In this document: positions 1 to 64,000 of the stretch, in pieces
Position numbering within the stretch: the stretch's first letter is position 1
How the letters are laid out: each line of letters opens with the position of its first letter
IMG/VR virus record: IMGVR_UViG_3300028886_000036
Coordinates: 1-64,000 of that record
From: a virus
Lineage: Duplodnaviria; Caudoviricetes
Length of the DNA stretch: 64,000 nt
Strand: one strand, 5' to 3'
Program-made: the position numbers and the translations under genes
The notes under the pieces: model-generated
Seen by the model: only the letters and a program-made list of their open reading frames with translations
Told to the model about the DNA's origin: nothing
Databases searched by the model: none

Positions 1-2256
1 CATACTGGACATACCGATATCTCCACCAAGATTATCGAAGTCTCCACCCATACCAGAATCAATTCCGCCCATATCAAAACCGCCCATATCTCCACCCATA
101 CCCATTCCTCCACCCATCATACCCATATCTCCGCCCATGCCCATATCTCCACCCATTTGGTTTTGATCTTGAGGCTGAGCAAATGCTTTAGACTCGACTT
201 TATTCCAATCGACTTCGGGTATAACTTTAGCTTTAGCATCTTTAGGAGTATAACCAAGAGTCTGCCAGATATTAATTTCATTCTGTCTATTAGAAAGAAT
301 TTCAGTTCTATTGCCAGACATAAGACCCTGAGGTGCTGGAAAAGTAACTCTAATCATCTCATAATTAGAATCAATGCTTTTAGATTTTCTATGCATTAAA
401 ACATAAATCTTCTGTATTAAAGAAGTAATTTGATCTGTAAACATCATCTGTAATCTAATGATAGATCTAGCAAAAAGAATAGATTCCTGTGATAAGGTAT
501 TTCTAGAATTAGTAAACTCTTCAATACCAAGCAATGAAGGAGGAATCTCAATACCGGTTAAAATATTTTTTAATAACTTATCATCTTCAGCATCTCTTTC
601 TGAAGCTGACCCAAGATCCAATGTTTCAATATTAACCATTCTTTTACCATCTTTAGATGGAATATACACATCATCAAAGGTGGTTAAGTATTTAAAAACT
701 GTATCAAGTGAGTTAATATCATCACCAGTAATTTCTCTCTTTTTTAAAGCTCTTCTAACAGCTTCAATTCTATTTCTAGCATCGTGATCATTAGTACAAT
801 CAACTTCAACTAATAAGTGTCTACCAGCTCTAGCTAATGCATAAATAGTAGATGAAACTAATCTACTAAGATACATCTTAATCATTGGTAATAAGTTATA
901 GAAGTATGATTCGCCATATGGATCAAACTCTTCAGAGTCATTCTTAAAGTGCTGGATATTCTCTATAGGAATAAATCTAACTACTACATCTCCCTTAATA
1001 TTATTCTTAAGGATATTAGTAATAGTGTCTTTAAGATCATCTGGGATCTCATCAACAGCTTTGTCTTTAAGATAAACTAAGACTGATTTATATAACTTAT
1101 CTATGAGCTCATTAGAAGAATTAAGTTCATCATCAAATGGTTTGTTTTTGTTTTGTGATGAAACACCATTCTTACTATTAAGAACATCAACATAGAGATA
1201 GCCCATAATCCAGTTTCTTTTTCTGATTATAACAATATTTCTAGGATTATGATCTATAAGTCTAATCTTGTTAACTGGAATAATAGTCTGTTTATTACCA
1301 GAGGCACTACTATTCTGTTCTGGTTTAAACTCAATAGTTTTTGTACCATCATCATTAGAACTAATTTTATTAACAAAGTCAGTAATCTTATTAGAATTAT
1401 CTTCTGAATCAGCTGGAACAAATGTAACGGTTTTAGTTGGGCCATTATATGTATTATCTGGGTTATCTGGATCAACTAACTTATAGTTAGATTCCATAAT
1501 ATGATTAACTCCATCATTAAAGTCTCCACTATAATAATCTTCTCTAATGAAACTTGGATTAGTGTAGTTTAAGAATGAGAAATCTAATGTAGGAGTTTCT
1601 TCATAGAATACAGACATCTCTTTAATAGATGAGTCCCTATCATCTTTAAACTTATACTTTTCTTCTTTAAGGATAATATTGTTAAGTTTAGCTGTATGAA
1701 TAAAATCTGACTTTACGGTAGTAATCTCATAAAACCTATCCCCTTCAATTAAAACATTAGTGATAAGCTTTCTAATGATCTCATCCAATCTAATGGCTTT
1801 AACTATATTCTGAAATTCATCAATTAATGGGTTGAACTTATCAGTATCTTCCTTTTCAGAATCTACCTTAGCAACTACCTGTATTGAAATCTTAGTAATA
1901 TCGTCCGGCGATAAGATATTATCAACAAATATTCTAACAGCTCTAGTCAATATAGGTAACTTTCTTATAACTGATTGTATATCGTCATAGATATCAATTC
2001 TTTTCTGTGATGCAAATGTACCAACCAGATCTTTTGATAACTGATCTACAATGTCATTATTAGACATCTTTCTATTAGCATATAATGAGTCTCTAAACAA
2101 CTCAAAATATGAATTGCGCTTATTAGGGTCTACTGTAGATATTGAAGATAATGAATCTATTCTAGAATCAAGATTAGAATCACCAACTAAATCTTTACCT
2201 CCACCACCATTAATAGTAGACATTATATTTTTTACTTGATTAAACAAAGAAGGCAT
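1..2256 (-). CDS. Portal protein, T4 gp20-like (3' end runs off the window)
   Basis: Not in the ORF track. ATG at 2256 follows AGGAGGTGA; frame checked at several points and open to position 1. Motifs RIDIYDDIQSV..PIL.RAV.IFVDNILSPD, LIEGDRFYEI, DPYGESYF, IYALARA, DDVYIP..DG..IETL, IPPSLLG and SQESILFARSIIRLQ follow the gp20-type portal layout. C-terminal GGDMG low-complexity tail. Confidence 0.85.
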   Translation of the reverse strand, partial: MPSLFNQVKNIMSTINGGGGKDLVGDSNLDSRIDSLSSISTVDPNKRNSYFELFRDSLYANRKMSNNDIVDQLSKDLVGTFASQKRIDIYDDIQSVIRKLPILTRAVRIFVDNILSPDDITKISIQVVAKVDSEKEDTDKFNPLIDEFQNIVKAIRLDEIIRKLITNVLIEGDRFYEITTVKSDFIHTAKLNNIILKEEKYKFKDDRDSSIKEMSVFYEETPTLDFSFLNYTNPSFIREDYYSGDFNDGVNHIMESNYKLVDPDNPDNTYNGPTKTVTFVPADSEDNSNKITDFVNKISSNDDGTKTIEFKPEQNSSASGNKQTIIPVNKIRLIDHNPRNIVIIRKRNWIMGYLYVDVLNSKNGVSSQNKNKPFDDELNSSNELIDKLYKSVLVYLKDKAVDEIPDDLKDTITNILKNNIKGDVVVRFIPIENIQHFKNDSEEFDPYGESYFYNLLPMIKMYLSRLVSSTIYALARAGRHLLVEVDCTNDHDARNRIEAVRRALKKREITGDDINSLDTVFKYLTTFDDVYIPSKDGKRMVNIETLDLGSASERDAEDDKLLKNILTGIEIPPSLLGIEEFTNSRNTLSQESILFARSIIRLQMMFTDQITSLIQKIYVLMHRKSKSIDSNYEMIRVTFPAPQGLMSGNRTEILSNRQNEINIWQTLGYTPKDAKAKVIPEVDWNKVESKAFAQPQDQNQMGGDMGMGGDMGMMGGGMGMGGDMGGFDMGGIDSGMGGDFDNLGGDIGMSSM

Positions 2257-2265
2257 ACTTAACTA

Positions 2266-2727
2266 TCACCTCCTATTATTAAGTTCGTTCTGAATCTGCT
2301 GATTCATTCTTAAGGTTGCATCTTTTAGAGTTTCCATTTCACCTAATACATCAGCATCATTAACAATTTTACCCTGGTATGTTTCAAATAATAAAGCTTC
2401 AATTCGGATAAGTAAGTTCTGTTCAATCTCATCTTTAGATAAATATAATAAGACTTCATTGTAAATATAAGATGAAATGTTATTTACTACATAGTTAAAG
2501 CACTCTTTAATGCGTTGTTTATAATCAGTATCAGATATAACTTTATTGTCTAAAGTTAAATCAAAAGTCATTTCTCTACTGGCATAAAACTGCATTAACA
2601 TATTAGTATGTGTTTCAAACATACTCAATGCTTTCTGATAAGCATCATTATCTTTCATATTTCTCCACGGTAAAAACATATAATAGAGAAATATCATAGT
2701 CAGTATAGTTATAATTAATGGAATCAC
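2266..2727 (-). CDS. Hypothetical protein with N-terminal transmembrane helix
   Basis: 153 aa, hydrophobic N-terminus; its stop overlaps the portal SD. Confidence 0.7.
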   Translation of the reverse strand: MIPLIITILTMIFLYYMFLPWRNMKDNDAYQKALSMFETHTNMLMQFYASREMTFDLTLDNKVISDTDYKQRIKECFNYVVNNISSYIYNEVLLYLSKDEIEQNLLIRIEALLFETYQGKIVNDADVLGEMETLKDATLRMNQQIQNELNNRR

Positions 2728-3029
2728 TTACTGTTTCTTCCCTTTACAGAAGATCTAACTTCGTCATCTGATACTATTGAACTCATCATAAATAAGAAAT
2801 GATCCTTATTAATAAAAATGATATCATCTTTAGTAGTGCCAAGATTCAACCAAACAAACTGATTATCAGTTTGGGATATAGCTTTTGTAATCTCTTTAAG
2901 CCTATCAGTATCCATATCTGGTATAGTAAGTATTGTCTTTTCTCCACCAGTATAGCAAAAGATTAATCTTCTCCAGGTAGGTGATTCATTTACAGTATTT
3001 TCATTAAGTGTGATTATATTAGTGTCCAT
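2724..3029 (-). CDS. Hypothetical protein
   Basis: 101 aa, AAAGGA SD, 4-bp overlap with the next gene. Confidence 0.7.
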   Translation of the reverse strand: MDTNIITLNENTVNESPTWRRLIFCYTGGEKTILTIPDMDTDRLKEITKAISQTDNQFVWLNLGTTKDDIIFINKDHFLFMMSSIVSDDEVRSSVKGRNSK

Positions 3030-3068
3030 AGTTAAACCAAATCCTTTCTTTATTATAATTATTATGAT

Positions 3069-3100
3069 AAAAGAGGGATATCATATAGATACCCCTCTTA
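3069..3100 (-). terminator. Intrinsic terminator
   Basis: AAGAGGG..CCCTCTT hairpin with T-run on the minus strand, downstream of 3110-3280. Confidence 0.6.
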
Positions 3101-3109
3101 TATGATTAA

Positions 3110-3280
3110 CTACTTTGTTTCAGAAATCTCTTCTATTACAACTCCACCTGCTTTAAGAATCGCAATCTGATTAGAATACAACTCTACAATAGCTGGAGTT
3201 TTTATATTATACCCAAAAGAAGTCAATTTACCATACGAAGTAATTTTAACCCTTTTCTTTTCCTTAGTAGTTGGTTGCAT
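3110..3280 (-). CDS. Small basic hypothetical protein (56 aa, MQPTTKEKK...)
   Basis: Start reassigned to ATG 3280 (GGTGG SD) to avoid overlap with the upstream gene. Confidence 0.6.
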   Translation of the reverse strand: MQPTTKEKKRVKITSYGKLTSFGYNIKTPAIVELYSNQIAILKAGGVVIEEISETK

Positions 3281-3317
3281 AAAACCACCACTTTCTTTAG
3301 TTTTTATTATTCTATTA

Positions 3318-5885
3318 TTAACCCCTGAGGTTAATGAGCTTCTTTGCATTCTCCTGTTCCGAGAGTCTTTTGAGAACTGCATAAGGATTGTAGGAAGTTC
3401 TATCAATCATTGTAATCTTAGCAGCCTCTGAAACCTGGATCTGATCATTGCTCTTCCAAGGACTCTTCTTGCCCATCTTCTCATTATAGAAGTCAAGGAC
3501 ATTACGAATCTTCTTTAAAGCAGACTCGGAGAATCTAAGGATAAATGAAGGTGAAGCAAATAACTGAGTAGCCTCATTAATAGCCTCAGGAATGATTTGA
3601 GCTTTGCCCTCAACCATAGAAGCAATTGGGAACTTATAATCTGAAGGATCAGCGCCCTCATTAAGCCAGTAAAGGTGAGTAAGCTTAAGAAGATTGGTGT
3701 TAACCTTTGACTCCGACTTATAAGCAGTCTCAACTAAAAGCTTACCAGCATTAACGCCATCCCAGGTAGCATTCTCAGCAATGGGAAGAGCCTTTGTAGG
3801 AACAGAAACCTCAGAAACCACCTGAGAATCTCTAATCTCCTTAGAAACTGTAGTTGAACCAGTACCAAAAGCGTTATTAAGAGTCTTAAGAACAGAATTC
3901 ATCTCGGACTTATTAAAGTTACCAAGAATTGAATTCTCAAGAGTCTTACCTTCCTTAAAGTTAAGCTCATCAGCACCATTCTGAGCGGTTTTAGTAGCAT
4001 TAGTATTAACTGTATTTGGCTTCTTGCCAACATAATCAGCAATACCACTTAACTCAGGATAAGCTATAGCACTTTCCTTAACCATCTTAAATTTCTTACC
4101 CTTCTTAGCAGGCTTTTTAGCTAAGGCTTTCTTAACTGCCTTCTTAACATTCTTCTTCTTATTACCTTTCTTTTTAGCAGCTTCCTGGATTACAGTCATA
4201 ACCTTATAATAGTTATCGGTAAGAGACATTTCTTCATCCTCATCATCAATAGCCTTTCCATTACTTGAGACAACATTAACATCATCGTCATCAGTAATGT
4301 CTTCAGCTTCATCAGGAGAACCTAATGTACTTTCACCATCTTCAACAGCGCCATTACCGACATCAGTTAATGCTCCATCATCTTCAAGCGAGTCACTAAT
4401 ATCACCAATAATATCATCAGAGTCGTCATCTAAAGGTTTAGCCATAAGTTTGCCACCATCTTTATGCGAATCCTCGTCATCTTCTCTCATAATATTACGA
4501 AGTCTTTTGCTCATCCAGCGAAGCTCTTCAGCCTCTTCTGGCTGAATTGTACCTTTTTCAATGGGGATGTCAGCGTCTTCAACTTCTCCCTCATTACCAT
4601 TAAGATCGTCTTCTTCGGCCTCTGAGTCATCAATTTCACACTCGCAATCAACTGGTCTATCCCCAGTCTTACAAGAAGGATCTGAGGTAAGAGGACTATC
4701 AGATCTTTCATCTTCAGCAAGAATATTATTTAAAGCTCTCATAACGGCAGATTCTGAAACATCTAAATCATCATCATCTTCGCTGTCATCATCGTCATCC
4801 ATATCTTCGTCTTCGACATCCTCATCATCAAGATCATCATCCAGATCATCGTCATCATCCGAAACATCATCTATATCAGCATCATCATCCTCGACTAAGC
4901 CAGGATATTTTGCATTGTAACTCGCCCCAGTAAAGCCTGAACCTTCAGACATATCGTCCATGTCTGCATCATCTAAATCCTCATCAGAATCCATTTCAAC
5001 ATCTTCACCCGAATCAACATCTGGGACATATGTTGAGTCACCAACAGTAACTTCAACATCATTTGGATCTATATCTTCTGGAAGATCTACGGAAATAGCG
5101 CCAGAAACATCGCCATCATCTTCCATATCATCTAAATCAGTCTCTGGTTCACTGCTAACAACCTCAGTATCGTCTAAACCTTCATCACCTTCGAACAAAA
5201 AGCCCTCTGCTAAATCATCATCTTCAGGAAGCTCTTCGTCATCGTCTTCTAATTCAACGTCTCCTTCTAACTCATCATCGTCTTCAAGCTCATCAGACAT
5301 ATCGTCTTCATCTTCTGGAAGTTCGTCATCAAGATCTTCATCACCTTCGAAGAAAACCGATCCTTCAGCTAAATCGTCATCTTCGACATCCTCCTCATCG
5401 TCATCTTCAGGAAGATCTTCATCAGAATCTAAATCCGAATCAACATCCTCGTCATCCACATCATCAACATCGTCATCAAGATCCTCATCATCTTCCGCGA
5501 AACCGCATTCATCTAAATCAGGATCTTCGTCATCACCTTCATCTCCAAAACCAGTTTCGCCATCATCCTCAAAATCTTCATCATCGTCTTCCATATCATC
5601 AACTGCATCCGAATCGTCATCTAATTCGACATTATCACCTTCCGGAAGATCCTCATCATCTTCCTTAAGAATGCTATCGACATACTTTAATGTAGCCTCA
5701 ATAGCAGCAACTGATCCGCCAACCTTTTCAGGATCAGTTTCATCAACATCTTCCCAAGCAGTTAATGATGGATTAGTCTTTCCACCAGTCATACCAAGAA
5801 GATCGCTACCAACTTCAGTATTTAAATCAATGCCATTTGAAGCTGGAACCTTATGTGTCTTAGTTATAATTTTCTTTCTAGCCAT
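3318..5885 (-). CDS. Extremely acidic head scaffold/core-like protein
   Basis: 855 aa with a ~480-aa D/E-rich tract and a Lys-rich patch; many hydrophobic-x-E motifs (LAEG, FFEG, VSES, MRED, IQEA, VKES, LNEG); close to the portal; GAGG SD. Confidence 0.6.
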   Translation of the reverse strand: MARKKIITKTHKVPASNGIDLNTEVGSDLLGMTGGKTNPSLTAWEDVDETDPEKVGGSVAAIEATLKYVDSILKEDDEDLPEGDNVELDDDSDAVDDMEDDDEDFEDDGETGFGDEGDDEDPDLDECGFAEDDEDLDDDVDDVDDEDVDSDLDSDEDLPEDDDEEDVEDDDLAEGSVFFEGDEDLDDELPEDEDDMSDELEDDDELEGDVELEDDDEELPEDDDLAEGFLFEGDEGLDDTEVVSSEPETDLDDMEDDGDVSGAISVDLPEDIDPNDVEVTVGDSTYVPDVDSGEDVEMDSDEDLDDADMDDMSEGSGFTGASYNAKYPGLVEDDDADIDDVSDDDDDLDDDLDDEDVEDEDMDDDDDSEDDDDLDVSESAVMRALNNILAEDERSDSPLTSDPSCKTGDRPVDCECEIDDSEAEEDDLNGNEGEVEDADIPIEKGTIQPEEAEELRWMSKRLRNIMREDDEDSHKDGGKLMAKPLDDDSDDIIGDISDSLEDDGALTDVGNGAVEDGESTLGSPDEAEDITDDDDVNVVSSNGKAIDDEDEEMSLTDNYYKVMTVIQEAAKKKGNKKKNVKKAVKKALAKKPAKKGKKFKMVKESAIAYPELSGIADYVGKKPNTVNTNATKTAQNGADELNFKEGKTLENSILGNFNKSEMNSVLKTLNNAFGTGSTTVSKEIRDSQVVSEVSVPTKALPIAENATWDGVNAGKLLVETAYKSESKVNTNLLKLTHLYWLNEGADPSDYKFPIASMVEGKAQIIPEAINEATQLFASPSFILRFSESALKKIRNVLDFYNEKMGKKSPWKSNDQIQVSEAAKITMIDRTSYNPYAVLKRLSEQENAKKLINLRG

Positions 5886-6023
5886 ATTTAATATGACCTC
5901 CTCATTGAATTATTTGTATACTCTCATATAATAATCATGTTCATAATAGAATGAGTAGTAACATTTAAATTTAAACAAAAATACCTAAAATTTGACCAAA
6001 AATAATTCTAACAAATAATAGGG

Positions 6024-7013
6024 ATGTTTGCTTCAATATTTGTTAAGAAAAAAATCTGTAAGGATGTGAGGTTTTTTACAACAAATGCCGTGAATATTTT
6101 AGATAATGCTAAAGTAAAAAAGCTGGCAGTTCTTATCGAACAGATTTGTAAAACAGAAGGAAGATACATTGATAAAATCGCTGTATCTCCTGATCAGGCA
6201 ATTAAATCAATACTTAACCAGTATTCAGAGTTTAGGCCAAGTGTAGAAGCTTGCTTAAAAGACAGAAAGAACTATGTAAATGAGATAATAAGATTTAGTC
6301 AAAATAATGAAGCTATAAAAGATAACGTATCTTTAGCTTGGTTTAAGAAATTCTTAAAATACATATTAGAATGTGTTAAACATGGATTACATTTAGCTAA
6401 ATCTTTCTTGAACAAAATCTTGGGAATTAATTTAACTGAAGCTTCTAGTAAAGATTTTCTAAAAAACTATAAGCCAGCAGTTACTGTTGGATCAGCTATA
6501 TTATGTGGTACAGGACTTTGTTTAGGAATAGTTTCAGCTGTAGTTCTTTTAGGTATAAGCCTTTGGCTATTTGCTACAGGTAAGATAATTAAAAAATTGA
6601 GCTCTAAGCCAAGTATACTTGAAAAACTCAAGCAAAAAGGTACTAAATGGTTTGGTAGAGAGGAAGATGATCTGCCTGATGATCTTGCTCCTCCAGATTT
6701 AGATGTACCAAATGTTACTATGAGTTTTAATGTTAATACTTCAGAATCTTTATTACAATATGCACAAGACAAAGCAAAGTATAAATTGCTACAAGTATGT
6801 ATTAAATGTCTTTGTATTTTTTGTTTAAAATCAGTATTAGCATTATATATGTCTTCTGATTTGGCTTGGGGTGTTACTATGCTTATAGCAGTTTTTACAC
6901 CCGGTATGAATCTAATAACTTATGTATTAATTTGGATATTTATCGGATGTTGTTCGGCTTATAAACTTTTGACATATGATAGTATTAAGATTAATGAACC
7001 TGAAATGGTGTAA
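6024..7013 (+). CDS. Multi-pass membrane protein, putative virion-packaged
   Basis: 329 aa, two hydrophobic clusters. Confidence 0.6.
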   Translation: MFASIFVKKKICKDVRFFTTNAVNILDNAKVKKLAVLIEQICKTEGRYIDKIAVSPDQAIKSILNQYSEFRPSVEACLKDRKNYVNEIIRFSQNNEAIKDNVSLAWFKKFLKYILECVKHGLHLAKSFLNKILGINLTEASSKDFLKNYKPAVTVGSAILCGTGLCLGIVSAVVLLGISLWLFATGKIIKKLSSKPSILEKLKQKGTKWFGREEDDLPDDLAPPDLDVPNVTMSFNVNTSESLLQYAQDKAKYKLLQVCIKCLCIFCLKSVLALYMSSDLAWGVTMLIAVFTPGMNLITYVLIWIFIGCCSAYKLLTYDSIKINEPEMV

Positions 7014-7021
7014 GACAAGAA

Positions 7022-7699
7022 ATGACAGCTCAACCAAAAGAGTTCTTAAATGAACCATCGCTTGAAATTAGTTATAAGAGGCTTCAACCTTTTTTAAATA
7101 ATAAGAGTTTTAAGTATAGTTTAAACTTTCTTAATAACAATTATAATCTCTCTGAAGGATCTAAAATATCTTTAAAAGCTTTTAAGAAAATCTTTTTAGA
7201 TATGATATCAAAGTTTAAAGATGATGTAAGAGAAGATTTTGATGATAAGTATAAACAAAAAGGCTGGAGCAAGTTTTTTAATAAACTTAAAAAATTCTTT
7301 CACAAAGTGTGGAATAGAGCTTTCAGTATAGTATGTAGTGTTACTGCTAGTGCTGTAGTATTTACATTAGGGTTTGTATGCTTACAATCTCTAATGGCAG
7401 CAATAATAGCTTGTAGTATTTATACAATGATTACTTTTAGTATTAAATACTTTGCTTCTATCAACAGTAATACTAATATGTTCTATGAACCTGGGTATGT
7501 TGGGATACCTAAGCTAAGCTCTATAATAGACTTTTTTAAGTTTATGTATAAGTTTATTAAAGATACTATAGTAAAAGTATTTAATTGGTTCTTCTATGAG
7601 ATAGAAGATGATAATAAGAAAGATATTCTTGTAAGAAGACGTAGAATCTTTTTATTAGGAGTTATTAGTGTACTAGTTATATGTATGATGGTGATTTAA
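7022..7699 (+). CDS. Membrane protein
   Basis: 225 aa, about 3 hydrophobic segments, LNEP/LSEG/VRED motifs. Confidence 0.6.
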   Translation: MTAQPKEFLNEPSLEISYKRLQPFLNNKSFKYSLNFLNNNYNLSEGSKISLKAFKKIFLDMISKFKDDVREDFDDKYKQKGWSKFFNKLKKFFHKVWNRAFSIVCSVTASAVVFTLGFVCLQSLMAAIIACSIYTMITFSIKYFASINSNTNMFYEPGYVGIPKLSSIIDFFKFMYKFIKDTIVKVFNWFFYEIEDDNKKDILVRRRRIFLLGVISVLVICMMVI

Positions 7700-7946
7700 A
7701 ATAATCACATATACTATGATCTTAATAAATAAACTAGTTATTAAGTTTAGTTAACAATTATAAAAATAGAACTGACACAGATTTAAGTCATAGTTCTAGC
7801 ATTGCTAAAAAGATGAATATTATTAAAATAGTTTAAGTAATGCCAGAGTCAACTTAAATGGGTTGTCTAGTGCTATAGATACAAATCATAATATAATGAC
7901 AGGAATAAACAATGTTCCTGCATCAAATTTAGGAGGAATAAATAAT

Positions 7947-8891
7947 ATGGCTAAGCCTTTTTATAATTTAGGTAATGCATTTACTGCTGGTGGTCCTATT
8001 TCTGCTGGTGGTGCTCTTGTTAACAACGCTGCTGATTCATTTGCTTTCGGTATGGATACTGGAGCTGGTGATGTTGATTGGGCCGGTTTCGGTGCTAAAC
8101 TTAAGACCGGTTTTGGGAAGTTCGTTGATGCTTCCAAAACTACACCTTATGTTAAGAAAGCTATGGAAATGCAGAAGATGAACACTGTATTAACTAATGC
8201 TGGCATTACAAATGGAAATATAAAGACCCTTGTCGGTACATTACAGAATCCGATTAAGAACATTAAATCCTTAGGTAAGGGTATGAACGCAGCTATGAAG
8301 GGTGTAAAGGCTGGTACAGCCGAGGTTAGTCAGGGTATTATGGCGGCTAAAAGAGCATTAGGAATTCCTGAGAAAACTTTCATGCAGAAAACCGCTGACT
8401 TCTTTACAAAAATGTGGAATAGGATTTATGAGGTTATTTTTAAGCCAATTTCAGAGTTCTTTGGTAGTATTTGGGATAAAATCGTTGGTGTTTTTAAACT
8501 TATTGGTGAGAAATTATATCAGTGGATAGGAAAGCCATTTATGGATTATATTTACAATCCAATTAAAGGTGCTTTAGGTTCTAAAGTTGGTGGTAGCGAT
8601 GTTACGTGGGGTAATGTTTTATTAGTTGGGTTGTTAGTTCTTGCTGCAGCTGCAGTTATGTACTATATTGTTAAGTGGGTTTATGCCAAGTATAAAAATT
8701 GGAGGGCTAAGAGCTCCGGTCGTGTTCGTGAATCGTATATCAATACTCTTAATCGCCAGTCATTTATCGAGGCTAAGAATGTTGCTAGCTTCCTTAAGGA
8801 AAATACTTCTATGAGTAAGAAGGAGTGCAATAAGGTTGCTAACTATGTTTATAAGAGCAGCCTTACTAGAAAGATTAATAATCTTATCTAA
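7947..8891 (+). CDS. Probably abundant Gly/Ala-rich amphipathic membrane protein
   Basis: Start at ATG 7947 after AGGAGG; codon usage rich in GCT/GGT/AAG; TM segment VLLVGLLVLAAAAVMYY; C-terminal VRES/FIEA/LKEN motifs; own terminator. Confidence 0.7.
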   Translation: MAKPFYNLGNAFTAGGPISAGGALVNNAADSFAFGMDTGAGDVDWAGFGAKLKTGFGKFVDASKTTPYVKKAMEMQKMNTVLTNAGITNGNIKTLVGTLQNPIKNIKSLGKGMNAAMKGVKAGTAEVSQGIMAAKRALGIPEKTFMQKTADFFTKMWNRIYEVIFKPISEFFGSIWDKIVGVFKLIGEKLYQWIGKPFMDYIYNPIKGALGSKVGGSDVTWGNVLLVGLLVLAAAAVMYYIVKWVYAKYKNWRAKSSGRVRESYINTLNRQSFIEAKNVASFLKENTSMSKKECNKVANYVYKSSLTRKINNLI

Positions 8892-8916
8892 TTTAAGCTA
8901 TTAAACTACTAATTAT

Positions 8917-8951
8917 ATGCCTAGGTCTTATATAGGCCTAGGCATTTTTTT
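8917..8951 (+). terminator. Intrinsic terminator
   Basis: ATGCCTAGG..CCTAGGCAT followed by TTTTTT. Confidence 0.85.
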
Positions 8952-8977
8952 AATATAAAGAAGGTGAGATAAGATTA

Positions 8978-10366
8978 ATGAGTGATAAAAATGTTAATGG
9001 TTATACTAACGTAGGTCAAGGTACAAATTTATTTAATAATACAGATGTTAATGATTATACAAATACAACTTCTAAATCTGGGCAAAGTTTCAAACCTGGA
9101 GAAGCTCTTGGGGATACACTTACAGGATCAACTGAAGGCAATTTTGGCAAAACCGCAGTTAAACCAGGAGGAGTTGACCAAACTGTAAGCTCTGATAGAA
9201 CTGGAAATACTCGTGATGCTAATATAAAACTTGATGCTGTAAATAACTCTGCATTTATACAGCCAAATCCCAAAGTTCCACCGGCTCCGGAAAGACCAGA
9301 ACCTCCGGTTAAACCTGCAGAAGCTCCAGCAGCCCCTATAACTCCAACTCAAACAACCGCTGGTACATCGTCTCCGATTAAACCTGCTCAACCTACAATG
9401 ACACCGACTACTGATAATATAATCAAATTAATCCCATCTAAGAAACAGATTAGTGAGATGTCTAGAGAAGAACTTATAAATCTTAGAAGCTTTCTTATTA
9501 AGCATTGTTATAAGGAAGCTATGCAAACATATGATATTTATAATGTAAAAAGATTTGCTAAGGAATGTTTCAAGACACATAATATGATTCCAGTAGTTTT
9601 GAATCAATATTATCCAGATGTTATTACCGATAATATCCAAAAAGTATATACTAAATTATTAGAGCTATCTAATGTAGAGGGTAATGGAGAAAATATTAAG
9701 AATGCAGTTCAAACACAATTAGATTATACAATGAAATTATTTTCTACTTCAACGGATTGGATTGGCATAGTATTAAGCAAGAAATTGGGAGAGTGGTCTC
9801 CTTTCTTTAAGAATACTACTATGGAAAATATGACTATTGGAAAATTCTTTATGGCAGCTGCATTGTGTGCATCTATTGTGTATCTCGTTAAAAAATTCTT
9901 TAAGTCAAAGTATTTTTTAGGTATTGGAGATAAGTATGATTTCTCTGATAGTACTAATAGAGCATACTTTGATTCTAGAATGAAGAATTTTAAAGAAGAT
10001 GTTGATGCTAAGCTTAAAGAGTATATGAGCAAAGATATACCTACTGATGTTTTAATGATAAACTCCATTATACTTAAAGCAGAGGCTATGTCATTAGGAT
10101 TATTGTTATCAGTTGCATACCAAAACTTAGATGAGTATAACATTCCATTAAATATCTTAGTTCTTACAGAAGTTTGTTGTTCAATGGTATTGTTATGGGA
10201 TAAATTATTAGGTAGAAAACTTAAAAAGTCAAAATCTACAAGCAATCTCTATGATGTTATTTCAGATAAGCTATCTATCTCTATGGGCGTTAATCCTAAT
10301 AATCCTAGTAGAGATATTTTTAGTAAATTAAATAAATATTCTAGAAGTCTTTCAAATGAAAAATAG
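8978..10366 (+). CDS. Hypothetical protein with Pro/Thr-rich linker and TM segments
   Basis: 462 aa, AAGGTGA SD. Confidence 0.7.
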   Translation: MSDKNVNGYTNVGQGTNLFNNTDVNDYTNTTSKSGQSFKPGEALGDTLTGSTEGNFGKTAVKPGGVDQTVSSDRTGNTRDANIKLDAVNNSAFIQPNPKVPPAPERPEPPVKPAEAPAAPITPTQTTAGTSSPIKPAQPTMTPTTDNIIKLIPSKKQISEMSREELINLRSFLIKHCYKEAMQTYDIYNVKRFAKECFKTHNMIPVVLNQYYPDVITDNIQKVYTKLLELSNVEGNGENIKNAVQTQLDYTMKLFSTSTDWIGIVLSKKLGEWSPFFKNTTMENMTIGKFFMAAALCASIVYLVKKFFKSKYFLGIGDKYDFSDSTNRAYFDSRMKNFKEDVDAKLKEYMSKDIPTDVLMINSIILKAEAMSLGLLLSVAYQNLDEYNIPLNILVLTEVCCSMVLLWDKLLGRKLKKSKSTSNLYDVISDKLSISMGVNPNNPSRDIFSKLNKYSRSLSNEK

Positions 10367-12995
10367 ATATAATAAGACTTATGTTAAGTATTTACTTAAA
10401 GAATCTAATCATAGAGAATTAACTAATAAAGAAAAAAAGTATTTAAAAGAAGTTGGTCTTGGAGGATTAGTTACATCAGCTTGGCCTTTGTGGGCTGGCG
10501 TAGCTGGATTAACCGCTAAACACTGGGTTCCTAATGTAGCAGATGCTCTTATAACACATGGCCCAGCTATGGCTAGTGGAGCAAAAACGTTAGGAAAGGG
10601 TATGTGGTGGTTAACTAAAAATGGTGTAAAAGGAAGTTTAGCTGCTGCAAAGATAGGATATGATTATGGTAAGCTCGGAGTTGATTCAATCAAGGATACC
10701 ATTAAAGACTCTAATAAGGTAGTTAGAGTTAAAAGTAAAGATGGAAAGAGGGTTAAACTAATTAGAAAAGGTGAAAGAAGAGGACCGTTTGGCGGCGTAA
10801 GATCTTCCTTTGAAAGAGACTACAGGGATTTTAAAAGAGGAGGAGGTTTACACGGTAAAAAAGTGAAAGAATGTATCAACTTATTATGCCAATTAAATGG
10901 TAAAAGTTTTAATGAGAATGTTAAAGTATTCTCTAAAATGTATTCCTCGTTTCTCAATAAATATAAGCAGTATATACAAGAATCAATTGTTAATGATATA
11001 GTTCCTATAGATCTGTTTAAGGAATGCTTATTACAAAAACTTGAAGAATCATATACTATACTTGATGAAAAACAAGAAAAGTTCTTATATGATATGCTTA
11101 CTAAGAACAAGTATGCCGAAGAGAATAGATTGTTTATAAAGAACTATTATAATAATGGTATGAGGTTTATGCTTAATGAAGGTATAGATCCTATTAACTT
11201 TAGAGCAGTAGTGCTATTAAATGAGATCAGCAAGTTTAAAAAAGCTGGGGTATATGGAAGAAGAGTTAAAAGATTCTTCACTGGTAAAAAGGGAAGATCG
11301 TATATAAATTACAGCAAACTTAATCCATCTAAGGCTAAGGATAGTAATAAATATACATTTGCTGGTAAAGAGTATAGTAAGCCTACTGAACCAGATTTAC
11401 AAAAAGCTAGAGCTTGGCGAAAAATTAAATCAGCTGCTACTCAGGGAGAAAAAGACAGTTTATTACAAAAATTTATGCGTGATTATAAGATAAATAATGA
11501 AAAGGAACTTGATAAGAAAATGGACGATTTAGATTCAAAGATTTCAACTACTAAAGATGTTGGAAAATTTAAGTGGAAATCGTTATTTCCTGTTAATAGA
11601 AAAAAACTTGAAAAAAACGCTCGTATAAGACAACTTAGAAAAGATAAAGGGAAAATGGAAGAGCTTAGAAGAAGATATATGATGGGTGATACAACACTTA
11701 CTGATGATGAGTTAGCTGCATTGCCTAAAGTATTTGGTAGAGGATCAAAATTAGGTAATTATTTATCTAGAAGAAGTAACTTAAGAGCCGATGATATACT
11801 TGCACAACAAACTACAGACTTGAGCAGAATGGCTCAATTAAATCAAGCTAGATCTACTGCAACTCCTTCAAATGGAGCTACTGGAATATCTCCTTGGATG
11901 AACCCAAACGCGTATGGTGGGGCTTTAGTAAGACAGTTTGGAACACCTGATCAACAACAAAGATATTTACCAACCGGTTCTGATAATAATAGACCTCGTA
12001 ATGGACGCAATGCCACCGCAACTGGAGCAACTGCATCTACAACTGGAACAGCTACACCTACAACTGGTACAAATACATCAACTCAACAATCAGCTACTCT
12101 TGATGTAAGTAGATTAAATCCAACTGAAGCACCTAAACCAGAAGCTGTAAATAATGATGTTTCAGCATTAGTAAAATTATACAAATTACAATTACTAAGT
12201 AGGCAAAAAAAATCTCATAGTGATAAATTTATAATGCTTAAACCAGAAGATCTAGCTAAAGGTATATTTAGTTTAGCTAAAAATAGGCCAGAGTATGAAC
12301 GTTTAAAAGACAGAATTTTAACTGGTAGTTTTGGAAAAAAGGGAACAGCAAATGACTTGTATGGTATGTTCAAGCAATTAAATATAAAGATTACTCCAGC
12401 TTATAGTTATAATGGTACATATTATTCTGATCCATCACAAATACCAGGTGGAGTAGATAGTTCAACAGATGCTAGGGGTAAAACTATTTATACGTCTAAA
12501 GCTAATGGGGAGAAAATAAACGTTAGTAGTGGATCTTTTATATATATGACTAAGATTAAAAAGGCTTTAACGAATCTTGAATCTGTTTCATCAGCATCTC
12601 AGTCATCTTCTACGCCAGTACAACAGTCAGCTCCTAAATCACCTACTCAACCAGCTTCTAAGTCGTCTGATTCATCAGGATCTTCACAAGCCTCTTCATC
12701 AAATACTTCATCAACTTCTAAATCGACCGATTCATCTGGATCTTCACAGGAACTTTCAGATACTACTCCGTCAAAAAATAACAAGGATAGAAAAAGAAGG
12801 AAAAAAAGGCCTAGAGACAATCCATATAATGAAAATAGAAAAGATACTGAAGAATCATATAATTACTTTATTTACAAATACTCTCCAGAAGTTCAATTAG
12901 CAGAATCTAGAGGTATATCTCCTAGAAACTTCTATCAATTGTACTTAATTGAAAGAGTTAAAGAAATGTATGGTATAAAGAATGAAAAGGTATAG
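10356..12995 (+). CDS. Large basic/low-complexity protein, putative internal head protein
   Basis: 879 aa; clusters of LKES/IQES/LNEG/LAES motifs; N-terminal hydrophobic Gly-rich segment; Thr- and Ser-rich linkers. Confidence 0.65.
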   Translation: MKNRYNKTYVKYLLKESNHRELTNKEKKYLKEVGLGGLVTSAWPLWAGVAGLTAKHWVPNVADALITHGPAMASGAKTLGKGMWWLTKNGVKGSLAAAKIGYDYGKLGVDSIKDTIKDSNKVVRVKSKDGKRVKLIRKGERRGPFGGVRSSFERDYRDFKRGGGLHGKKVKECINLLCQLNGKSFNENVKVFSKMYSSFLNKYKQYIQESIVNDIVPIDLFKECLLQKLEESYTILDEKQEKFLYDMLTKNKYAEENRLFIKNYYNNGMRFMLNEGIDPINFRAVVLLNEISKFKKAGVYGRRVKRFFTGKKGRSYINYSKLNPSKAKDSNKYTFAGKEYSKPTEPDLQKARAWRKIKSAATQGEKDSLLQKFMRDYKINNEKELDKKMDDLDSKISTTKDVGKFKWKSLFPVNRKKLEKNARIRQLRKDKGKMEELRRRYMMGDTTLTDDELAALPKVFGRGSKLGNYLSRRSNLRADDILAQQTTDLSRMAQLNQARSTATPSNGATGISPWMNPNAYGGALVRQFGTPDQQQRYLPTGSDNNRPRNGRNATATGATASTTGTATPTTGTNTSTQQSATLDVSRLNPTEAPKPEAVNNDVSALVKLYKLQLLSRQKKSHSDKFIMLKPEDLAKGIFSLAKNRPEYERLKDRILTGSFGKKGTANDLYGMFKQLNIKITPAYSYNGTYYSDPSQIPGGVDSSTDARGKTIYTSKANGEKINVSSGSFIYMTKIKKALTNLESVSSASQSSSTPVQQSAPKSPTQPASKSSDSSGSSQASSSNTSSTSKSTDSSGSSQELSDTTPSKNNKDRKRRKKRPRDNPYNENRKDTEESYNYFIYKYSPEVQLAESRGISPRNFYQLYLIERVKEMYGIKNEKV

Positions 12996-13555
12996 ACTTG
13001 TTGAAGTAGACACTTCATTAAATAGCATTGATAAACTTATAGAGACAGCCAAAGATGCGTTAAAAACTAAAGAAGGATATGAATGCAAAAAAAATAGCTA
13101 AATATAGTTTAAAAAATCCTAAAAAAGGTTTAAAACTAGCTATAAAGAAGGCATATCCTGAGGATAAAGATAGGCAAATGGATATGATAGAAAGTGTTAT
13201 GTATGCATTTGATGTTTTAAAAGATGAGTATAACTTAAATAGTATTGCAGCACTTTTTGTCTGTATAAAGTTTCTTTTAGCTATTGCATATGGTAAAATA
13301 CTATTGTATCCCAAACAAACAAAAAGGATTGTAGATCATTGGTGTAAAGTTGAAATAGATAGTTTTAGAGGAAATCATTCAAATTTTGGGGTTATTGTGG
13401 TAAATACTTTACTCATTAGTGTAATATTACATTTACCCTTTAGCGTATATAATCTTATAGTTGGAAAACATTATATTTGGTTGTTTGCTTTTCTAGCTGG
13501 GGTTTTATATAGAAGATTAACATATTCTTCAACAGTAAAATCATTATTAAAATAA
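12982..13555 (+). CDS. Membrane protein, apparently split by a frameshift in an A8 tract
   Basis: 39-aa ORF 12982-13101 (MKRYRLVE...) joins the 13079-13555 frame if one A is removed from A8 at 13087-13094. Confidence 0.55.
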
Positions 13556-13585
13556 TTAAAATAAGAAAGGAAGTATGTTTTAAAC

Positions 13586-14404
13586 ATGCAGGTTAAAGAT
13601 TTACCTACTATGAAGAAGTTTACATTTCCAGTATATGAGGTAGTTACTCCAGTTACTGGTAGGCATTTTTTAGTTAGAGCTATGACAGTAGCTCAAGAGT
13701 CACTTATTAGGGAAAGTAGTACTTCTGATTCAAAGAGATTACAGTTATTGTATCAGGTGTTATTTGATTGTATTGAGAATAAGGAACCGCCATTCACATC
13801 TATTGAAGGATTTCTTAAAAACTTAACAATTAATGATCTTGATGCACTTTTGTTTGGAGTTATTGTTTCTACATATGGAGAAACTCAGGACTATACAGTT
13901 AAGTGTCCTAGATGTGAAAATGAGATTAAGGGTAAGTTTGTTCTTCCAGAAATTATTGATATTACTGCGTATGATGGTAATGAGGATTTACTTCTTAAGG
14001 AAGTTGAAATTGAACTTCCTATTTCAAAGTATAAAGCAATACTTAAAGTGCCTACATTATATGATGAAAGAATGCTTAATATGAATAAGGGCATATCTAA
14101 AGATATTATTTCTAAAATGGGAGAGTATCTTATTGTTAAGAAACTTATTATTCCTGGAGTTGAAACTACCAAAACTGGTGAAACCATTGAAAAGGAATAT
14201 ATAGTTGATAAAGCTATTGAGATTTATACAACTTTTACTAATCTTCCAGCAGCTGACGCTAAGTTTGTTAGGAAGCAGTGGGATGAGCTTTTTGGTAAGT
14301 ATAGAATTAAGTTAGAAGTGCCTATGCATTGTTCTAATTGTGATAATGAGTTTAAGAATCCTATAAATCTTCTTCTGGAGTTCTTTCGCCTCGCCTGGCA
14401 GTAG
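13586..14404 (+). CDS. T4 gp26-like baseplate hub / tail assembly chaperone
   Basis: PVYEVVTP..VRAMTVAQE, LTINDLDALLF..STYG, CPRC and CSNC zinc motifs, C-terminal EFFR. Confidence 0.75.
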   Translation: MQVKDLPTMKKFTFPVYEVVTPVTGRHFLVRAMTVAQESLIRESSTSDSKRLQLLYQVLFDCIENKEPPFTSIEGFLKNLTINDLDALLFGVIVSTYGETQDYTVKCPRCENEIKGKFVLPEIIDITAYDGNEDLLLKEVEIELPISKYKAILKVPTLYDERMLNMNKGISKDIISKMGEYLIVKKLIIPGVETTKTGETIEKEYIVDKAIEIYTTFTNLPAADAKFVRKQWDELFGKYRIKLEVPMHCSNCDNEFKNPINLLLEFFRLAWQ

Positions 14405-14624
14405 AGAACAAGAACAAGCTAAAGAAGCTAGTTTAAATAGAAAAGCAACTTTTATGGAGTTATTCAAAGCAGATTATACTGTATTTGAATATATCCCAGT
14501 GAATGTTTTAAATGAGCTATTGGAATGGAAGTTTAAGTTAGAAGAGGAAAAGAAAAAGCAAATGGAAGAAAGCTTACATAGTAGTAAGATAGATACAGCT
14601 CAAAGAAAATATGTTAAAAAGTAA
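14385..14624 (+). CDS. +1-frame extension of the tail chaperone (gpGT/gp51-like C-terminal part)
   Basis: 79 open codons in the +1 frame from TTT_CGC; FMELFKADYTVFEYIPVNVLNELLEWKFKLEEEKKKQ; no SD for the internal ATG; terminator directly after. Confidence 0.6.
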   Translation, partial: FASPGSREQEQAKEASLNRKATFMELFKADYTVFEYIPVNVLNELLEWKFKLEEEKKKQMEESLHSSKIDTAQRKYVKK

Positions 14625-14628
14625 TGTA

Positions 14629-14670
14629 TCTGATAGAGGAAATGTAATAGTTTCTTCTATCAGATTTTTT
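14629..14670 (+). terminator. Intrinsic terminator
   Basis: TCTGATAGAGGAAA..TTTCTTCTATCAGA followed by TTTTTT. Confidence 0.8.
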
Positions 14671-14751
14671 AGAAATAAGGGAATATTGAAGATTATTTAA
14701 TGTTTCAATATGTTATTAAAGGAAAGTATACTTATTATGAGGTGTTTTAAA

Positions 14752-15636
14752 ATGTACATTTTAAGTGAATCTGAAAAGAAACAAACTTTTAAAATAGTTG
14801 AAGCTGTAAAAAGTATTATTAACTCTACAGATACTAAATCAGTTTATAAAAAATGCTTACTTAAAAAGAAGCAATTTGATAAGAGAGTTTCTAAAGCAAA
14901 AACTGCTCTTCAAAGTATGAATATAGATGTAAATCATCATATTAAAAAGGTTAAAGAAATGTGTGATGATTTTTCTATAATGGGTATAATTAAAACTGTT
15001 GGAATCTATTGGGAGAACGCTAAAAAGACAGAACTTAATCCAGAGATCAATCATAAGGCGTTTTTATTGTTTTTAATATGTGTAATCCCTGGTCTTTTTG
15101 GTGAATGGATATTATCGTTTGGATTAGGGAAAGAAACTTCAGATATTATAGGATCAGTTTTATTTGCTCCTCTATTTGAAGAGTTAGCAAAATATTTATC
15201 AGTAAAACAAGGAGTTCATCAAGAATTTTGGAAGTTATTTAATATGGTAGAGTTTTTTGCATATGTTGTAAAGCCATTTATATTTTTCATTGCATTTCCT
15301 TCTGTTACTACTACAGCTATTTTTGGCGTTAGCTTAATTGTTAGATTCATCTGTGTTATGATGCATACTATTAATACAATGATACATAAAAAAGAATTAG
15401 ATAACGGAAATACTAAGAGAGGTTTAGTTATTGGTATTCTTATACATATGTTTTGGAATGGGGTTTTATCAAATATTGTTGATGGAAAAAGTTTTTCTAG
15501 CTTAAAAGATTTTATAGTTGGTGAATTTGTATGGGCTGGATCTGCTCTTAGCTTTTTACTTTTAGTAGGAGCTATATATAAGAAAATAATTAATAAAGAA
15601 GATGAAGTCGGTGGAGTTGAACCAGCATATGCATAA
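14752..15636 (+). CDS. PrsW-like (CPBP superfamily) intramembrane protease
   Basis: APLFEELAK, FNMVEF, VMMH and IHMFWN motifs in TM helices; ATG 14752 after GAGGTG. Confidence 0.7.
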   Translation: MYILSESEKKQTFKIVEAVKSIINSTDTKSVYKKCLLKKKQFDKRVSKAKTALQSMNIDVNHHIKKVKEMCDDFSIMGIIKTVGIYWENAKKTELNPEINHKAFLLFLICVIPGLFGEWILSFGLGKETSDIIGSVLFAPLFEELAKYLSVKQGVHQEFWKLFNMVEFFAYVVKPFIFFIAFPSVTTTAIFGVSLIVRFICVMMHTINTMIHKKELDNGNTKRGLVIGILIHMFWNGVLSNIVDGKSFSSLKDFIVGEFVWAGSALSFLLLVGAIYKKIINKEDEVGGVEPAYA

Positions 15637-16282
15637 TGAAAACTATTTATTAGAGAGTAGTTTTTATATAAGTCTTCTTACCAATAGAACATTAAAGGAA
15701 AGTTATAGCAGTATATATAACAAATATCTTACAGAAGGTATACATCCTAGACTTGCTACAAAATTACTTTATGAAGAGGTTAAAAAGAATCAAGCTATTA
15801 TAGATAAACTTTACAGAAAACTTAAGTGGCGCTTACAAAATATGAAGTCTAAGAATGACCCAAAGCTTACTAAGATGGTTAAAGATATTGTGGATAAATC
15901 AGATGAATCTAGATTTGAAAAAGATTTAGTTAAACTTCTTCAATATATGATTACTATAGATGCTTTGAAGGAAAGTAAATACCAAGATACTTTAGATAAA
16001 GTTTTAGATGTCTATGATGGCTGTATTAATAAAGGTAAAACACACGAAGAATCTGCTTTAAGGGCTTTAATATCAATACCATTCGTTTTAAAGGGAACAC
16101 CTAGTGATACTAGTATTAAAGTGTTTAAAGTTTTAGGGCTTATAACAATATTAGTCTTACTTTGTGGTCTTATTAATGGAATATTGTTTGGAGGGTATAT
16201 GTTTATATTTCCTCTTATAGTTGCTATATTATCTCTAATAATTAGTGGAGGAAGATATTATTTAATAGTATCTTTTTATTAA
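15629..16282 (+). CDS. Membrane-anchored protein with multiple x-x-E motifs
   Basis: LLES/LKES/LTEG/LYEE in the N-terminus, two C-terminal TM helices. Confidence 0.6.
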   Translation: MHNENYLLESSFYISLLTNRTLKESYSSIYNKYLTEGIHPRLATKLLYEEVKKNQAIIDKLYRKLKWRLQNMKSKNDPKLTKMVKDIVDKSDESRFEKDLVKLLQYMITIDALKESKYQDTLDKVLDVYDGCINKGKTHEESALRALISIPFVLKGTPSDTSIKVFKVLGLITILVLLCGLINGILFGGYMFIFPLIVAILSLIISGGRYYLIVSFY

Positions 16283-17014
16283 ATGAAAACATATAAGCTA
16301 AAATTAAAAGAATGGTCCTGGTTGAATCCATTCAAATCTTCTTCTGAATTTGATTCGGGCGGACTGAATAGATTCCAATTCAGAAAGCAGTTCTTAGATC
16401 TATTAAGAAAATCAATTGCTCTTAGAATTAATCCTAAACCATACACTTCAACAAAAGAATTATATCAAGACTATTTAGAAACTTATAAAAAGATTACTTA
16501 TGATGAAGCTAAGGTACTTGCTCAAAGCATTAAAGATAATGATATCTTTTTATTAAAAGAACTAAGAAATCAAGAATGGTTTGAATTTATTATGCATATT
16601 GTAGTAAACTATGGTACAGGATATGCATTCAATTGTAGGTCATATGGGGCAGATTGGGGTGACGATGTTTTTGGTTATGGAGTAACTCCGAATAGAAAAG
16701 TTACTAGATTTTTAAATCAAGTAGAAAAAGTATATAACTCTGACCCAATGACTGTGAGTAATTATTTAGATCATAAATATGATTGGGTTGAATTAGTATT
16801 AGAGTATGTTCAAGTAATGAATCGCGATATTGTGGTGGTTCAATATTTCCCAGATGGAGACGGGGTTCATTATGCTTATGTAAGTAAACCTTATGCCCAA
16901 AAATATATTAATACTATCTTAGATTATGATGTAAATCATAACTTCAAACTAGATGTATTTAAACCAGAAAGACCTAGATTAAAGTTTTTTGTTCAGCGTG
17001 GTGTTAAGCTTTAG
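16283..17014 (+). CDS. Hypothetical protein with capsid-targeting-like leader MKTYKLKLKE
   Basis: 243 aa, abuts the upstream stop. Confidence 0.65.
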   Translation: MKTYKLKLKEWSWLNPFKSSSEFDSGGLNRFQFRKQFLDLLRKSIALRINPKPYTSTKELYQDYLETYKKITYDEAKVLAQSIKDNDIFLLKELRNQEWFEFIMHIVVNYGTGYAFNCRSYGADWGDDVFGYGVTPNRKVTRFLNQVEKVYNSDPMTVSNYLDHKYDWVELVLEYVQVMNRDIVVVQYFPDGDGVHYAYVSKPYAQKYINTILDYDVNHNFKLDVFKPERPRLKFFVQRGVKL

Positions 17015-17034
17015 CAATAAATGAGGTGATATTT

Positions 17035-17223
17035 TTGAAAGTAAAATTTATAAAGAAAGAACTTATGGAACAAAAGTTACTTAATGAATTATATGAAGAT
17101 AGTCTTGGTGAAGATACTTTTAAAACTCCTAAGGAAGCTATTAGATGGTGTAATCAAATGTTTGAAAAAACTAAAGATAGAAAGTATAAACAAATTAGTA
17201 ACTATCTTCATATCTATTTGTAA
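17035..17223 (+). CDS. Small hypothetical protein (TTG start, MKVKFIKKE...)
   Basis: GAGGTGA SD 5 nt before TTG 17035. Confidence 0.6.
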   Translation: MKVKFIKKELMEQKLLNELYEDSLGEDTFKTPKEAIRWCNQMFEKTKDRKYKQISNYLHIYL

Positions 17224-17238
17224 GGTGAGATGATATAA

Positions 17239-17619
17239 ATGGATGATATAAATTTTTTACATGATGGTATAGAAATAGTCATAAATGAATGCCCAAAGGG
17301 GTTTAAAAGAAAATATGTTAAAGTTATCTCAGCAGCAATAGTCATTAGTAAAAACATTTTTCATGACGTTGGGGCTGGAGTAAAAAATATATTTGGAGGA
17401 GAATTAAAGTCTTATTCAAATCTAGCAGAAGAAACATTTGAACAATGCTTAGAAAGATTAAGAAATAAGGCTAAAGCGGCTGGATATGATGGTGTATGCA
17501 ATATAAGAGCTTTTTCTCCATCAATAGCAGTTCAAGCATCTGAATTAGTTTTATATGGAATAGGATTTGTATACGTTCCAATGCATCCTAAAGCGCCAGA
17601 TAAAAAGCCTAAAATATAG
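17239..17619 (+). CDS. ybjQ: YbjQ/UPF0145 family protein
   Basis: NIFHDVGAGVKNIFGGELKSYS..RLR.KA...G.DGV.NIR..ELVLYG signature. Confidence 0.85.
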   Translation: MDDINFLHDGIEIVINECPKGFKRKYVKVISAAIVISKNIFHDVGAGVKNIFGGELKSYSNLAEETFEQCLERLRNKAKAAGYDGVCNIRAFSPSIAVQASELVLYGIGFVYVPMHPKAPDKKPKI

Positions 17620-17636
17620 AAGAAGGGGCGATTATT

Positions 17637-18830
17637 GTGGAAGAGGAATATATTGTTGAAAATGGTAAAGTATTAGAGGGCATGCTCAATAATTTCTTCA
17701 CTGAAGCTAAAATGAATAAAGGTAGTGGAAGTAGAGTTGCATTAAGGAATATGGTAATGCAATGTGTGAATGATTTAAAGTCCAATCCACAAGCTGCACA
17801 AAGATGTAATGCATCTATAGAAGGTAGAAGAAGAAACTTAGCTATTGGTGCTTTGAATAATGAAAAAGCAGCATCTCAAATATTGGGTGAGTATATTAAG
17901 AAATATGTTGAATCAGAATGCGTATCTGAAGGAGTTAGATTGGGCAAAGGTGGAAGAAAGAATCTTCAAAAGGAAATTAACAATGCTGTAGCTAAGTTAT
18001 TTAGAAATACTAATCTTAGAATAGACATGGTTAGAAAAGCTCAACAAGCTACTGGGACTGCTCCCACTAACTCAAAAGAAGATTATACTCCGGAAGAAAG
18101 ATCTAAGTACCTTAAAGAAGGTTATATTGAATGCGATAATATTTTTTATAAAGATGGATTGTATCTATCAGAAGGAGATTACCAAAGTAATGCAAAGAAA
18201 ACTGCTAAAGGAACTATATTAACTATACTAGTATTTATTATTAGCTTATTGCTAACTAATATGGTTAGAGCTTACTTTGGTGGAACTCCTGGAGGGGAAT
18301 TTGCTTCAGAAGCTATGAAGAATGGATTCACTTGGTTTACTTGTTTAATATTAGCTCCTATTATAGAAGAACCTGCTAAATTGATAAGTGTTAAGGGAGG
18401 ATATGGTAAGCATTTCTTTTTTGCATTTAACTTTTTAGAGTTTGGGTTATATGTTATGATGCTAGTATCTGGTGGAATGAGTGTAGGTGTAGCTATTCTT
18501 ATAAGAACTGTAGCAGTTATGATGCATGCTTTAACAATGAGAGTATTGGGTAGTACAAAGGGTAAAGGTATAGCTATGACTAGTTTTAAATTAGCTGTAA
18601 GTATTCTTATACACTTTATATTCAATGCTTTATTTTTAAAATATATGGTATTTGGTATAGCTGGTAATACAATATTATTATTTATAATAGGCTTCTTTGG
18701 AGTAGCATTTGGTCTTTTCTTGGTGTCTAAGATATTTAGTAGTAAGACTAAAAATGATAATGATTATAATGATTTTACTACTCAAAGCAACCTAGATTAT
18801 GGAATGAGAGGTGGGTATGGTTATGCCTAA
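17637..18830 (+). CDS. PrsW-like intramembrane protease with long soluble N-terminus
   Basis: APIIEEPAK, FNFLEF, VMMH and IHFIFN; paralogue of 14752-15636; N-terminal FTEA/VSEG/LKEG/LSEG motifs. Confidence 0.7.
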   Translation: MEEEYIVENGKVLEGMLNNFFTEAKMNKGSGSRVALRNMVMQCVNDLKSNPQAAQRCNASIEGRRRNLAIGALNNEKAASQILGEYIKKYVESECVSEGVRLGKGGRKNLQKEINNAVAKLFRNTNLRIDMVRKAQQATGTAPTNSKEDYTPEERSKYLKEGYIECDNIFYKDGLYLSEGDYQSNAKKTAKGTILTILVFIISLLLTNMVRAYFGGTPGGEFASEAMKNGFTWFTCLILAPIIEEPAKLISVKGGYGKHFFFAFNFLEFGLYVMMLVSGGMSVGVAILIRTVAVMMHALTMRVLGSTKGKGIAMTSFKLAVSILIHFIFNALFLKYMVFGIAGNTILLFIIGFFGVAFGLFLVSKIFSSKTKNDNDYNDFTTQSNLDYGMRGGYGYA

Positions 18831-19230
18831 AAAAACTTTGTTTGGGTGCCTTCCACAAAAAGGTGTAGATGGTGATTTTAAAATCTATACAGATTTAGAA
18901 GTAATAATGCAATCTATATATGTAATACTTAATACTCCAAAGGGGTCTAGGATTTGGCAACCTGAATTTGGATGTAATGTAATGTCATATATCTGGGATC
19001 TTTTAGATGAAAAAACTGTTGATACTATGAGAACTGAAATAGAGAATGCCTTAGCTAGATGGGAACCTAGGATTAATGTAAATAATGTAGATGTTTCTAT
19101 AAGTCCTTATACACAGGGAACTGTTAATGTAACTATAGAGTTTAGTTATGCTGGTAAAGATTATAGTAAGAATATGTCTTTATCGCAGACTAATATGAGC
19201 GATATATCGGTATATTCAATGCATTATTAA
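18823..19230 (+). CDS. Baseplate wedge protein, gp25/GPW family
   Basis: IMQSIYVILNTPKGSRIWQPEFGC..IENALARWEPRI. Confidence 0.9.
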   Translation: MPKKTLFGCLPQKGVDGDFKIYTDLEVIMQSIYVILNTPKGSRIWQPEFGCNVMSYIWDLLDEKTVDTMRTEIENALARWEPRINVNNVDVSISPYTQGTVNVTIEFSYAGKDYSKNMSLSQTNMSDISVYSMHY

Positions 19231-19261
19231 GATATGCCAAAAAAGAAAATTTTGAACAAAT

Positions 19262-19305
19262 AGAGAGGAGAAAGAATCCGTAATGGAAACTAACTCCTCT
19301 CTTTT
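19262..19305. terminator. Terminator between convergent genes
   Basis: AGAGAGGAG..CTCCTCTCT followed by TTT. Confidence 0.65.
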
Positions 19306-19313
19306 ATTAAAAC

Positions 19314-19847
19314 TTACATCTCTTTAATGTGCACATTATAGAATTTTATGTCTACTTTAGGTGTAACAAATTTTGTCCTAGCAGTAAGATATATAATGAA
19401 ATGTCTGATAAGGTTTGCGCTAGTAGTTAAATACATATCAATATGATCAACTACTGTTGACTCTGGAAGTTGATACTTTGTAATTGAATATTTGTACGTA
19501 TAATAAACTCTCCCTTTTTTAGATGTAGTTGAAGTGCGAATAGCTCTCCGGGATTTGTACTTATACGTCCAATTAAAGAAAACTGTGTTTTTAACTGGAT
19601 CTTTAAGATATTTGTCCCAGTAGTCTAAGAAAGTTCCTAAAGTAATACCAGGAGCTTCTTGACTTAAAGGGTATCCAGTTAGCCTATTTGTTTCTTTATT
19701 GTAATGAGCAAATAGGCAAACTTCGTCAGTTGGATCATAAGTGATATGCGCTTTGTCTAGTAATTTCTTTAAGACAAACCCTCTTTGTTCGGCGTCATAG
19801 CACTCGTCCATAATCTTAGCTGCAAACTTGTGCTCAAGGACTTTCAT
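19314..19847 (-). CDS. Hypothetical protein
   Basis: 177 aa, GGAGGA SD. Confidence 0.7.
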   Translation of the reverse strand: MKVLEHKFAAKIMDECYDAEQRGFVLKKLLDKAHITYDPTDEVCLFAHYNKETNRLTGYPLSQEAPGITLGTFLDYWDKYLKDPVKNTVFFNWTYKYKSRRAIRTSTTSKKGRVYYTYKYSITKYQLPESTVVDHIDMYLTTSANLIRHFIIYLTARTKFVTPKVDIKFYNVHIKEM

Positions 19848-20209
19848 GATTGACTTTCCTCCTCAGACTCAATCAGCTCAATACCTTTATCCAGAATTGT
19901 AACTTTTGCCGAGAACATATATCCAAGGGTATTGAGGGTAGTATCACTAATTTCGTGATCCTCTAGATCCTCAATGTTCATAGAGGCAAGAAGTTCTTGC
20001 TCTTTATTATCATAAAGTATATCCACAGTTGGAAAATTATACTTAATGATAAATGGATGACTATCTACAACTATTCTTTCAACTTTATTTCTTTGGAAGA
20101 ATATTCTAGTTGATGCGAATGAGAAATACACTGGGTTGTAATTTTCATCCTCATGGTCAACAGTAAACACAGCTACCGATACATGGATTTGTGGAACAAA
20201 ACAACGCAT
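19844..20209 (-). CDS. Hypothetical protein
   Basis: 121 aa, AAGGAG SD. Confidence 0.7.
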   Translation of the reverse strand: MRCFVPQIHVSVAVFTVDHEDENYNPVYFSFASTRIFFQRNKVERIVVDSHPFIIKYNFPTVDILYDNKEQELLASMNIEDLEDHEISDTTLNTLGYMFSAKVTILDKGIELIESEEESQS

Positions 20210-20211
20210 AA

Positions 20212-20640
20212 CTATACATCTCCTTTAAGAGTTAATTTTATGGTAAACATAATTGCATTGCGATCTCTCGGATTACCATCGAGTATTATCAACTTGCCAC
20301 TAGCATTTTGGACCCAGAAGTTACATCTCCAGATGGAATTTTCTGTAAATACTAGATTAACAAAAACTCGGTTCAGAAATGCTCTTAACGAATAGCTAAA
20401 AGATTCTTCTGGATTGGTTTGCCCATATGGAGTAACAGTATATCCCTTATCCTGAATGAATATGAGCTTATACTGCTGCTTTGATAAAAAGCACTTGTTA
20501 AATCTATCAATGCCTTTTAAGTGATCGATAATTACAGATATAATTTCATTAACTGATTCACAGGTATCGTTTTCAAGTGTAATAATCGGCTCCACTAAAC
20601 TAGGGTTATATTTGCTAGAGATTGAATACTTAACCTTCAT
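20212..20640 (-). CDS. Hypothetical protein
   Basis: Start reassigned to ATG 20640 (GGGAGG SD), 142 aa. Confidence 0.65.
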   Translation of the reverse strand: MKVKYSISSKYNPSLVEPIITLENDTCESVNEIISVIIDHLKGIDRFNKCFLSKQQYKLIFIQDKGYTVTPYGQTNPEESFSYSLRAFLNRVFVNLVFTENSIWRCNFWVQNASGKLIILDGNPRDRNAIMFTIKLTLKGDV

Positions 20641-20641
20641 T

Positions 20642-20824
20642 TTAATCCCTCCCATTATACATTTCATTCCAAAGATTTTTAGCTTCTGGCGACATGGACA
20701 GAAATTCGATACATTTTTTAGCAGCTTTGCAGTCTCTTGCAAACTGCCTCCTATTTCTTTCTTCCATATACCTCGGATGAGGTAACCCAATATCCAGCCT
20801 ACTAAGCTTATTGTGTCTAGCCAT
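20642..20824 (-). CDS. Small basic early protein
   Basis: 60 aa, AAGGAGGAG SD, first gene after the promoter motif at 20870. Confidence 0.7.
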   Translation of the reverse strand: MARHNKLSRLDIGLPHPRYMEERNRRQFARDCKAAKKCIEFLSMSPEAKNLWNEMYNGRD

Positions 20825-20869
20825 TTGAAAACTCCTCCTTATAGAGATATAAATAGATGTAGCAATACA

Positions 20870-20886
20870 ATAATATATTTACAAAA
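20870..20886 (-). promoter_or_regulatory. Putative phage early promoter (TTTTGTAAATATATTAT)
   Basis: One of six similar motifs heading minus-strand operons. Confidence 0.6.
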
Positions 20887-20914
20887 TTTGATATAAAAGA
20901 AAGAGGTGATCCTC

Positions 20915-21907
20915 ATAGAACTACAAGATTTAGTATTACCTATCTTACAAAATTCTTTACCACATAAAGGCGAGATGGCATATTTTATAGATGTAGAATC
21001 TAATAAAGCATTGCAAGAAGTTGGTAAGATTGATGGTGCTTATTATATAACGAAGAACTTATGGAATAAACTTATTAATACTGCTAATATTACAGAAGAA
21101 CAAGTTAAACAGTTTGCTTCTTTTATGCCGGGTGGTTATGTAGCATCTAACACATTCTATAATGCATTACTGATCTATATATTGGTGTTTGTGGCAGATG
21201 GTACAGTAGATAAAACTGTTTATAATATTAGTAGATACTATACTGCTATAACATTGTCATATATGAAAAGGAAGTATTTCCCAGTTTTAGATAAAAATCT
21301 TATGCAATATACCTTAGTACATGCACATGCTGCTACAGTAGCTAAACAAGGATGGAATGTGTTTGTCATTAAAGTGGCTGATGAAACTTTAAATAAATAT
21401 ATTGATATTTTTAGGGATAGAGTTTCTTTGTATGACTACTATCGTTATATTGTTGATATACACAATAAGGTTAACCAGTCAGTTAAACATTTAGCTATTA
21501 GATACTACAAGAATGTTGGTAAGGCCGATACTCCAGATATGACAGAGGATCTTGAGAATGCTTTAAACAATATTGATAAAGTTACTATGAATCCAAAATT
21601 TATCGAGTATATAGCTCAATTATCTGGAGTGTCTGAGATAGATGTTGAAGATATTTGTGTTAAGATCCACGACTTTAATGATGTTAATTCTACTATGCAG
21701 AATATCATCTTAAGATTCTTAAGACAGTATAGAGATAGAGAAGGTATCAATAAAGTTGGGATTACTGTTGCAGCTGGTAGAGGTCTTATTATGGAACCAA
21801 TACCTCAGTTAGCTGCTAAGACTCTAATGGATGTTGGTATAGAACCAGATAAACAGAATATTAGAGTAGTTATTTTGATTGCACTACTGTGCATAATGTA
21901 TGCGTAA
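20915..21907 (+). CDS. All-helical protein, possibly phage RNAP-associated (ATA start)
   Basis: AAAGAGGTGA SD 5 nt before ATA 20915; function tentative. Confidence 0.5.
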   Translation: MELQDLVLPILQNSLPHKGEMAYFIDVESNKALQEVGKIDGAYYITKNLWNKLINTANITEEQVKQFASFMPGGYVASNTFYNALLIYILVFVADGTVDKTVYNISRYYTAITLSYMKRKYFPVLDKNLMQYTLVHAHAATVAKQGWNVFVIKVADETLNKYIDIFRDRVSLYDYYRYIVDIHNKVNQSVKHLAIRYYKNVGKADTPDMTEDLENALNNIDKVTMNPKFIEYIAQLSGVSEIDVEDICVKIHDFNDVNSTMQNIILRFLRQYRDREGINKVGITVAAGRGLIMEPIPQLAAKTLMDVGIEPDKQNIRVVILIALLCIMYA

Positions 21908-22528
21908 ATGAGATATAGATTAATACTTAAAGAAGATGTTAATCAACATTTATATTTTTATCATTTAGGTCCAAAGAATCTTGATAAGATAGTTTCATTA
22001 GAGTATCAGTATAGAACTAATAAACAACTATTCCTAATAAACAGTAGTAAATATAGATTTAGATTATGTAATGGATGGAATGTTTATCCAGGTAGAAATC
22101 CTGAAAGTTTAACTTTAGAAGAAGTACATGATGGTATATGTAAGTTTAGAAAATCAGTTAATGGATGTAATCAGATCTATCTCTTTAGATATCCACCATT
22201 TAAGGGTCTAGGATTAAGTATGTCTAAAACATTATCTGGTAAAGGAATCTATAGAATTGACTTATATAGAATCAAACTGTTACTTAACTATATTACTTGG
22301 GGTTGGGTATTGAGTAATACTGACAATAAGAAACTTAATAAAAGTTATTACGAAAGAGTTACTCCTATAGAATACTTTAGTAGATATGATGATAATGCTT
22401 CTATGAGATTTGCTGCTATGAGCCATATAAGTGTTTCACCAAAAGAGTACTATATACCAAAGGAATATTTTAATCAAATACCGATACCTAATACTATAGA
22501 GGATGTTGTTAGATATGAGGGGATATAA
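21908..22528 (+). CDS. ADP-ribosyltransferase-like protein with MRYRLILKE leader
   Basis: FYHL..., IYLF, IYRIDL and YIPK pattern resembling ART-fold strands. Confidence 0.45.
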   Translation: MRYRLILKEDVNQHLYFYHLGPKNLDKIVSLEYQYRTNKQLFLINSSKYRFRLCNGWNVYPGRNPESLTLEEVHDGICKFRKSVNGCNQIYLFRYPPFKGLGLSMSKTLSGKGIYRIDLYRIKLLLNYITWGWVLSNTDNKKLNKSYYERVTPIEYFSRYDDNASMRFAAMSHISVSPKEYYIPKEYFNQIPIPNTIEDVVRYEGI

Positions 22529-22530
22529 CA

Positions 22531-23100
22531 ATGAATCACATTACTTATCATTACTTAATTAATGGTTGGAATGATCTTAAGGGTCATTATCTTTATGATG
22601 CGATGCATATACCAAATAAGTCCATTCAAGAAAAGGTATTTCACAAGTATGTTGATGATATAGAACATAGACTTAAAAAGGAAGGACAGCTAGAGTTATT
22701 AGATCAATTCAATGATAAGAAGACTTTAAGAGAAAAAGCAGATCTGATGTTTAAACTTATCTATGATGCACAGTTTAAAAAAATACTTAATAGACCTTAC
22801 TTTGGAGTATATGGTATATATACAATGCCTATAGATACTTTTGGTTATTTAGAACACCATAAGTGTAGAATTAGAATTGATTGTGATACTATAGATCCAG
22901 ATCTTATTGTAATTAGATTTGGTAGAAATTGCTATAAATATAATGAATCTAACTGGAATAAGATATGTGAACCATATGAACAATCAGGATACTTTATGAA
23001 AGTGAAAGATAAGTCCGGGTTTAGAGAATTTCCTACAGTAATCTTTATGTTGCCTAGGTTAAAGTTTTTGCCAGAAGATGTAGAGGTATATAAAAGATGA
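22531..23100 (+). CDS. Hypothetical protein, possible degenerate ART fold
   Basis: 189 aa; TYHY, GIYT, IRID; lies between two ART-like genes. Confidence 0.4.
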   Translation: MNHITYHYLINGWNDLKGHYLYDAMHIPNKSIQEKVFHKYVDDIEHRLKKEGQLELLDQFNDKKTLREKADLMFKLIYDAQFKKILNRPYFGVYGIYTMPIDTFGYLEHHKCRIRIDCDTIDPDLIVIRFGRNCYKYNESNWNKICEPYEQSGYFMKVKDKSGFREFPTVIFMLPRLKFLPEDVEVYKR

Positions 23101-24011
23101 GATATAGATTAATACTAAAAGAAGATACTTATCATAAGACTGTATATCATTTAAGTGATAATCCTAATTTAGATGGTGTAGTTTTAAAACCTAGTATACC
23201 TAAACTTAAATTTGATGATGAGAATGGTACCATCAAAAGAGTTTGTTTCTCAACTACTATAGACGGGTGTTTACAAGGATTATATCCAATATATCCTGGT
23301 ACTTCTTTAGATGATCTTAGATACACTAGCTTTGAGGGAGAATATCTTTATGTATATGAGCCGTTTAATTCTGATTTTAGCTATGTTGATACTGATACTT
23401 TAGTTAAAAAGAGATTAGTTCCTGATGCTGAAGTTAGTAAAGAAGTTTGGATTACATCTCCGGTTAAAGTTAAGTTAGTAGGTACAATCTACGTGTATCC
23501 ATATGATTCAGTTAAATCTTTTAAGTTTATTTGGAGAGGTAAACAAGATAAACCTGCTATTGGTATAAGGTTAAAATGGAAATGGGTAGATAGGTTAAAG
23601 GAAAGTTACTTAAGAGAAGACCTTGGTAATACTCCTAAAGGTTATAAAGATATCAATAAGATTATGGATTATTGTAATGAATGGTTTGAGAATAACCCAG
23701 ATAAAGCTGATAAGGTTATATGGAAAAGATACATCCAAGTTAGGAATTGGATTAGAGAACTTAAGAAGTATAGGAGTAAGTTTGGACCTATTACTTTTGA
23801 AAGAAAGATTGATGAATTAAAACTCAATAAAGAAAAAACAGGTAAGGATGGTTATATCACATTAGATAGAGCTATTCTTATATTTTTTAAAAAATGGAAA
23901 GAGAGTAATTATAATCTGGAAGATCTTAACAGAAGTATAATGTATTGTTTAGTTGAATTAAGATCTTTCAGAAAGAAATTTAAGAAACAAGAATTTAGTT
24001 GTAAGCTATAA
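23097..24011 (+). CDS. ADP-ribosyltransferase-like protein with MRYRLILKE leader and C-terminal extra domain
   Basis: VYHLS..LKPSIP..E..IKRVCFSTTIDGCL..YVYEP..VPDA..KEVWIT.PV; linker LKESYLRED. Confidence 0.6.
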   Translation: MRYRLILKEDTYHKTVYHLSDNPNLDGVVLKPSIPKLKFDDENGTIKRVCFSTTIDGCLQGLYPIYPGTSLDDLRYTSFEGEYLYVYEPFNSDFSYVDTDTLVKKRLVPDAEVSKEVWITSPVKVKLVGTIYVYPYDSVKSFKFIWRGKQDKPAIGIRLKWKWVDRLKESYLREDLGNTPKGYKDINKIMDYCNEWFENNPDKADKVIWKRYIQVRNWIRELKKYRSKFGPITFERKIDELKLNKEKTGKDGYITLDRAILIFFKKWKESNYNLEDLNRSIMYCLVELRSFRKKFKKQEFSCKL

Positions 24012-24019
24012 CAAAAAGA

Positions 24020-24045
24020 AAAGGGCAGTTAATGTGGCTTGCCCA
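24020..24045 (-). terminator. Intrinsic terminator
   Basis: Minus strand GGGCA..TGCCC followed by TTTTCTTTTT. Confidence 0.6.
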
Positions 24046-24058
24046 GGCCGAGTTTTGG

Positions 24059-24229
24059 TTAACTTTTATTTTCTTCTTTTTTAGCGGATTCCTGACGAGC
24101 AGCTTCTGCATCGCAGAGAGCCGACTCGTAATTAAACCCGCAGCCATAACAATCGTATTCGCAGTACGACCCGCCAGCGAAGCACATAGGCAATCCTGTA
24201 ATAGGATTGATTTCAAAGTTTCTTGCCAT
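24059..24229 (-). CDS. Small Cys-rich early protein (56 aa, MARNFEINPITGLPMCF...)
   Basis: Not in the ORF track; purine-rich SD; own promoter motif (24309) and terminator; elevated GC; C-x6-C-x3-C-x2-C-x8-C. Confidence 0.7.
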   Translation of the reverse strand: MARNFEINPITGLPMCFAGGSYCEYDCYGCGFNYESALCDAEAARQESAKKEENKS

Positions 24230-24308
24230 AAAAGGCCTCTTTCTCCTACACTATAGCAGTAGGCGCTATGGGTTGATTGGCTTAAAGCTTTTTGCTTTTG
24301 CCACAAAT

Positions 24309-24325
24309 ACAATATATATACAATT
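24309..24325 (-). promoter_or_regulatory. Putative phage early promoter (AATTGTATATATATTGT)
   Basis: Matches the shared motif. Confidence 0.55.
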
Positions 24326-24338
24326 GAGGTGATAATAA

Positions 24339-24908
24339 ATGCTTTCAAATTGGGATAAAGCTTTTAATTCTGTTTTGAAGTATGAGGGTGGTTATGTTAA
24401 TGATCCACTTGATATGGGTGGAGAGACCAATATGGGTATAACCAAGAATACTCTTATTAAAGCACAGAATGAAGGCATAGTTGATAGAAAAATCACAGTC
24501 AAAACTTTAAGAAAATCTGATGCACAAAAGATATATAAAGCATATTATTGGGATAAGATGTATTGTGATGATTATGAAACTCCAATAGATCATATCATTT
24601 TTGATTCAGTAGTTAACCATGGCATTAAAGGTGGTTCTAGAATAGTTCAAAGAGCTGTTAATAGTATGGGTATAGAAGGTCTTTCATTAGTGGTTGATGG
24701 TATTTTTGGTAGAATGTCTAGAGAAGCTATTGATAGAATATGTGCTTTAGAGGAAACTACTAAATTAGCTAAAATGATACTTATAAAGAGAAAGGCTTAC
24801 TATGATGATATTATTGCTAGTAAACCTTCACAAGCAAAGTTTAGAAGAGGTTGGTATAATAGATTAAATAACTTAGCTAAAGACTGTGGTATTGATTGGA
24901 AGGTTTAA
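24339..24908 (+). CDS. Endolysin, glycoside hydrolase family 108 with C-terminal peptidoglycan-binding domain
   Basis: EGGYVNDPLDMGGETNMGIT, IY..YYWD, FDSVVNHG, VDGIFG, FRRGWYNRL. Confidence 0.9.
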   Translation: MLSNWDKAFNSVLKYEGGYVNDPLDMGGETNMGITKNTLIKAQNEGIVDRKITVKTLRKSDAQKIYKAYYWDKMYCDDYETPIDHIIFDSVVNHGIKGGSRIVQRAVNSMGIEGLSLVVDGIFGRMSREAIDRICALEETTKLAKMILIKRKAYYDDIIASKPSQAKFRRGWYNRLNNLAKDCGIDWKV

Positions 24909-24913
24909 TTTAA

Positions 24914-25333
24914 ATGGCTTTCTCTAATACTTTAGATTCATTAAGTGCTACAGTATTAGCAGAAGTTGAAGATATAGTTAATAATAGAATAGCATCTTCT
25001 ACTGAAAAGGTAGCTGTATTAACTCCGTCAAATAATGTAGTTACAATAGATCCTAGTTCTGCATCATTGTTTAAGATTACTTGCAGTTCTAATACAGCTA
25101 TCTCTTTAGAAGATATTGATGAGATATACACTAATAATGGTGGTACAGTTTCTATATTATTAACTAGAAGTTCTGATTCAGTAGTAATTACATGGCCCAA
25201 TAGTATTACCTGGAATGATGGTACTGCACCAACTTTATCACATGTTGATATGATAATTTTAACTACTTTTGATGGTGATACTACTTGGGTTGGTAATGCT
25301 ATTACTGTAGATAGTACATTTCCTTCAGAATGA
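24914..25333 (+). CDS. Tail-fibre adapter-like protein (copy 1, standalone)
   Basis: TIDP..LF..SILL..ITWPNSITW.DG.AP.LS..TFDG..W domain seen 7 times in the window. Confidence 0.65.
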   Translation: MAFSNTLDSLSATVLAEVEDIVNNRIASSTEKVAVLTPSNNVVTIDPSSASLFKITCSSNTAISLEDIDEIYTNNGGTVSILLTRSSDSVVITWPNSITWNDGTAPTLSHVDMIILTTFDGDTTWVGNAITVDSTFPSE

Positions 25334-25890
25334 TTACTAGAGCTATAAGACAGTTACATTGTAAATCTAAATCACCAGAAAGACTTTATTTATATAACTA
25401 TGGGGATGAATGTGTAGATGTAACTGGAGGATGGGGTGTAATATATCAAAGTAATAAAACTCTAACTAAAGAATCTGACCATCTTTTATGGACACCATCT
25501 TCTGGAACTATGCAGCATGCTTGGATTTATACTATGAATACTATTGATTTTAGTCCTTGGTCAATGCTTCATATAGATTTTGAGGATTATATTACGAATG
25601 GGAATACAAGCCAATTTTATATATGGGCATCTACTGATAGGACATCTAGAGCTTATAATGATACAGGAAAAGTATTCACAGTTTTAGATACAAACTACGG
25701 AAGATCAATGGATAGCTATAAATATAAGAGAAATTACGACTTTACTTATGATGATTATTTAGCAATCAGGCCAAATGATACTAAACCAGATTTATCACAA
25801 TACACAACTCCATATTATTTGGGAATAGGTCACTATTCAGATTATTCTCAAACTGGTTATGCTAAAATTTATGAGGTTTGGTTAGAATAA
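25330..25890 (+). CDS. Putative receptor-binding beta-sandwich protein
   Basis: RLYLYNYGDECVDVTGGW..YEVWLE domain shared with 25905-27020; aromatic-rich. Confidence 0.55.
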   Translation: MITRAIRQLHCKSKSPERLYLYNYGDECVDVTGGWGVIYQSNKTLTKESDHLLWTPSSGTMQHAWIYTMNTIDFSPWSMLHIDFEDYITNGNTSQFYIWASTDRTSRAYNDTGKVFTVLDTNYGRSMDSYKYKRNYDFTYDDYLAIRPNDTKPDLSQYTTPYYLGIGHYSDYSQTGYAKIYEVWLE

Positions 25891-25904
25891 AAGGAGATGT
25901 ATAA

Positions 25905-27020
25905 ATGACAACTTATAGTAAACCTATATTTAATATACCAGTAAGTTTTTCTAGTAGTCCTATTGTTTATGTTTATAAAACAGTATCTTTTACATCTCCT
26001 TCTAATTTAACTTCTAATGGAACTTTAGGTGGAGATAGTTTTGCTGTATCTCGTTATTATTGGTCTAATGGAGAGTATTTATTTGTTGACGATCTTCCAG
26101 AAAATGCTAATGATGAGCATCCTGCTTGGAAAGCATTTGATTCAAGTTCTTCTACATTTAATTATATTTGGGCTAATGAAGATCATCATGGGTATATGAT
26201 AATATATAATCCAGACCCTATAAATATAGAAAGTATAACTATTACTATGAGATCTTCAACATATGGTATTAGATCATTCTATTTACAAGGAAGTAATGAT
26301 GGTATTAATTATACTAATATTGAATACTTTAATGCCGGTAATACGTCTCCATCTACTTGGAATATAACTGTATCACCTTATAACGGTTATTATAAATATT
26401 ATAGGTGGGAAGTTGATAGAGGCTCGAGAGATTCATCAAGCTATACTAGTGTTCAAATGTCTAATATAGTTATTACTGGAACTAAAAAAGTTGCAAATAA
26501 AAGATTATACTTATACAATAATGGTAATGAATGCTTAAGTGTAACTGGTGGATGGGTTATTGACGAGAATTCTGCAAGTGATGGAACATATCCTTATAAA
26601 GGAGAAGATGGGTTATATTTACAGTATTCACATATGGGGTGGCCTGGCAGTTGTTTTATAACTAACAACATTATTCCCATACTTAGCTATTCAAAAATAG
26701 GATGTGTATTTAGAATATATAAAACTTATTCTAGATATCAATGTATTAGATTTGTAAATACTAATCAAATAGATTATTCATCTGGGTATAGTAACAGACC
26801 AGTATTTCCTACATATAGTTATTTAGCTACAGAATCTAGTCCATATGATGATGTTGGGTTAGCTTATGGAACAGTAAATCAATGGTCGGAAGATATAGTG
26901 TTATATGCTAGTGCTGAGCATGAGTGGAGATGGACTACTAATACTAAAATAGCAATAAACTTTTGGGGTGGAGATTCTGGATCTGGATATTTACACGTTA
27001 AGCAATTGTGGCTAGAGTAA
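25905..27020 (+). CDS. Putative receptor-binding protein: discoidin/F5-8-like domain plus RLYLYN..WLE domain
   Basis: AWKAFD, LQGSNDG..YT, YKYYRW discoidin-like motifs. Confidence 0.6.
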   Translation: MTTYSKPIFNIPVSFSSSPIVYVYKTVSFTSPSNLTSNGTLGGDSFAVSRYYWSNGEYLFVDDLPENANDEHPAWKAFDSSSSTFNYIWANEDHHGYMIIYNPDPINIESITITMRSSTYGIRSFYLQGSNDGINYTNIEYFNAGNTSPSTWNITVSPYNGYYKYYRWEVDRGSRDSSSYTSVQMSNIVITGTKKVANKRLYLYNNGNECLSVTGGWVIDENSASDGTYPYKGEDGLYLQYSHMGWPGSCFITNNIIPILSYSKIGCVFRIYKTYSRYQCIRFVNTNQIDYSSGYSNRPVFPTYSYLATESSPYDDVGLAYGTVNQWSEDIVLYASAEHEWRWTTNTKIAINFWGGDSGSGYLHVKQLWLE

Positions 27021-27037
27021 AAGGAGGTATGATATGA

Positions 27038-28003
27038 ATGGCTGTAGTTGATACTTTAAATTCATTAGGTAAAATCATTCTACCAAAGGAAAATCCAGTA
27101 GAATTAACTATTACCAATAACACAATTACTATAGATCCTAATAGTGGATCTTATTTCTTTTTAGATGATATAGATAGCAATCTTACTATTAACATTAGTT
27201 CATTGAGTGCTAGTAGTAAAACTATATACCTTAAACTTAACTTTGATGAAGACAATATTGTTATAAGTTGGCCTAATAATATAAAATGGCAAGAATTAAT
27301 TTCACCTAATATTAGCCAATATGAAGATTTATTCATATCTTTGATGACTTTAGATGGTGGTACTACTTGGTATAGTGAACCTGTTATTAAGACTAAACCA
27401 TTGACCGATTTAAGTTATTACATGGCTAATAAATATCCAGGTAGTTATAGAACATTAACATCAATACCGGTATCTGATATATTATATTTTAGTAAAATTA
27501 GACCCACATCGCTTGATAACACATTTTCAGGTGCTCTTGGTGCTTCCTCTGGTTCAACGTCATATTTAGAACTAGATGTATCTGATTTGGATACTAGTAA
27601 TGTTACTAATATGCAGGGTGTGTTTTATTATTGTAGTTCATTAACTTCATTAGATTTATCTAATTGGGATACTAGTAATGTTACAGTTACGAGTAATATG
27701 TTTAGGAGTTGCAGTTCATTAACTTCATTAGATTTGTCTGATTGGGATACTAGTAAGGTTAGTAATGACGCTTTTATGTTTACAGATTGTGATTTGGAAT
27801 ATATGATCCTAAATTCAAATACTGTAAAAATGACTAAATCAAATGGTCTTAACAATACTTGTAAAATACTAGTTCCATCAAGTGCATTAAACACATATAA
27901 ATCACATTCAGCTTGGTCTTCGAGAGCTTCACAATTTGATGCTATAGAAAACTATACAATTACTAGATCTAATGGACAAGTTACAGTGACTCCAAATACA
28001 TAA
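27038..28003 (+). CDS. Adapter domain fused to BspA-like leucine-rich repeats
   Basis: N-terminal adapter domain; DTSNVTNM..F..CSSLTSLDLSNW repeats. Confidence 0.75.
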   Translation: MAVVDTLNSLGKIILPKENPVELTITNNTITIDPNSGSYFFLDDIDSNLTINISSLSASSKTIYLKLNFDEDNIVISWPNNIKWQELISPNISQYEDLFISLMTLDGGTTWYSEPVIKTKPLTDLSYYMANKYPGSYRTLTSIPVSDILYFSKIRPTSLDNTFSGALGASSGSTSYLELDVSDLDTSNVTNMQGVFYYCSSLTSLDLSNWDTSNVTVTSNMFRSCSSLTSLDLSDWDTSKVSNDAFMFTDCDLEYMILNSNTVKMTKSNGLNNTCKILVPSSALNTYKSHSAWSSRASQFDAIENYTITRSNGQVTVTPNT

Positions 28004-28023
28004 TATAAGGGGGTATGATATGA

Positions 28024-28410
28024 ATGGCCTTTGTTGATACGATCAATTCTTTAAAAAAAAGAATGCTACAGAATTCATTAGAAAGAAGTATCACAGTTAC
28101 TCCTTCTAATAACACATTTACAATAGATCCAAATAAAGCAGCTTTGTTTTTAGTGAATGTTGCAGCTAATTCTACTATAGCTGTTTCTACTTTAAATTCA
28201 GATTATACTAATACTGGTTCGGTATTTTCTATATTACTTACTTTAGGTAGTGATTCATATACAGTATCTTGGCCTAACAATATAAAGTGGGCTGATGGAG
28301 AAGCACCTGAACTTTCTTATAAGAATCTTGTTACTTTTACTAAATTTGATAGTAGCTCTGATTGGGTTGGTGGATCTGTAGTTATTGATGCTACATTTCC
28401 TACTGCTTAA
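28024..28410 (+). CDS. Tail-fibre adapter-like protein (standalone)
   Basis: Paralogue of 24914 and 51553. Confidence 0.65.
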   Translation: MAFVDTINSLKKRMLQNSLERSITVTPSNNTFTIDPNKAALFLVNVAANSTIAVSTLNSDYTNTGSVFSILLTLGSDSYTVSWPNNIKWADGEAPELSYKNLVTFTKFDSSSDWVGGSVVIDATFPTA

Positions 28411-28427
28411 ATTGAAAGGAGATTAGA

Positions 28428-28961
28428 ATGAGTGTTCTTTCAAATGAAAGTTTTTATTGGGCAAAAGAAACAGCTGAAGATATAAATGGTATACCAGCCA
28501 GATATACCGTAGACTTTGAAGGAAATGCTATTTGTACTCATAGTTTTAGCTTAGAGCATGTTTTTGATGATGCTACTAGTGTAGATTCTTATGGATTATA
28601 TATGGCATTTTATAATTGTACAGGAATCACTGGAAGCATTTCGTTCCCTGAATTAACTAGTATAGATAATTATGGGTTAAGCTATGCATTTTGTAATTGT
28701 AAAGGAATCACTGGAAGTGTTTCGTTTCCTAAATTAACTAGTGTAGGTACGTATGGGTTATACGAGGCATTTTATAATTGTACAGGAATCACTGGAAGCA
28801 TTTCGTTCCCTGAATTAACTAGTATAGATAATTATGGGTTATACGATGCATTTTATAATTGTACAGGAATCACAGAATTGCATTTCAGATCAGATATGCA
28901 ATCTACTATTGGTTCCAATAAATATGGTGCAACTAATGCTACTGTTTATTTTGATTTATAA
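28428..28961 (+). CDS. BspA/TpLRR-type LRR protein, putative receptor-binding
   Basis: 26-aa repeats AFYNCTGITGSISFPELTS; C-terminus GATNATVYFDL. Confidence 0.75.
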   Translation: MSVLSNESFYWAKETAEDINGIPARYTVDFEGNAICTHSFSLEHVFDDATSVDSYGLYMAFYNCTGITGSISFPELTSIDNYGLSYAFCNCKGITGSVSFPKLTSVGTYGLYEAFYNCTGITGSISFPELTSIDNYGLYDAFYNCTGITELHFRSDMQSTIGSNKYGATNATVYFDL

Positions 28962-29470
28962 TTAAAATGGAGAATAAATATGTTATATTCAAGTAGTATA
29001 ATAGAAAATAAAAAAATATATAGAGCTAATTATCAAAACCTTGAGTTTACTGAAATTAAAACCATAGGTACGTATGGGTTATACTATGCATTTTATAATT
29101 GTACAGGAATCACTGGAAGCATTTCGTTCCCTGAATTAACTAGTGTAGATTCTGATGGGTTATCCTATGCATTTTATAATTGTACAGGAATCACTGGAAG
29201 TGTTTCGTTTCCTAAATTAACTAGTATAGGTTATTATGGGTTAAACTATGCATTTCGAGGTTGTACAGGAATCACTGGAAGCATTTCGTTCCCTGAATTA
29301 ACTAATGTAGATTCTGATGGGTTATCCTATGCATTTTATAATTGTAAAGGAATCACTGGAAGTGTTTCGTTCCCTAAATTAACTAGTATAGGTACTTATG
29401 GGTTATCCTATGCATTTTATAATTGTACAGGAATCACTGGAGCTGTGTCTTTTCCAGAATTAACTACTAT
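28575..29470 (+). repeat. 78-bp near-identical tandem repeats shared by two genes (about 4 + 5 units)
   Basis: Core GCATTTTATAATTGTACAGGAATCACTGGAAG..TTAACTAGT. Confidence 0.9.
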
Positions 29471-29855
29471 AAATCGGGAAGGATTATCTGGAGCATTCGC
29501 TAGTTGTACTGGAATAACGGGTGTTTCATTTCCTAAGTTAACTACTGTAGGTGGTACTGGATTAAGTCGAACATTTTATGGATGTACAGAAATAACTTCA
29601 GCTTCATTTCCAAAATTAGCTACTATTGGAAATACTGGAATGTCGTATATATTTTATGGATGCACTAGCCTTACAAGTATATCGTTTCCTACATTAACCT
29701 CAGTTGGAACTAATTGTTTTAATAATGCGTTTACAAATTGTACTTCACTTACTGAAATCCATTTTAGATTTGATATACAGTCTAGTATTGAAGCATTAGC
29801 TGGATATAGCTCTAATTTTGGTGCTACTAACGCAACTATTTATTTTGACTTATAA
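28980..29855 (+). CDS. BspA/TpLRR-type LRR protein, putative receptor-binding
   Basis: Same repeats; C-terminus GATNATIYFDL. Confidence 0.75.
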   Translation: MLYSSSIIENKKIYRANYQNLEFTEIKTIGTYGLYYAFYNCTGITGSISFPELTSVDSDGLSYAFYNCTGITGSVSFPKLTSIGYYGLNYAFRGCTGITGSISFPELTNVDSDGLSYAFYNCKGITGSVSFPKLTSIGTYGLSYAFYNCTGITGAVSFPELTTINREGLSGAFASCTGITGVSFPKLTTVGGTGLSRTFYGCTEITSASFPKLATIGNTGMSYIFYGCTSLTSISFPTLTSVGTNCFNNAFTNCTSLTEIHFRFDIQSSIEALAGYSSNFGATNATIYFDL

Positions 29856-29877
29856 AAAGAAAGGAGACATGATATAA

Positions 29878-30537
29878 ATGTCTGATGAAAATCTTATTAA
29901 CAATGAAGAAGTAATTGAAGAACAGGGTCCTATTATTGAAGAGGCACCTGTTGAGGAAGAACCTATAGAAGAAACTCCAGTTCAGGAAGAAGATACCGGT
30001 CCTAAATGGTATGAATATGATGATCCTGAAGCAGTAAACTTTATTGGTACAAAGTTTATTAAGCCAGACTACGATCAAAATGCATATGCTGCAGTAGCTG
30101 GCTGGTGTAATGAAACACAGAAAGCCTATATTATTGAATCTGAAGATGGTACTTATTATGAATGTGTAGCTATACCAGAGCCAACTTTTGAAGAACTCAA
30201 GGAAAGAAAAATGAATGAACTTGAGTTTAAATTTGAAGAAGCAGTTACTGGTAGTTTTACTACTACTGAAGGATATAATATGCAGTTTAATGAAACGGAC
30301 TGCAATAAGATGAATGGTAGTATCACTCTTAATAAAGCTACTGGAATTACTTCAGACTATTTAGTACAGGCTGATAACACTGTTATAGAAAACGTTCCAA
30401 TTGAAACAATGGAAAGTGTTCTTTTACAGATGCTTAAACAATATAAGAGTATGCATCTTAAAAAGCAGATCTTTAGAGCACGAATTAATGCATGTACTAC
30501 TAAAGAGGAGCTGGATAATGTAGATCTTACCTTTTAG
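29878..30537 (+). CDS. Tail-fibre assembly-like protein (DUF4376-like C-terminus)
   Basis: Acidic N-terminus; P.PTFEELKERK..ADN..RARINACTTKEELD. Confidence 0.6.
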   Translation: MSDENLINNEEVIEEQGPIIEEAPVEEEPIEETPVQEEDTGPKWYEYDDPEAVNFIGTKFIKPDYDQNAYAAVAGWCNETQKAYIIESEDGTYYECVAIPEPTFEELKERKMNELEFKFEEAVTGSFTTTEGYNMQFNETDCNKMNGSITLNKATGITSDYLVQADNTVIENVPIETMESVLLQMLKQYKSMHLKKQIFRARINACTTKEELDNVDLTF

Positions 30538-30550
30538 GAGGTAATGTTAT

Positions 30551-31417
30551 ATGGCAGATTTAGTAGGAAGTATACATCAGTTTCTTAATAACTGTAAAGA
30601 TACTATAGTTAGCTGGTGTAAAGATGCAGCTAAAACTGTTTGCTTGCCATTAACTGGTGGGACTGTTAATGGTAATGTAAGCACTAAAAAATTAACAGCG
30701 ACAAGCGTTAATTCATCTGGAGATGTATATAGTAAACATATATCTATTGATAACCCATCAACAACTGGAGCTATAGTGATAATTAACACGACGACATCAT
30801 ATAATGATATATATGCAACTAGTGAAAATAATGATGACGAAGATAAAAGGATTGGATTTATTAGATTCAACCCAAATCGTGATGGTTATAAGGAAATTGA
30901 AATGGTTGTTCCGCAAATGATTAATAATTCTTTAAAATACTCTACTATAAGAACTGGTATGAATTCTTCTGGAGAATTTTATACTAAAGCTATGACTCCT
31001 ACATCGGTTACAGATAATACTAACAATATCGCTACTACATATTGGGTTAATCAAGCTTTAGCTAATATGACTAAAGGATATAATACATCTAACGGAACTA
31101 GATATATTAAATTTCCAAATGGGCTTATGATATGTGCTGGATATGCTGCTAATGTAACTGCAGGATCAGTTGTAAATTTCCCTGCAGCATTTAAGAACAT
31201 GCCCGATGTAGTTATTGTTAGACATTGGGGAGGTACTGGTGATTCTACTGTGGGAGCAAGTTCTACAGTAGGGTCTGCTCCAGTTCAAGTATATAACACT
31301 ACAGTTTCTTCTTTTAGAGTTGGAGTACATACCGCTACTGCCGCAGATTCGTCTGCATATATAAATGGATCTTACACTATATATGCTATGTGGATCGCTG
31401 TTGGCGAATGGAAATAA
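30551..31417 (+). CDS. Short tail-fibre-like protein
   Basis: LPLTGGTVNG, DNTNNIATTYWV, YIKFPNGLMIC.G..FPAAF..WIAVG. Confidence 0.7.
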   Translation: MADLVGSIHQFLNNCKDTIVSWCKDAAKTVCLPLTGGTVNGNVSTKKLTATSVNSSGDVYSKHISIDNPSTTGAIVIINTTTSYNDIYATSENNDDEDKRIGFIRFNPNRDGYKEIEMVVPQMINNSLKYSTIRTGMNSSGEFYTKAMTPTSVTDNTNNIATTYWVNQALANMTKGYNTSNGTRYIKFPNGLMICAGYAANVTAGSVVNFPAAFKNMPDVVIVRHWGGTGDSTVGASSTVGSAPVQVYNTTVSSFRVGVHTATAADSSAYINGSYTIYAMWIAVGEWK

Positions 31418-31420
31418 AAT

Positions 31421-31456
31421 AAAAAGACTAGATGAGTTATCATCTAGTCTTTTTTA
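31421..31456. terminator. Bidirectional terminator
   Basis: AAAAAGACTAGATGA..TCATCTAGTCTTTTTT. Confidence 0.85.
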
Positions 31457-31458
31457 GT

Positions 31459-31740
31459 TTAACCATGTTTAAGTTTGTTAAGGATTTTAGTGTGATTATA
31501 CACACATGCAGAGTTCGTATCGTGTTTGCCAGTAATATTGCATTCTCTACAGTCTATTTTAGCATGTTCTTTACTGTATACCAATAACAGTTCGTAAGCA
31601 TCTGAAAAAATTGCGTGTGCATTTGAATATTTACAGGTATGATATTCAATATTATAAGCACTACACTTACTACAATCAGAAAAGCTAAAACACCTGTTTA
31701 AACACGCTGCAAATACAGCTAAGGGGGTTGATTTTTTCAT
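31459..31740 (-). CDS. Cys-rich small protein (paralogue family)
   Basis: Two Cys clusters. Confidence 0.65.
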   Translation of the reverse strand: MKKSTPLAVFAACLNRCFSFSDCSKCSAYNIEYHTCKYSNAHAIFSDAYELLLVYSKEHAKIDCRECNITGKHDTNSACVYNHTKILNKLKHG

Positions 31741-31745
31741 AGTTG

Positions 31746-32090
31746 TTATTCCCTTCTCTTGTTTAATAGATTATAATGATTAGCTATATCTATCAGCATG
31801 TAATCACAACATGTTCCATTAATAGCATATGGATATTCAGCGAGGTATCCACATCTTTTATCATTCCCATGGCAATATACATTTTTAAGCATTATTATAA
31901 ATTTATTCTTTTTATAAGCTTTTAATAAAGTACCAAAAGCTGCTGTACATGATTTGAAGTATGGAAAAACTGGAGAATCTTTATTAGACTTAAAGAACAT
32001 ACAATCTGAATTACATGCTGGTTTAGCAAGACACTGATTTGTAAGTGTAACTACCATTGCTACAAATATTGATCTATGTGTAGCTACCAT
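31746..32090 (-). CDS. Cys-rich small protein (paralogue family)
   Basis: Two Cys clusters. Confidence 0.65.
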   Translation of the reverse strand: MVATHRSIFVAMVVTLTNQCLAKPACNSDCMFFKSNKDSPVFPYFKSCTAAFGTLLKAYKKNKFIIMLKNVYCHGNDKRCGYLAEYPYAINGTCCDYMLIDIANHYNLLNKRRE

Positions 32091-32386
32091 TTAGATATAA
32101 CCCCGATCTTATCAAGAAATATGTTAAAATCACATCTTAGTTCTGGATTGAAGTTTTTCAGTATAAATGGGCATTTGCTACAAGAGCCCATATCACAATA
32201 TTTTTTTGCTTCTAAAACTGAACGAACATGACTGGATTTATCCATAGAATGTAGCTCACATAATTTATACTCTGTATTGTATAAAAAGCATGTGCTACAT
32301 TTATCGTTTTGCAGGCAAATTGATAATAACTGCAAATATGCAAATGGTAGGACGCGTTTACTATACATTCTTAACACACTTCCCAA
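32084..32386 (-). CDS. Cys-rich small protein (paralogue family)
   Basis: CLQNDKCSTC..C and C..CSKCP..C; start may be MYSK. Confidence 0.65.
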   Translation of the reverse strand: MGSVLRMYSKRVLPFAYLQLLSICLQNDKCSTCFLYNTEYKLCELHSMDKSSHVRSVLEAKKYCDMGSCSKCPFILKNFNPELRCDFNIFLDKIGVISKW

Positions 32387-32678
32387 TCCGGTTGGTTATA
32401 TCTGTGAAATAGCATTCATCCATATATCTATTTTTATGCCTAAAGACGCAGTGCTTATCACACCCCATTTCACCAAACATTGCGTGATAGGATTCAGCTA
32501 TTTGAGCACTTAACAAACTATCATAATCTAGAAAAGCAAATCTACCATTAAACAAAGAGCAATTTAGATATACTTCATCTATCTCATTATAAAATTTACA
32601 GTTATAACAATTATCTTGACCTAAACAAAACGTTAAACTTTGAATATATAGTAGTTCTGTTAATCCTTTTAAGATCAT
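32361..32678 (-). CDS. Cys-rich small protein (paralogue family)
   Basis: CLGQDNCYNC..C and GCDKHC..C. Confidence 0.65.
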   Translation of the reverse strand: MILKGLTELLYIQSLTFCLGQDNCYNCKFYNEIDEVYLNCSLFNGRFAFLDYDSLLSAQIAESYHAMFGEMGCDKHCVFRHKNRYMDECYFTDITNRIGKCVKNV

Positions 32679-33145
32679 TTTTTATCGGCGTTAAACAGCT
32701 TGAGTCCATCAATAGCAAATTCATTGATATTCTCAAAGTCTTTAGTGCAATCAGCTCCTAAACAAGTATCTTTACAGCTAAAGCTATAATCAGCAATTTC
32801 TGCAAGAATAGAAACTACTTCTTTAAATTTATCCGTAATTTCAATAACTATATCAATATCTTCAACTCTTACTCTAAACTTATCTTTAGGAACAATCAAA
32901 TATGCTCTAACACTAGTAAACCTATCAATACTTTCTTTATATTCAAAATAATCTTTTTCAATATTGTTCATATCAGTATCGATAACACCTTCAAATGTAG
33001 TTAAGGCATTGAAGATACCCAGGTAATAATTATGAAGTTTTTCTAGTATGCTATTACCATTAGGATAATCCTTAATTGCATTAATAACATAAACATCACT
33101 ATCAACTTTAGGTATACTTATTTTAAGAAAGTCTACAAGTTTCAT
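32675..33145 (-). CDS. Hypothetical protein
   Basis: 156 aa, AAGGAG SD. Confidence 0.7.
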   Translation of the reverse strand: MKLVDFLKISIPKVDSDVYVINAIKDYPNGNSILEKLHNYYLGIFNALTTFEGVIDTDMNNIEKDYFEYKESIDRFTSVRAYLIVPKDKFRVRVEDIDIVIEITDKFKEVVSILAEIADYSFSCKDTCLGADCTKDFENINEFAIDGLKLFNADKK

Positions 33146-33429
33146 TCTGTACCATCTCCTTTAATAAGAATTGCTGCAACAACCATAGCCCAGTATTTCT
33201 TTTTCATAAAGCTACTTTTCTTAATAAGTTTTGCAGTGTGCTTATCATACTTACCAGGATGTTTCATAATATCATTAGCTAGCGCAACACATCTATTGAT
33301 AAAGTTCATATCAAATACTTTTTTATAATCTTCATAGCTAATACCACAGTCATCAGTGCAAGTTTCCATATATTGATTGTAAAATACTTTCATTACAGCA
33401 TTAACATAGCTGTCATTAATGTGCTTCAT
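33142..33429 (-). CDS. Hypothetical protein
   Basis: Start MKHIND after AAAGGA. Confidence 0.6.
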   Translation of the reverse strand: MKHINDSYVNAVMKVFYNQYMETCTDDCGISYEDYKKVFDMNFINRCVALANDIMKHPGKYDKHTAKLIKKSSFMKKKYWAMVVAAILIKGDGTE

Positions 33430-34030
33430 TGTATTGAGTCCTTTCTTTCCAAGTTTCAAATTCATCCCAGAAGCATACTGGCATGTGTGTCATTACATTG
33501 CAATCTTTTGGGATAGCGTCTTTCTCAATAAGGCTATATGTAAAATCCAGAGGTCTTTCTTCAGGATACATATTAAGTAGATCTTCAATTAACCCGACTT
33601 CAAGATAATATATATCACCATCAAAACATTCAACCTCATAGCAAAACCGTTTGTCCTCATATAGCATGATTTCATAAGCTTTATTCATTAGTTCTTGAAA
33701 GTTTAACTCACAAGTACAATTGTATCTATCTACTTTGATTTCTTCAAATGGATAGTTCCAATATGCGACTAGAGTATTAATAGCGTCAGCTAGCCAATAT
33801 TCTGTTACTAACCACTCAGTGTGTTTAAATGGATCATAATTATCTTTACAAAAGTATAATTGGTTATTTATAACCGACTCATAGAACTCTTTAAATGAAC
33901 TAAACTCCCCAAGTTCTGTATCACTATCCCCGCATTCTTCACAATAAAGTTCTTCCCAATTAAGAGGTTCACTAGAGGTGAACAAACCACCACCAAGATG
34001 ACTTTGATACACGTATACCTTTTCTGGCAT
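33416..34030 (-). CDS. Hypothetical protein with CxxC motif
   Basis: YQSHLGGGL..LYCEECGDSD; ATG 34030 after AAAGGTG. Confidence 0.7.
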   Translation of the reverse strand: MPEKVYVYQSHLGGGLFTSSEPLNWEELYCEECGDSDTELGEFSSFKEFYESVINNQLYFCKDNYDPFKHTEWLVTEYWLADAINTLVAYWNYPFEEIKVDRYNCTCELNFQELMNKAYEIMLYEDKRFCYEVECFDGDIYYLEVGLIEDLLNMYPEERPLDFTYSLIEKDAIPKDCNVMTHMPVCFWDEFETWKERTQYNEAH

Positions 34031-34060
34031 TTTATACACACCTTTCTTTGCAGTTTACAT

Positions 34061-34101
34061 AAAAAACTTAAGTAGCCGAGTACATCCCGACTACTTAAGT
34101 T
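34061..34101 (-). terminator. Intrinsic terminator
   Basis: AACTTAAGTAG..CTACTTAAGTT hairpin with minus-strand T-run. Confidence 0.7.
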
Positions 34102-34107
34102 GTATTA

Positions 34108-34503
34108 TTATTCAGTAATTTTAGCGTAAACTGATGCTACATATTTTGGCTTTCCGCCAAATTGAGGAACAATGTTTCCAGCTTCATCAAACCCAAGTTT
34201 GACTAAAGTGGTATGATTATTAGCTACAGCCTTAAGACCTTTTTCAAAGTATTCCTTAATACTATCCTGATCAAGATTGTTATCTGCGGTGGTTTCTTCA
34301 GTTACAGATAATCCATCTCCATCAAAGCTAATGTCTTTTTTAACAGTAATTTCGCTGAAGTAGTCAATGATATTACTTAAGATATCTGTAACACCACTAA
34401 CATTCTTATATACTTTAATTTCATTCTTATAAACTTGGTCTTTAGTAGATGGTAGACCATCATCCAAATATTTTAAAATTTTAAGATCTAATGTGATAGT
34501 CAT
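34108..34503 (-). CDS. Hypothetical protein
   Basis: 131 aa, AAGGAG SD, followed by a terminator. Confidence 0.75.
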   Translation of the reverse strand: MTITLDLKILKYLDDGLPSTKDQVYKNEIKVYKNVSGVTDILSNIIDYFSEITVKKDISFDGDGLSVTEETTADNNLDQDSIKEYFEKGLKAVANNHTTLVKLGFDEAGNIVPQFGGKPKYVASVYAKITE

Positions 34504-34520
34504 TATGTATCGTCTCCTTA

Positions 34521-34829
34521 TTAATCAATTTTAGCCTTGGTATGTTGTAGTATAGCATTAACAAGGCATATATCGTCTATATTAGATTTAAATAAATTAG
34601 CTCGAAGTAAGCAATTTTCACATTTTATACATTCTCCGTCTTTACTACATTTAGAACAAGTAAGATTAAGAATATACGGGTCGGAATAACTGGTTTTATC
34701 AAATAGTTCTTCTAGATTACACGCTACGTGAATAGACCCTAAAAACTTACTGTAATCACCAAATGTAATAGCTTTATTAGTAATTCCAACATATAGGAAT
34801 GCGTATATTGCTTTATATGGTTTTAACAT
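34521..34829 (-). CDS. Cys-rich protein, tandem paralogue of 34823-35122
   Basis: Shared YVG..NK, ANL and C.VNAIL.HT. Confidence 0.7.
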   Translation of the reverse strand: MLKPYKAIYAFLYVGITNKAITFGDYSKFLGSIHVACNLEELFDKTSYSDPYILNLTCSKCSKDGECIKCENCLLRANLFKSNIDDICLVNAILQHTKAKID

Positions 34830-35122
34830 TTTTTCTTTTTCCCGGTATGGAACAATATTGCATTAACTATACAACAATTTTTAAGACATTCTACTTTGTA
34901 TAAGTTTGCTTGCATGATGCACTTATGGCATCCTCCATATTTAAGACATGCTTTAGATAATAGTTTTAAGTAGCGATTACTATAATCAACAAAAGTCCAC
35001 CACAGATTAACTTTTGTACTGTTAGTTAAAGCATCCATAGATCTTTTATCGATTAGTATTTTGTTGTGCATCCCAACATATATCATTAGAAAGATTGGTT
35101 TTGGTTTCACAACAACCACCAC
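34823..35122 (-). CDS. Cys-rich protein, tandem paralogue of 34521-34829
   Basis: Same shared motifs; start uncertain. Confidence 0.65.
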   Translation of the reverse strand: MVVVVKPKPIFLMIYVGMHNKILIDKRSMDALTNSTKVNLWWTFVDYSNRYLKLLSKACLKYGGCHKCIMQANLYKVECLKNCCIVNAILFHTGKKKKC

Positions 35123-35229
35123 AGATTAAACATTAATATAGCTAGCGATATCCACTTACTTATTGCCATAAATACTATGCATCCTACTATACAAAGAAAG
35201 CATATTAAATCATCCTCCCATTGAGGCAT
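35107..35229 (-). CDS. Small hydrophobic membrane peptide (40 aa, MPQWEDDLICFLC...)
   Basis: Not in the ORF track; fills the 35123-35209 gap; GGAG upstream. Confidence 0.5.
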   Translation of the reverse strand: MPQWEDDLICFLCIVGCIVFMAISKWISLAILMFNLWWLL

Positions 35230-35581
35230 CCTTTGGCAACTCCAATTCAAAGCAACAGGTATCTCTATTCCATCTGGCTATGTAACCAGTATTAAGTATT
35301 TCAATAAGATACTCTAATATTACTACATCGCCATAACCATCTCCATTGACAGTTCTAATGGTTATCGGCCATAGATCAGAATCTTTAAACACAAATTTAG
35401 TTGTATCATATAATCCTTTTGGTACATAAATTTTATCTTTAGGTCCTTTAAATATACCTAGTCGATCAATCAATCTATAGTACCACAAAATGTGCCCAGA
35501 CATTATACTATATAACAAAGCTATAAATGCTAGAGCAAATGATCCAACTATTAAACTAATTATAATAACTATTGTCGTCAT
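35210..35581 (-). CDS. Membrane-anchored hypothetical protein
   Basis: N-terminal TM helix. Confidence 0.65.
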   Translation of the reverse strand: MTTIVIIISLIVGSFALAFIALLYSIMSGHILWYYRLIDRLGIFKGPKDKIYVPKGLYDTTKFVFKDSDLWPITIRTVNGDGYGDVVILEYLIEILNTGYIARWNRDTCCFELELPKDASMGG

Positions 35582-35583
35582 AT

Positions 35584-36459
35584 TTACCACCACATACTCC
35601 TAATGATGATGCCATAGATTTGGAATGCATAAGACAGACAAGCCCAGCTCCAAGCATCTTCAAGTTGACTCCAGAACATATGGTTAGGATATTCTTTATC
35701 TGCCTTTTCAAACATTGCAGTAAAACCACAATCTGGTTTGCTGTAGTCTTCAAGACTATTATCATATACATCAATATAATTATCCTTAAAGAGATAATTA
35801 CCATTTTCACTCTTTAGGAATCTAGCAAGATATTGAAGAATTAGATCAATGCAATCTTCTAAATACATATCCTTATATTCAACTTCATAGCACCAATCTT
35901 TATTGTAGAGTTGTGAATTTTTCCAGTGCTCATCAAAAGCCTTTTTACAATCATCAATAAGTTTAAGTTTTAAAACTGGAATAGTATACTGATGAGGATG
36001 TTCTCCTTTAGCAATTTCTTCTTCAGTATAGTCATCAATTCCAATCTTAACATACCCTTTAGCCAACTGTTTATATCTTTTTACTCTTTCATAAAGATAT
36101 ACTGCACTTGTATAATCTAGAGAAAAGGTCTCTCCATCATAAAAACCATTTCTCCATCTATTTCTATAAACATTATACCAACCTACAATCCAATCTCTAA
36201 ATTTGTTCAGAAGATATTTAGGAATAGTAATAAAGTTAAATTTCTGTTGTTCGTTGATTACATTCTCTTTAAATTCTTCTAAACTAACTTTAAAGAACAG
36301 ATCCAATACATCTTCACACTGTTTTATTCTATTCACGCTAAAGTACCATGTAAAAACATGCCACACAGCTTTCCAATCTTTTTGAGATTGAGGTATACAA
36401 GGACCATATACTTTACCAATTTTAAGATCGTCTAGCAAATGGTGATGATTAAGCCACAT
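35584..36459 (-). CDS. Hypothetical protein (aromatic-rich)
   Basis: 291 aa. Confidence 0.7.
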   Translation of the reverse strand: MWLNHHHLLDDLKIGKVYGPCIPQSQKDWKAVWHVFTWYFSVNRIKQCEDVLDLFFKVSLEEFKENVINEQQKFNFITIPKYLLNKFRDWIVGWYNVYRNRWRNGFYDGETFSLDYTSAVYLYERVKRYKQLAKGYVKIGIDDYTEEEIAKGEHPHQYTIPVLKLKLIDDCKKAFDEHWKNSQLYNKDWCYEVEYKDMYLEDCIDLILQYLARFLKSENGNYLFKDNYIDVYDNSLEDYSKPDCGFTAMFEKADKEYPNHMFWSQLEDAWSWACLSYAFQIYGIIIRSMWW

Positions 36460-36461
36460 AG

Positions 36462-36650
36462 CTATTCACTCTCCTTTTTCAAATATGTTACATAGATATC
36501 GTCACTAGATACAACGATATATTCGTTATCACTATCCTGAAGTTTAAACTGTAGCTCTCTATTATTATTCTTATAGCAAATATCGAGCATTTCCTTAATG
36601 CTTTTAACTTCATCCCAATGTTCCTCATCATAACTAATCCACATTCTCAT
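36462..36650 (-). CDS. Hypothetical protein
   Basis: 62 aa, GGAGG SD. Confidence 0.65.
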   Translation of the reverse strand: MRMWISYDEEHWDEVKSIKEMLDICYKNNNRELQFKLQDSDNEYIVVSSDDIYVTYLKKESE

Positions 36651-36845
36651 TTAGTATTCCTCCACTCTTTTTCCAAACTCGTTTTCAATATATTTGGGGT
36701 TGAAATCTTCAATTTCATCCAAATCATTGAAATCCCTTTCAAGCATTTTACTATCAGCTTTTCTTACAGCTTCAATGGTATCTGAAGCATCTACTTCAAT
36801 GTTGCATTCTCCAATTACTCGATAAGTTACCACATATTTACACAC
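36651..36845 (-). CDS. Hypothetical protein
   Basis: 64 aa, AGGAGG SD. Confidence 0.65.
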   Translation of the reverse strand: MCKYVVTYRVIGECNIEVDASDTIEAVRKADSKMLERDFNDLDEIEDFNPKYIENEFGKRVEEY

Positions 36846-37204
36846 TTTAACTCCTCCTTGGTGTATACCTCTTCAAGATATTCATTAGCAACCCTATCCC
36901 AATATTCATCATCAGTTTCAATAGCTAGCTTAAGGCTTTCACTACTGAATTTGATTGGAATATAGTTTGTGTTACTATCCTGTAATACAACTACATATTC
37001 AGCATTATCCCCAAACTCTTTTTGAATATCTTTAATAGCTTTATCTAATTCATTAAGATTATTTACTAAGATGTGCTTCATTGGAATTCTAGTTTCAGGT
37101 TCAATATACCAAACATACACTACCCAACTTTTATACTGATCTAGATTACCATGAATACCACTACAACTAACTCCATTGAAAATATGATTACTCATAAGCC
37201 ACAC
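36827..37204 (-). CDS. Hypothetical protein
   Basis: 125 aa; start may be MSNH. Confidence 0.65.
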   Translation of the reverse strand: MWLMSNHIFNGVSCSGIHGNLDQYKSWVVYVWYIEPETRIPMKHILVNNLNELDKAIKDIQKEFGDNAEYVVVLQDSNTNYIPIKFSSESLKLAIETDDEYWDRVANEYLEEVYTKEELKCVNMW

Positions 37205-37524
37205 CTCTCCATTATTCTTTTGAAATCTGTATATCTAAATTCATAATCGCCTACAAATATATCATCTAAAATAGATCTCATATTATACAACCTACTAATA
37301 CAATAAACACATAAATACTGATATACATTGATAGACCCAAAAGGTATTTCAACCTTAAGACTGTATTTACAATCTTTACAAAATGAAGATCCTCCCTTAT
37401 GTAAATAACATTCACCACTAAATAGAAATCCCATAATACCTTTGTGTTTACTAAATGCTAGATTGTTAAATGCATTATACATTGATAAATAACTTAATCG
37501 TTTATACTTGCTTAATTTATACAT
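37192..37524 (-). CDS. Zn-finger-like protein, tandem duplicate of 37517-37849
   Basis: CKDCK..CVYC; leader GGTGTTTATATGTAT shared with the neighbour. Confidence 0.7.
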   Translation of the reverse strand: MYKLSKYKRLSYLSMYNAFNNLAFSKHKGIMGFLFSGECYLHKGGSSFCKDCKYSLKVEIPFGSINVYQYLCVYCISRLYNMRSILDDIFVGDYEFRYTDFKRIMERCGL

Positions 37525-37849
37525 ATAAACACCTCTCAACTATTCTCCTAAATGAATCAGATCTAGATACTGTGCTGTTTAAGAACACGTCGTCTATAAT
37601 AGATCTTACACTAAAAAGTCTATTAATACAATAGATACATAATGGCTTATATGCGAAACAAGATCCTATTGGTATTTTAACTTTGATACTATGTTTACAA
37701 TCTTTACAGACAGATGTTCCTTCATCACCAGCTCTACAATAGTTGTACATATAGTTAAGTATACCACTATTCCTACTTAATGCCATATTGTTAAATGAGC
37801 TATACATTACTATATAACTTAACTTTTTATATTTGCCTAAATCATACAT
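37517..37849 (-). CDS. Zn-finger-like protein, tandem duplicate
   Basis: CKDCK..CIYC. Confidence 0.7.
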   Translation of the reverse strand: MYDLGKYKKLSYIVMYSSFNNMALSRNSGILNYMYNYCRAGDEGTSVCKDCKHSIKVKIPIGSCFAYKPLCIYCINRLFSVRSIIDDVFLNSTVSRSDSFRRIVERCLYV

Positions 37850-37887
37850 ATAAACACCCCTTTAACTAATATAAAGATCTGGAACAC

Positions 37888-37947
37888 TAATAGTATATAT
37901 TTATAAAATATCACTTGACATTTTCTATAAAGTAGTATATACTATTA
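37888..37947. promoter_or_regulatory. Symmetric bidirectional promoter; near-consensus sigma70/sigmaA promoter on the plus strand
   Basis: TTGACA (37915-37920), 17 nt, TATACT (37938-37943); inverted 12-bp arms; phage-type motif on the minus strand. Confidence 0.75.
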
Positions 37948-37997
37948 ATAGTCAGAAGTCAAGTAGACTAATAAAAAAAGAAAGGAAGTTTTATTAT

Positions 37998-38171
37998 ATG
38001 GATCAGAAATGTGAAAGTTGTAAGTTCTATGATGGAAAGAGTTGTAGGAGATATCCACCTAGATATAGGATTGCTGGTCAGTTTGGTGACTATGAGAATC
38101 CTATTGTAGAAGCTACTAGTTGGTGTGGAGAGTATCAAAAGAAAGATGGTACTACTTTGTTAAGTGAATAA
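37998..38171 (+). CDS. Small 4-Cys protein (57 aa), HiPIP-like cysteine spacing
   Basis: Not in the ORF track; MDQKCESCKFY..CRRYPP..WCGEY; AAGGA SD, promoter upstream, terminator downstream. Confidence 0.75.
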   Translation: MDQKCESCKFYDGKSCRRYPPRYRIAGQFGDYENPIVEATSWCGEYQKKDGTTLLSE

Positions 38172-38179
38172 GATTAAAC

Positions 38180-38218
38180 AAAAAGAAGAGATCATAACTA
38201 CTGGTCTCTTCTTTTTTA
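38180..38218. terminator. Bidirectional terminator
   Basis: AAAAAGAAGAGATCA..TGGTCTCTTCTTTTTT. Confidence 0.8.
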
Positions 38219-38221
38219 TTA

Positions 38222-38369
38222 CCTGCTTTTTAAATGTCTGCTAGAGAAGCATAACTCTAGGAGGCCTGCATTTCAGCAAGTCTCATAATAACCCCTGCTG
38301 CATTGGCCAATGCTAGCGGGAGGTTTCAAGGTATTGCTTCTTTACCAGGGAAGCATAGACCTGGAGGCC
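38222..38369 (-). ncRNA. Candidate structured RNA with two related pseudoknot-like units (3' UTR of the DHH-like gene)
   Basis: Two hairpins with different stems but a shared TATGCTT loop, GGCCTC flank and downstream AAGCA. Confidence 0.4.
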
Positions 38370-39299
38370 CTACTTGGACAGTAGAGCCTCAACGTGTTCG
38401 ATGGTGCGAGTAAGGTCGAACACGTTGCATATCATTCCACGAGGACTGCCAGCAATTCCTGCATGCCCACCAGCTCCGGCACCAAAAATCTCGCGCATAA
38501 TTTCGGCAGCGTTATGTTTCTTGCCACCATCTTCAAATGCAAGCGTCACCGAGCTTTTCTTGGTGCTGTAGCTAATGGTACAGGGACGTACCGTAGTATC
38601 AGACCCACAATAGGAAGATGCAGTAAAGTACGGGCCGCAAAAGCCTCTGATGTTTTTACTTTCATATACCAGAGAACCTTCGGTTTGCTCCTTCTTTTTA
38701 GCTTCCCACACTTCCCCTGCAGAAATGACTTCAGTATCCATGTGAGCGATCTTGTCAAGCAGAACGAAATATTCTGCCACAAGAGCCGTCACATCTGTGA
38801 TAGAATCCCTGGAGAACATCGGCGGTCTGTGGTACTCATTGTACGCCCAGAAAGCGCGGAGCTGTTTCTGGGCTTTCTCAGGGACTTCCAGAACGTGGTG
38901 AGGGCCATTACAGTCGATATAGGCCGCTGCATTCCAGAATTCCTGTTCCTCGGGATTGAAATACCCCAGAAGAAGTCCGATGCCTCCTAATGTATCCAAA
39001 TCAAGATGACTTACAATGATAGTTTTAGGCAGCATAGGAGATACATTCTCTTCACAAATGCTGTTCCAAACGCACGGAGCCGGATTGCTACTCCTGCTAT
39101 CGTGATGCGCTAGAGTAGCCCATTTTTCAAGTCTAGGACTTCCGGTAATAACGTGCTCTCCATATTCGGCTTCGACAGTAGCATACGGAGCATTATCCAC
39201 GTTAGCTACAGTTTTAGCAAGATCATACGTAGGGCAAAGAAGCACCTTAGCACCCTTCATGATCTCGGCGTTAATGTTGCTGTTGATGTTGTTGTCCAT
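38370..39299 (-). CDS. DHH/DHHA1-like phosphoesterase (early, GC-rich)
   Basis: LAHHD, SHLDLD, YIDCNG, C-terminal GAGGHAGIAG; start at ATG 39299 after GAAAGG. Confidence 0.55.
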   Translation of the reverse strand: MDNNINSNINAEIMKGAKVLLCPTYDLAKTVANVDNAPYATVEAEYGEHVITGSPRLEKWATLAHHDSRSSNPAPCVWNSICEENVSPMLPKTIIVSHLDLDTLGGIGLLLGYFNPEEQEFWNAAAYIDCNGPHHVLEVPEKAQKQLRAFWAYNEYHRPPMFSRDSITDVTALVAEYFVLLDKIAHMDTEVISAGEVWEAKKKEQTEGSLVYESKNIRGFCGPYFTASSYCGSDTTVRPCTISYSTKKSSVTLAFEDGGKKHNAAEIMREIFGAGAGGHAGIAGSPRGMICNVFDLTRTIEHVEALLSK

Positions 39300-39421
39300 A
39301 ATTAGGACCTTTCTGAGTTTTATACTCTTCACTGAGTCCCTCAAGTTCTAGCCTATCTACCCAGGTAGAATCAGCCAGATACCGTGTTGAGGAGTTTGTA
39401 CTGATCGTTCAGTACACTTAA

Positions 39422-39438
39422 TTAATATATATGTAAAA
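39422..39438 (-). promoter_or_regulatory. Putative phage early promoter (TTTTACATATATATTAA)
   Basis: Matches the shared motif. Confidence 0.55.
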
Positions 39439-39453
39439 TATACTGCTAAAAAT

Positions 39454-39478
39454 AAAGGCTAGGTTTCTCTAGCCTTTC
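39454..39478 (-). terminator. Intrinsic terminator
   Basis: AAAGGCTAG..CTAGCCTTT. Confidence 0.65.
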
Positions 39479-39799
39479 TTAATATAAATTTTCTGGGATT
39501 AATGAATCGTCCCAAGTATCCCCCACTCGTTTCATTTGGTACTTACATTCAGAAACTATTTTATCTCTGAAGTCTTTCATATATTTCTTGGGAGGACATC
39601 CAGGAATGTCAAGAGTCTCGCAAAACGCCTTCCCGCACACTATGCTTATTAAAGATTTCTTAAGATGATGGAATTCGATCTTAATGCCATCTTTTTCGGA
39701 AACGATTACTGCGTAATACATGTGTTTTCGTTTACCAGTGCTATAAAAATAGTTTATTCTGGTACGCCAATACTTCAAATAACTGTCCCGTTCTATCAT
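39479..39799 (-). CDS. Hypothetical early protein
   Basis: 106 aa, AAGGAGG SD, promoter-like motif at 39834-39850. Confidence 0.7.
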   Translation of the reverse strand: MIERDSYLKYWRTRINYFYSTGKRKHMYYAVIVSEKDGIKIEFHHLKKSLISIVCGKAFCETLDIPGCPPKKYMKDFRDKIVSECKYQMKRVGDTWDDSLIPENLY

Positions 39800-39947
39800 G
39801 TTAAAACCTCCTTAAGGTTTATAATATACTTTCATTATATACTTACAATTTTTAATCTGAACAAATATAGAGTATAATTTCTTTTTTATTTAGTACACGG
39901 GCTAGATAGAAAAGATAAATTTTATAAACTATAGAGGAGGTGGTGGA

Positions 39948-40325
39948 TTGGCAACTAAACCTATTGAGCCTGCATTAGTTAATTTAGTAAGGCAATATTT
40001 GTTTCCAAATATCACAGATGATCAATCTATAGCACATGTTTTAATTAGCTTTGATGGTAAGACTCATACTTGGAGTCAATTAAAGGACTTATTGTCTAAG
40101 GTAGCAATGACTAATGACTACAATGATTTAGACAATTTACCATCTATAGCTAATATAGTTAATGATGCAATACAAGCACACAATTCATCTCTTGATGCTC
40201 ATTCAAATCTGTTTCAGGTAGTTTCATCAGAAGACACCGTAAGTGGAATGTCTGATGGTGGAATTTATTTTGAGATTGAGGCAGATGAGGAAGAAGAAGC
40301 AGAAGAAAATAATGGAGGTAGTTAA
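39948..40325 (+). CDS. Tail-fibre-associated small protein
   Basis: TTG after GGAGG; DYNDLDNLP and AHNSSLDAH fibre motifs. Confidence 0.65.
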   Translation: MATKPIEPALVNLVRQYLFPNITDDQSIAHVLISFDGKTHTWSQLKDLLSKVAMTNDYNDLDNLPSIANIVNDAIQAHNSSLDAHSNLFQVVSSEDTVSGMSDGGIYFEIEADEEEEAEENNGGS

Positions 40326-40329
40326 ATAG

Positions 40330-41898
40330 ATGCCTAATAGTGTAAAACGATTTACTATTAAACAAAAAACTGCTTTAGGGGATCTCATCTTACATCCTGA
40401 AACAGAGATTGCCCAAATTGTAGACTTTGAATCTGGAGTTAATAGTTTAATAGCTAATGCTGCTTTCCCAAGATTTGGGCTAGTAGTTGTTAATGAATTA
40501 CCTACTGGTGATGATATTAGATATGATAAGATTTACTTGGTTACAGGTAATTCTGCTGATAATGATGAAGGAAATATATTTACAGAGTATGTTAGAGTTG
40601 GTAATAGTTGGGAAATTTTAGGTGAGCAGAGATCCGCATTACCGGTTGCAACTAGAACCAATATTGGTGTAGTTAGAATTGGTGATAATATCAATGTCGA
40701 TAATGGATTAATTAGTGTTAATACTGCTACTACATCAGCTAAAGGTGTTGTTCAGGTTGGTGACAATATTGATGTTGATGCTGGTGTAATTAGTGTCAAG
40801 AAAGGTTCTACAACTGATTTTGGTATCCTTAAAGTTGGGGATAACATTGATGTTGCTAATAGTGTTATCTCTGTTAAGAAAGGTTCAACTTCTGACTTTG
40901 GTATTTTAAAAGTTGGAGATAATATTGATGTAAGTTCCAGTGTTATTAGTGTCAAGAAAGGTGATGCTAGTAACTATGGTCTTTTAAAAGTTGGAACCAA
41001 TATTGATGTCAATGACAGTACTATCAGTGTTAAGACTGGTTCGACTACTGATAAGGGTGTTTTACAAGTCGGAGATAACCTTGATGTTGCTTCTGGAGTT
41101 ATTTCAGTTAAGAAAGCTTCTACTACAGATTTTGGCGTAGTTAAAGTTGGTACTAACATTGATGTTGGTACTGGTGCAGATTCTGGAGTAATTTCAGTTA
41201 AGACTGGTAGTACAACTGATAAAGGTGTTTTACAAGTTGGTACTAATATTGATGTAGCTAGTGGTGTAATTAGCGTTAAAGATGGATCTACTACCGACAA
41301 GGGTGTTTTACAAGTTGGAGACTATCTTAATGTTTCTAATGGGGTTGTTAACGCGGATGTTGCTACTGATTCTGCTAAGGGAGTTGTCCAGGTTGGAGAT
41401 TACCTTAGTGTTGCGTCTGGTGTAGTTTCAGCAGATGTCGCTACAGACAGTGCTAAGGGAGTTATTCAGGGCGGAGATAGAGTTACTATTAGCTCTGGTG
41501 TTTTATCAGCAGATATGCAGTATGAGATTGTTGATAATAGTAATGGTGGTACAAATACTCCTACAATTGCTGATGGATTCCTTTGGTTTGAGATCACTGG
41601 CGATGGCACAGATGGATTAACATCTAGTACATTAATACTTACAGCTCCAAGCAGTGTGACTGAAGGCAGCGCGTTAACAGTTACTGCTACAGTTACACCT
41701 AATACTGCTACTGGCACAGTTAGATTTACACTTGATGGTGAAGATGCTGGAGCCTTTAATCTTACTAATGGTACCTATGCTAGAACATTTAATAGCCTTG
41801 CAGTTGGTACTCATACAATTACTTGTGTTTATAGTGGTGACTCAACCTATAGGAGTGATTCTGCTTCAGTTGAAGATATCACTGTAACTTCGGCTTAA
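40330..41898 (+). CDS. Tail fibre with ~11 x 26-aa repeats and C-terminal Ig-like domain
   Basis: (A/G)STT.KG(V/I)(L/V)(Q/K)VGDNIDV..GVISV repeats; ATGTVRF..L.VGTHTITCVYSGD..Y. Confidence 0.75.
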   Translation: MPNSVKRFTIKQKTALGDLILHPETEIAQIVDFESGVNSLIANAAFPRFGLVVVNELPTGDDIRYDKIYLVTGNSADNDEGNIFTEYVRVGNSWEILGEQRSALPVATRTNIGVVRIGDNINVDNGLISVNTATTSAKGVVQVGDNIDVDAGVISVKKGSTTDFGILKVGDNIDVANSVISVKKGSTSDFGILKVGDNIDVSSSVISVKKGDASNYGLLKVGTNIDVNDSTISVKTGSTTDKGVLQVGDNLDVASGVISVKKASTTDFGVVKVGTNIDVGTGADSGVISVKTGSTTDKGVLQVGTNIDVASGVISVKDGSTTDKGVLQVGDYLNVSNGVVNADVATDSAKGVVQVGDYLSVASGVVSADVATDSAKGVIQGGDRVTISSGVLSADMQYEIVDNSNGGTNTPTIADGFLWFEITGDGTDGLTSSTLILTAPSSVTEGSALTVTATVTPNTATGTVRFTLDGEDAGAFNLTNGTYARTFNSLAVGTHTITCVYSGDSTYRSDSASVEDITVTSA

Positions 41899-41914
41899 TT
41901 CAATATAAACTATA

Positions 41915-41960
41915 GGGTATATGCCTAGGGTCTAATGCCTCTAGGTATATACCCATTTTT
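41915..41960 (+). terminator. Intrinsic terminator
   Basis: GGGTATATGCCTAG..CTAGGTATATACCC followed by ATTTTT; contains the ORF-track ATG 41935. Confidence 0.8.
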
Positions 41961-41988
41961 AATACAGAAAGAAAAAGAGGTGATTAGT

Positions 41989-43947
41989 ATACCTACTGAA
42001 GTTATTAAACTTGGTAAAATTTATAAAAAGATTAGTAATACCACCTCTCAGGTACTTCACCCAGAAACAGAAACATCACAGCTAGTAGACTTTCCAGATA
42101 AATATAATAACTCTGGTAAATATTTGTCTACTGACGGTATTAACTTATTTTGGAATACTGTTTCAGCTGGAGATTCTTTACCAGATCAAGCTGGAAACTC
42201 TGGTAAATATTTAACCACTAATGGCACTACAGTTAGCTGGGCAGAATTAGGAGTAACATTACCATCTCAAACCGGAAATGCTGGAAAAGTATTACTTACA
42301 AATGGAACAACAGCTTCTTGGGTTTCTTTAAATAGCATTCAAGAGGTATTTAATGTTAATTCATCCACTACTTCTGTTACTTTAGAATCAATACCTAATA
42401 ATGCCGAGTCTAAGTATATAGCAGTGTATCATGACGGGTTAAGATTAGTTGATAATATAGATTATACCTATAATAGCTCAACTAAATCAGTTTCTTTTAG
42501 CAGAAGCTTTTTAGATGGAGATCAAGTAGTTGTATACATTGGACCTATAGATTTCGGAACTGGAGAATCGTCTAGTGAGGGAGGATCTGTTGAAGGCTTG
42601 CCAAGTCAAACTGGCAATGCAGGAAAGTTTCTTACTACTAATGGCACAACATTATCCTGGGCTACAGTAAATGCCTTGCCATCTCAAACAGGTAATTCTG
42701 GTAAATTCCTTACTACAAATGGTACCACTGCTTCTTGGGATACTATATTTTCTGGGGATTATACTGATTTAACAAATAAACCAGATCTTACTTTGAAAGC
42801 TAATGTAGCTGATTTGGCTACTGTAGCTACTACTGGGGACTATGAAGATTTAACCAATCTTCCAGATATTCCAGAGATACCTGATCAGGCAAACAATGCT
42901 GGTAAATTTCTTACTACTGATGGAACTGATTTATCTTGGTCTGATATACTTAATGAGGTTAAAGTAAGTTCTGTTCATTATCCAACAATAAATACTAATA
43001 CAGTAGTGCTTACACAAGCACAAGCTTTACCTAGTACTATTAGTAAATATACTATGTCGGTATATAGAGATGGTATTTATCTTAATCCTAGTATAGATTA
43101 TGGCTATAATAGCTCTACTAGAACATTGACCTTTGTTAAATCCTTTAAAGCAGATGAGGTTGTAACTGTTTTATTTACATATCTTACAACTGACTCTCAA
43201 TCAATGTTAGATTTAGATGTTGAAGAATATGAAGCAGGTAGTGGTATTACTTTCACTAATAACGCTATTAATAATAAAATTACTATTAGCGCGAATGATC
43301 AATTGCCTACTCAAACAAATAACAGTGGTAAATATTTAACTACTAACGGAAGTACTTTAAGTTGGGCTAATGTTGATGAGTTTCCAACTCAAGCTAACAA
43401 TAGTGGAAAATTCTTAACTACTAATGGTACAACAGTATCTTGGGGAACTCCCACCGATACAACATATACACAAGGAACTGGAATAACAATAACAGGAACT
43501 ACTATTAGTGCAAATGATCAATTACCTGCTCGAACAGGTAAATCTGGTCAATATCTTACTACAGATGGGACGAACGTGTCTTGGGGTCTTGCTGTTGTGC
43601 ATCCTTCTGAAAAATGTGTACTAAATAATAATGCAAGCGGTACTATAACATTAGATATTGATGATGCAGTTATTTATAGTTTAAATATGACAGGTAATTC
43701 CAGTATTGTAATATCTAAAGATTCTACACTAGATGTGTATTCTACTAATAGATCAGCTACAATTACATTACTTATTAAAAATGGTGGTAGTTATATTATT
43801 AATTGGCCTAGCAACTTAAATTGGGCCGATAGTATAGCCCCAACATTAAGTATCAATAATAAATATGATGTAATTACTTTAATTACATTTGACAGTGGTA
43901 CTACCTGGTTAGGTTTAAGTACTGGTTCTAACTATACACTTAGTTAA
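41989..43947 (+). CDS. Tail fibre protein (ATA start) with C-terminal adapter domain
   Basis: LPSQTGNSGKFLTTNGTTASW repeats, VY.DG domains; N-terminus paralogous to 40330 (LHPETE). Confidence 0.75.
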   Translation: MPTEVIKLGKIYKKISNTTSQVLHPETETSQLVDFPDKYNNSGKYLSTDGINLFWNTVSAGDSLPDQAGNSGKYLTTNGTTVSWAELGVTLPSQTGNAGKVLLTNGTTASWVSLNSIQEVFNVNSSTTSVTLESIPNNAESKYIAVYHDGLRLVDNIDYTYNSSTKSVSFSRSFLDGDQVVVYIGPIDFGTGESSSEGGSVEGLPSQTGNAGKFLTTNGTTLSWATVNALPSQTGNSGKFLTTNGTTASWDTIFSGDYTDLTNKPDLTLKANVADLATVATTGDYEDLTNLPDIPEIPDQANNAGKFLTTDGTDLSWSDILNEVKVSSVHYPTINTNTVVLTQAQALPSTISKYTMSVYRDGIYLNPSIDYGYNSSTRTLTFVKSFKADEVVTVLFTYLTTDSQSMLDLDVEEYEAGSGITFTNNAINNKITISANDQLPTQTNNSGKYLTTNGSTLSWANVDEFPTQANNSGKFLTTNGTTVSWGTPTDTTYTQGTGITITGTTISANDQLPARTGKSGQYLTTDGTNVSWGLAVVHPSEKCVLNNNASGTITLDIDDAVIYSLNMTGNSSIVISKDSTLDVYSTNRSATITLLIKNGGSYIINWPSNLNWADSIAPTLSINNKYDVITLITFDSGTTWLGLSTGSNYTLS

Positions 43948-43964
43948 AGGAGGGAGAAGTAATC

Positions 43965-46900
43965 ATGCCTACACCTAATTATACAATTGATAAGTTAAAA
44001 CAGCATTTTACAGTAACTATAAATGAACTTCTTCCTACCCAAAGTGGTAATAGTGGAAAGTTCTTAACTACTAACGGAGAAACTATTTCTTGGGCTACAG
44101 TAGATGCTTTACCATCTCAAACAGGCCAATCGGGAAAGTTTCTTACTACTAATGGTACTACAGCAACCTGGGAAACTGTTGATGTTTTACCTACTCAAAC
44201 AAATAATTCTGGCAAATATTTAACTACTAACGGTAGTGTATTAAGCTGGGCTACGGTTGATGCGTTACCAAGTCAAACTGGTCAGAATGGTAAATTTTTA
44301 GCTACTAATGGTACTAATGCAGTTTGGACAGAAATATTTTCTGGAGAAGTTAGAGTATCATCTACACATCACCCGACATCTAACTCTACTACTATAGTAT
44401 TAACTAGTTCTCAAGTCCCAGAGTCTAATGTAGAACAATGGGGATTATCTGTATATAGAGATGGTATTTATCTTATTGACGGTATTGATTACACTTATGC
44501 AAACAATAGTAGAACATTAACTTTTACTAGATCTTTTGAATCTAATGAAGTAGTTAGTGTTAATTTTGCCTATTTAAGTAGTGATAGTGGAACTTCTGGA
44601 TCTACATCATTACCAACTCAAACAGGTCAAAATGGTAAATTCTTATCTACAAATGGACTTGATGCAGTTTGGTCTGATTTACCAATAGCTTCGTCATCTA
44701 CTCTTGGCACTATCAAAGTTGGAAGTAATTTATCTATTAACTCCACTACTGGGGTATTGTCGGCAGATGATCAACTTCCATCACAAACAAACAATAGTGG
44801 TAAATACTTAACTACTAATGGAACATCTGTTTCGTGGGGAACTGTTGATGCCTTACCTTCTCAAACTGGTAATTCTGGCAAAGTATTATCAACTAATGGA
44901 ACTACTGCAAGTTGGATTACAGATGCATTTAGTTCTTGGGATAAAGATTATGATGACTTAACAAATAAACCCACTATACCAGTTGTTCCTACTACAGTAT
45001 CTTCATTTACAAACGATGCAGGATATATAACTAGCGTTGCTTGGAATGATGTTACTAATAAGCCAACGTTATTCTCTGGTAGTTATAATGATTTAACTAA
45101 CAAGCCAGATCTTACTTTAAAAGCTAATGTAGCAGACTTAGCATCAGTTGCAACTAGTGGTAGCTATAATGATTTAGTAGATACACCTACTATCCCCACT
45201 GTACCAACTAATATTAGTTCGTTTACTAATGATGCTGGATATATTACTACAGTTGCGTGGAATGATGTTACTAATAAACCAACATTTGCTACAGTAGCTA
45301 CCAGTGGAGATTATGATGATTTACTCAATAAACCAACTATTCCTACAATACCTACCAATGTATCTTCGTTTACGAATGATTCGGGGTATATAACTAGTGT
45401 TGACTGGGACGATGTTGATAATAAACCCACATTCTTTTCTGGTAATTATAACGATTTATCGAATAAACCGGATCTTACATTAAAAGCTAATGTATCTGAT
45501 TTAGCTACAGTAGCTACTAGTGGTAGTTATAATGATTTATCAGATACACCTACTATACCAACTGTTCCAACAAATGTTAGTGCTTTCACAAATGATTCTG
45601 GGTATATCACTGGAGTTGCTTGGAATGACATAAGTAATAAACCTACATTTGCAACAGTAGCTAATAGCGGAGATTATTCAGATTTAATAAATGTTCCTAC
45701 TAATGTATCTGATTTTACAAACGATGCTGGTTACATTACTTCAGTTGATTGGGACGATGTTGAAAATAAACCTTCTACATTTGCCCCAGCTATACACAAT
45801 CACGATTCTGAATATACTCCGTTATCTACTAGTGTAGGTTCTTCAACCCAAGGTGTATATACCGATATAGATGGTGTAATTAGGGCTATGACGTATCAGC
45901 TTAATAAAACAGTTCCAGCAGATGCTGTGTTTACAGATACGATATACACATTGCCAGAAGCTACTACATCAGAGTTAGGCGGAGTTATAGTCGGGGCTGG
46001 ATTAAGTGTTACAGCTAATGGAACACTTTCAGCTGATAGTCAATTACCAACATTAACTGGGAACTCTGGTAAATATCTTACTACAAATGGTACTAATGTT
46101 TCGTGGGCTAGCATATCTGAATATAGTTTAACGAAGGCTTCTACTACTGAGCTTGGTGGTATTAAAGTCGGGGATAGATTAAGTATAGATTCTAATGGAT
46201 TTTTAAGCGCAGATGAACAATTACCAACTATAACAGGAAATTCTGGGAAGTTCTTAACTACAGATGGTACATCTGTTTCGTGGGGAGATACTCCAGAATA
46301 TACTCTTCCAACTGCTTCAAGTTCAACTTTAGGTGGTATTAAAGTAGGGTCTGGATTATCTATTTCATCCGGGGTTTTATCAGCAGATAATCAATTACCA
46401 ACTCAGACTAACAATAGTGGTAAATACTTAACTACTAATGGCACTTCTGCGTCGTGGGCTAATATTACTGTTACAGGAGTTACTACAACTGGAAGCGGTA
46501 ATGCTGTTACTAGTATTACAGATAATGGTGCTGGTCAATTAACTGCTACAAAAGGATTAACCTTTGCTACTTTAGCTTCCCCAGAATTCACGGGTACTCC
46601 GACTGCTCCGACTGCAACTGCAGGAGATAATAGTACTCAGATTGCTACTACTGCATATGTTGATGGGGCTGTATCAAGTTTAGTTAATTCTGCACCTACA
46701 ACTTTAGATACACTTAATGAATTAGCTGCAGCATTAGGTAATGATCCTAATTTTGCTACAACTGTTTCTACTAGCTTGGGTAATAAGTTAGATAGCAATA
46801 GTGCTAATTACATTAAGTCATTATCCATTTCTGGTAAGACTATTACATATACTAAAGGTAACAATACTACTGGTACTTTAACAACTCAAGATACTACTTA

Positions 46901-49745
46901 TACTCAAGGAACCGGTATTACAATATCTAACGGAGTCATTAGTGCAAATGATCAGTTGCCATCTCAAAGTAATAAAGCTGGGAAATATCTATATACAGAT
47001 GGATCAGATGTATCTTGGGAGGATATTCCGGAATATACTTTACCTGAAGCTACTACAAGCAATCTAGGTGGAGTTATTATTGGAGATGGATTAAGTGTCG
47101 CTGCTGATGGTACTATTTCAGTGGATGATCAGCTTCCAGTTCAAACAAGTAATAATGGCAAATACTTAACTACCAATGGTACTTCTGCGTCATGGGCAAG
47201 TATTCCAGAATATTCAACCGTGACAACAAGTGCTGCTGGGTTAATGTCACCAGAAGATAAAACTAAGTTAGATAGTTTAGATAATTATACTTTACCGATA
47301 GCTAGTTCTTCAACTTTAGGTGGAATTAAAGTTGGTGATAATCTTACTATCGATTCATCTACAGGGGTACTTAGTGCAGATAATACGCTTCCGTCTCAGA
47401 CTAATAATGCTGGTAAATTTCTTACTACTGATGGAACAGATGCATCTTGGTCCGATATATTAGATGAAATTAAGGTAAGTTCTATTCATTATCCAACTAC
47501 TAATACTACTACAATTGTATTGACTGAACAGCAAGCTATTCCATCTACTATTAACAAATATGCTATGACAGTTTACAGAGACGGTATTTATCTTAATCCA
47601 TCTGTAGACTATGGATATAATAGTACTACTAGAACTTTAACTTTTACAGAAGCATTTGATGAGGACGAAGTAGTCACAGTAGTTTTTACTTATGTCACTA
47701 CTGATTCACAAGTTACATTGGATCTTGATGTAGATGAATATGAAGCTGGTTCTGGTATTACTTTTACCAATAATGCAGTTACTAATAAGGTAGTAATTAA
47801 TGCTGATGATCAGCTACCATCACAAGCCAATAATTCAGGTAAATTCCTTACTACAAATGGAAGTGCTGTAAGTTGGGAAACTGTGGATGCTCTTCCTGAT
47901 CAGACCAATAATAGTGGAAAGTATTTAACTACTAATGGAGCAAGTGCTTCTTGGGCTACTATTACACAGTATACATTACCTGAGGCTACTACATCTACCT
48001 TAGGTGGAGTTATAGTTGGGTCTGGCTTATCTGTAAATAATGGAACTATTTCAGTTAATGATCAATTACCGTCTCAAACGAGTAATTCAGGTAAATTCCT
48101 TACCACCAACGGAACAACAGCTTCTTGGGCTACTGTGGATGCTTTACCTCCTCAGTCTGGTAATTCAGGTAAATTCCTTACTACAAATGGTACTTCTGCA
48201 TCTTGGGAAGATATACCCAATACTGAATTAAAAATAAGTTCACTACATTATCCATCTCTTGGGGATACTACAGTCACTTTAACTAGTGCTGAATCTATAC
48301 CATCAGATGTTAATAAATATGCAATGGCTGTGTATAGGGATGGTATATATCTGAACCCAAGTTTAGATTATGGATTTAATAGTAGTACTAGAGTTATTAC
48401 ATTCAGTAGAGCTTTTGAAGCTGACGAAGTAGTTACAGTTATATTTACGTATATTAGCTCTGATACTCAAGCTGCTATAGAATTAGATGTTGAAGAATAT
48501 GAAGCTGGTACAGGAATAGCATTTACTACAAATGCGATTACTAATAAAGTTACTATAAGTACTATAGGTGATGGGTTACCTTCACAAAGCAATAATTCAG
48601 GGAAGTTCCTTACTACAAATGGATCTGAAGCATCATGGGCAGATATTGATGCTCTTCCAGATCAAACTAACAATTCGGGTAAAATTTTAGTAACAGATGG
48701 AACTGATGCTGACTGGAAAGGAATATTTAGTAAGTTTGTTAATATTGCTGCTGTAAACGGAGCTCATACCGTAACAATTCCATCAGGATTCTTAGATGGA
48801 GAAGATTACGATAGTTTAGCAGTATATCTTGCTGGAGTTAAACAAAATAGTACTTATGACTATACTATTAATACTTCTACAGGAGTTGTTACTTTTGTAG
48901 ACGAATTATTAGATGGAGATATAGTTACGGTTGGTATTTTTGCATCTACTGGATTTTATGACTCGTCAGATAATGATGTACAAGTATTATATAATCAAAC
49001 TCCAGGTGTACTTACTTCTGATGGCTCTAATATGTCTTGGAAGAATTTTACCAAGATGTCTTATGTAGTTGATACTACATCTGCTAATGAAGTTATAACT
49101 ATACCAGCTGCTAATAGAACTGATGTAGTTTCTACAGAAGTATATAGAAATGGGTTACTATTAGTTCCTTCTGATGACTATACTATAAATACTACTACCG
49201 GAAATATTACATTTGTAGTACCAATTCAAGCTAATGAGAAAATAAATGTAATTACTCAAAAATCTATAGTAGGTCAAGTTATTAATTACTCAACTGCAGT
49301 TACTCAAGATGTATCAGACAATAGTACAAATGTAGCTACTACAGCATATGTATCTAATAAAATAGCTTCTTATCAATATCAAACTGAATCTGATGTGAAT
49401 ACTGCTATAAATAATAGATTTGCTAATCCAGTAGAAAAAGTTAATGTAATAGCTTCAAATGCTAGTATAAGTATTAATCCTAATAACGGGTCTTTATTTA
49501 TGTTATCATTATCTACTAATTCTACTATAAGTATTGGTACTATTCAGAATGGGCCATATACTACTAATGGGGCAACAATTACACTATATCTTAATAATAC
49601 AAGTAATACAATTTCTTGGGGTAGCAGTATTACATGGATATCTGGATCGGCTCCCGATGTTACTACAAACCCATCTATTATCACGTTTATCACCTTTAAT
49701 GGTGGGACTAATTGGTATGGATCTAGTGCTGAAGTGGAAAGCTAA
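43965..49745 (+). CDS. Long tail fibre protein (1926 aa) with C-terminal adapter domain
   Basis: Many LPSQT.NSGKFLTTNG..SW, FSGSYNDL.NKP and A...LGGIKVG repeats; SPEFTGTPTAPT..APTTLDTLNELAAALGNDPNF fibre domain. Confidence 0.85.
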   Translation: MPTPNYTIDKLKQHFTVTINELLPTQSGNSGKFLTTNGETISWATVDALPSQTGQSGKFLTTNGTTATWETVDVLPTQTNNSGKYLTTNGSVLSWATVDALPSQTGQNGKFLATNGTNAVWTEIFSGEVRVSSTHHPTSNSTTIVLTSSQVPESNVEQWGLSVYRDGIYLIDGIDYTYANNSRTLTFTRSFESNEVVSVNFAYLSSDSGTSGSTSLPTQTGQNGKFLSTNGLDAVWSDLPIASSSTLGTIKVGSNLSINSTTGVLSADDQLPSQTNNSGKYLTTNGTSVSWGTVDALPSQTGNSGKVLSTNGTTASWITDAFSSWDKDYDDLTNKPTIPVVPTTVSSFTNDAGYITSVAWNDVTNKPTLFSGSYNDLTNKPDLTLKANVADLASVATSGSYNDLVDTPTIPTVPTNISSFTNDAGYITTVAWNDVTNKPTFATVATSGDYDDLLNKPTIPTIPTNVSSFTNDSGYITSVDWDDVDNKPTFFSGNYNDLSNKPDLTLKANVSDLATVATSGSYNDLSDTPTIPTVPTNVSAFTNDSGYITGVAWNDISNKPTFATVANSGDYSDLINVPTNVSDFTNDAGYITSVDWDDVENKPSTFAPAIHNHDSEYTPLSTSVGSSTQGVYTDIDGVIRAMTYQLNKTVPADAVFTDTIYTLPEATTSELGGVIVGAGLSVTANGTLSADSQLPTLTGNSGKYLTTNGTNVSWASISEYSLTKASTTELGGIKVGDRLSIDSNGFLSADEQLPTITGNSGKFLTTDGTSVSWGDTPEYTLPTASSSTLGGIKVGSGLSISSGVLSADNQLPTQTNNSGKYLTTNGTSASWANITVTGVTTTGSGNAVTSITDNGAGQLTATKGLTFATLASPEFTGTPTAPTATAGDNSTQIATTAYVDGAVSSLVNSAPTTLDTLNELAAALGNDPNFATTVSTSLGNKLDSNSANYIKSLSISGKTITYTKGNNTTGTLTTQDTTYTQGTGITISNGVISANDQLPSQSNKAGKYLYTDGSDVSWEDIPEYTLPEATTSNLGGVIIGDGLSVAADGTISVDDQLPVQTSNNGKYLTTNGTSASWASIPEYSTVTTSAAGLMSPEDKTKLDSLDNYTLPIASSSTLGGIKVGDNLTIDSSTGVLSADNTLPSQTNNAGKFLTTDGTDASWSDILDEIKVSSIHYPTTNTTTIVLTEQQAIPSTINKYAMTVYRDGIYLNPSVDYGYNSTTRTLTFTEAFDEDEVVTVVFTYVTTDSQVTLDLDVDEYEAGSGITFTNNAVTNKVVINADDQLPSQANNSGKFLTTNGSAVSWETVDALPDQTNNSGKYLTTNGASASWATITQYTLPEATTSTLGGVIVGSGLSVNNGTISVNDQLPSQTSNSGKFLTTNGTTASWATVDALPPQSGNSGKFLTTNGTSASWEDIPNTELKISSLHYPSLGDTTVTLTSAESIPSDVNKYAMAVYRDGIYLNPSLDYGFNSSTRVITFSRAFEADEVVTVIFTYISSDTQAAIELDVEEYEAGTGIAFTTNAITNKVTISTIGDGLPSQSNNSGKFLTTNGSEASWADIDALPDQTNNSGKILVTDGTDADWKGIFSKFVNIAAVNGAHTVTIPSGFLDGEDYDSLAVYLAGVKQNSTYDYTINTSTGVVTFVDELLDGDIVTVGIFASTGFYDSSDNDVQVLYNQTPGVLTSDGSNMSWKNFTKMSYVVDTTSANEVITIPAANRTDVVSTEVYRNGLLLVPSDDYTINTTTGNITFVVPIQANEKINVITQKSIVGQVINYSTAVTQDVSDNSTNVATTAYVSNKIASYQYQTESDVNTAINNRFANPVEKVNVIASNASISINPNNGSLFMLSLSTNSTISIGTIQNGPYTTNGATITLYLNNTSNTISWGSSITWISGSAPDVTTNPSIITFITFNGGTNWYGSSAEVES

Positions 49746-50800
49746 TGCTTAATTATAGTAGAAATTTAGAAATGAGTATAGTGGACGGCCATTTTAATGA
49801 TGGTCGTCCTATTATACTTGGCTTGGAATATGTTTCAAGCTCTTATACTTGGAGAAGAATTGATGTTGATTCTAATGTAGTAACTATGACTAGTTCTGAA
49901 ATAGACTCACATCCTATTTTTAGTAATATGTATACCGAGACTGTAGATGGATGTGCTATGGTTAGGATACCTAGATTTTATTTTATATATCAAAAAGTAT
50001 CTACCGGTCATAAATGGTGGATAGCCCCATTTAGATTTAGAATAGGTAATACTTTAGCAGAACCGCATAGAGCTTTTATTTATAATGGTGAAGCACTTAA
50101 ATACTTTTATTTAAGTCAGTATGAAGTATCTACAGATCCCGATAATAGCAACATGGTTACATCTGCTGTTAATAAAACTGTTCTTACTGGAAAATCGTTA
50201 ACTCAAATGAAAACTTTATGTGAAGCTAGAAATACTAATGGTGTAACTGGATTTAGAATGTTTAATATATACCAGTTAGGTGCAATTCAAATGCTGTTTT
50301 TATTTGATAAAGCTAATCCAGATTCTCAGGCACTTTGCGGCACCGGACAAGCCAATACTGGTAAAGTTTTAGCTACTGGAGCTAATAATAATAACGGGAG
50401 AGATCTGCATGAACTTTGGGGAAATGCAACACATCTTATTGAAGGATTGGAAAATAGATCAACTAAAATGTATATTTGGCCTAGTGTTAGTAATGAAACT
50501 TTTGAGGATACCAATCAAACTATACCAACTATATCTGGTGGCGGATTTATTACTGATATTCAAGAATATGCTGCAAATATTGGTTTGTTTATAGCATCAA
50601 GTCATTCTTCTAGTGCTACTAACAATATGCTTCCTGATAAGTTTTGGAGTAAAGGATCTGGAAATTTAATATGTTCTCATGGTGGTAAATATTCATCTAG
50701 CACTGGTGCTGGACTATTTAACATTGGTGTTGACAATACAGAAGCAAACGCAGCTACCGCTGCATATACTACTAGATTAAGTAAATACGATTTAAGGTAA
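49745..50800 (+). CDS. Receptor-binding protein with Mtd/FGE-like C-type lectin fold
   Basis: MVRIPRFY, HRAF, YEVS, LHELWGN, HGG....GAGLF..TRL. Confidence 0.65.
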   Translation: MLNYSRNLEMSIVDGHFNDGRPIILGLEYVSSSYTWRRIDVDSNVVTMTSSEIDSHPIFSNMYTETVDGCAMVRIPRFYFIYQKVSTGHKWWIAPFRFRIGNTLAEPHRAFIYNGEALKYFYLSQYEVSTDPDNSNMVTSAVNKTVLTGKSLTQMKTLCEARNTNGVTGFRMFNIYQLGAIQMLFLFDKANPDSQALCGTGQANTGKVLATGANNNNGRDLHELWGNATHLIEGLENRSTKMYIWPSVSNETFEDTNQTIPTISGGGFITDIQEYAANIGLFIASSHSSSATNNMLPDKFWSKGSGNLICSHGGKYSSSTGAGLFNIGVDNTEANAATAAYTTRLSKYDLR

Positions 50801-50840
50801 CATAAATGATTTTACAAGTGACAGAAAGAGGTGATGTAAA

Positions 50841-51539
50841 ATACCAAATACTTCATTACAACAGATTAAGAATCATATTATTAGATCATTAAATCATAAA
50901 GAAAACTATATACCTATTGCTAATCAAACTGATATAGTTCTTTCAGCAACTCAACAAGCTATTTTTACTATGAACAATGTTAAATATATAGTTGTATATG
51001 TTAATGGGTTAAGAATGGATGAAGGCGACGATTATACTTATAGTAGTTCTACTTATACACTTACTTTTACAGAAGCATTTGAAGGTGGAGAAAAAGTAAC
51101 CGTAGTAATATCTTATTTTGATGATAGTGCTACTGATATAGCGTTATTTGCTACAAGTGATGTATATGAAAAGCCATTAGAAAAAGTAAAAACCTATAGT
51201 ACTTTCTCAAATACCAATATAACGTTAGATATACTTAACTTTAACCTATTTGTAATAGATATGAGATCTAACACTCCAAATTCATTAACTATTAATATAC
51301 CAAATACTTCAGGTCCGGCTATTGGTAAAAGTATAATGTTGAGTATAATTTTAGGATCTACATTACCAACTATTTCTTGGAGTAGTAATGTTATTTGGAA
51401 CACCTCTGATACTACAGCACCTACTTTTGAAGCTAGTAAAAGTTATAACATCAGTATGTTCCAAGTAAATAGTAATACTAAATATATTGGGAATGTAAAT
51501 AGCTCATTCACTACTTCTGATTTATTGTTAAGTAGTTAA
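50841..51539 (+). CDS. Tail-fibre-associated protein (ATA start): VY.NG domain plus adapter domain
   Basis: GAGGTGA SD; in-frame stop at 50832; 43-codon extension homologous to the fibre domain. Confidence 0.7.
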   Translation: MPNTSLQQIKNHIIRSLNHKENYIPIANQTDIVLSATQQAIFTMNNVKYIVVYVNGLRMDEGDDYTYSSSTYTLTFTEAFEGGEKVTVVISYFDDSATDIALFATSDVYEKPLEKVKTYSTFSNTNITLDILNFNLFVIDMRSNTPNSLTINIPNTSGPAIGKSIMLSIILGSTLPTISWSSNVIWNTSDTTAPTFEASKSYNISMFQVNSNTKYIGNVNSSFTTSDLLLSS

Positions 51540-51552
51540 AGGAGTAAATAAA

Positions 51553-51945
51553 ATGGATTTTGTTGATACTTTTGATTCTTTAAAAAATTTTTTAGTTAAT
51601 AAAAGATTGTCTAAATCATTAGAGAAAGCTGTTACTGTTAACAAGTATAGTGGAGTTTTCACTGTAGATCCTAACGAATCTAATATGTTTTTAATAAATG
51701 TTGTTACTAATTCAACTGTGGCATTATCAGCATTAGGTTCTGAATATACTAGCACTGGTTCAGTTATATCTATTCTAATGACTTTAAGTAATGCTAATTG
51801 GGTTATAACCTGGCCTAATTCAATTAAGTGGCAGGATGAAACTGCTCCTGAATTAACTCATAAGAATCTTATTACTTTAATGCATTTTGGGGAGACAAAT
51901 ACTTGGTATGGTGGTTGTATAGCAATAGATGATGATTTTAGTTAG
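51553..51945 (+). CDS. Tail-fibre adapter-like protein (standalone)
   Basis: Close paralogue of 28024-28410. Confidence 0.65.
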   Translation: MDFVDTFDSLKNFLVNKRLSKSLEKAVTVNKYSGVFTVDPNESNMFLINVVTNSTVALSALGSEYTSTGSVISILMTLSNANWVITWPNSIKWQDETAPELTHKNLITLMHFGETNTWYGGCIAIDDDFS

Positions 51946-51956
51946 AGGTGACTAGT

Positions 51957-53489
51957 ATGTCTCTATTAAAGAAATCATCATTTCTATTTATGAATAACGG
52001 AAATAGACCAGTTGATCTGACTTATTATGCTAGAGATCATATAGCTAATTATGATACTATAACAACTCTTCCTACTGAAACTGTAGAATATTTAGGGTCT
52101 ATACTAATTGGAAATATGTCCAATACATTTAGAGACTGTGCGTCTTTAACTACTATAGACCCCTCTATATGGAATACTGAATTTTGCACAGATATGGGGC
52201 ATCTATTTTATGGGTGTTCTGATTTAACTTCTGTAGATTTAAGTAGCTTAAATGTAACTAATGTAGAAGATATGCAATATTCTTTCTATAATTGTACTGC
52301 ATTAACTTCTGTAGATTTTACTGATTTGGATACACCCAATTTAAAAACAATGAGTTATATGTTCTATGGGTGTTCTGCATTAACAACTTTAACTGGTCTA
52401 TTTGATATAGATGTTTCTAATGTAACAAACTTTTCTAATATATTTAGAGGCTGTACCAAGATAACTAGCTTTAATCTTGCTAATTGGGATATTACTGATA
52501 AATGCACAACTATGACTAGTATGTTTTACGGGTGTTCTGCATTAACTACTATAACCTTTTCCACAGAATGGGATACTTCTAAAGTTACAGGCGCTGGAAG
52601 TATGTTTAGAGGCTGTAGTAAACTTACTACTTTAAATAATGTAAATAGTTTAGACTTTACCAAGTGTTCAACCTTTTCATATATGTTCTATGGTGATTCT
52701 ACATTAGTTAATCTTAATATATCAGACTGGTACAGTGAATCAACAACAACTACTTCATATATGTTTTATAACTGCACTAAGTTAAAGAATGTAGATGTGA
52801 CTGGTATAATCCAAAATTCTCCTAATATAAATTCGATGTCATATATGTTTATGAGTTGTGCTGCGATGACTAATATAAATCTTTCAGGAGTACACGCTAG
52901 TAAGATAACTACATTAGCTAATATGTGTAATAACTGCAAAGGTGCAACTACTATTGACTGTAGCGGTTGGACCTATGATAGTGGTGTTACTACAAAATTA
53001 ACTACCGCTAATGGTGTATTTCAGAACTGCACTGGAGTAGTTAATTTAAATGTAAATGGATGGGATGTAAGTCAAGTAACTGCTTTTAGCTATTGTTTCT
53101 ATACGTGTTCTTCATTAGTCTCATTAGATCTGTCTGATTGGGTTGTTTCTAAATGTACTAATTTTAACTATATGTTTAGTGGTTGCAGTAAAATGAAAGT
53201 ATTAGATATTTCCAACTTTTCAACTTTAAGTAACTCAACTATGACTGGTATGCTTAACATGACTAATTTACAGTATTTAATTATCGGAAGTAGTACTTTT
53301 AAATTTGCAATGAGAGTATCTAATTGCGGTGGTCTCAATACTTCTTGTAAGATATTAGTCCCAAGAGCCTTATTAGATACATATAAATCTGCTACCAACT
53401 GGTCTGCTAGAGAAGATCAATTTGATGCAATAGAGGACTATACTATTACTAGAAGTAATGGTAGAGTAACAGTAACACCTAATAGTTAA
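51957..53489 (+). CDS. BspA-like LRR protein, putative receptor-binding
   Basis: MF.GC..L..L..WD.S repeats; C-terminus homologous to 27038-28003; ATG 51957 after GAGGTGA. Confidence 0.8.
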   Translation: MSLLKKSSFLFMNNGNRPVDLTYYARDHIANYDTITTLPTETVEYLGSILIGNMSNTFRDCASLTTIDPSIWNTEFCTDMGHLFYGCSDLTSVDLSSLNVTNVEDMQYSFYNCTALTSVDFTDLDTPNLKTMSYMFYGCSALTTLTGLFDIDVSNVTNFSNIFRGCTKITSFNLANWDITDKCTTMTSMFYGCSALTTITFSTEWDTSKVTGAGSMFRGCSKLTTLNNVNSLDFTKCSTFSYMFYGDSTLVNLNISDWYSESTTTTSYMFYNCTKLKNVDVTGIIQNSPNINSMSYMFMSCAAMTNINLSGVHASKITTLANMCNNCKGATTIDCSGWTYDSGVTTKLTTANGVFQNCTGVVNLNVNGWDVSQVTAFSYCFYTCSSLVSLDLSDWVVSKCTNFNYMFSGCSKMKVLDISNFSTLSNSTMTGMLNMTNLQYLIIGSSTFKFAMRVSNCGGLNTSCKILVPRALLDTYKSATNWSAREDQFDAIEDYTITRSNGRVTVTPNS

Positions 53490-53496
53490 TAAAAAG

Positions 53497-53527
53497 AAAA
53501 CTAGAGACCATTAGGTCTCTAGTTTTT
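53497..53527. terminator. Bidirectional terminator
   Basis: AAAACTAGAGACC..GGTCTCTAGTTTTT. Confidence 0.85.
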
Positions 53528-53531
53528 AATG

Positions 53532-53873
53532 TTATTTATAAAATATGGTAATTTTCTTCCACCTAAATCTGGTTTTCTTTTTGAGTCTATAATACTCATA
53601 TACTAGAAGAAAGGTATAATACTTTCCGTGTTCTGGATTAAAAACATTCCCATCTTCGTCTGAAATCTGCCCTGTAGTGGACAGCATAAACTTCCCGAAC
53701 ATATGGGCATCTTTAAAAGGAAACAATCTTGCATATGGGAAATACCCTTCAAAGATATTCTTATACTTTTCTTCAGCATTGTGGGTATACTCAAATACAA
53801 AGAGCTTTAAATCATAGTTACCGGGTACTTTTGTTTCAGATTCAAACTCCGAGTAGAACTCATCTATACCCAC
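53532..53873 (-). CDS. Hypothetical protein
   Basis: 113 aa, GGAGG SD. Confidence 0.65.
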   Translation of the reverse strand: MGIDEFYSEFESETKVPGNYDLKLFVFEYTHNAEEKYKNIFEGYFPYARLFPFKDAHMFGKFMLSTTGQISDEDGNVFNPEHGKYYTFLLVYEYYRLKKKTRFRWKKITIFYK

Positions 53874-54349
53874 TAAATTTCCTCCTTTAACATTTCAGTT
53901 TCTGAATCTCTGTAATTAAAATCTATATCAATGTTAAGACCAGTTAAATCTTTTACAGTTCCTTCAATTACTCTGTCGATGTTATTGTACACAATGTCTT
54001 CTTTTGTTACAATCGTATACCCAGCATTTATAAAACGAAGCTTCTCCTGCCCCACATATTTAAGAGCAAATACATCCGTATTTTCTGGGAGAAGCTTTTG
54101 AAGTGGTCTATAAAACACTTCTTCTATATCTTCATAGTCCCCAGTTTCGTCATTATAAGGACCAACAATGTCCCCATAACAGAGTAATTGATGATAAAAG
54201 TATCCGCTTTCCTTACATGGATATTTGTTGTGTATTAAGGTATCATCCCCATCTCCAATAACTACTAACTTATTAAGTATATTTTTCAGGGTGAACTCGT
54301 TGTTCACCCTGAACCAATTCGTCTTTGTGAAAGTGTAGTAGTTAGCCAC
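53873..54349 (-). CDS. Hypothetical phage protein (MANYY..TN.FRV type)
   Basis: 158 aa. Confidence 0.65.
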   Translation of the reverse strand: MANYYTFTKTNWFRVNNEFTLKNILNKLVVIGDGDDTLIHNKYPCKESGYFYHQLLCYGDIVGPYNDETGDYEDIEEVFYRPLQKLLPENTDVFALKYVGQEKLRFINAGYTIVTKEDIVYNNIDRVIEGTVKDLTGLNIDIDFNYRDSETEMLKEEI

Positions 54350-54351
54350 AA

Positions 54352-54675
54352 TTACTCACCGTCATCATATTCAATAATAACATTAAGTTCATCAGGAGCA
54401 TAATAGCCCTTATTGTTATCTACCTTTGGGCTAGGCTTAATAAGAATTTCAAACTTATCAGTATCACTTTTAATACCTTCCGGTTCAACCCAAATTGTTC
54501 CATCTGAGATATACTCGTATGAGCTAAACAAACCGCATTTGATTCCTTCAAGAACATTTTGCATGTCATTGAAATCAATCATTTTGCTCATCTTAGTGCA
54601 GTAATCATACTTGAATTCCTTAAACTTGTCAGTATTAGTGCAGTTGTCAAAATCAAATACTTTAGTAATAATCAT
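54352..54675 (-). CDS. Hypothetical protein
   Basis: 107 aa, AGGAGG SD. Confidence 0.65.
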   Translation of the reverse strand: MIITKVFDFDNCTNTDKFKEFKYDYCTKMSKMIDFNDMQNVLEGIKCGLFSSYEYISDGTIWVEPEGIKSDTDKFEILIKPSPKVDNNKGYYAPDELNVIIEYDDGE

Positions 54676-54848
54676 TATTTATTCCTCCTAACAGGTTTTT
54701 TATTTAACACCTTATCCCTATAATCTGTAATAGAAAAGTTCTTATCTTTCTTTAACATATTAAGGGCATGTTCACATTTACTAATATCATAATCTCTAAG
54801 TTCAAAAAGAGCTTTGAGGTTATCAATATGTTTTTGTTCAAATGGCAT
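54675..54848 (-). CDS. Small hypothetical protein (57 aa, MPFEQKHID...)
   Basis: Not in the ORF track; AAGGAGG SD; fills the gap exactly. Confidence 0.65.
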   Translation of the reverse strand: MPFEQKHIDNLKALFELRDYDISKCEHALNMLKKDKNFSITDYRDKVLNKKPVRRNK

Positions 54849-54860
54849 TTTTACCCCTCC

Positions 54861-55121
54861 TTATATAATTGGCTTACAAATCTTATAAAACACATACTCA
54901 TCAACAGCTTCAGTAAGTTGATCTGCTACTGTGTCTATACTTACTGAGCTATTAAGTTCATGAGCATAACTACTTAATGTACATAGTTTAGCAAAGTAAT
55001 CAAGGTTATCATCAATTCTCTTTCTAATCTCAACATACTTCTTATCCAGGTTATCAATATCCTCTTTAGTTAATTCTGGTGGATTAGTCCACATTGAGGA
55101 TAAGATTTCTCTGTAAGTCAT
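54861..55121 (-). CDS. Hypothetical protein
   Basis: 86 aa, coupled to the upstream gene. Confidence 0.6.
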   Translation of the reverse strand: MTYREILSSMWTNPPELTKEDIDNLDKKYVEIRKRIDDNLDYFAKLCTLSSYAHELNSSVSIDTVADQLTEAVDEYVFYKICKPII

Positions 55122-55324
55122 TCTTCAACAAGTTCTTTCAGCCTATTGTTGCACTTATTAATTTCATTATGTGCAGAAGTAAGCTGATTCTGAATAGCCT
55201 GAATGTTTACAAGTACATCAGATTTCTCTCTGCAAATTTGACCAATATGTTGCAGAGAGTTAATGTACTTTGGGTCGTTCATAGAACATACCAGGGTCAC
55301 AACTTGTTTCAAAACATCTTCCAT
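55118..55324 (-). CDS. Small coiled-coil protein
   Basis: 68 aa. Confidence 0.6.
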   Translation of the reverse strand: MEDVLKQVVTLVCSMNDPKYINSLQHIGQICREKSDVLVNIQAIQNQLTSAHNEINKCNNRLKELVEE

Positions 55325-55337
55325 TTATATCATCCTT

Positions 55338-55664
55338 TCATTTAATTAGGTCTCTGAGTTTATCAAATAGTGTGCAATAGCCACGCAACCACGTGCAATG
55401 TTCACAATCATCTTCACTATTGCACGTATTCTCAATTAATTTTAGTAAAAACTCTGGCGGGTCTTTTCCTTTATCATAAAATACATTTTTAGAGAAATAC
55501 ATAGCTATATCATCATCTATTCCACAATCAAAGAAACATCGAATTTTCTGGCCTGAGAATCCACATTTAAGAGGACAATTGTCCGGGCAGTCTTTAAATT
55601 TTAAACAAATATTTCGAAGTATTGGTATAGTTATTAATTTTAAACTTCTTGTGAAATTGTCCAT
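55338..55664 (-). CDS. Cys-rich small protein (same family as 31.4-32.7 kb)
   Basis: CLKFKDCPDNCPLKC and C...DCEHC..C. Confidence 0.65.
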   Translation of the reverse strand: MDNFTRSLKLITIPILRNICLKFKDCPDNCPLKCGFSGQKIRCFFDCGIDDDIAMYFSKNVFYDKGKDPPEFLLKLIENTCNSEDDCEHCTWLRGYCTLFDKLRDLIK

Positions 55665-55729
55665 CAGCAGTCCTTCGTAAAACAAATAAAATAATGGGAG
55701 AGACCTAAACAGATCTCTCCCACGATAGA

Positions 55730-56056
55730 TTACTTAATTTCTTTAGACCAGTGGATAAACACTCCCTGGTCAGTAACCTTAGCAGTAATGTCAAGGTTAC
55801 CGTAGGGGATTGTATTGGTCTTGTCATCCTCGCCGCAATTATCCTCACAAAGTCCGATAATGTACGCGAGGATAAGTTTCGCATTTTCGCCAAAGGTTTT
55901 TCGAAGCAGTTTAATCTCTGGCTTACAGTTCAGTTCGACATAGTTCTCGAACTCATCCGCGATACTGTATTTCCCAGTGTTGCAAAGAATATCCAGATCG
56001 CTAGGTTCAATAGAGACAGTGACTTCTTCGGTTCCGATAAACTTCTTGTTAATCAT
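55730..56056 (-). CDS. Hypothetical protein (GC-rich)
   Basis: 108 aa, GGAGG SD; followed by hairpin TGGGAGAGA..TCTCTCCCA at 55695-55722. Confidence 0.7.
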   Translation of the reverse strand: MINKKFIGTEEVTVSIEPSDLDILCNTGKYSIADEFENYVELNCKPEIKLLRKTFGENAKLILAYIIGLCEDNCGEDDKTNTIPYGNLDITAKVTDQGVFIHWSKEIK

Positions 56057-56143
56057 AACAATACCTCCAGTTAAAATTTGTCCTTGAGAATACTAATGTA
56101 CTCTCGCCATTGAGCGCATCTATAATTTCAACTAACTTAATAG

Positions 56144-56437
56144 TTAGTCTCTAGGGAATGAAATAAGTAAACATCCAAACACACTACACATAAACATTGC
56201 AATGGCAATTACTGGATGTAAGTTCTGGAAACATTTTACTAATCCACCCGGACTGACAACCAATGATACGCAGAATAACCATTTAATCTTGTTAATAAAT
56301 TTAGTGAAGGTTTCACCACCAACACTGATGCCAACACATACAATCAACCAGCTTAAAGTTACTACTAAGAAATAGCTAATGATACTAGTAAACATAAGCA
56401 CTTCAAATACATCAAACTCAGGGATTGTAATAGTCAT
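56144..56437 (-). CDS. Membrane protein, paralogue of 56438-56896
   Basis: About 3 TM helices; shared MTI..P start and FI.K..P.G. Confidence 0.65.
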   Translation of the reverse strand: MTITIPEFDVFEVLMFTSIISYFLVVTLSWLIVCVGISVGGETFTKFINKIKWLFCVSLVVSPGGLVKCFQNLHPVIAIAMFMCSVFGCLLISFPRD

Positions 56438-56896
56438 TTAGATCATCCTTTCTTGATTTTGTTTATCAGCAAGTTGAGCTTCTAATGCAATCTGATCAAT
56501 CCTATAATTTTCAATGATGCCATCTTTACGTTGGATTTCTTTTTCAAGATATGCATTTCTAGATCTAATATCTTTAATTTTTTGTGGTTCAAACTGATCT
56601 GCAAAACATACTAGCAATACACATGAAATACCACCAAGAGCAATAGTCGCTATTACAAGAGCTGTACAATCATAACTAGTTCCATATAAGAACCACCTGT
56701 ATATTCCGTATGGATAGAACATCAAAATAAGTTTCTTAATAAATTTAAGTCCTTTAAACTTATAATCTCCATTAATAAAGCAGCTAACAATTACATACCA
56801 TAAAAACATTAATGTAGCTACTACTGAAAACATACTGAAGTTGTTAACCCAAATAATCAACTGAGCCAAGGTTACATTAGGAACATTAATAGTCAA
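56438..56896 (-). CDS. Membrane protein with C-terminal coiled coil
   Basis: 152 aa, AAGGAG SD. Confidence 0.65.
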   Translation of the reverse strand: MTINVPNVTLAQLIIWVNNFSMFSVVATLMFLWYVIVSCFINGDYKFKGLKFIKKLILMFYPYGIYRWFLYGTSYDCTALVIATIALGGISCVLLVCFADQFEPQKIKDIRSRNAYLEKEIQRKDGIIENYRIDQIALEAQLADKQNQERMI

Positions 56897-56912
56897 TTAT
56901 AATTTCTCCTTT

Positions 56913-57122
56913 CTAGTTAGTGAAGAACTCATCCCTAATTTGAGATGGTTCAACACTTCTTACATTCACATCTATTGGGTTAAAATACTGCCCAATCTCG
57001 CCACTGTAAATTCTTTTCATAGCTTCCTGTTTTGCCCCTTCTTCAGTCTTAACTTCTGAAGCATCAAACCAGAATTCACAGGTACCGTCGAATTTTACCA
57101 CAACCTTAAACACTTTCTTCAT
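56913..57122 (-). CDS. Hypothetical protein
   Basis: 69 aa, similar in pattern to 36651-36845. Confidence 0.65.
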   Translation of the reverse strand: MKKVFKVVVKFDGTCEFWFDASEVKTEEGAKQEAMKRIYSGEIGQYFNPIDVNVRSVEPSQIRDEFFTN

Positions 57123-57149
57123 TTAATATACCTTCCTTTTTAAAGATAA

Positions 57150-57608
57150 CTATTTTTCATATCCACAATCAAGAACATAACTTCTAGATTGAACATATTG
57201 TGTCGTTTTATTAGTCCGACCGCGTTTTCTAAAGGTTTTATAGTTTCCTGGTCTATTATATTTATACCGATGACTTTTATCTGCGTTGAACTTGCAAATC
57301 AAAGAATTCAATACGCTATCATCGATATAGATACCCCTATAATATTTAGATCCAACAATATCAATTAAGTTTTTCATAACATCACGTTTAGGATAATGAT
57401 AAGCTTTATAGTAAGCTTCATTAGGACTATCTAGTACCTCGTCATACAGTGTAATCATAAACTTCTTGAAAACTTGATAGAGCTCTTCTTTTGCTTCACT
57501 ATTTTCACTAGAGGATTCATAGCGCCTAGCTTTTTCTTTAGAGATAACCCTTTCAAGATCTTTATCAAAATCTAGAACCATGTTACCCTTGAGAGTAATA
57601 TCAATCAT
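57150..57608 (-). CDS. Hypothetical protein
   Basis: 152 aa, AAGGAGG SD. Confidence 0.7.
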   Translation of the reverse strand: MIDITLKGNMVLDFDKDLERVISKEKARRYESSSENSEAKEELYQVFKKFMITLYDEVLDSPNEAYYKAYHYPKRDVMKNLIDIVGSKYYRGIYIDDSVLNSLICKFNADKSHRYKYNRPGNYKTFRKRGRTNKTTQYVQSRSYVLDCGYEK

Positions 57609-57646
57609 TTGAGGTTCCTCCTTTTATTTTGAACAAATTATAGGGT

Positions 57647-58030
57647 TTACTTTTTCTTCAAACTATAAACAAAGTCACTATACCCAGTAGGAGTATAAGA
57701 AAACAATGCTTCAGGATCAATGTTATAAATCTTAAGTAGTTGATTGATTTCTACAGGATATACATTGACACCTGATTCAATATGAAGAATGTCAATAATA
57801 GCTCTTTTAGTGATAAAGATCTCAGACTCATATGAATCATATGCTTGAATACAATAGTGTTTTGTTCTAATTTCATATCGATCTGATTCTTCATTCAACT
57901 TGGTGCTATTGAGAAGATCTCTCATAAGTGGATAAAGTTTTCTGAGCTTTAAAGTATATTTACTCAGATCAACTTTTTTACTATCCATAACAACAACTTC
58001 GATACCGCTTCTAATAACACTAATACTCAT
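57647..58030 (-). CDS. Hypothetical protein
   Basis: Start MSISV after AAGGGTG. Confidence 0.65.
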   Translation of the reverse strand: MSISVIRSGIEVVVMDSKKVDLSKYTLKLRKLYPLMRDLLNSTKLNEESDRYEIRTKHYCIQAYDSYESEIFITKRAIIDILHIESGVNVYPVEINQLLKIYNIDPEALFSYTPTGYSDFVYSLKKK

Positions 58031-58118
58031 TGTTGACACCCTTTCTTTCATAAGAGGTTTTGATGGAATGCCTTGTTACGCCGCGAATAACTTTGCTAAG
58101 ATACATTGACTTATACAT
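58020..58118 (-). CDS. Small basic early peptide (32 aa, MYKSMYLSKVIRG...)
   Basis: Not in the ORF track; AAGGAGG SD; first ORF after promoter 58161. Confidence 0.6.
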   Translation of the reverse strand: MYKSMYLSKVIRGVTRHSIKTSYERKGVNNEY

Positions 58119-58160
58119 TGAAACCCTCCTTATAAAGGTTTAAAGATGTAATGCGCTAAT

Positions 58161-58177
58161 ATAATATATATACAAAA
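58161..58177 (-). promoter_or_regulatory. Putative phage early promoter (TTTTGTATATATATTAT)
   Basis: Matches the shared motif. Confidence 0.6.
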
Positions 58178-58267
58178 ACTCACATGAATGTAACAAGTAT
58201 TACTGCCTAGAGATACTCTATGTATCTTTAAGGCAGTATTTTTATTTTTCTAAAAAGAGGTGATACA

Positions 58268-61200
58268 ATGTCTGATAACTTAAACTCTGGTAGTTTATTA
58301 AGCTCTTTAAGTGGTAGCGCTAGGCCTGCTAGAACAACCACTCCGATGACTAATTCATCTAATGCTGGTAATAATAGTATTTTGCCAGGTTCGATGAGTT
58401 CGTCTCAAAGACAAGCTATCAATAGAGAGTTTTTAGATAATCAAACTAGGCAAACTAATCTTTTAAATAGTAATGCTATGTTAAATAATCTAGCAGCTCA
58501 AAACCAAGGAATGATGAATCAATTTAATGGATCATTAATGAGACAAATGGGAGCTATAGATGCAGCTGCTAATAAAATTACTAATGCTATAACGAATCAA
58601 ACTAATCAATTAGTTAGTGCTATTACAAATATGAGTAGCTCAATTACAGAGTCTATTAAAGGTCTTCAAGAAGGAATTAACAACTTATTTTATGAACGAG
58701 CTAGAGCATACGCTAGTAAATTAGAATACGAAGAAGATCAAAATATATATAAAGATTATGCTGAGAATTTTATAAAAACTTTCTTTAGTGAAAAGATTAT
58801 GAACATACTAACAAGTATTGAGTTTGTTTCTTTAAAAGAAGTTAAAGAACAAACTTTAAAATACTTGATGCAAAATGGTGGAGTTGCTAAGTTTTTAGGG
58901 ATAAAGCCTTTAGGATCGGATCGAGCTAATAATATGGTTCCTTTTACCAAAGACATTGCTGATGCAATACTAGAATCTTCTAAACATTTATTAGTTATAG
59001 CTAATGCAGTTAATAATATTAATCGAGATACGCCAATCATATTAGAAAATTTTGGCGGTGCGCTTATAGATAAGCAAGATACACTTTTAAATATTAATAG
59101 AGAACAACTTATTAGTACTAATAGAATTGGAAACATACTCGATGCTTTTAGTAACAATTATATGAATGTAAATCAAGCTAGAGTAACTGAACCTATGCGT
59201 GGAGCTATAGATGTTATAAGAGAAGTTACAGGTAATAATCAAGTACAAAACATTGCTGACTTACAACGTGAAATACAGAGATTAGAAGGCACTTTAAATA
59301 ATGAAAGACAAATTGCACAAAGATATGCAGATAGAGACGATCCTAATAGTGAATATAATAGAAGAAGAAATCAATTAGAACAAGATATATTTAGGAACGG
59401 TGGAGCAGAAAGGCAACAATTAAGAGAACAGCTTAATCAAGCTGGTTTAACTCAAAATCAAAGACGGCAAATAACCCAAAGAATACAGCAATTGAATGGG
59501 CAACTTCAAGTACTTGATAACGAATTAAGAAATTGGACTCAGGATTATAGAAATTTAGGAGCAAATGCGTGGGGAAGAAATTCTTTAACTAATGCTAATG
59601 TTAGAAGATCTAGAGCTGAAACTGAGAGAGAAGTTGCTAGATTAGAAAGAGCACTTAGAACATTAAGAAGAGGTGCTAGAAATCAGAATTCTTTCGATGA
59701 AGCCACTAGAAACGGTTTTGGGGCTAATTATTTAGAAAGTGAAATTAGAAATATAGAAGCCTATGCATCTGGTAGAAGTGGAAGATTTTCATCAAGAGGT
59801 AGAATGACACAAAATAAGGCTCAAAAAGATGATAGGGCTAAATTGATGGAAACGCTTAGGGATTCTATTAATAAGAACGTATATCAAACTGAAGAAAACA
59901 CTAAAGCTTTGAATAAAAGTATAAGTGCTATGGATGTATTTAAAACATCTCTTTTAGCTGCTATTAATCCTATGAATATAAAGAAAATTGGTGAGTTTGG
60001 TTATAAGTTGTTTAAGTTTGTTTCTCCATTCTTCATGTATAGATGGGGATTACAAATGTTAACAGGAAAATCTCCTTTACCACTTATTGGAGAAACTTTA
60101 CCTGGGTTATTAAGTAAACCGTTAAATTATGTAAGTAGTATACAGCTAGGGGATAAAACTTTAGGAGAAAGAGCTTCTGGCTGGTGGGGAACTATTAAAA
60201 CTACTTTAGCAGAATTTTATAATAATCATTTAAAAGGTATTTGGGAAAGCATAAAAGATAATTTAGCATCTTTTAAAGAAACTTTTATAGGATGGATTGG
60301 CAAAGATTGGTGGATGAGAATATATGATACTTGGGAAGCTGTTAAAAAATATACATCATTAGGATGGGATGCCTTTTTAAATCCAGATACTGAAAAAGCA
60401 GCAATAGCTAGAGAACAAATAGTTACTAGTATTAAATCTGCTATGAAAGATGTTGTTATAAAATATCTTTTACCAGGGATTGTGTATGGAATTGGTGCAT
60501 ATACAGCATTTAAGAACGTAACTAATCCTGGTAAATTTTTATCCGAGTTATATAGACCTGTAAAATTTTTAGGGAGAAGGTTTGGTGGCGGATTTAGAAC
60601 TAGAGTATATAATTTTAATGAAGCTAGAACAGTCCTTCAAGATTCAGCTATTAATGAGCTTCAAAGATATAATAAAGAATTTGGTTTAAGTAATATAAGG
60701 ACAAATTTAAGAGCAGATGAAAGAGGAAATCCTGTATTAACTTTAAGAGCTAATAGATTTGGTAATTTGAGATCTACTAACTTTACTGGTCAGTTTAATC
60801 AAGAAAGAGTTTTAGGAAATGCAGCTAGAACTTTAATGGATAGATTAGGAGTAGATAGACAAACTGCTGACAGTATGTTACGTGAAGCTGCTACTGGAGG
60901 AGGAGCTAGTTATAGAATATCTAGATTAGCAACCAGTATAGGCAATGGATTAAAGAATGTAACTAGAGTTTTATCTGCTTTTATGAGAGGTACTACTTGG
61001 GTGTTTAATATAGGAACAACATTATTTAGTTTGTATAAAATGTGGAACTTTTTTAAGGATAAGGTAAAGCAAATAGCTGAAGCTGATGGGATAACTGGCG
61101 GAATGCGAGATATGGTATTATATGCTACTAAAAAAGGAATTTCTACTTTATTAGATGTTGGAAAGGAAATATGGAAAGAATTACCAATAGTAATGGGGTC

Positions 61201-64000
61201 CTTATGGGATGCCGGAAAGGAAGCTTGGAAAAAATATTGGCCAACGTTATTGGCTTCAGCGAAAGTTTATTTTGTACAAAAAGTTATTCCAGCAATAGGT
61301 AATATATTAGAAAAAGGTATAAATTGGATTGTTGAAAAAGCTAAAGGCTTAGTTAATATGGACAAAGAATCTGAGCTTATAAAAAAGGCCGAGAAAGAAC
61401 AGTTTGATTTATATAGTAAAGAGATTAAGAATAGAGCGATTGAGTATAGTAAATCAGATCATTTAGCTGAGCTTGGAAATCCAACGGCGCTTCAAATGCA
61501 TGAGGTTATGGATGCTTTGGATCCAAAAACTAGACAACAGTTATTAGAACAGCAAAATGGTGTTGGCAACAATAAGTACATTGGTGGTGTAAGCTCCAGT
61601 TATGAAGGTAAAGTCGTAGAAGAAGTTTCTGGTACTAAATTAATAAATATGCTTTTAGATAAAAAATTTTTCAATGGAGCTGAATATGTTAGAGACGACA
61701 AAGGTAATATAAAAATAGGAGCAGATGGAAATGCTATTAGAACAACTAGTATACCTTTTTCTGATATGGGAAAGGTTTTAGAAGCTTTAAAAGCGGATAG
61801 AAATGATGCTTTAGCATTAGCTTCTTTTAAAAATTATACTGAACTATTATCAAATAACCCATGGTTACAAGGTACTGAATTTAGAAGCATATTTGAAAAA
61901 ATAGATACAACGATGTCTATAGTAAGTGATGAAGAAAACTATAAGAAATCTATGGATGAGCTTATACAGAAACTAAAAACAGGTGAAGTATATCAAGATC
62001 TAGTTAGAGCTATGGTTAATAGCCCTTACACTTATGTTTCACAATATACTGGAAATGAGATTAGCATCACCGGAGATAAGCTTCTTATGAGCGGTATGAA
62101 ATTAGAAGAAGTAGCTTCAAAATTTGTGAAAAACTTAGAAGAACAAAATGAAAAAAATTTATCTAATAGTATACAAAGAGCTAAATTAGCTGATAAACAA
62201 TTTAAAGATGATGCTAGACGAAAAGAAGAAGAAGAAAGAGCTAGGTTAGCTGAAGAAAAGGCTAGAAAAGCGGCAGAAGAAAATGAAAAGAAAGAACAAG
62301 AAAAACGTAGTTTTACGGATAGTGTAAAGTCTTTCTTTGGTTTTTCAGATAAAACTAATGCTGGTGGGGCTGGTTCATTAGGAGTTATAGCACAATGGGT
62401 TCAATCTGGGAAATTTAAACAAGCTATGGAAACAGCTATGGGATGGATTGGAGATAAAATCGGGGGTATTATAAAGTTTTTTAAGTCACAGAATTACGGT
62501 AAGATATTTGCTGATACTATGTCAGGGCTTGGATCGGCATCCGGAGCTATCTTATCAGCACTTTATGGAGCAGATAAGGCTGATACTTTTTCTAGAAATG
62601 CTTATAACTATGCTGTCAAGCATAATTTGAAGTATGCTAAAGCATTCTTTGGTGGAGCTAGAAAGTCTATACTTATGAGTGTAGATAATATTGCAGAACA
62701 TGCTGCTAAGACAGGTCAAACTGTACAACAGATTTATGAGTTTCTTCAATCTCAAGGTGTAGAAAAACAATATATGCCTGGTGGAAAAGAATATGATCAA
62801 GGTAAAGGATACAACACTCAAGAAGAAAAAAAATATCATGGAAAGATTACAGATGCCAATGGCAATTATATAGGAGATAAATTAGGGCTTGGCGATGATT
62901 CTGATTCGAGATTTAATATGGCACGAGCTAGAACATTTAGTGGAGAAGGAACCCGTATTAACTGGCAAGATAGCTATAGTAAATTTGGTATAAATATTAA
63001 ACGAAAAATGGAATCAAAATATGGAATTTTAGCTCTTGATGTGCCAACCTATGCTAAAAATACAAATAATGCAAAACTTAATGCTTACTTAAAGAATTTA
63101 GGCATTGAAGGAAAAACAGCAAAGGAGTTATGGGGTAATAATGGTGAGTTATGGTGGGGTAAAGGTGGAAATAGAGAAAAGATTCTAAAGGCTATGCAAG
63201 ATCCTAATTCTGGTTTTGGAACCGAAGCTGATAAGATAGCATATATGAAAAATAACTATTGGAACAATTATAAATTGTATAAATTTAAAGATCCGGCTAC
63301 TTCCGGGTTGTTATTAGATAGTTATTGGGTTGGTGGAGGACAAGAAGTATTAAGAAATACATATAATGTTATGGCTGAAAAATATAAAAGACCAGATATG
63401 AAGATAAATTATATAAAAGGTAAAGATGGTAAATATAGGTGGGAGAACTATAAATTATTTGATGATGCTCATATTAACTTTGCAAACTCTACTGGGAAAT
63501 TTTTTGCGGCTGAAGTTTTACGTCAGTCTGCGTTAAGATATGAGAGCCTAGGGAGGAGACCAGATCATAAAGATGATTTAGAGGGTTGGAGAAAAAGAGT
63601 TCGAGATAATGCTGCATATTGGGGTATAAAAAGATTTGATAATAATGGCAGCTATGCTTTTGGATTTAGCGATACAACTTCTTATGACAAGTTAGCATAT
63701 GGCGATGATAAAATAACTAAATCTTACGATAATGGTGATATAACTAACGAAACATTTACTAGAAAATTAAATGAGTTTATACAAGCACAAGGTACTAAAA
63801 GATTTGACACATCTTTTTCAAAAATTCTTTCTAAAACTGGTGGAAGTGGCAGTGAATATAATCGTATGCTCAAAATATTTGGTACAGATGAAAAATCTAA
63901 GAAGTTTATGGCGAAAGTTGTTGATATTGAAAAGAAAGCTCCGTCAGAATGGACAAAGGATGAGGCTGATATCATGGCTAAATTTGCTGGTTTAGTTGAC
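58268..64000 (+). CDS. Tape-measure-like protein with embedded GH108-like lysin domain (runs off the window)
   Basis: Not in the ORF track; ATG after AAAGAGGTGA; at least 1911 codons; coiled-coil and amphipathic W/F-rich helices; lysin-like domain at about 62910-63630. Confidence 0.8.
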   Translation, partial: MSDNLNSGSLLSSLSGSARPARTTTPMTNSSNAGNNSILPGSMSSSQRQAINREFLDNQTRQTNLLNSNAMLNNLAAQNQGMMNQFNGSLMRQMGAIDAAANKITNAITNQTNQLVSAITNMSSSITESIKGLQEGINNLFYERARAYASKLEYEEDQNIYKDYAENFIKTFFSEKIMNILTSIEFVSLKEVKEQTLKYLMQNGGVAKFLGIKPLGSDRANNMVPFTKDIADAILESSKHLLVIANAVNNINRDTPIILENFGGALIDKQDTLLNINREQLISTNRIGNILDAFSNNYMNVNQARVTEPMRGAIDVIREVTGNNQVQNIADLQREIQRLEGTLNNERQIAQRYADRDDPNSEYNRRRNQLEQDIFRNGGAERQQLREQLNQAGLTQNQRRQITQRIQQLNGQLQVLDNELRNWTQDYRNLGANAWGRNSLTNANVRRSRAETEREVARLERALRTLRRGARNQNSFDEATRNGFGANYLESEIRNIEAYASGRSGRFSSRGRMTQNKAQKDDRAKLMETLRDSINKNVYQTEENTKALNKSISAMDVFKTSLLAAINPMNIKKIGEFGYKLFKFVSPFFMYRWGLQMLTGKSPLPLIGETLPGLLSKPLNYVSSIQLGDKTLGERASGWWGTIKTTLAEFYNNHLKGIWESIKDNLASFKETFIGWIGKDWWMRIYDTWEAVKKYTSLGWDAFLNPDTEKAAIAREQIVTSIKSAMKDVVIKYLLPGIVYGIGAYTAFKNVTNPGKFLSELYRPVKFLGRRFGGGFRTRVYNFNEARTVLQDSAINELQRYNKEFGLSNIRTNLRADERGNPVLTLRANRFGNLRSTNFTGQFNQERVLGNAARTLMDRLGVDRQTADSMLREAATGGGASYRISRLATSIGNGLKNVTRVLSAFMRGTTWVFNIGTTLFSLYKMWNFFKDKVKQIAEADGITGGMRDMVLYATKKGISTLLDVGKEIWKELPIVMGSLWDAGKEAWKKYWPTLLASAKVYFVQKVIPAIGNILEKGINWIVEKAKGLVNMDKESELIKKAEKEQFDLYSKEIKNRAIEYSKSDHLAELGNPTALQMHEVMDALDPKTRQQLLEQQNGVGNNKYIGGVSSSYEGKVVEEVSGTKLINMLLDKKFFNGAEYVRDDKGNIKIGADGNAIRTTSIPFSDMGKVLEALKADRNDALALASFKNYTELLSNNPWLQGTEFRSIFEKIDTTMSIVSDEENYKKSMDELIQKLKTGEVYQDLVRAMVNSPYTYVSQYTGNEISITGDKLLMSGMKLEEVASKFVKNLEEQNEKNLSNSIQRAKLADKQFKDDARRKEEEERARLAEEKARKAAEENEKKEQEKRSFTDSVKSFFGFSDKTNAGGAGSLGVIAQWVQSGKFKQAMETAMGWIGDKIGGIIKFFKSQNYGKIFADTMSGLGSASGAILSALYGADKADTFSRNAYNYAVKHNLKYAKAFFGGARKSILMSVDNIAEHAAKTGQTVQQIYEFLQSQGVEKQYMPGGKEYDQGKGYNTQEEKKYHGKITDANGNYIGDKLGLGDDSDSRFNMARARTFSGEGTRINWQDSYSKFGINIKRKMESKYGILALDVPTYAKNTNNAKLNAYLKNLGIEGKTAKELWGNNGELWWGKGGNREKILKAMQDPNSGFGTEADKIAYMKNNYWNNYKLYKFKDPATSGLLLDSYWVGGGQEVLRNTYNVMAEKYKRPDMKINYIKGKDGKYRWENYKLFDDAHINFANSTGKFFAAEVLRQSALRYESLGRRPDHKDDLEGWRKRVRDNAAYWGIKRFDNNGSYAFGFSDTTSYDKLAYGDDKITKSYDNGDITNETFTRKLNEFIQAQGTKRFDTSFSKILSKTGGSGSEYNRMLKIFGTDEKSKKFMAKVVDIEKKAPSEWTKDEADIMAKFAGLVD

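Follow-up and report, generated by a model that had tools for sequence, protein, structure and literature searches.

Locus and gene content

Here, we describe a block of membrane-protein genes in the 275-kb genome of an uncultured tailed phage (Caudoviricetes; IMG/VR record IMGVR_UViG_3300028886_000036, of which positions 1 to 64,000 form the stretch analysed, hereafter the window). Fifteen co-oriented plus-strand ORFs lie at 6024-19230, 14 of them inside 6024-18830 (the block). In agreement with a sequence-only reading, which had noted a co-oriented gene set with at least eight membrane proteins, strong transmembrane (TM) helices (Kyte-Doolittle 19-residue window ≥1.6) are found in 8 of the 11 block ORFs of at least 100 aa (starts at 6024, 7022, 7863, 8978, 13079, 14710/14752, 15602 and 17637) compared to 27 of 249 ORFs elsewhere in the genome, where most carry single weak segments. 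All block TM proteins are basic, and five block ORFs are soluble (the hub, a 56-aa ORF, a 243-aa ORF, a 65-aa ORF and YbjQ). The same reading had proposed a single operon; this does not hold, since strong hairpin terminators lie within the block at 8917-8945, directly 3' of ORF3, and at 14628-14665. Head genes are located upstream on the opposite strand and at the far end of the genome (gp23-like capsid protein and S77 protease). Features are as follows, with a slash in peptides placed after the P1 Glu:

3318-5885, minus strand: 855-aa hyper-acidic scaffold- or core-like protein, net charge -198, 8 [LI]xE[SAG] vs 2.4 expected
6024-7013, plus strand: ORF1, 329 aa, 3 TM, LTEA (6432-6443) directly ahead of TM1
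7022-7699, plus strand: ORF2, 225 aa, 3 TM, LSEG at 7148-7159
7863-8891, plus strand: ORF3, 342 aa, one strong TM, N-terminal part Gly/Ala-rich, VRES downstream of the TM
8978-10366, plus strand: ORF4, 462 aa, 3 TM, the most widely conserved first-half block member
10356-12995, plus strand: ORF5, 879 aa, highly basic (net charge +71), lacking strong TM segments
13079-13555, plus strand: ORF6, 158 aa, 2 TM
13586-14404, plus strand: T4 gp26-like baseplate hub (PF12322, E 2.7e-13; phrog_150)
14752-15636, plus strand: PrsW-1, 294 aa, start at ATG 14752 preceded by GAGGTG
15629-16282, plus strand: ORF10, C-terminal TM segment(s), probable start 15629 overlapping the PrsW-1 stop
16283-17014, plus strand: ORF11, 243 aa, soluble, canonical 10-residue leader MKTYKLKLKE/W
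17239-17619, plus strand: YbjQ-family protein (PF01906, E 2e-15)
17637-18830, plus strand: PrsW-2, 397 aa, N-terminal helical cytoplasmic domain, then a PrsW-like core of 6 TM
18811-19230, plus strand: gp25-like baseplate wedge or sheath initiator (PF04965, E 1.4e-19), marking the block end
21908-22528 and 23097-24011, plus strand: two more genes outside the block, each beginning MRYRLILKED

The gp26-like hub, although inside the block, is a non-membrane baseplate protein and was excluded as membrane cargo. ORF5, upstream of it, has a 17-residue N-terminal leader ending YLLKE/S (10356-10406) and a Gly/Ala-rich N-terminus, with orthologs of 523 to 1206 aa and no tail-family match in Pfam and phrog searches. 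ORF3 is a weak paralog of a leader-bearing TM protein at genome positions 86980-88320. A few kb downstream of that gene, a 763-aa ORF at 91854 may encode the tail sheath, judged only from its N-terminus. The YbjQ gene sits between the two PrsW paralogs, a position conserved in L012 (L numbers denote relatives).

PrsW-like proteins

The two PrsW-like proteases recognised by the earlier reading are paralogous (E 1e-11), and both have the superfamily motifs, EExx(K/R) in a TM helix and a TM histidine plus HxxxN. In PrsW-1 these are EELAK (15178-15192), H205 (15364-15366) and HMFWN (15445-15459), and in PrsW-2 EEPAK (18366-18380), H297 (18525-18527) and HFIFN (18612-18626). Invariant residues of PrsW-1 are L4, E6, S7, E143, E144, K147, H205, H232 and N236 (alignment A3); in alignment A5, E143 and E144 are invariant and K147 is at least 90% conserved. 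Alignment A1 of PrsW-2 has E244, E245, K248, H297 and H326 invariant and N330 at least 90% conserved. PrsW-1 opens with the leader MYILSE/S (14752-14772), and PrsW-2 carries an N-terminal EYIVE/N, FTE/A at 17697-17708 and LSE/G at 18165-18176, which lies within a disordered linker directly ahead of TM1. PrsW-2 has 26 homologs; its EYIxEN start is conserved, as are a hydrophobic-x-E-A at about residue 23 and the L-x-E-G ahead of TM1. Loop charges suggest an N-in topology for PrsW-2.

PrsW-1 falls short of the PF13367 gathering cut-off (19.0 vs 23.5 bits, E 0.0011), PrsW-2 has no match to this Pfam family, and 6 of 23 family members match it at E < 0.1; we regard the phage proteins as probable distant superfamily relatives, outside PF13367 under Pfam's rule. 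An AF2 model of PrsW-1 (pLDDT 84.7) matched APH-1 in Foldseek (8oqy_C, probability 0.99, TM 0.50/0.62, E 0.77). In VIA-align it matched 6w6l_4, which we take to be TMEM147 (Z 9.2, rmsd 4.9, 183 aligned), and APH-1 8oqz_C (Z 8.7, rmsd 4.9, 182 aligned), and the best PDB match of the PrsW-2 model was again APH-1 (Z 9.6, rmsd 3.5, 153 aligned; SpdC Z 7.0); these fold matches are top-ranked, yet their Z scores are below the tool's safe level for helical bundles. In the Atlas, PrsW-1 has PF13367 (PrsW) clusters as structural neighbours (TM 0.45/0.59), and the top match of PrsW-2 is Rce1-like. From motifs and models, PrsW-1 and PrsW-2 are predicted intramembrane proteases of a distant PrsW/CPBP/APH-1 type with intact catalytic motifs. 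They share the multi-pass core, EExxK, TM histidine and HxxxN with Bacillus subtilis PrsW (PF13367, CPBP/Rce1/APH-1 superfamily), and their nearest structural neighbours are APH-1, TMEM147 and predicted PrsW clusters. Unlike the B. subtilis protein, they score below the Pfam cut-off, add a helical cytoplasmic N-domain of 100-190 residues with a leader, and are encoded by viral genes as a paralogous pair with no RsiW-like partner evident.

L-x-E motifs and the N-terminal leader

Every hydrophobic-x-E motif quoted by the earlier reading (LKES, LTEG, IQES, LNEG, LSEG, FTEA, VRES) is present, and the enrichment that it implied was found, at a moderate level and with a motif definition that is partly post hoc: [LIVFM]xE[GSADN] occurs 31 times in the block vs 19.9 expected from shuffles (ratio 1.56, compared to 1.04 in the rest of the genome) and [LI]xE[SAG] 17 times vs 6.7 expected (ratio 2.55, elsewhere 1.13; density 0.42 vs 0.17 per 100 aa). 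The block's level is matched by 12-13 of 319 sliding 14-gene blocks, and most top-ranked ones overlap the block region, which is the genome's hot spot for [LI]xE[SAG]. Genome-wide, the top three proteins by enrichment are encoded here (226-aa ORF, 855-aa acidic protein, for which motif richness had been claimed, and 879-aa ORF), ORF10 having the highest excess (4 observed vs 0.44 expected); after multiple-test correction, the enrichment is significant for no single protein. L-x-E-[GA] within about 5-12 residues of TM1 is conserved in PrsW-2 and ORF1 orthologs, the ORF1 site being LSEG in the L009 ortholog (44% identical). In ORF2, the LSEG site reads IFEG in the ortholog from L007, whereas that from L009 lacks it.

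A leader of 9-10 residues, M(K/R)xY(K/R)L(I/K)LKE, opens five long ORFs of the phage and, among relatives, 10 or more; it always lies at the ORF start and had no matches in a reversed-genome control. Its termini, L-K-E or L-I-E, place L/I at P3 and Glu at P1. Carriers are mutually unrelated and include GNAT, Metallophos (phosphoesterase) and Peptidase_S51 enzymes; DNA upstream of leader genes is not conserved, and the likeness thus resides in the peptide. PrsW-1 orthologs begin MRYRLIES, MRYKLIES or ..KYRLELKES at 26-29% overall identity, and the L012 ortholog of ORF11 retains MKYKLKLKEW at 25%. ORF10 begins MHNENYLLE/S, followed by LKES, LTEG and LKES. ORF1-4 and ORF6 of this genome lack the canonical leader. 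L018 and L019 have a different leader, MIS(L/I)SYLFE, common to at least five adjacent small ORFs and the PrsW-like protein (MISLSYLFE), and L016 and L017 a further set (MSKSICTYYE, MKSIYLFLE, MSKSIFDCWE), likewise common to neighbours and the PrsW-like protein. The leader thus co-varies, lineage by lineage, with the other tagged genes.

The capsid-targeting signal (CTS) of T4 is N-terminal and 10-19 residues long, with residues 8 and 10 as determinants of processing, and is sufficient for protein loading (PMC9026906; PMC3012670). The leader agrees with these published properties, and by analogy we infer that it is a capsid-targeting signal. The genome encodes an S77 head maturation protease (T4 gp21-type), and its gp23-like capsid protein has an L16-x-E18 that is invariant in 19 homologs with identities as low as 30%. 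The S77 protease would be expected to cut block proteins at L-x-E sites, and leader, capsid site and conserved pre-TM1 sites together support a stronger putative link to a gp21-type prohead protease than the motifs alone had shown.

Relatives and divergence

The block adjoins head-morphogenesis genes in four genomes. In the window, as in L007 and L009, it is linked with either head genes or the S77 protease (without hub or gp25 in the two relatives), and a 63%-identical homolog of the acidic protein adjoins head genes in L009. In L018 and L019, by contrast, the PrsW-like gene stands among leader-tagged small genes beside a UvsX-like gene, away from head genes. ORF4 has orthologs in L005, L007, L009, L010 and L012. 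Relatives match the flanking gp25 and gene 20906 at 81-96% identity; for the capsid protein, the top homolog reaches 96% and probably belongs to the L010 contig. Identity in the same relatives is 41-60% for PrsW-2, 23-27% for PrsW-1 and 25-41% for ORF4; ORF1-3 and ORF6 are undetectable there, and a homolog search with ORF6 found none. By these comparisons, the block diverges far faster than the flanking structural genes with synteny conserved, a divergence pattern that resembles T4 internal-protein loci and is arms-race-like.

A profile search (E ≤ 0.001) retrieved at least 502 sequence clusters of uncultured PrsW-like representatives. Among 130 full-length representatives, 98% have a hydrophobic-x-E within residues 1-25, compared to 48-68% in later windows, and alignments A4 and A5 show a nearly invariant Glu in the N-terminal L-x-E at a family mean identity of 19-27%. 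No paper describing leader-tagged PrsW-like phage proteases was found.

Interpretation

Unrelated proteins and PrsW-1 share a leader with a conserved L-x-E, which argues for prohead targeting and trimming, and the S77 protease and invariant capsid L16-x-E18 argue for trimming of the gp21 type. We place the probability that block proteins are targeted to the prohead and processed there at roughly 0.6. Of the head-maturation cargo proposed by the earlier reading, the gp21-type sites, CTS-like leader and capsid site stand, and packaging and ejection of the membrane proteins are unsupported. The tentative proposal for their fate, which we hold at somewhat less than even odds, is head packaging and injection into a new host. 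A T4-like capsid-targeting leader would direct membrane proteins, including both PrsW-type proteases, to the assembling prohead, where the gp21-type protease would trim them at L-x-E sites; they would ride in the head alongside the DNA, exit through the tail upon infection and partition into the inner membrane of the new host, and the PrsW-like enzymes would there cleave host membrane proteins or co-delivered proteins. Packaging and ejection of multi-pass proteins, and the PrsW substrates, are the inferred steps of this proposal.

T4 is the closest precedent. Its IPI-III and Alt (CTS-bearing, gp21-cut) likewise carry an N-terminal leader of about 10 residues on unrelated, fast-evolving proteins, with the same hydrophobic P3 and Glu P1; T4 has a gp21-type (S77) protease and gp23-type capsid protein as well, and here too an acidic core-like protein adjoins basic candidate cargo. 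Differences are the leader sequence, which is unlike that of T4 and whose role in this phage is read from sequence, and the cargo, which is soluble in T4; the tagged set here includes integral membrane proteins, among them two predicted proteases of 5-6 TM. The block has eight predicted integral membrane proteins, and no known CTS-tagged head protein is one. Podophage ejection proteins (T7 gp14/15/16, P22 gp7/16/20) and the T5 tape measure Pb2 are carried in virions and reach recipient envelope membranes; these structural proteins form channels, have few or merely amphipathic hydrophobic segments and, unlike the block proteins, are non-enzymes lacking 5-6 classical TM or a CTS-type leader. The analogy to phiKZ drawn earlier proved weak. 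Shared features are a jumbo genome and two RNA polymerase beta-like genes, and phiKZ and SPN3US also have a gp21-like protease (gp175 and gp245, respectively), many head proteins cut after Glu, and proheads released from the membrane only after proteolysis. Unlike phiKZ, this phage has a T4-like capsid protein and baseplate, no enrichment of [SAG]-x-E (32 observed vs 39 expected), no Pfam match to the internal-head-protein family PF12699 among the ORFs searched, and no tubulin found.

Several observations count against cargo. Polytopic proteins (5-6 classical TM) should insert co-translationally into the producer membrane; we know of no path by which they could then enter a closed prohead and, to our knowledge, no tailed phage packages a polytopic membrane enzyme. 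The motifs show moderate enrichment under a partly post hoc definition, and five TM ORFs (ORF1-4 and ORF6) lack the canonical leader. Adjacency to head-morphogenesis genes in four genomes is as for an assembly factor, and a cut at L-x-E-G just ahead of TM1 (PrsW-2, ORF1) would sever the soluble domain from its anchor, which fits a tether in the producer cell better than cargo. The proteins would then remain in the inner membrane of the infected cell, where T4-type proheads assemble, with cytoplasmic N-termini docking on the prohead core via the leader; the prohead protease would cut leader and pre-TM1 L-x-E, freeing the prohead and perhaps soluble N-terminal fragments, and the PrsW-like enzymes would act locally, for example in anchor clearance. 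T4 and SPN3US proheads are assembled on the inner membrane and detached only after proteolysis (PMC9026906), and the conserved pre-TM1 L-x-E-[GA], the linkage to head genes or the S77 protease and the suggested N-in topology of PrsW-2 are consistent with such a tether, which requires no movement of polytopic proteins into a capsid and is equally simple as packaging. We nonetheless consider retention rather unlikely, and less so than any alternative below: an assembly tether is expected to co-evolve slowly with its partners, yet the block is hypervariable in relatives that share 81-96% identity in capsid, gp25 and other structural proteins; the PrsW-like gene of L018 and L019 lies beside a UvsX-like gene among tagged small genes; and eight different membrane proteins and conserved catalytic residues are left unexplained. 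A literature search found no named prohead tether for giant phages.

Ordinary late membrane proteins for lysis control, superinfection exclusion or envelope remodelling, with motifs and leaders of no head-maturation role, are an improbable explanation. Holins, spanins and exclusion proteins are likewise small, basic, TM-bearing and fast-evolving, and the failure of single-protein enrichment at multiple-test correction and the leaderless ORF1-4 and ORF6 would fit; the near-invariant N-terminal L-x-E of a family this divergent, the lineage-wise co-variation of the leader and the region-wide motif hot spot do not.

It is quite improbable that the PrsW-like proteases themselves recognise the leader as a substrate tag, as in a membrane leader-peptidase or export system. 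MroQ cuts the AgrD leader, the basic, hydrophobic leader could rest on the membrane, and the protease genes cluster with tagged genes. PrsW domains have also been proposed to process and release attached domains of polymorphic toxins (PMC3482391). However, the T4 CTS is processed by gp21 and T4 has no PrsW, the P3/P1 pattern is already explained by the S77 protease and capsid L-x-E, and the proteases bear the tag themselves. The tagged GNAT (Pfam match) speaks against export, since GNAT enzymes need cytoplasmic acetyl-CoA. Just as improbable are tail or baseplate-hub components, tape-measure-like or forming channels in the tail tube that open the inner membrane for DNA entry: the interleaved gp26-like hub and gp25 genes, the tape-measure-segment-like Gly/Ala-rich N-terminal regions of ORF3 and ORF5, and the leader-bearing TM protein near the possible sheath ORF would agree with this, but in L007 and L009 the block accompanies head genes or the protease, with hub and gp25 absent, the capsid-type leader and acidic core-like neighbour indicate the head, and candidate block proteins have no tail-family match in Pfam and phrog searches.

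It is a doubtful proposition that intramembrane proteases delivered by virions make up a class of phage cargo, widespread and undescribed, of at least 502 sequence clusters, and the vesicle or channel formation and defence disabling suggested earlier are pure conjecture. If cargo delivery were true, polytopic PrsW-like enzymes and their companions would be loaded by a leader and ejected through the tail directly into the inner membrane of the new host. Their targets would be anti-sigma factors, defence sensors or effectors, or exclusion proteins, or they may instead build an entry compartment, and either action would precede all phage gene expression.

Results

Nothing closely related to the phage's source record (275,466 bp, rated complete, about 32% G+C, the window being its first 64 kb) is present among 50,697 cultured-phage records. 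Against these, neither megablast with the whole block at 6024-18830 as query nor tblastn with its PrsW-2, its PrsW-1 and a distant family member, P0066, gave a match, and the sole match of the hub protein was a Streptococcus phage baseplate protein (25% identity). All 15 ORFs between 6024 and 19230 lie on the plus strand, gp25 closing the block. The main features are:

6024-7013, plus: ORF1
7022-7699, plus: ORF2
7863-8891, plus: ORF3
8978-10366, plus: ORF4
10356-12995, plus: ORF5
13079-13555, plus: ORF6
13586-14404, plus: gp26-like hub
14752-15636, plus: PrsW-1, PrsW-like
15629-16282, plus: ORF10
16283-17014, plus: ORF11
17239-17619, plus: YbjQ protein (PF01906)
17637-18830, plus: PrsW-2, PrsW-like
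18811-19230, plus: gp25
Genome 269061-270665, minus: capsid protein, matching major-head-protein PHROGs, with homologs that carry Pfam Gp23
Genome 270994-271947, minus, adjoining the capsid gene: head maturation protease, Peptidase_S77, 317 aa

Of the 11 ORFs of 100 aa or more inside 6024-18830, 8 have strong TM segments, as the sequence-only reading had described; elsewhere in the genome 27 of 249 ORFs do, mostly with a single marginal segment. That reading also proposed a single operon; the genes are indeed co-oriented, but two strong hairpin terminators (8917-8945 and 14628-14665) interrupt the run. A sigma-70 promoter scan found no excess over shuffles. The non-membrane genes inside the block encode the hub, a 56-aa ORF, a soluble 243-aa ORF, a 65-aa ORF and the YbjQ protein. 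All of the TM proteins are basic, with net charges of +71 for ORF5 and -198 for the neighboring acidic 855-aa protein (3318-5885, minus). Pfam and PHROGs scans of ORF1-6, ORF10, ORF11 and the 855-aa protein returned nothing usable, and for ORF4 an Atlas search gave no usable match and the Atlas model was poor. At 14378-14665, a small ORF (14454-14624) and then a terminator with a 16-bp stem come after the hub gene; in L005 and L010, two of the related contigs compared, the counterpart of this ORF overlaps the 3' end of the hub gene, the arrangement being conserved. YbjQ lies between the two PrsW paralogs here and in related contig L012, and not in L005 or L010.

By its capsid and protease genes, the head of the phage is T4-like. 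Near the N-terminus of the gp23-like capsid protein, L16-x-E18 is invariant in 19 homologs, the most distant at 30% identity, and matches the T4-type L/I-x-E specificity. The genome has two RNA polymerase beta-like genes. A suggested analogy to phiKZ proved weak, as the phiKZ-type [SAG]xE motif is not enriched, a search of the genome for tubulin found none, and Pfam scans gave no supporting match. Elsewhere among the virion genes, a 752-aa protein (window 1-2256, minus) runs off the window start and continues across the record ends to genome 273800-275466 (minus), its far end consisting of Gly/Met/Asp repeats (MGGDMGG...), and its 478-aa neighbor is acidic, of low complexity and rich in Pro/Gln/Met. 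In related contig L007 (12623-14034), the Peptidase_S77 gene call spans just 122 aa and is followed by a NUMOD4/HNH_3 homing-endonuclease gene; given the short call beside such a gene, this S77 gene may be interrupted.

A short N-terminal leader ending in L-x-E recurs in this genome. It has 9-10 residues, M(K/R)xY(K/R)L(I/K)LKE, then D, S or W, and opens five long ORFs (16283, 21908, 23097, 86980 and 133301) and at least 10 ORFs of related contigs. Every occurrence is at an ORF start, and the reversed genome used as control has 0 matches. Its carriers are mutually unrelated (GNAT acetyltransferases, a calcineurin-like phosphoesterase, an S51 peptidase), and the DNA upstream of leader ORFs is not conserved, so it is the peptide itself that is kept. 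Two of the genes (21908-24011) have identical MRYRLILKED starts (30 nt with one mismatch) and found no function match in Pfam/PHROG scans. Another carrier, of 446 aa, is encoded at genome 86980-88320 (6981-8321 of L014, a stretch of this genome). It combines the canonical leader (MKYKLKLKED) and an extended soluble portion with a single strong TM helix and, next to the membrane, a segment similar to ORF3. A few kb downstream of it, the 763-aa ORF at 91854 may encode the tail sheath, going by its N-terminus alone.

Within the block, ORF11 bears the canonical leader (MKTYKLKLKE, then W), ORF10 probably starts at 15629 with MHNENYLLE, then S, and ORF5 has ..KYLLKE, then S, at residue 17. PrsW-1 orthologs start MRYRLIES, MRYKLIES or ..KYRLELKES and that of this phage MYILSES, with L4, E6 and S7 invariant at an overall identity of 26-29%. 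PrsW-2 has a conserved EYIxEN at its N-terminus, a hydrophobic-x-E-A near residue 23 and a conserved L-x-E-G in the disordered linker immediately ahead of TM1; ORF1 and ORF2 orthologs (29-44% identity) retain L/I-x-E-[GA].

Every motif string quoted by the sequence-only reading is present, and the motif it put forward for testing, [LIVFM]-x-E-[GSADN], is enriched (31 observed against 19.9 expected from shuffles, 1.56-fold; 1.04 in the rest of the genome). The narrower [LI]xE[SAG] occurs 17 times against 6.7 expected (2.55-fold; 1.13 elsewhere). When the genome is scanned in 319 sliding 14-gene blocks, only 12-13 reach this level, and those ranked highest mostly overlap the block region. By this enrichment, ORF10 (226 aa), the acidic 855-aa protein and ORF5 (879 aa) rank as the top three proteins in the genome. 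The enrichment is moderate yet real, and none of the proteins taken singly withstands multiple-test correction. A loose N-terminal motif occurs genome-wide in residues 1-30 of 28 proteins and in the control window 31-60 of 27, and is therefore uninformative; only the specific leader is informative.

The two PrsW-like proteases of the sequence-only reading are paralogs (E 1e-11). The PrsW-1 ATG at 14752 is preceded by a GAGGTG Shine-Dalgarno sequence, and its exact 294-aa product is present in Atlas. Residues E244, E245, K248, H297 and H326 are invariant, and N330 nearly so, across 26 metagenomic PrsW-2 homologs; PrsW-1 orthologs retain E143, E144, K147, H205, H232 and N236. PrsW is the best Pfam match of PrsW-1, below threshold (19.0 vs 23.5 bits). 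Among solved structures, the AF2 models (pLDDT 67.9 for PrsW-2, 84.7 for PrsW-1) come closest to APH-1 and chain 6w6l_4, which we take to be TMEM147, and the pair's Atlas neighbors are predicted PrsW and Rce1-like clusters. APH-1 and CPBP have been described as distantly akin to PrsW (PMC3482391). Together, these residues, matches and kinships indicate distant PrsW-type putative intramembrane proteases with intact catalytic motifs. Searched against PDB sequences, the PrsW-2 family profile gave only insignificant N-domain matches, coiled-coil/apolipoprotein-like (E >= 0.03), from which nothing was drawn.

Relatives retain the order ORF1-ORF2-ORF3-ORF4-ORF5 and the two PrsW paralogs, beside the hub and gp25 (L005, L010, L012), the S77 protease (L007) or head genes (contig L009). 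Identity to relatives is 81-96% for gp25 and gene 20906, 48-66% for the hub, 41-60% for PrsW-2, 25-41% for ORF4 and 23-27% for PrsW-1, while in those same relatives no counterpart of ORF1-3 or ORF6 could be detected; the block thus appears to evolve very fast. For the capsid protein, the top-scoring homolog (96% identity) probably belongs to the contig of L010. The boundary between 18811-19230 and 20906-21907 (81-96%) and the adjoining PrsW genes (23-60%, within 13586-18830) is sharp and mosaic, which suggests that the membrane block either was replaced as a cassette or diverges very fast.

A profile built from five PrsW-1 orthologs and searched against 1.84 billion cluster representatives (E <= 0.001) found 502, mostly of 240-300 aa. 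Hydrophobic-x-E falls within residues 1-25 in 98% of the 130 full-length representatives, against 48-68% for later windows, and the N-terminal Glu is nearly invariant in family alignments of 19-27% mean identity. The PrsW-like family is large, conserves its catalytic residues and N-terminal L-x-E, and is absent from the cultured-phage records searched. In another lineage (L018 and L019, two IMG/VR fragments), MIS(L/I)SYLFE begins the PrsW-like protein and at least five neighboring small ORFs; S77 and gp23 families had no match in these records, which are just 18-21% complete, so this absence is uninformative. Two short contigs, L016 and L017, have similar leaders of their own: a PrsW-like protein starts MSKSICTYYE, a DUF2196 protein MKSIYLFLE and a neighboring ORF MSKSIFDCWE. 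From these sets, the protease's tag co-varies with that of its lineage's other tagged genes. At 758-1606 of L016, a Peptidase_M48 (HtpX-like) membrane protease is encoded directly upstream of the tagged PrsW-like gene; its N-terminus, MRNSILE, resembles a leader and would extend such starts to another type of membrane protease.

Discussion

To our knowledge, soluble proteins are the only clients of the T4 capsid-targeting system. Here, membrane proteins would be recognized by the head-maturation machinery through a leader like the T4 capsid targeting sequence and cleaved at L-x-E (probability about 0.6). T4 internal proteins carry N-terminal propeptides of 10-19 residues that direct them to the prohead core, processing is decided by residues 8 and 10, and outside the propeptide the proteins are highly diverse (PMC9026906; PMC3012670). 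The leader agrees with these in propeptide, processing residues and diversity of carriers. The shared leader and the capsid's invariant L16-x-E18 support the proposed link to the prohead protease and carry it further. Vesicle formation and the disabling of host defence, which the sequence-only reading also raised, are conjectural.

As to fate, the tagged membrane proteins might be packed in the head and placed in the new host's membrane at entry. We tentatively prefer this fate: the tag is common to enzymes that make sense only inside a newly infected cell, the locus evolves like T4 internal-protein loci, and in a second lineage the gene lies among tagged small genes, not head genes. That the proteins instead stay in the producer cell's membrane seems only somewhat less likely, and has points in its favor: multi-pass membrane proteins are inserted co-translationally, and a cut at the conserved site immediately before TM1 would sever a tether. 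Proheads of T4 and SPN3US remain on the inner membrane and have been observed to detach after protease action (PMC9026906). Ordinary late membrane proteins, a leader-peptidase system run by PrsW and tail-tube channel proteins are lesser alternatives.

No description of such proteins was found in literature searches covering phage-encoded PrsW, intramembrane proteases carried in virions and the constituents of EPI vesicles. If the tag does load integral membrane proteases, phages could put ready-made enzymes in the host membrane at entry, and delivery as cargo would bear on early take-over, anti-defence and unexplained membrane events at jumbo-phage entry. If kept in the producer cell, the proteins would be candidates for the link tethering the proheads of giant phages to the inner membrane before the prohead protease acts. 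With either fate, the PrsW-like family offers a concrete, testable gene set.

What the first reader, a model, noticed from the sequence alone, without database searches (positions are those of the whole stretch)
28575..29470. Homogenised 78-bp LRR modules with hypervariable codons shared between two adjacent genes
The repeat framework is nearly identical at DNA level within and between the two genes, while their termini are diverged. Units alternate A (AGC ATT TCG TTC CCT GAA) and B (AGT GTT TCG TTT CCT AAA), with one hybrid near 29360. Variation is concentrated in a few codons: after GGG TTA (TAC/TCC/AAC/AGC), the next codon (TAT/GAT/GAG), and AAT/ACG/TCT/TAT/ACT. Most, but not all, differences fit an adenine-containing template (AAC/AAT-like), as in DGR mutagenesis. 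Inference: ongoing module shuffling or gene conversion diversifies the LRR binding face, reminiscent of lamprey VLR assembly.
Basis: partly seen in the sequence, partly recalled or inferred. Interest (0 to 1): 0.7.

Follow-up and report, generated by a model that had tools for sequence, protein, structure and literature searches.

The report
Recently amplified LRR units, phage fibre genes
Two neighbouring genes in the tail-fibre region of a giant cattle-gut phage encode leucine-rich-repeat binder proteins whose repeat units were recently copied and swapped by ordinary recombination, with a few probably exposed residues changing fast; no special mutator is involved, and the pattern is common in this protein family.

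Summary
There are seven of them, three in gene A (28428-28961) and four in gene B (28980-29855). They are 79-98% identical in DNA. Every other unit pair in the phage's four paralogous genes is 42-74% identical, apart from one unit of the second cassette. The C-terminal caps of A and B are 73% identical. Both genes are BspA-type LRR (Pfam LRR_5) genes in the tail-fibre cluster of a 275-kb phage.

The DGR reading fails. The genome has no reverse transcriptase and no template copy, the mismatches show no adenine bias, and three variable codons differ at the third base in ways adenine mutagenesis cannot produce.

The recombination reading is supported:
- The units alternate as a 162-bp double unit.
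- 42 of 78 informative site pairs fail the four-gamete test.
- Alleles from other metagenomes carry 1-4 units.
- One allele lacks exactly 54 aa.
- One 88%-identical allele differs almost only at the variable positions (15 of 21 differences in 24 positions).

Those positions are also the variable positions of the whole family. DNA-level repeat homogeneity occurs in 16 of 28 other LRR loci examined. Earlier notes of this scan describe the same kind of thing in other phages. This is an ordinary but clear example, of moderate to low interest.

The parts
28024..28410 (+). 128-aa small protein with a tail-fibre-type domain (putative adaptor) directly upstream of gene A
   Evidence: PHROGs phrog_9017 and phrog_7760 'tail fiber protein', E 9e-12 and 1e-11. 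Paralogues stand at 24914-25333 and as the N-terminal part of 27038-28003.
28428..28961 (+). Gene A, 177 aa: A-type N-terminus, a half unit, three 27-aa LRR units and a short C-terminal cap
   Evidence: ORF. Pfam LRR_5 36.4 bits against a cut-off of 27.7. GGAG ribosome-binding site upstream. The exact protein is seen on 3 contigs.
28623..28865 (+). Homogenised units A1 (a), A2 (b) and A3 (a), 81 bp each
28604..28679 (+). 76-nt exact direct repeat, first copy. The second copy is at 28766-28841, offset 162. It is the likely substrate for loss or gain of a double unit.
   Evidence: Allele P0121 lacks exactly the 54 aa between the two copies.
28766..28841 (+). 76-nt exact direct repeat, second copy
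28866..28961 (+). C-terminal cap of gene A (short type), ending ...NATVYFDL
   Evidence: Identical in alleles P0033, P0121 and P0123.
28980..29855 (+). Gene B, 291 aa: B-type N-terminus, a half unit, four homogenised 27-aa units, four diverged units and a long cap
   Evidence: ORF. Pfam LRR_5 88.9 bits. AF2 model with pLDDT 93.7 and pTM 0.90. Best Foldseek match is the BspA-type LRR protein 4fs7.
29106..29429 (+). Homogenised units B1 (a), B2 (b), B3 (a) and B4 (b/a hybrid), 81 bp each
   Evidence: B1 and B3 differ at 2 of 81 nt.
29430..29744 (+). Diverged units B5-B8 (27, 26, 26 and 26 aa), 49-72% identical to the core units and to each other
29745..29855 (+). C-terminal cap of gene B (long type), ending ...NATIYFDL
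   Evidence: 73% DNA identity to the cap of gene A.
27038..28003 (+). Context: 321-aa fusion of the adaptor-type domain with a DUF285-type LRR
   Evidence: Pfam DUF285 66.7 bits. phrog_9017 matches residues 26-112.
29878..31417 (+). Context: DUF4376 protein (29878-30537) and a protein with a gp53-like tail-fibre C-terminal domain (30551-31417)
   Evidence: Pfam. phrog_1348 'tail fiber protein'.

Best explanation
Genes A and B are two paralogous BspA-type LRR proteins. They are probably host-binding tips or accessory adhesins of the tail-fibre apparatus of a 275-kb phage found in cattle-gut metagenomes.

One 27-aa unit type, present as a 162-bp a+b double unit, was recently amplified by unequal homologous recombination or replication slippage. 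It was also copied between the two neighbouring genes by non-allelic recombination or gene conversion. The framework codons are therefore still almost identical in DNA.

Seven codons carry the differences: three dipeptides (unit positions 16-17, 20-21 and 24-25) plus position 10. They are rich in Tyr, Ser, Asn, Asp and Gly. They are kept different, and reshuffled between units, by diversifying selection on binding specificity. The identical frameworks provide the homology on which the phage's or host's general recombination machinery acts, producing alleles with other unit numbers and other combinations of variable patches.

Shown: the repeat anatomy, the family membership, the absence of a DGR and of site-specific recombinases, and the allelic variation in unit number and at the variable positions.

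Inferred: virion association, binding function, selection as the cause of the variability, and recombination rather than recurrent mutation as the source of the mosaic pattern.
For: Repeat anatomy in the window
- The seven core units are 79-98% identical in DNA. Other unit pairs in the four paralogues are 42-74% identical. The exception is unit 6 of the second-cassette gene, at 74-86% to the core.
- The A and B caps are 73% identical, and the N-termini are of two different conserved types that also occur in the second cassette. The A/B split is therefore older than the shared units.
- Exact repeats: 76 nt at offset 162 within gene A, and 57 nt between the genes.
- The a and b forms differ at linked sites, giving a 162-bp period.
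- Among a-type units there are 0 synonymous and 2-8 non-synonymous differences per pair. Overall pN/pS is 1.56.
- 42 of 78 informative site pairs are incompatible, and Rm is 6 within 81 bp.

Alleles elsewhere
- P0033 (177 aa, 88% identical) has 21 differences from gene A. 15 of them fall in the 24 x-positions (Fisher p = 2.4e-11), none in the cap, and none in framework positions 1-13, 18-19, 22-23 or 26.
- P0033 unit 1 is closest to window unit A3 (26/27) rather than A1 (23/27). Its unit 2 is closest to window unit B2 (24/27) rather than A2 (20/27).
- P0121 equals gene A minus exactly 54 aa. P0122 has 2 units and the other cap type. P0123 has a diverged N-terminus with an identical distal part. 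A-type relatives carry 1-4 units.

Family and context
- Over 366 units from 157 proteins, entropy is highest at positions 10, 16, 17, 20, 21, 24 and 25 (2.3-3.1 bits). These are the positions that vary in the window.
- LRR_5 membership and fold.
- Tail-fibre context.
- The genome encodes a RecA-family recombinase.
- In-frame DNA repeats occur in 16 of 28 other LRR loci, at up to 97-99% matches.
Against: - Nothing shows that the proteins are in the virion or that they bind anything. PHROGs places the LRR part only in families of unknown function.
- With so few units, the four-gamete result could come from recurrent or convergent mutation at a few selected codons rather than from recombination.
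- 0 synonymous changes among about 12 events has a probability of about 0.06 under neutrality, by my own rough estimate. That is only marginal.
- No DNA of the allelic variants could be fetched. The collections returned nothing closer than 45% identity. The allele comparisons are therefore at protein level only.
- P0121 could be a collapsed assembly rather than a real deletion.
- Contigs from other samples that cover parts of the arrays are identical or nearly so (0/320, 0/111, 1/86 and 2/178 differences), while the flanks differ by 4-7%. Diversification is therefore not fast enough to separate those samples.
- Gene B's exact protein is not in the 15-billion-protein collection, and no close allele of it was found.
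Confidence: 0.7

Rival explanations
1. Plain recent tandem duplication, followed only by point mutation under strong positive selection at the exposed codons. After a single initial transfer, there was no further exchange between units or between genes.
For: Many differences are single-nucleotide changes. B1 and B3 differ at 2 nt, as expected of a simple 162-bp duplication. The same positions vary across the whole family, so convergent change there is plausible.
Against: 42 of 78 site pairs are incompatible and Rm is 6. Codon differences of two or three nucleotides (AAT/TCT, AGC/TCC, TAT/CGA, AAT/GGT) occur between units that show no synonymous difference. B4 is an a/b hybrid. The units of allele P0033 match non-positional window units best, including one from gene B.
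Confidence: 0.2
2. Diversity-generating retroelement: an RT copies an A-rich template, with adenine-specific errors, into the repeat codons.
For: Measured against the unit consensus, 20 of 44 mismatches lie at A, against 29% A content. The variable residues are Tyr, Ser, Asn and Asp, as in many DGR targets (the DGR comparison is recalled).
Against: There is no RVT_1 match in the whole record, with 0 candidates, while the control genomes give matches. There is no non-coding template copy: the only other hits are a coding paralogue at 69-82% identity. 32% of 501 pairwise mismatches lie at a template A, against 29% A content. 7 of 21 variable columns have no A state. Seven or more separate targets would be needed. 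The scaffold is an LRR, not a C-type-lectin or Ig fold.
Confidence: 0.02
3. Assembly artefact: the unit order or number in the metagenome-assembled contig is wrong, because repeats were collapsed, expanded or joined chimerically.
For: Logan contigs of the best-holding run break inside both arrays (pieces 28300-28633, 28812-29113 and 29412-29892). A 274,968-bp sibling contig encodes a gene A that is shorter by exactly one double unit. Gene B's exact protein is not on record elsewhere.
Against: Both frames are open and end in the conserved cap. Gene A's exact protein is seen on 3 contigs. The independent allele P0033 has the same length and unit count. Every unit differs from every other by at least 2 nt, so reads can place them. 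Pieces from another study match array segments exactly.
Confidence: 0.05
4. Programmed cassette assembly or inversion, of the VLR or shufflon kind, driven by a dedicated enzyme.
For: It is an LRR scaffold with identical frameworks and variable patches. A second cassette lies in inverted orientation at about 183-185 kb.
Against: Both genes are complete, with their own start, ribosome-binding site and stop. The genome has no Phage_integrase match and no Resolvase match. The joints seen in contigs are not multiples of 81 bp and have short sides of 21-36 letters. The second cassette is only 69-82% identical.
Confidence: 0.03

Closest known systems
BspA-type / TpLRR-type leucine-rich repeat proteins (Pfam LRR_5, PF13306). 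Solved examples: 4fs7 (Bacteroides ovatus), 4gt6, 4fd0, 4fdw, 4h09, TpLRR 6mlx, PcpA 4cp6.
   Same: The sequence profile scores above the curated cut-off. The fold is an LRR solenoid, and these entries are among the best Foldseek matches.
   Different: The unit here is 26-27 aa, against about 23 aa (69 bp) in most other loci examined. The proteins are small and phage-encoded, lack a signal peptide or cell-wall anchor domain, and end in a conserved ...NATIYFDL cap.
Tandem LRR-protein gene locus of Flavobacterium psychrophilum (Altae-Tran et al. 2020, PMC10392669; passages read)
   Same: Adjacent genes each carry a variable number of LRR units. A few positions per unit are hypervariable. Strains differ in the number and length of genes and repeats. 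The pattern is attributed to recombination without mobile-element genes.
   Different: That locus is bacterial, with up to 19 genes for secreted surface proteins, about 22-residue units, gene fragments between the genes and microhomology junctions. Here there are two intact genes in a phage tail-fibre cluster, with long (57-76 nt) exact homologies.
Diversity-generating retroelements (Bordetella phage BPP-1 Mtd type)
   Same: Localised variability in a probable phage receptor-binding protein. The variable residues are rich in Tyr, Ser and Asn.
   Different: There is no RT, no template repeat and no adenine specificity, and the scaffold is an LRR.
Lamprey variable lymphocyte receptors (recalled knowledge)
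   Same: LRR units with a conserved framework and variable positions. New combinations arise by copying units on short homologies.
   Different: VLR assembly is somatic and programmed, and fills an incomplete germline gene from flanking donor cassettes. Here both genes are complete, and the variation is between phage strains.

Membership tests
BspA-type LRR (Pfam LRR_5, PF13306) | Profile score above the curated gathering cut-off | tested here: met
   Gene A scores 36.4 bits and gene B 88.9 bits, against a cut-off of 27.7.
BspA-type LRR (Pfam LRR_5, PF13306) | LRR solenoid fold like the solved family members | tested here: met
   AF2 model with pLDDT 93.7. Foldseek top hit is 4fs7 at E 3.9e-7; 4gt6, 4fd0, 4fdw, 4h09, 6mlx and 4cp6 also match. 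TM-scores are low (0.25-0.49), as expected when curvature differs.
Diversity-generating retroelement | Reverse transcriptase encoded nearby | tested here: not met
   0 matches and 0 candidates to PF00078 in the 275,466-bp record. Control genomes give matches in 3 of 14.
Diversity-generating retroelement | Template repeat nearly identical to the variable region | tested here: not met
   blastn of 28575-29470 against the genome finds only the coding paralogue at about 184-185 kb, at 67-82% identity.
Diversity-generating retroelement | Mismatches confined to template adenines | tested here: not met
   161 of 501 mismatches (32%) lie at A, against 29% A content. Apart from the two-mismatch pair B3 to B1, the best ordered pair reaches 67%. 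7 of 21 variable columns have no A state.
VLR-like programmed assembly | Incomplete target gene flanked by partial donor cassettes | tested here: not met
   Both genes are complete ORFs with a ribosome-binding site, an N-terminus and a cap. The genome has no partial copies besides the second intact cassette.
VLR-like programmed assembly | AID/APOBEC-type deaminase driving the copying | not tested
   No search was made. T4-like phages commonly carry a dCMP deaminase (recalled), which would confound such a search.
Shufflon / invertase-switched fibre genes | Site-specific tyrosine or serine recombinase | tested here: not met
   0 matches to PF00589 and 0 to PF00239 in the record.
Phage tail-fibre / receptor-binding module | Location among tail-fibre genes | tested here: met
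   Upstream: phrog_9017-type 'tail fiber protein' domains at 24914-25333, at 27038-28003 (N-terminal part) and at 28024-28410. Downstream: DUF4376/phrog_1348 and a gp53-like C-terminal domain. The baseplate hub is at 13586-14404.
Phage tail-fibre / receptor-binding module | Presence in the virion and binding to a host receptor | not testable with these tools
No proteomic or adsorption data exist.

The most novel reading that the evidence does not exclude
The DNA-identical LRR frameworks are maintained because they act as built-in recombination scaffolds. During mixed or even single infections, the phage's own RecA/UvsX-type recombinase frequently exchanges 81- or 162-bp units among gene A, gene B and the second cassette. 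One phage lineage would then carry a combinatorial, heritable repertoire of host-binding tips: a recombination-based counterpart of a DGR, working at a rate high enough to matter within a population.
Probability: 0.1. Interest if true: 0.65.

Novelty: new member of a known kind. Interest (0 to 1): 0.33.

Why it matters
This is a clean example of how phage host-recognition genes can diversify without a dedicated mutator. Identical repeat frameworks let ordinary recombination change the unit number and recombine variable patches, while selection acts on a handful of residues per unit.

It also documents a large family of small phage LRR proteins, largely unannotated. The search gave 1710 hits at E <= 1e-5 among 8000 scored candidates, many on contigs of 60-280 kb. 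The family has a conserved C-terminal cap, and its role in the virion is untested.

Three full-text searches found no paper describing BspA-type LRR proteins as phage tail components. The mechanism itself is not new, and the pattern recurs in other loci and in earlier notes of this scan.

Tried and rejected
- megablast of 24000-32000 against 50,697 phage records gave no match.
- The search for related loci with gene B in viral contigs gave 8 loci, the best at 42% identity. With gene A in metagenome contigs it gave 20 loci, the best at 45%. No close relative's DNA was returned, so no allele could be compared at DNA level.
- Read laying: all four runs are Logan contigs, which break inside the arrays and cannot show rare variants or copy number. 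The joints in X1 (skips of 774, 207, 394 and 129; one going back 431) are not multiples of 81 and have sides of 21-36 letters, so I treat them as repeat or other-organism noise. Parts without cover are not evidence.
- The variable residues could not be mapped on the model, because coordinates are not delivered to the script machine. Only the DSSP string was usable.
- PHROGs gives only 'unknown function' families for the LRR part.
- The global N-terminus identities for non-homologous pairs (A against B) are alignment artefacts, and I did not use them.
The unit analysis was redone from coordinates.

Full report
**What is there**

The window is the first 64 kb of a 275,466-bp virus record with 32% G+C. 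CheckV rates it 100% complete. Runs labelled bovine gut metagenome hold the stretch.

The finding lies in two adjacent plus-strand genes, each preceded by a GGAG ribosome-binding site:
- Gene A: 28428-28961, 177 aa.
- Gene B: 28980-29855, 291 aa.

Both are BspA-type leucine-rich-repeat proteins. Pfam LRR_5 scores 36.4 and 88.9 bits against a cut-off of 27.7. An AlphaFold2 model of gene B is confident (pLDDT 93.7, pTM 0.90). Its best Foldseek matches in the PDB are BspA-type LRR proteins (4fs7, 4gt6, 4fd0, 4fdw, 4h09), internalin A, TpLRR and PcpA.

**Checking the observation**

Tandem Repeats Finder reports an 81-bp period, not 78 bp. The arrays are 28575-28873 (3.7 copies) and 29074-29441 (4.5 copies), with a 162-bp super-period across both genes.

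Cutting the genes in frame gives seven full 27-aa units: A1-A3 (from 28623) and B1-B4 (from 29106). Half units precede them. In gene B, four diverged units of 27, 26, 26 and 26 aa follow.
- The seven core units differ pairwise at 2-17 of 81 nt, which is 79-98% identity.
- Every other unit pair in the four paralogous LRR genes of this phage is 42-74% identical. The exception is unit 6 of the 296-aa gene in the second cassette, at 74-86% to the core units.
- The C-terminal caps of A and B are 73% identical in DNA.
- The N-termini are of two unrelated types. Both types recur in a second cassette at about 183-185.4 kb on the minus strand.
- The longest exact repeats are 76 nt within gene A (28604 and 28766, offset 162) and 57 nt between the genes.

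Only the stated period is wrong.

**The DGR idea**

Four results speak against it.
- A search of the whole record with RVT_1 found nothing, not even a candidate. The same search gives matches in control genomes.
- blastn of the array against the genome finds only the coding paralogue at 67-82% identity. There is no template-like copy.
- Over all ordered unit pairs, 161 of 501 mismatches (32%) lie at an A of the presumed template, against 29% A in the units. Against the consensus the figure is 20 of 44.
- 7 of 21 variable columns have no A state. Codons such as ACG, GAG and CGA differ from their counterparts at the third base, in ways that one AAY template cannot produce.

I consider the DGR variant refuted for this genome.

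**Recombination and selection**

The A/B gene pair is older than the shared units. Both N-terminus types and both gene types exist in the second cassette, whose units are diverged. The near-identical units in A and B must therefore have been amplified recently and moved between the genes.

Evidence inside the array:
- The linked a/b sites show that the amplified piece was a 162-bp double unit.
- 42 of 78 pairs of informative sites show all four gametes, with a minimum of six events in 81 bp.
- Unit B4 is an a/b hybrid.
- Between a-type units there is no synonymous difference, but there are 2-8 non-synonymous ones. Several of these are two- or three-nucleotide codon changes. Overall pN/pS is 1.56.

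Evidence from alleles: the protein collections hold alleles of gene A from other assemblies.
- P0033 (177 aa, 88% identical) has 21 differences from gene A.
  - Three are in the N-terminus and none in the cap.
  - 15 fall in the 24 positions 16, 17, 20, 21, 24 and 25 of the units (Fisher p = 2.4e-11).
  - Its units match non-positional window units best: unit 1 matches A3 at 26/27, and unit 2 matches gene B's B2 at 24/27.
- P0121, on a 274,968-bp contig, is gene A minus exactly 54 aa. The junction lies in the 76-nt repeat.
- P0122 has two units and the long cap type.
- P0123 has a diverged N-terminus joined to an identical distal part.
- More distant A-type relatives have one to four units.

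The genome encodes a RecA-family recombinase. It has no tyrosine or serine site-specific recombinase.

**Results that limit the claim**
- Contigs from other studies that cover parts of the arrays are identical or nearly so (0/320, 0/111, 1/86 and 2/178 differences). Their flanks differ by 4-7%. The variable codons are therefore stable between those samples.
- All runs were available only as contigs, which break in the arrays and hide rare variants.
- No DNA of the alleles could be fetched, so conversion tracts could not be shown directly.
- P0121 may be an assembly collapse.
- Gene B's exact protein is not on record elsewhere, and no close allele of it was found.
- The four-gamete result could partly reflect recurrent mutation at selected codons.

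**How ordinary is it?**

Over 366 units from 157 related proteins, entropy is highest at positions 10, 16, 17, 20, 21, 24 and 25 (2.3-3.1 bits). Tyr, Ser, Asn, Asp and Gly dominate there. These are the family's normal variable positions.

The family is large. The search gave 1710 hits at E <= 1e-5 among 8000 scored candidates, many on contigs of 60-280 kb. One hit is named 'leucine-rich repeat protein [Caudoviricetes sp.]'.

In 16 of 28 other LRR loci fetched here, TRF finds in-frame DNA repeats. Most have a 69-bp period, with super-periods of two or three units (138, 144, 207 bp) and one of four (276 bp). Matches reach 97% (L004) and 99% (L007).

The closest described analogue I could read is the tandem LRR gene locus of Flavobacterium psychrophilum (PMC10392669, passages). 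Earlier notes of this scan describe the same kind of phage LRR genes, likewise without a DGR (AI notes, not checked by me).

**Function**

Virion association and host binding are inferred from context only.
- A baseplate hub lies at 13586-14404 and an endolysin at 24339-24908.
- Three copies of a small 'tail fiber protein' domain are present. One of them is fused to a DUF285-type LRR (27038-28003), and another stands directly upstream of gene A.
- DUF4376 and gp53-like fibre genes lie downstream.

In the model's DSSP string, the first strand of each unit covers positions 4-8, whose residues do not vary among the seven core units except for Ile/Val at position 6. The variable dipeptides lie later in the unit. 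Whether they form one face could not be checked without coordinates.

**Verdict**

This is a real, well-defined case of recently amplified and exchanged LRR units, with selected variable positions, in a phage tail-fibre cluster. It is a new member of a known kind, not a new mechanism.

Noticed in passing
G000:C1 about 183,000-185,400, minus strand (L001 7023-9371): A second, inverted cassette with the same gene types: a 296-aa LRR_5 gene with the A-type N-terminus, a 157-aa LRR_5 gene with the B-type N-terminus and a 313-aa DUF285 protein. Repeat numbers are the reverse of the window's (A long, B short) and the units are diverged.
   Followed up: partly
window 27038-28003: A 321-aa protein fuses the small tail-fibre-type domain (residues 26-112), which stands alone at 24914-25333 and 28024-28410, to a DUF285-type LRR with 78-bp repeats. 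This suggests adaptor-plus-tip pairs. The stretch 27502-27668 has an enormous summed contig depth in gut runs (10,232 in X1), so this repeat motif is shared with many other organisms there.
   Followed up: partly
window 25330-25890 and 25905-27020: Two neighbouring ORFs share an internal motif (RLYLYN..G.EC..VTGGW) and a C-terminal ...WLE ending. The larger one has a weak galactose-binding-like match. They are possibly another pair of tip proteins.
   Followed up: no
window about 52,100-53,300: A third LRR_5 open frame of 515 aa, with several sub-threshold and threshold matches.
   Followed up: no
window 44997-45677; 40756-40962; 44145-44316: Other in-frame-sized tandem repeats: 363 bp x 1.9 copies at 81% matches, and 78-bp repeats at 71-75%. 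They presumably lie in fibre genes.
   Followed up: no
window 31459-35122, minus strand: A run of six ORFs of about 93-114 aa, rich in Cys and apparently paralogous (31459-31740, 31746-32090, 32084-32386, 32361-32678, 34521-34829, 34823-35122), seen in the ORF list.
   Followed up: no
proteins P0123 and P0122 (other assemblies): Mosaic alleles. P0123 joins a diverged N-terminus to a distal part identical to gene A. P0122 joins gene A's N-terminus to the long cap type. Both indicate exchange between phage strains.
   Followed up: partly
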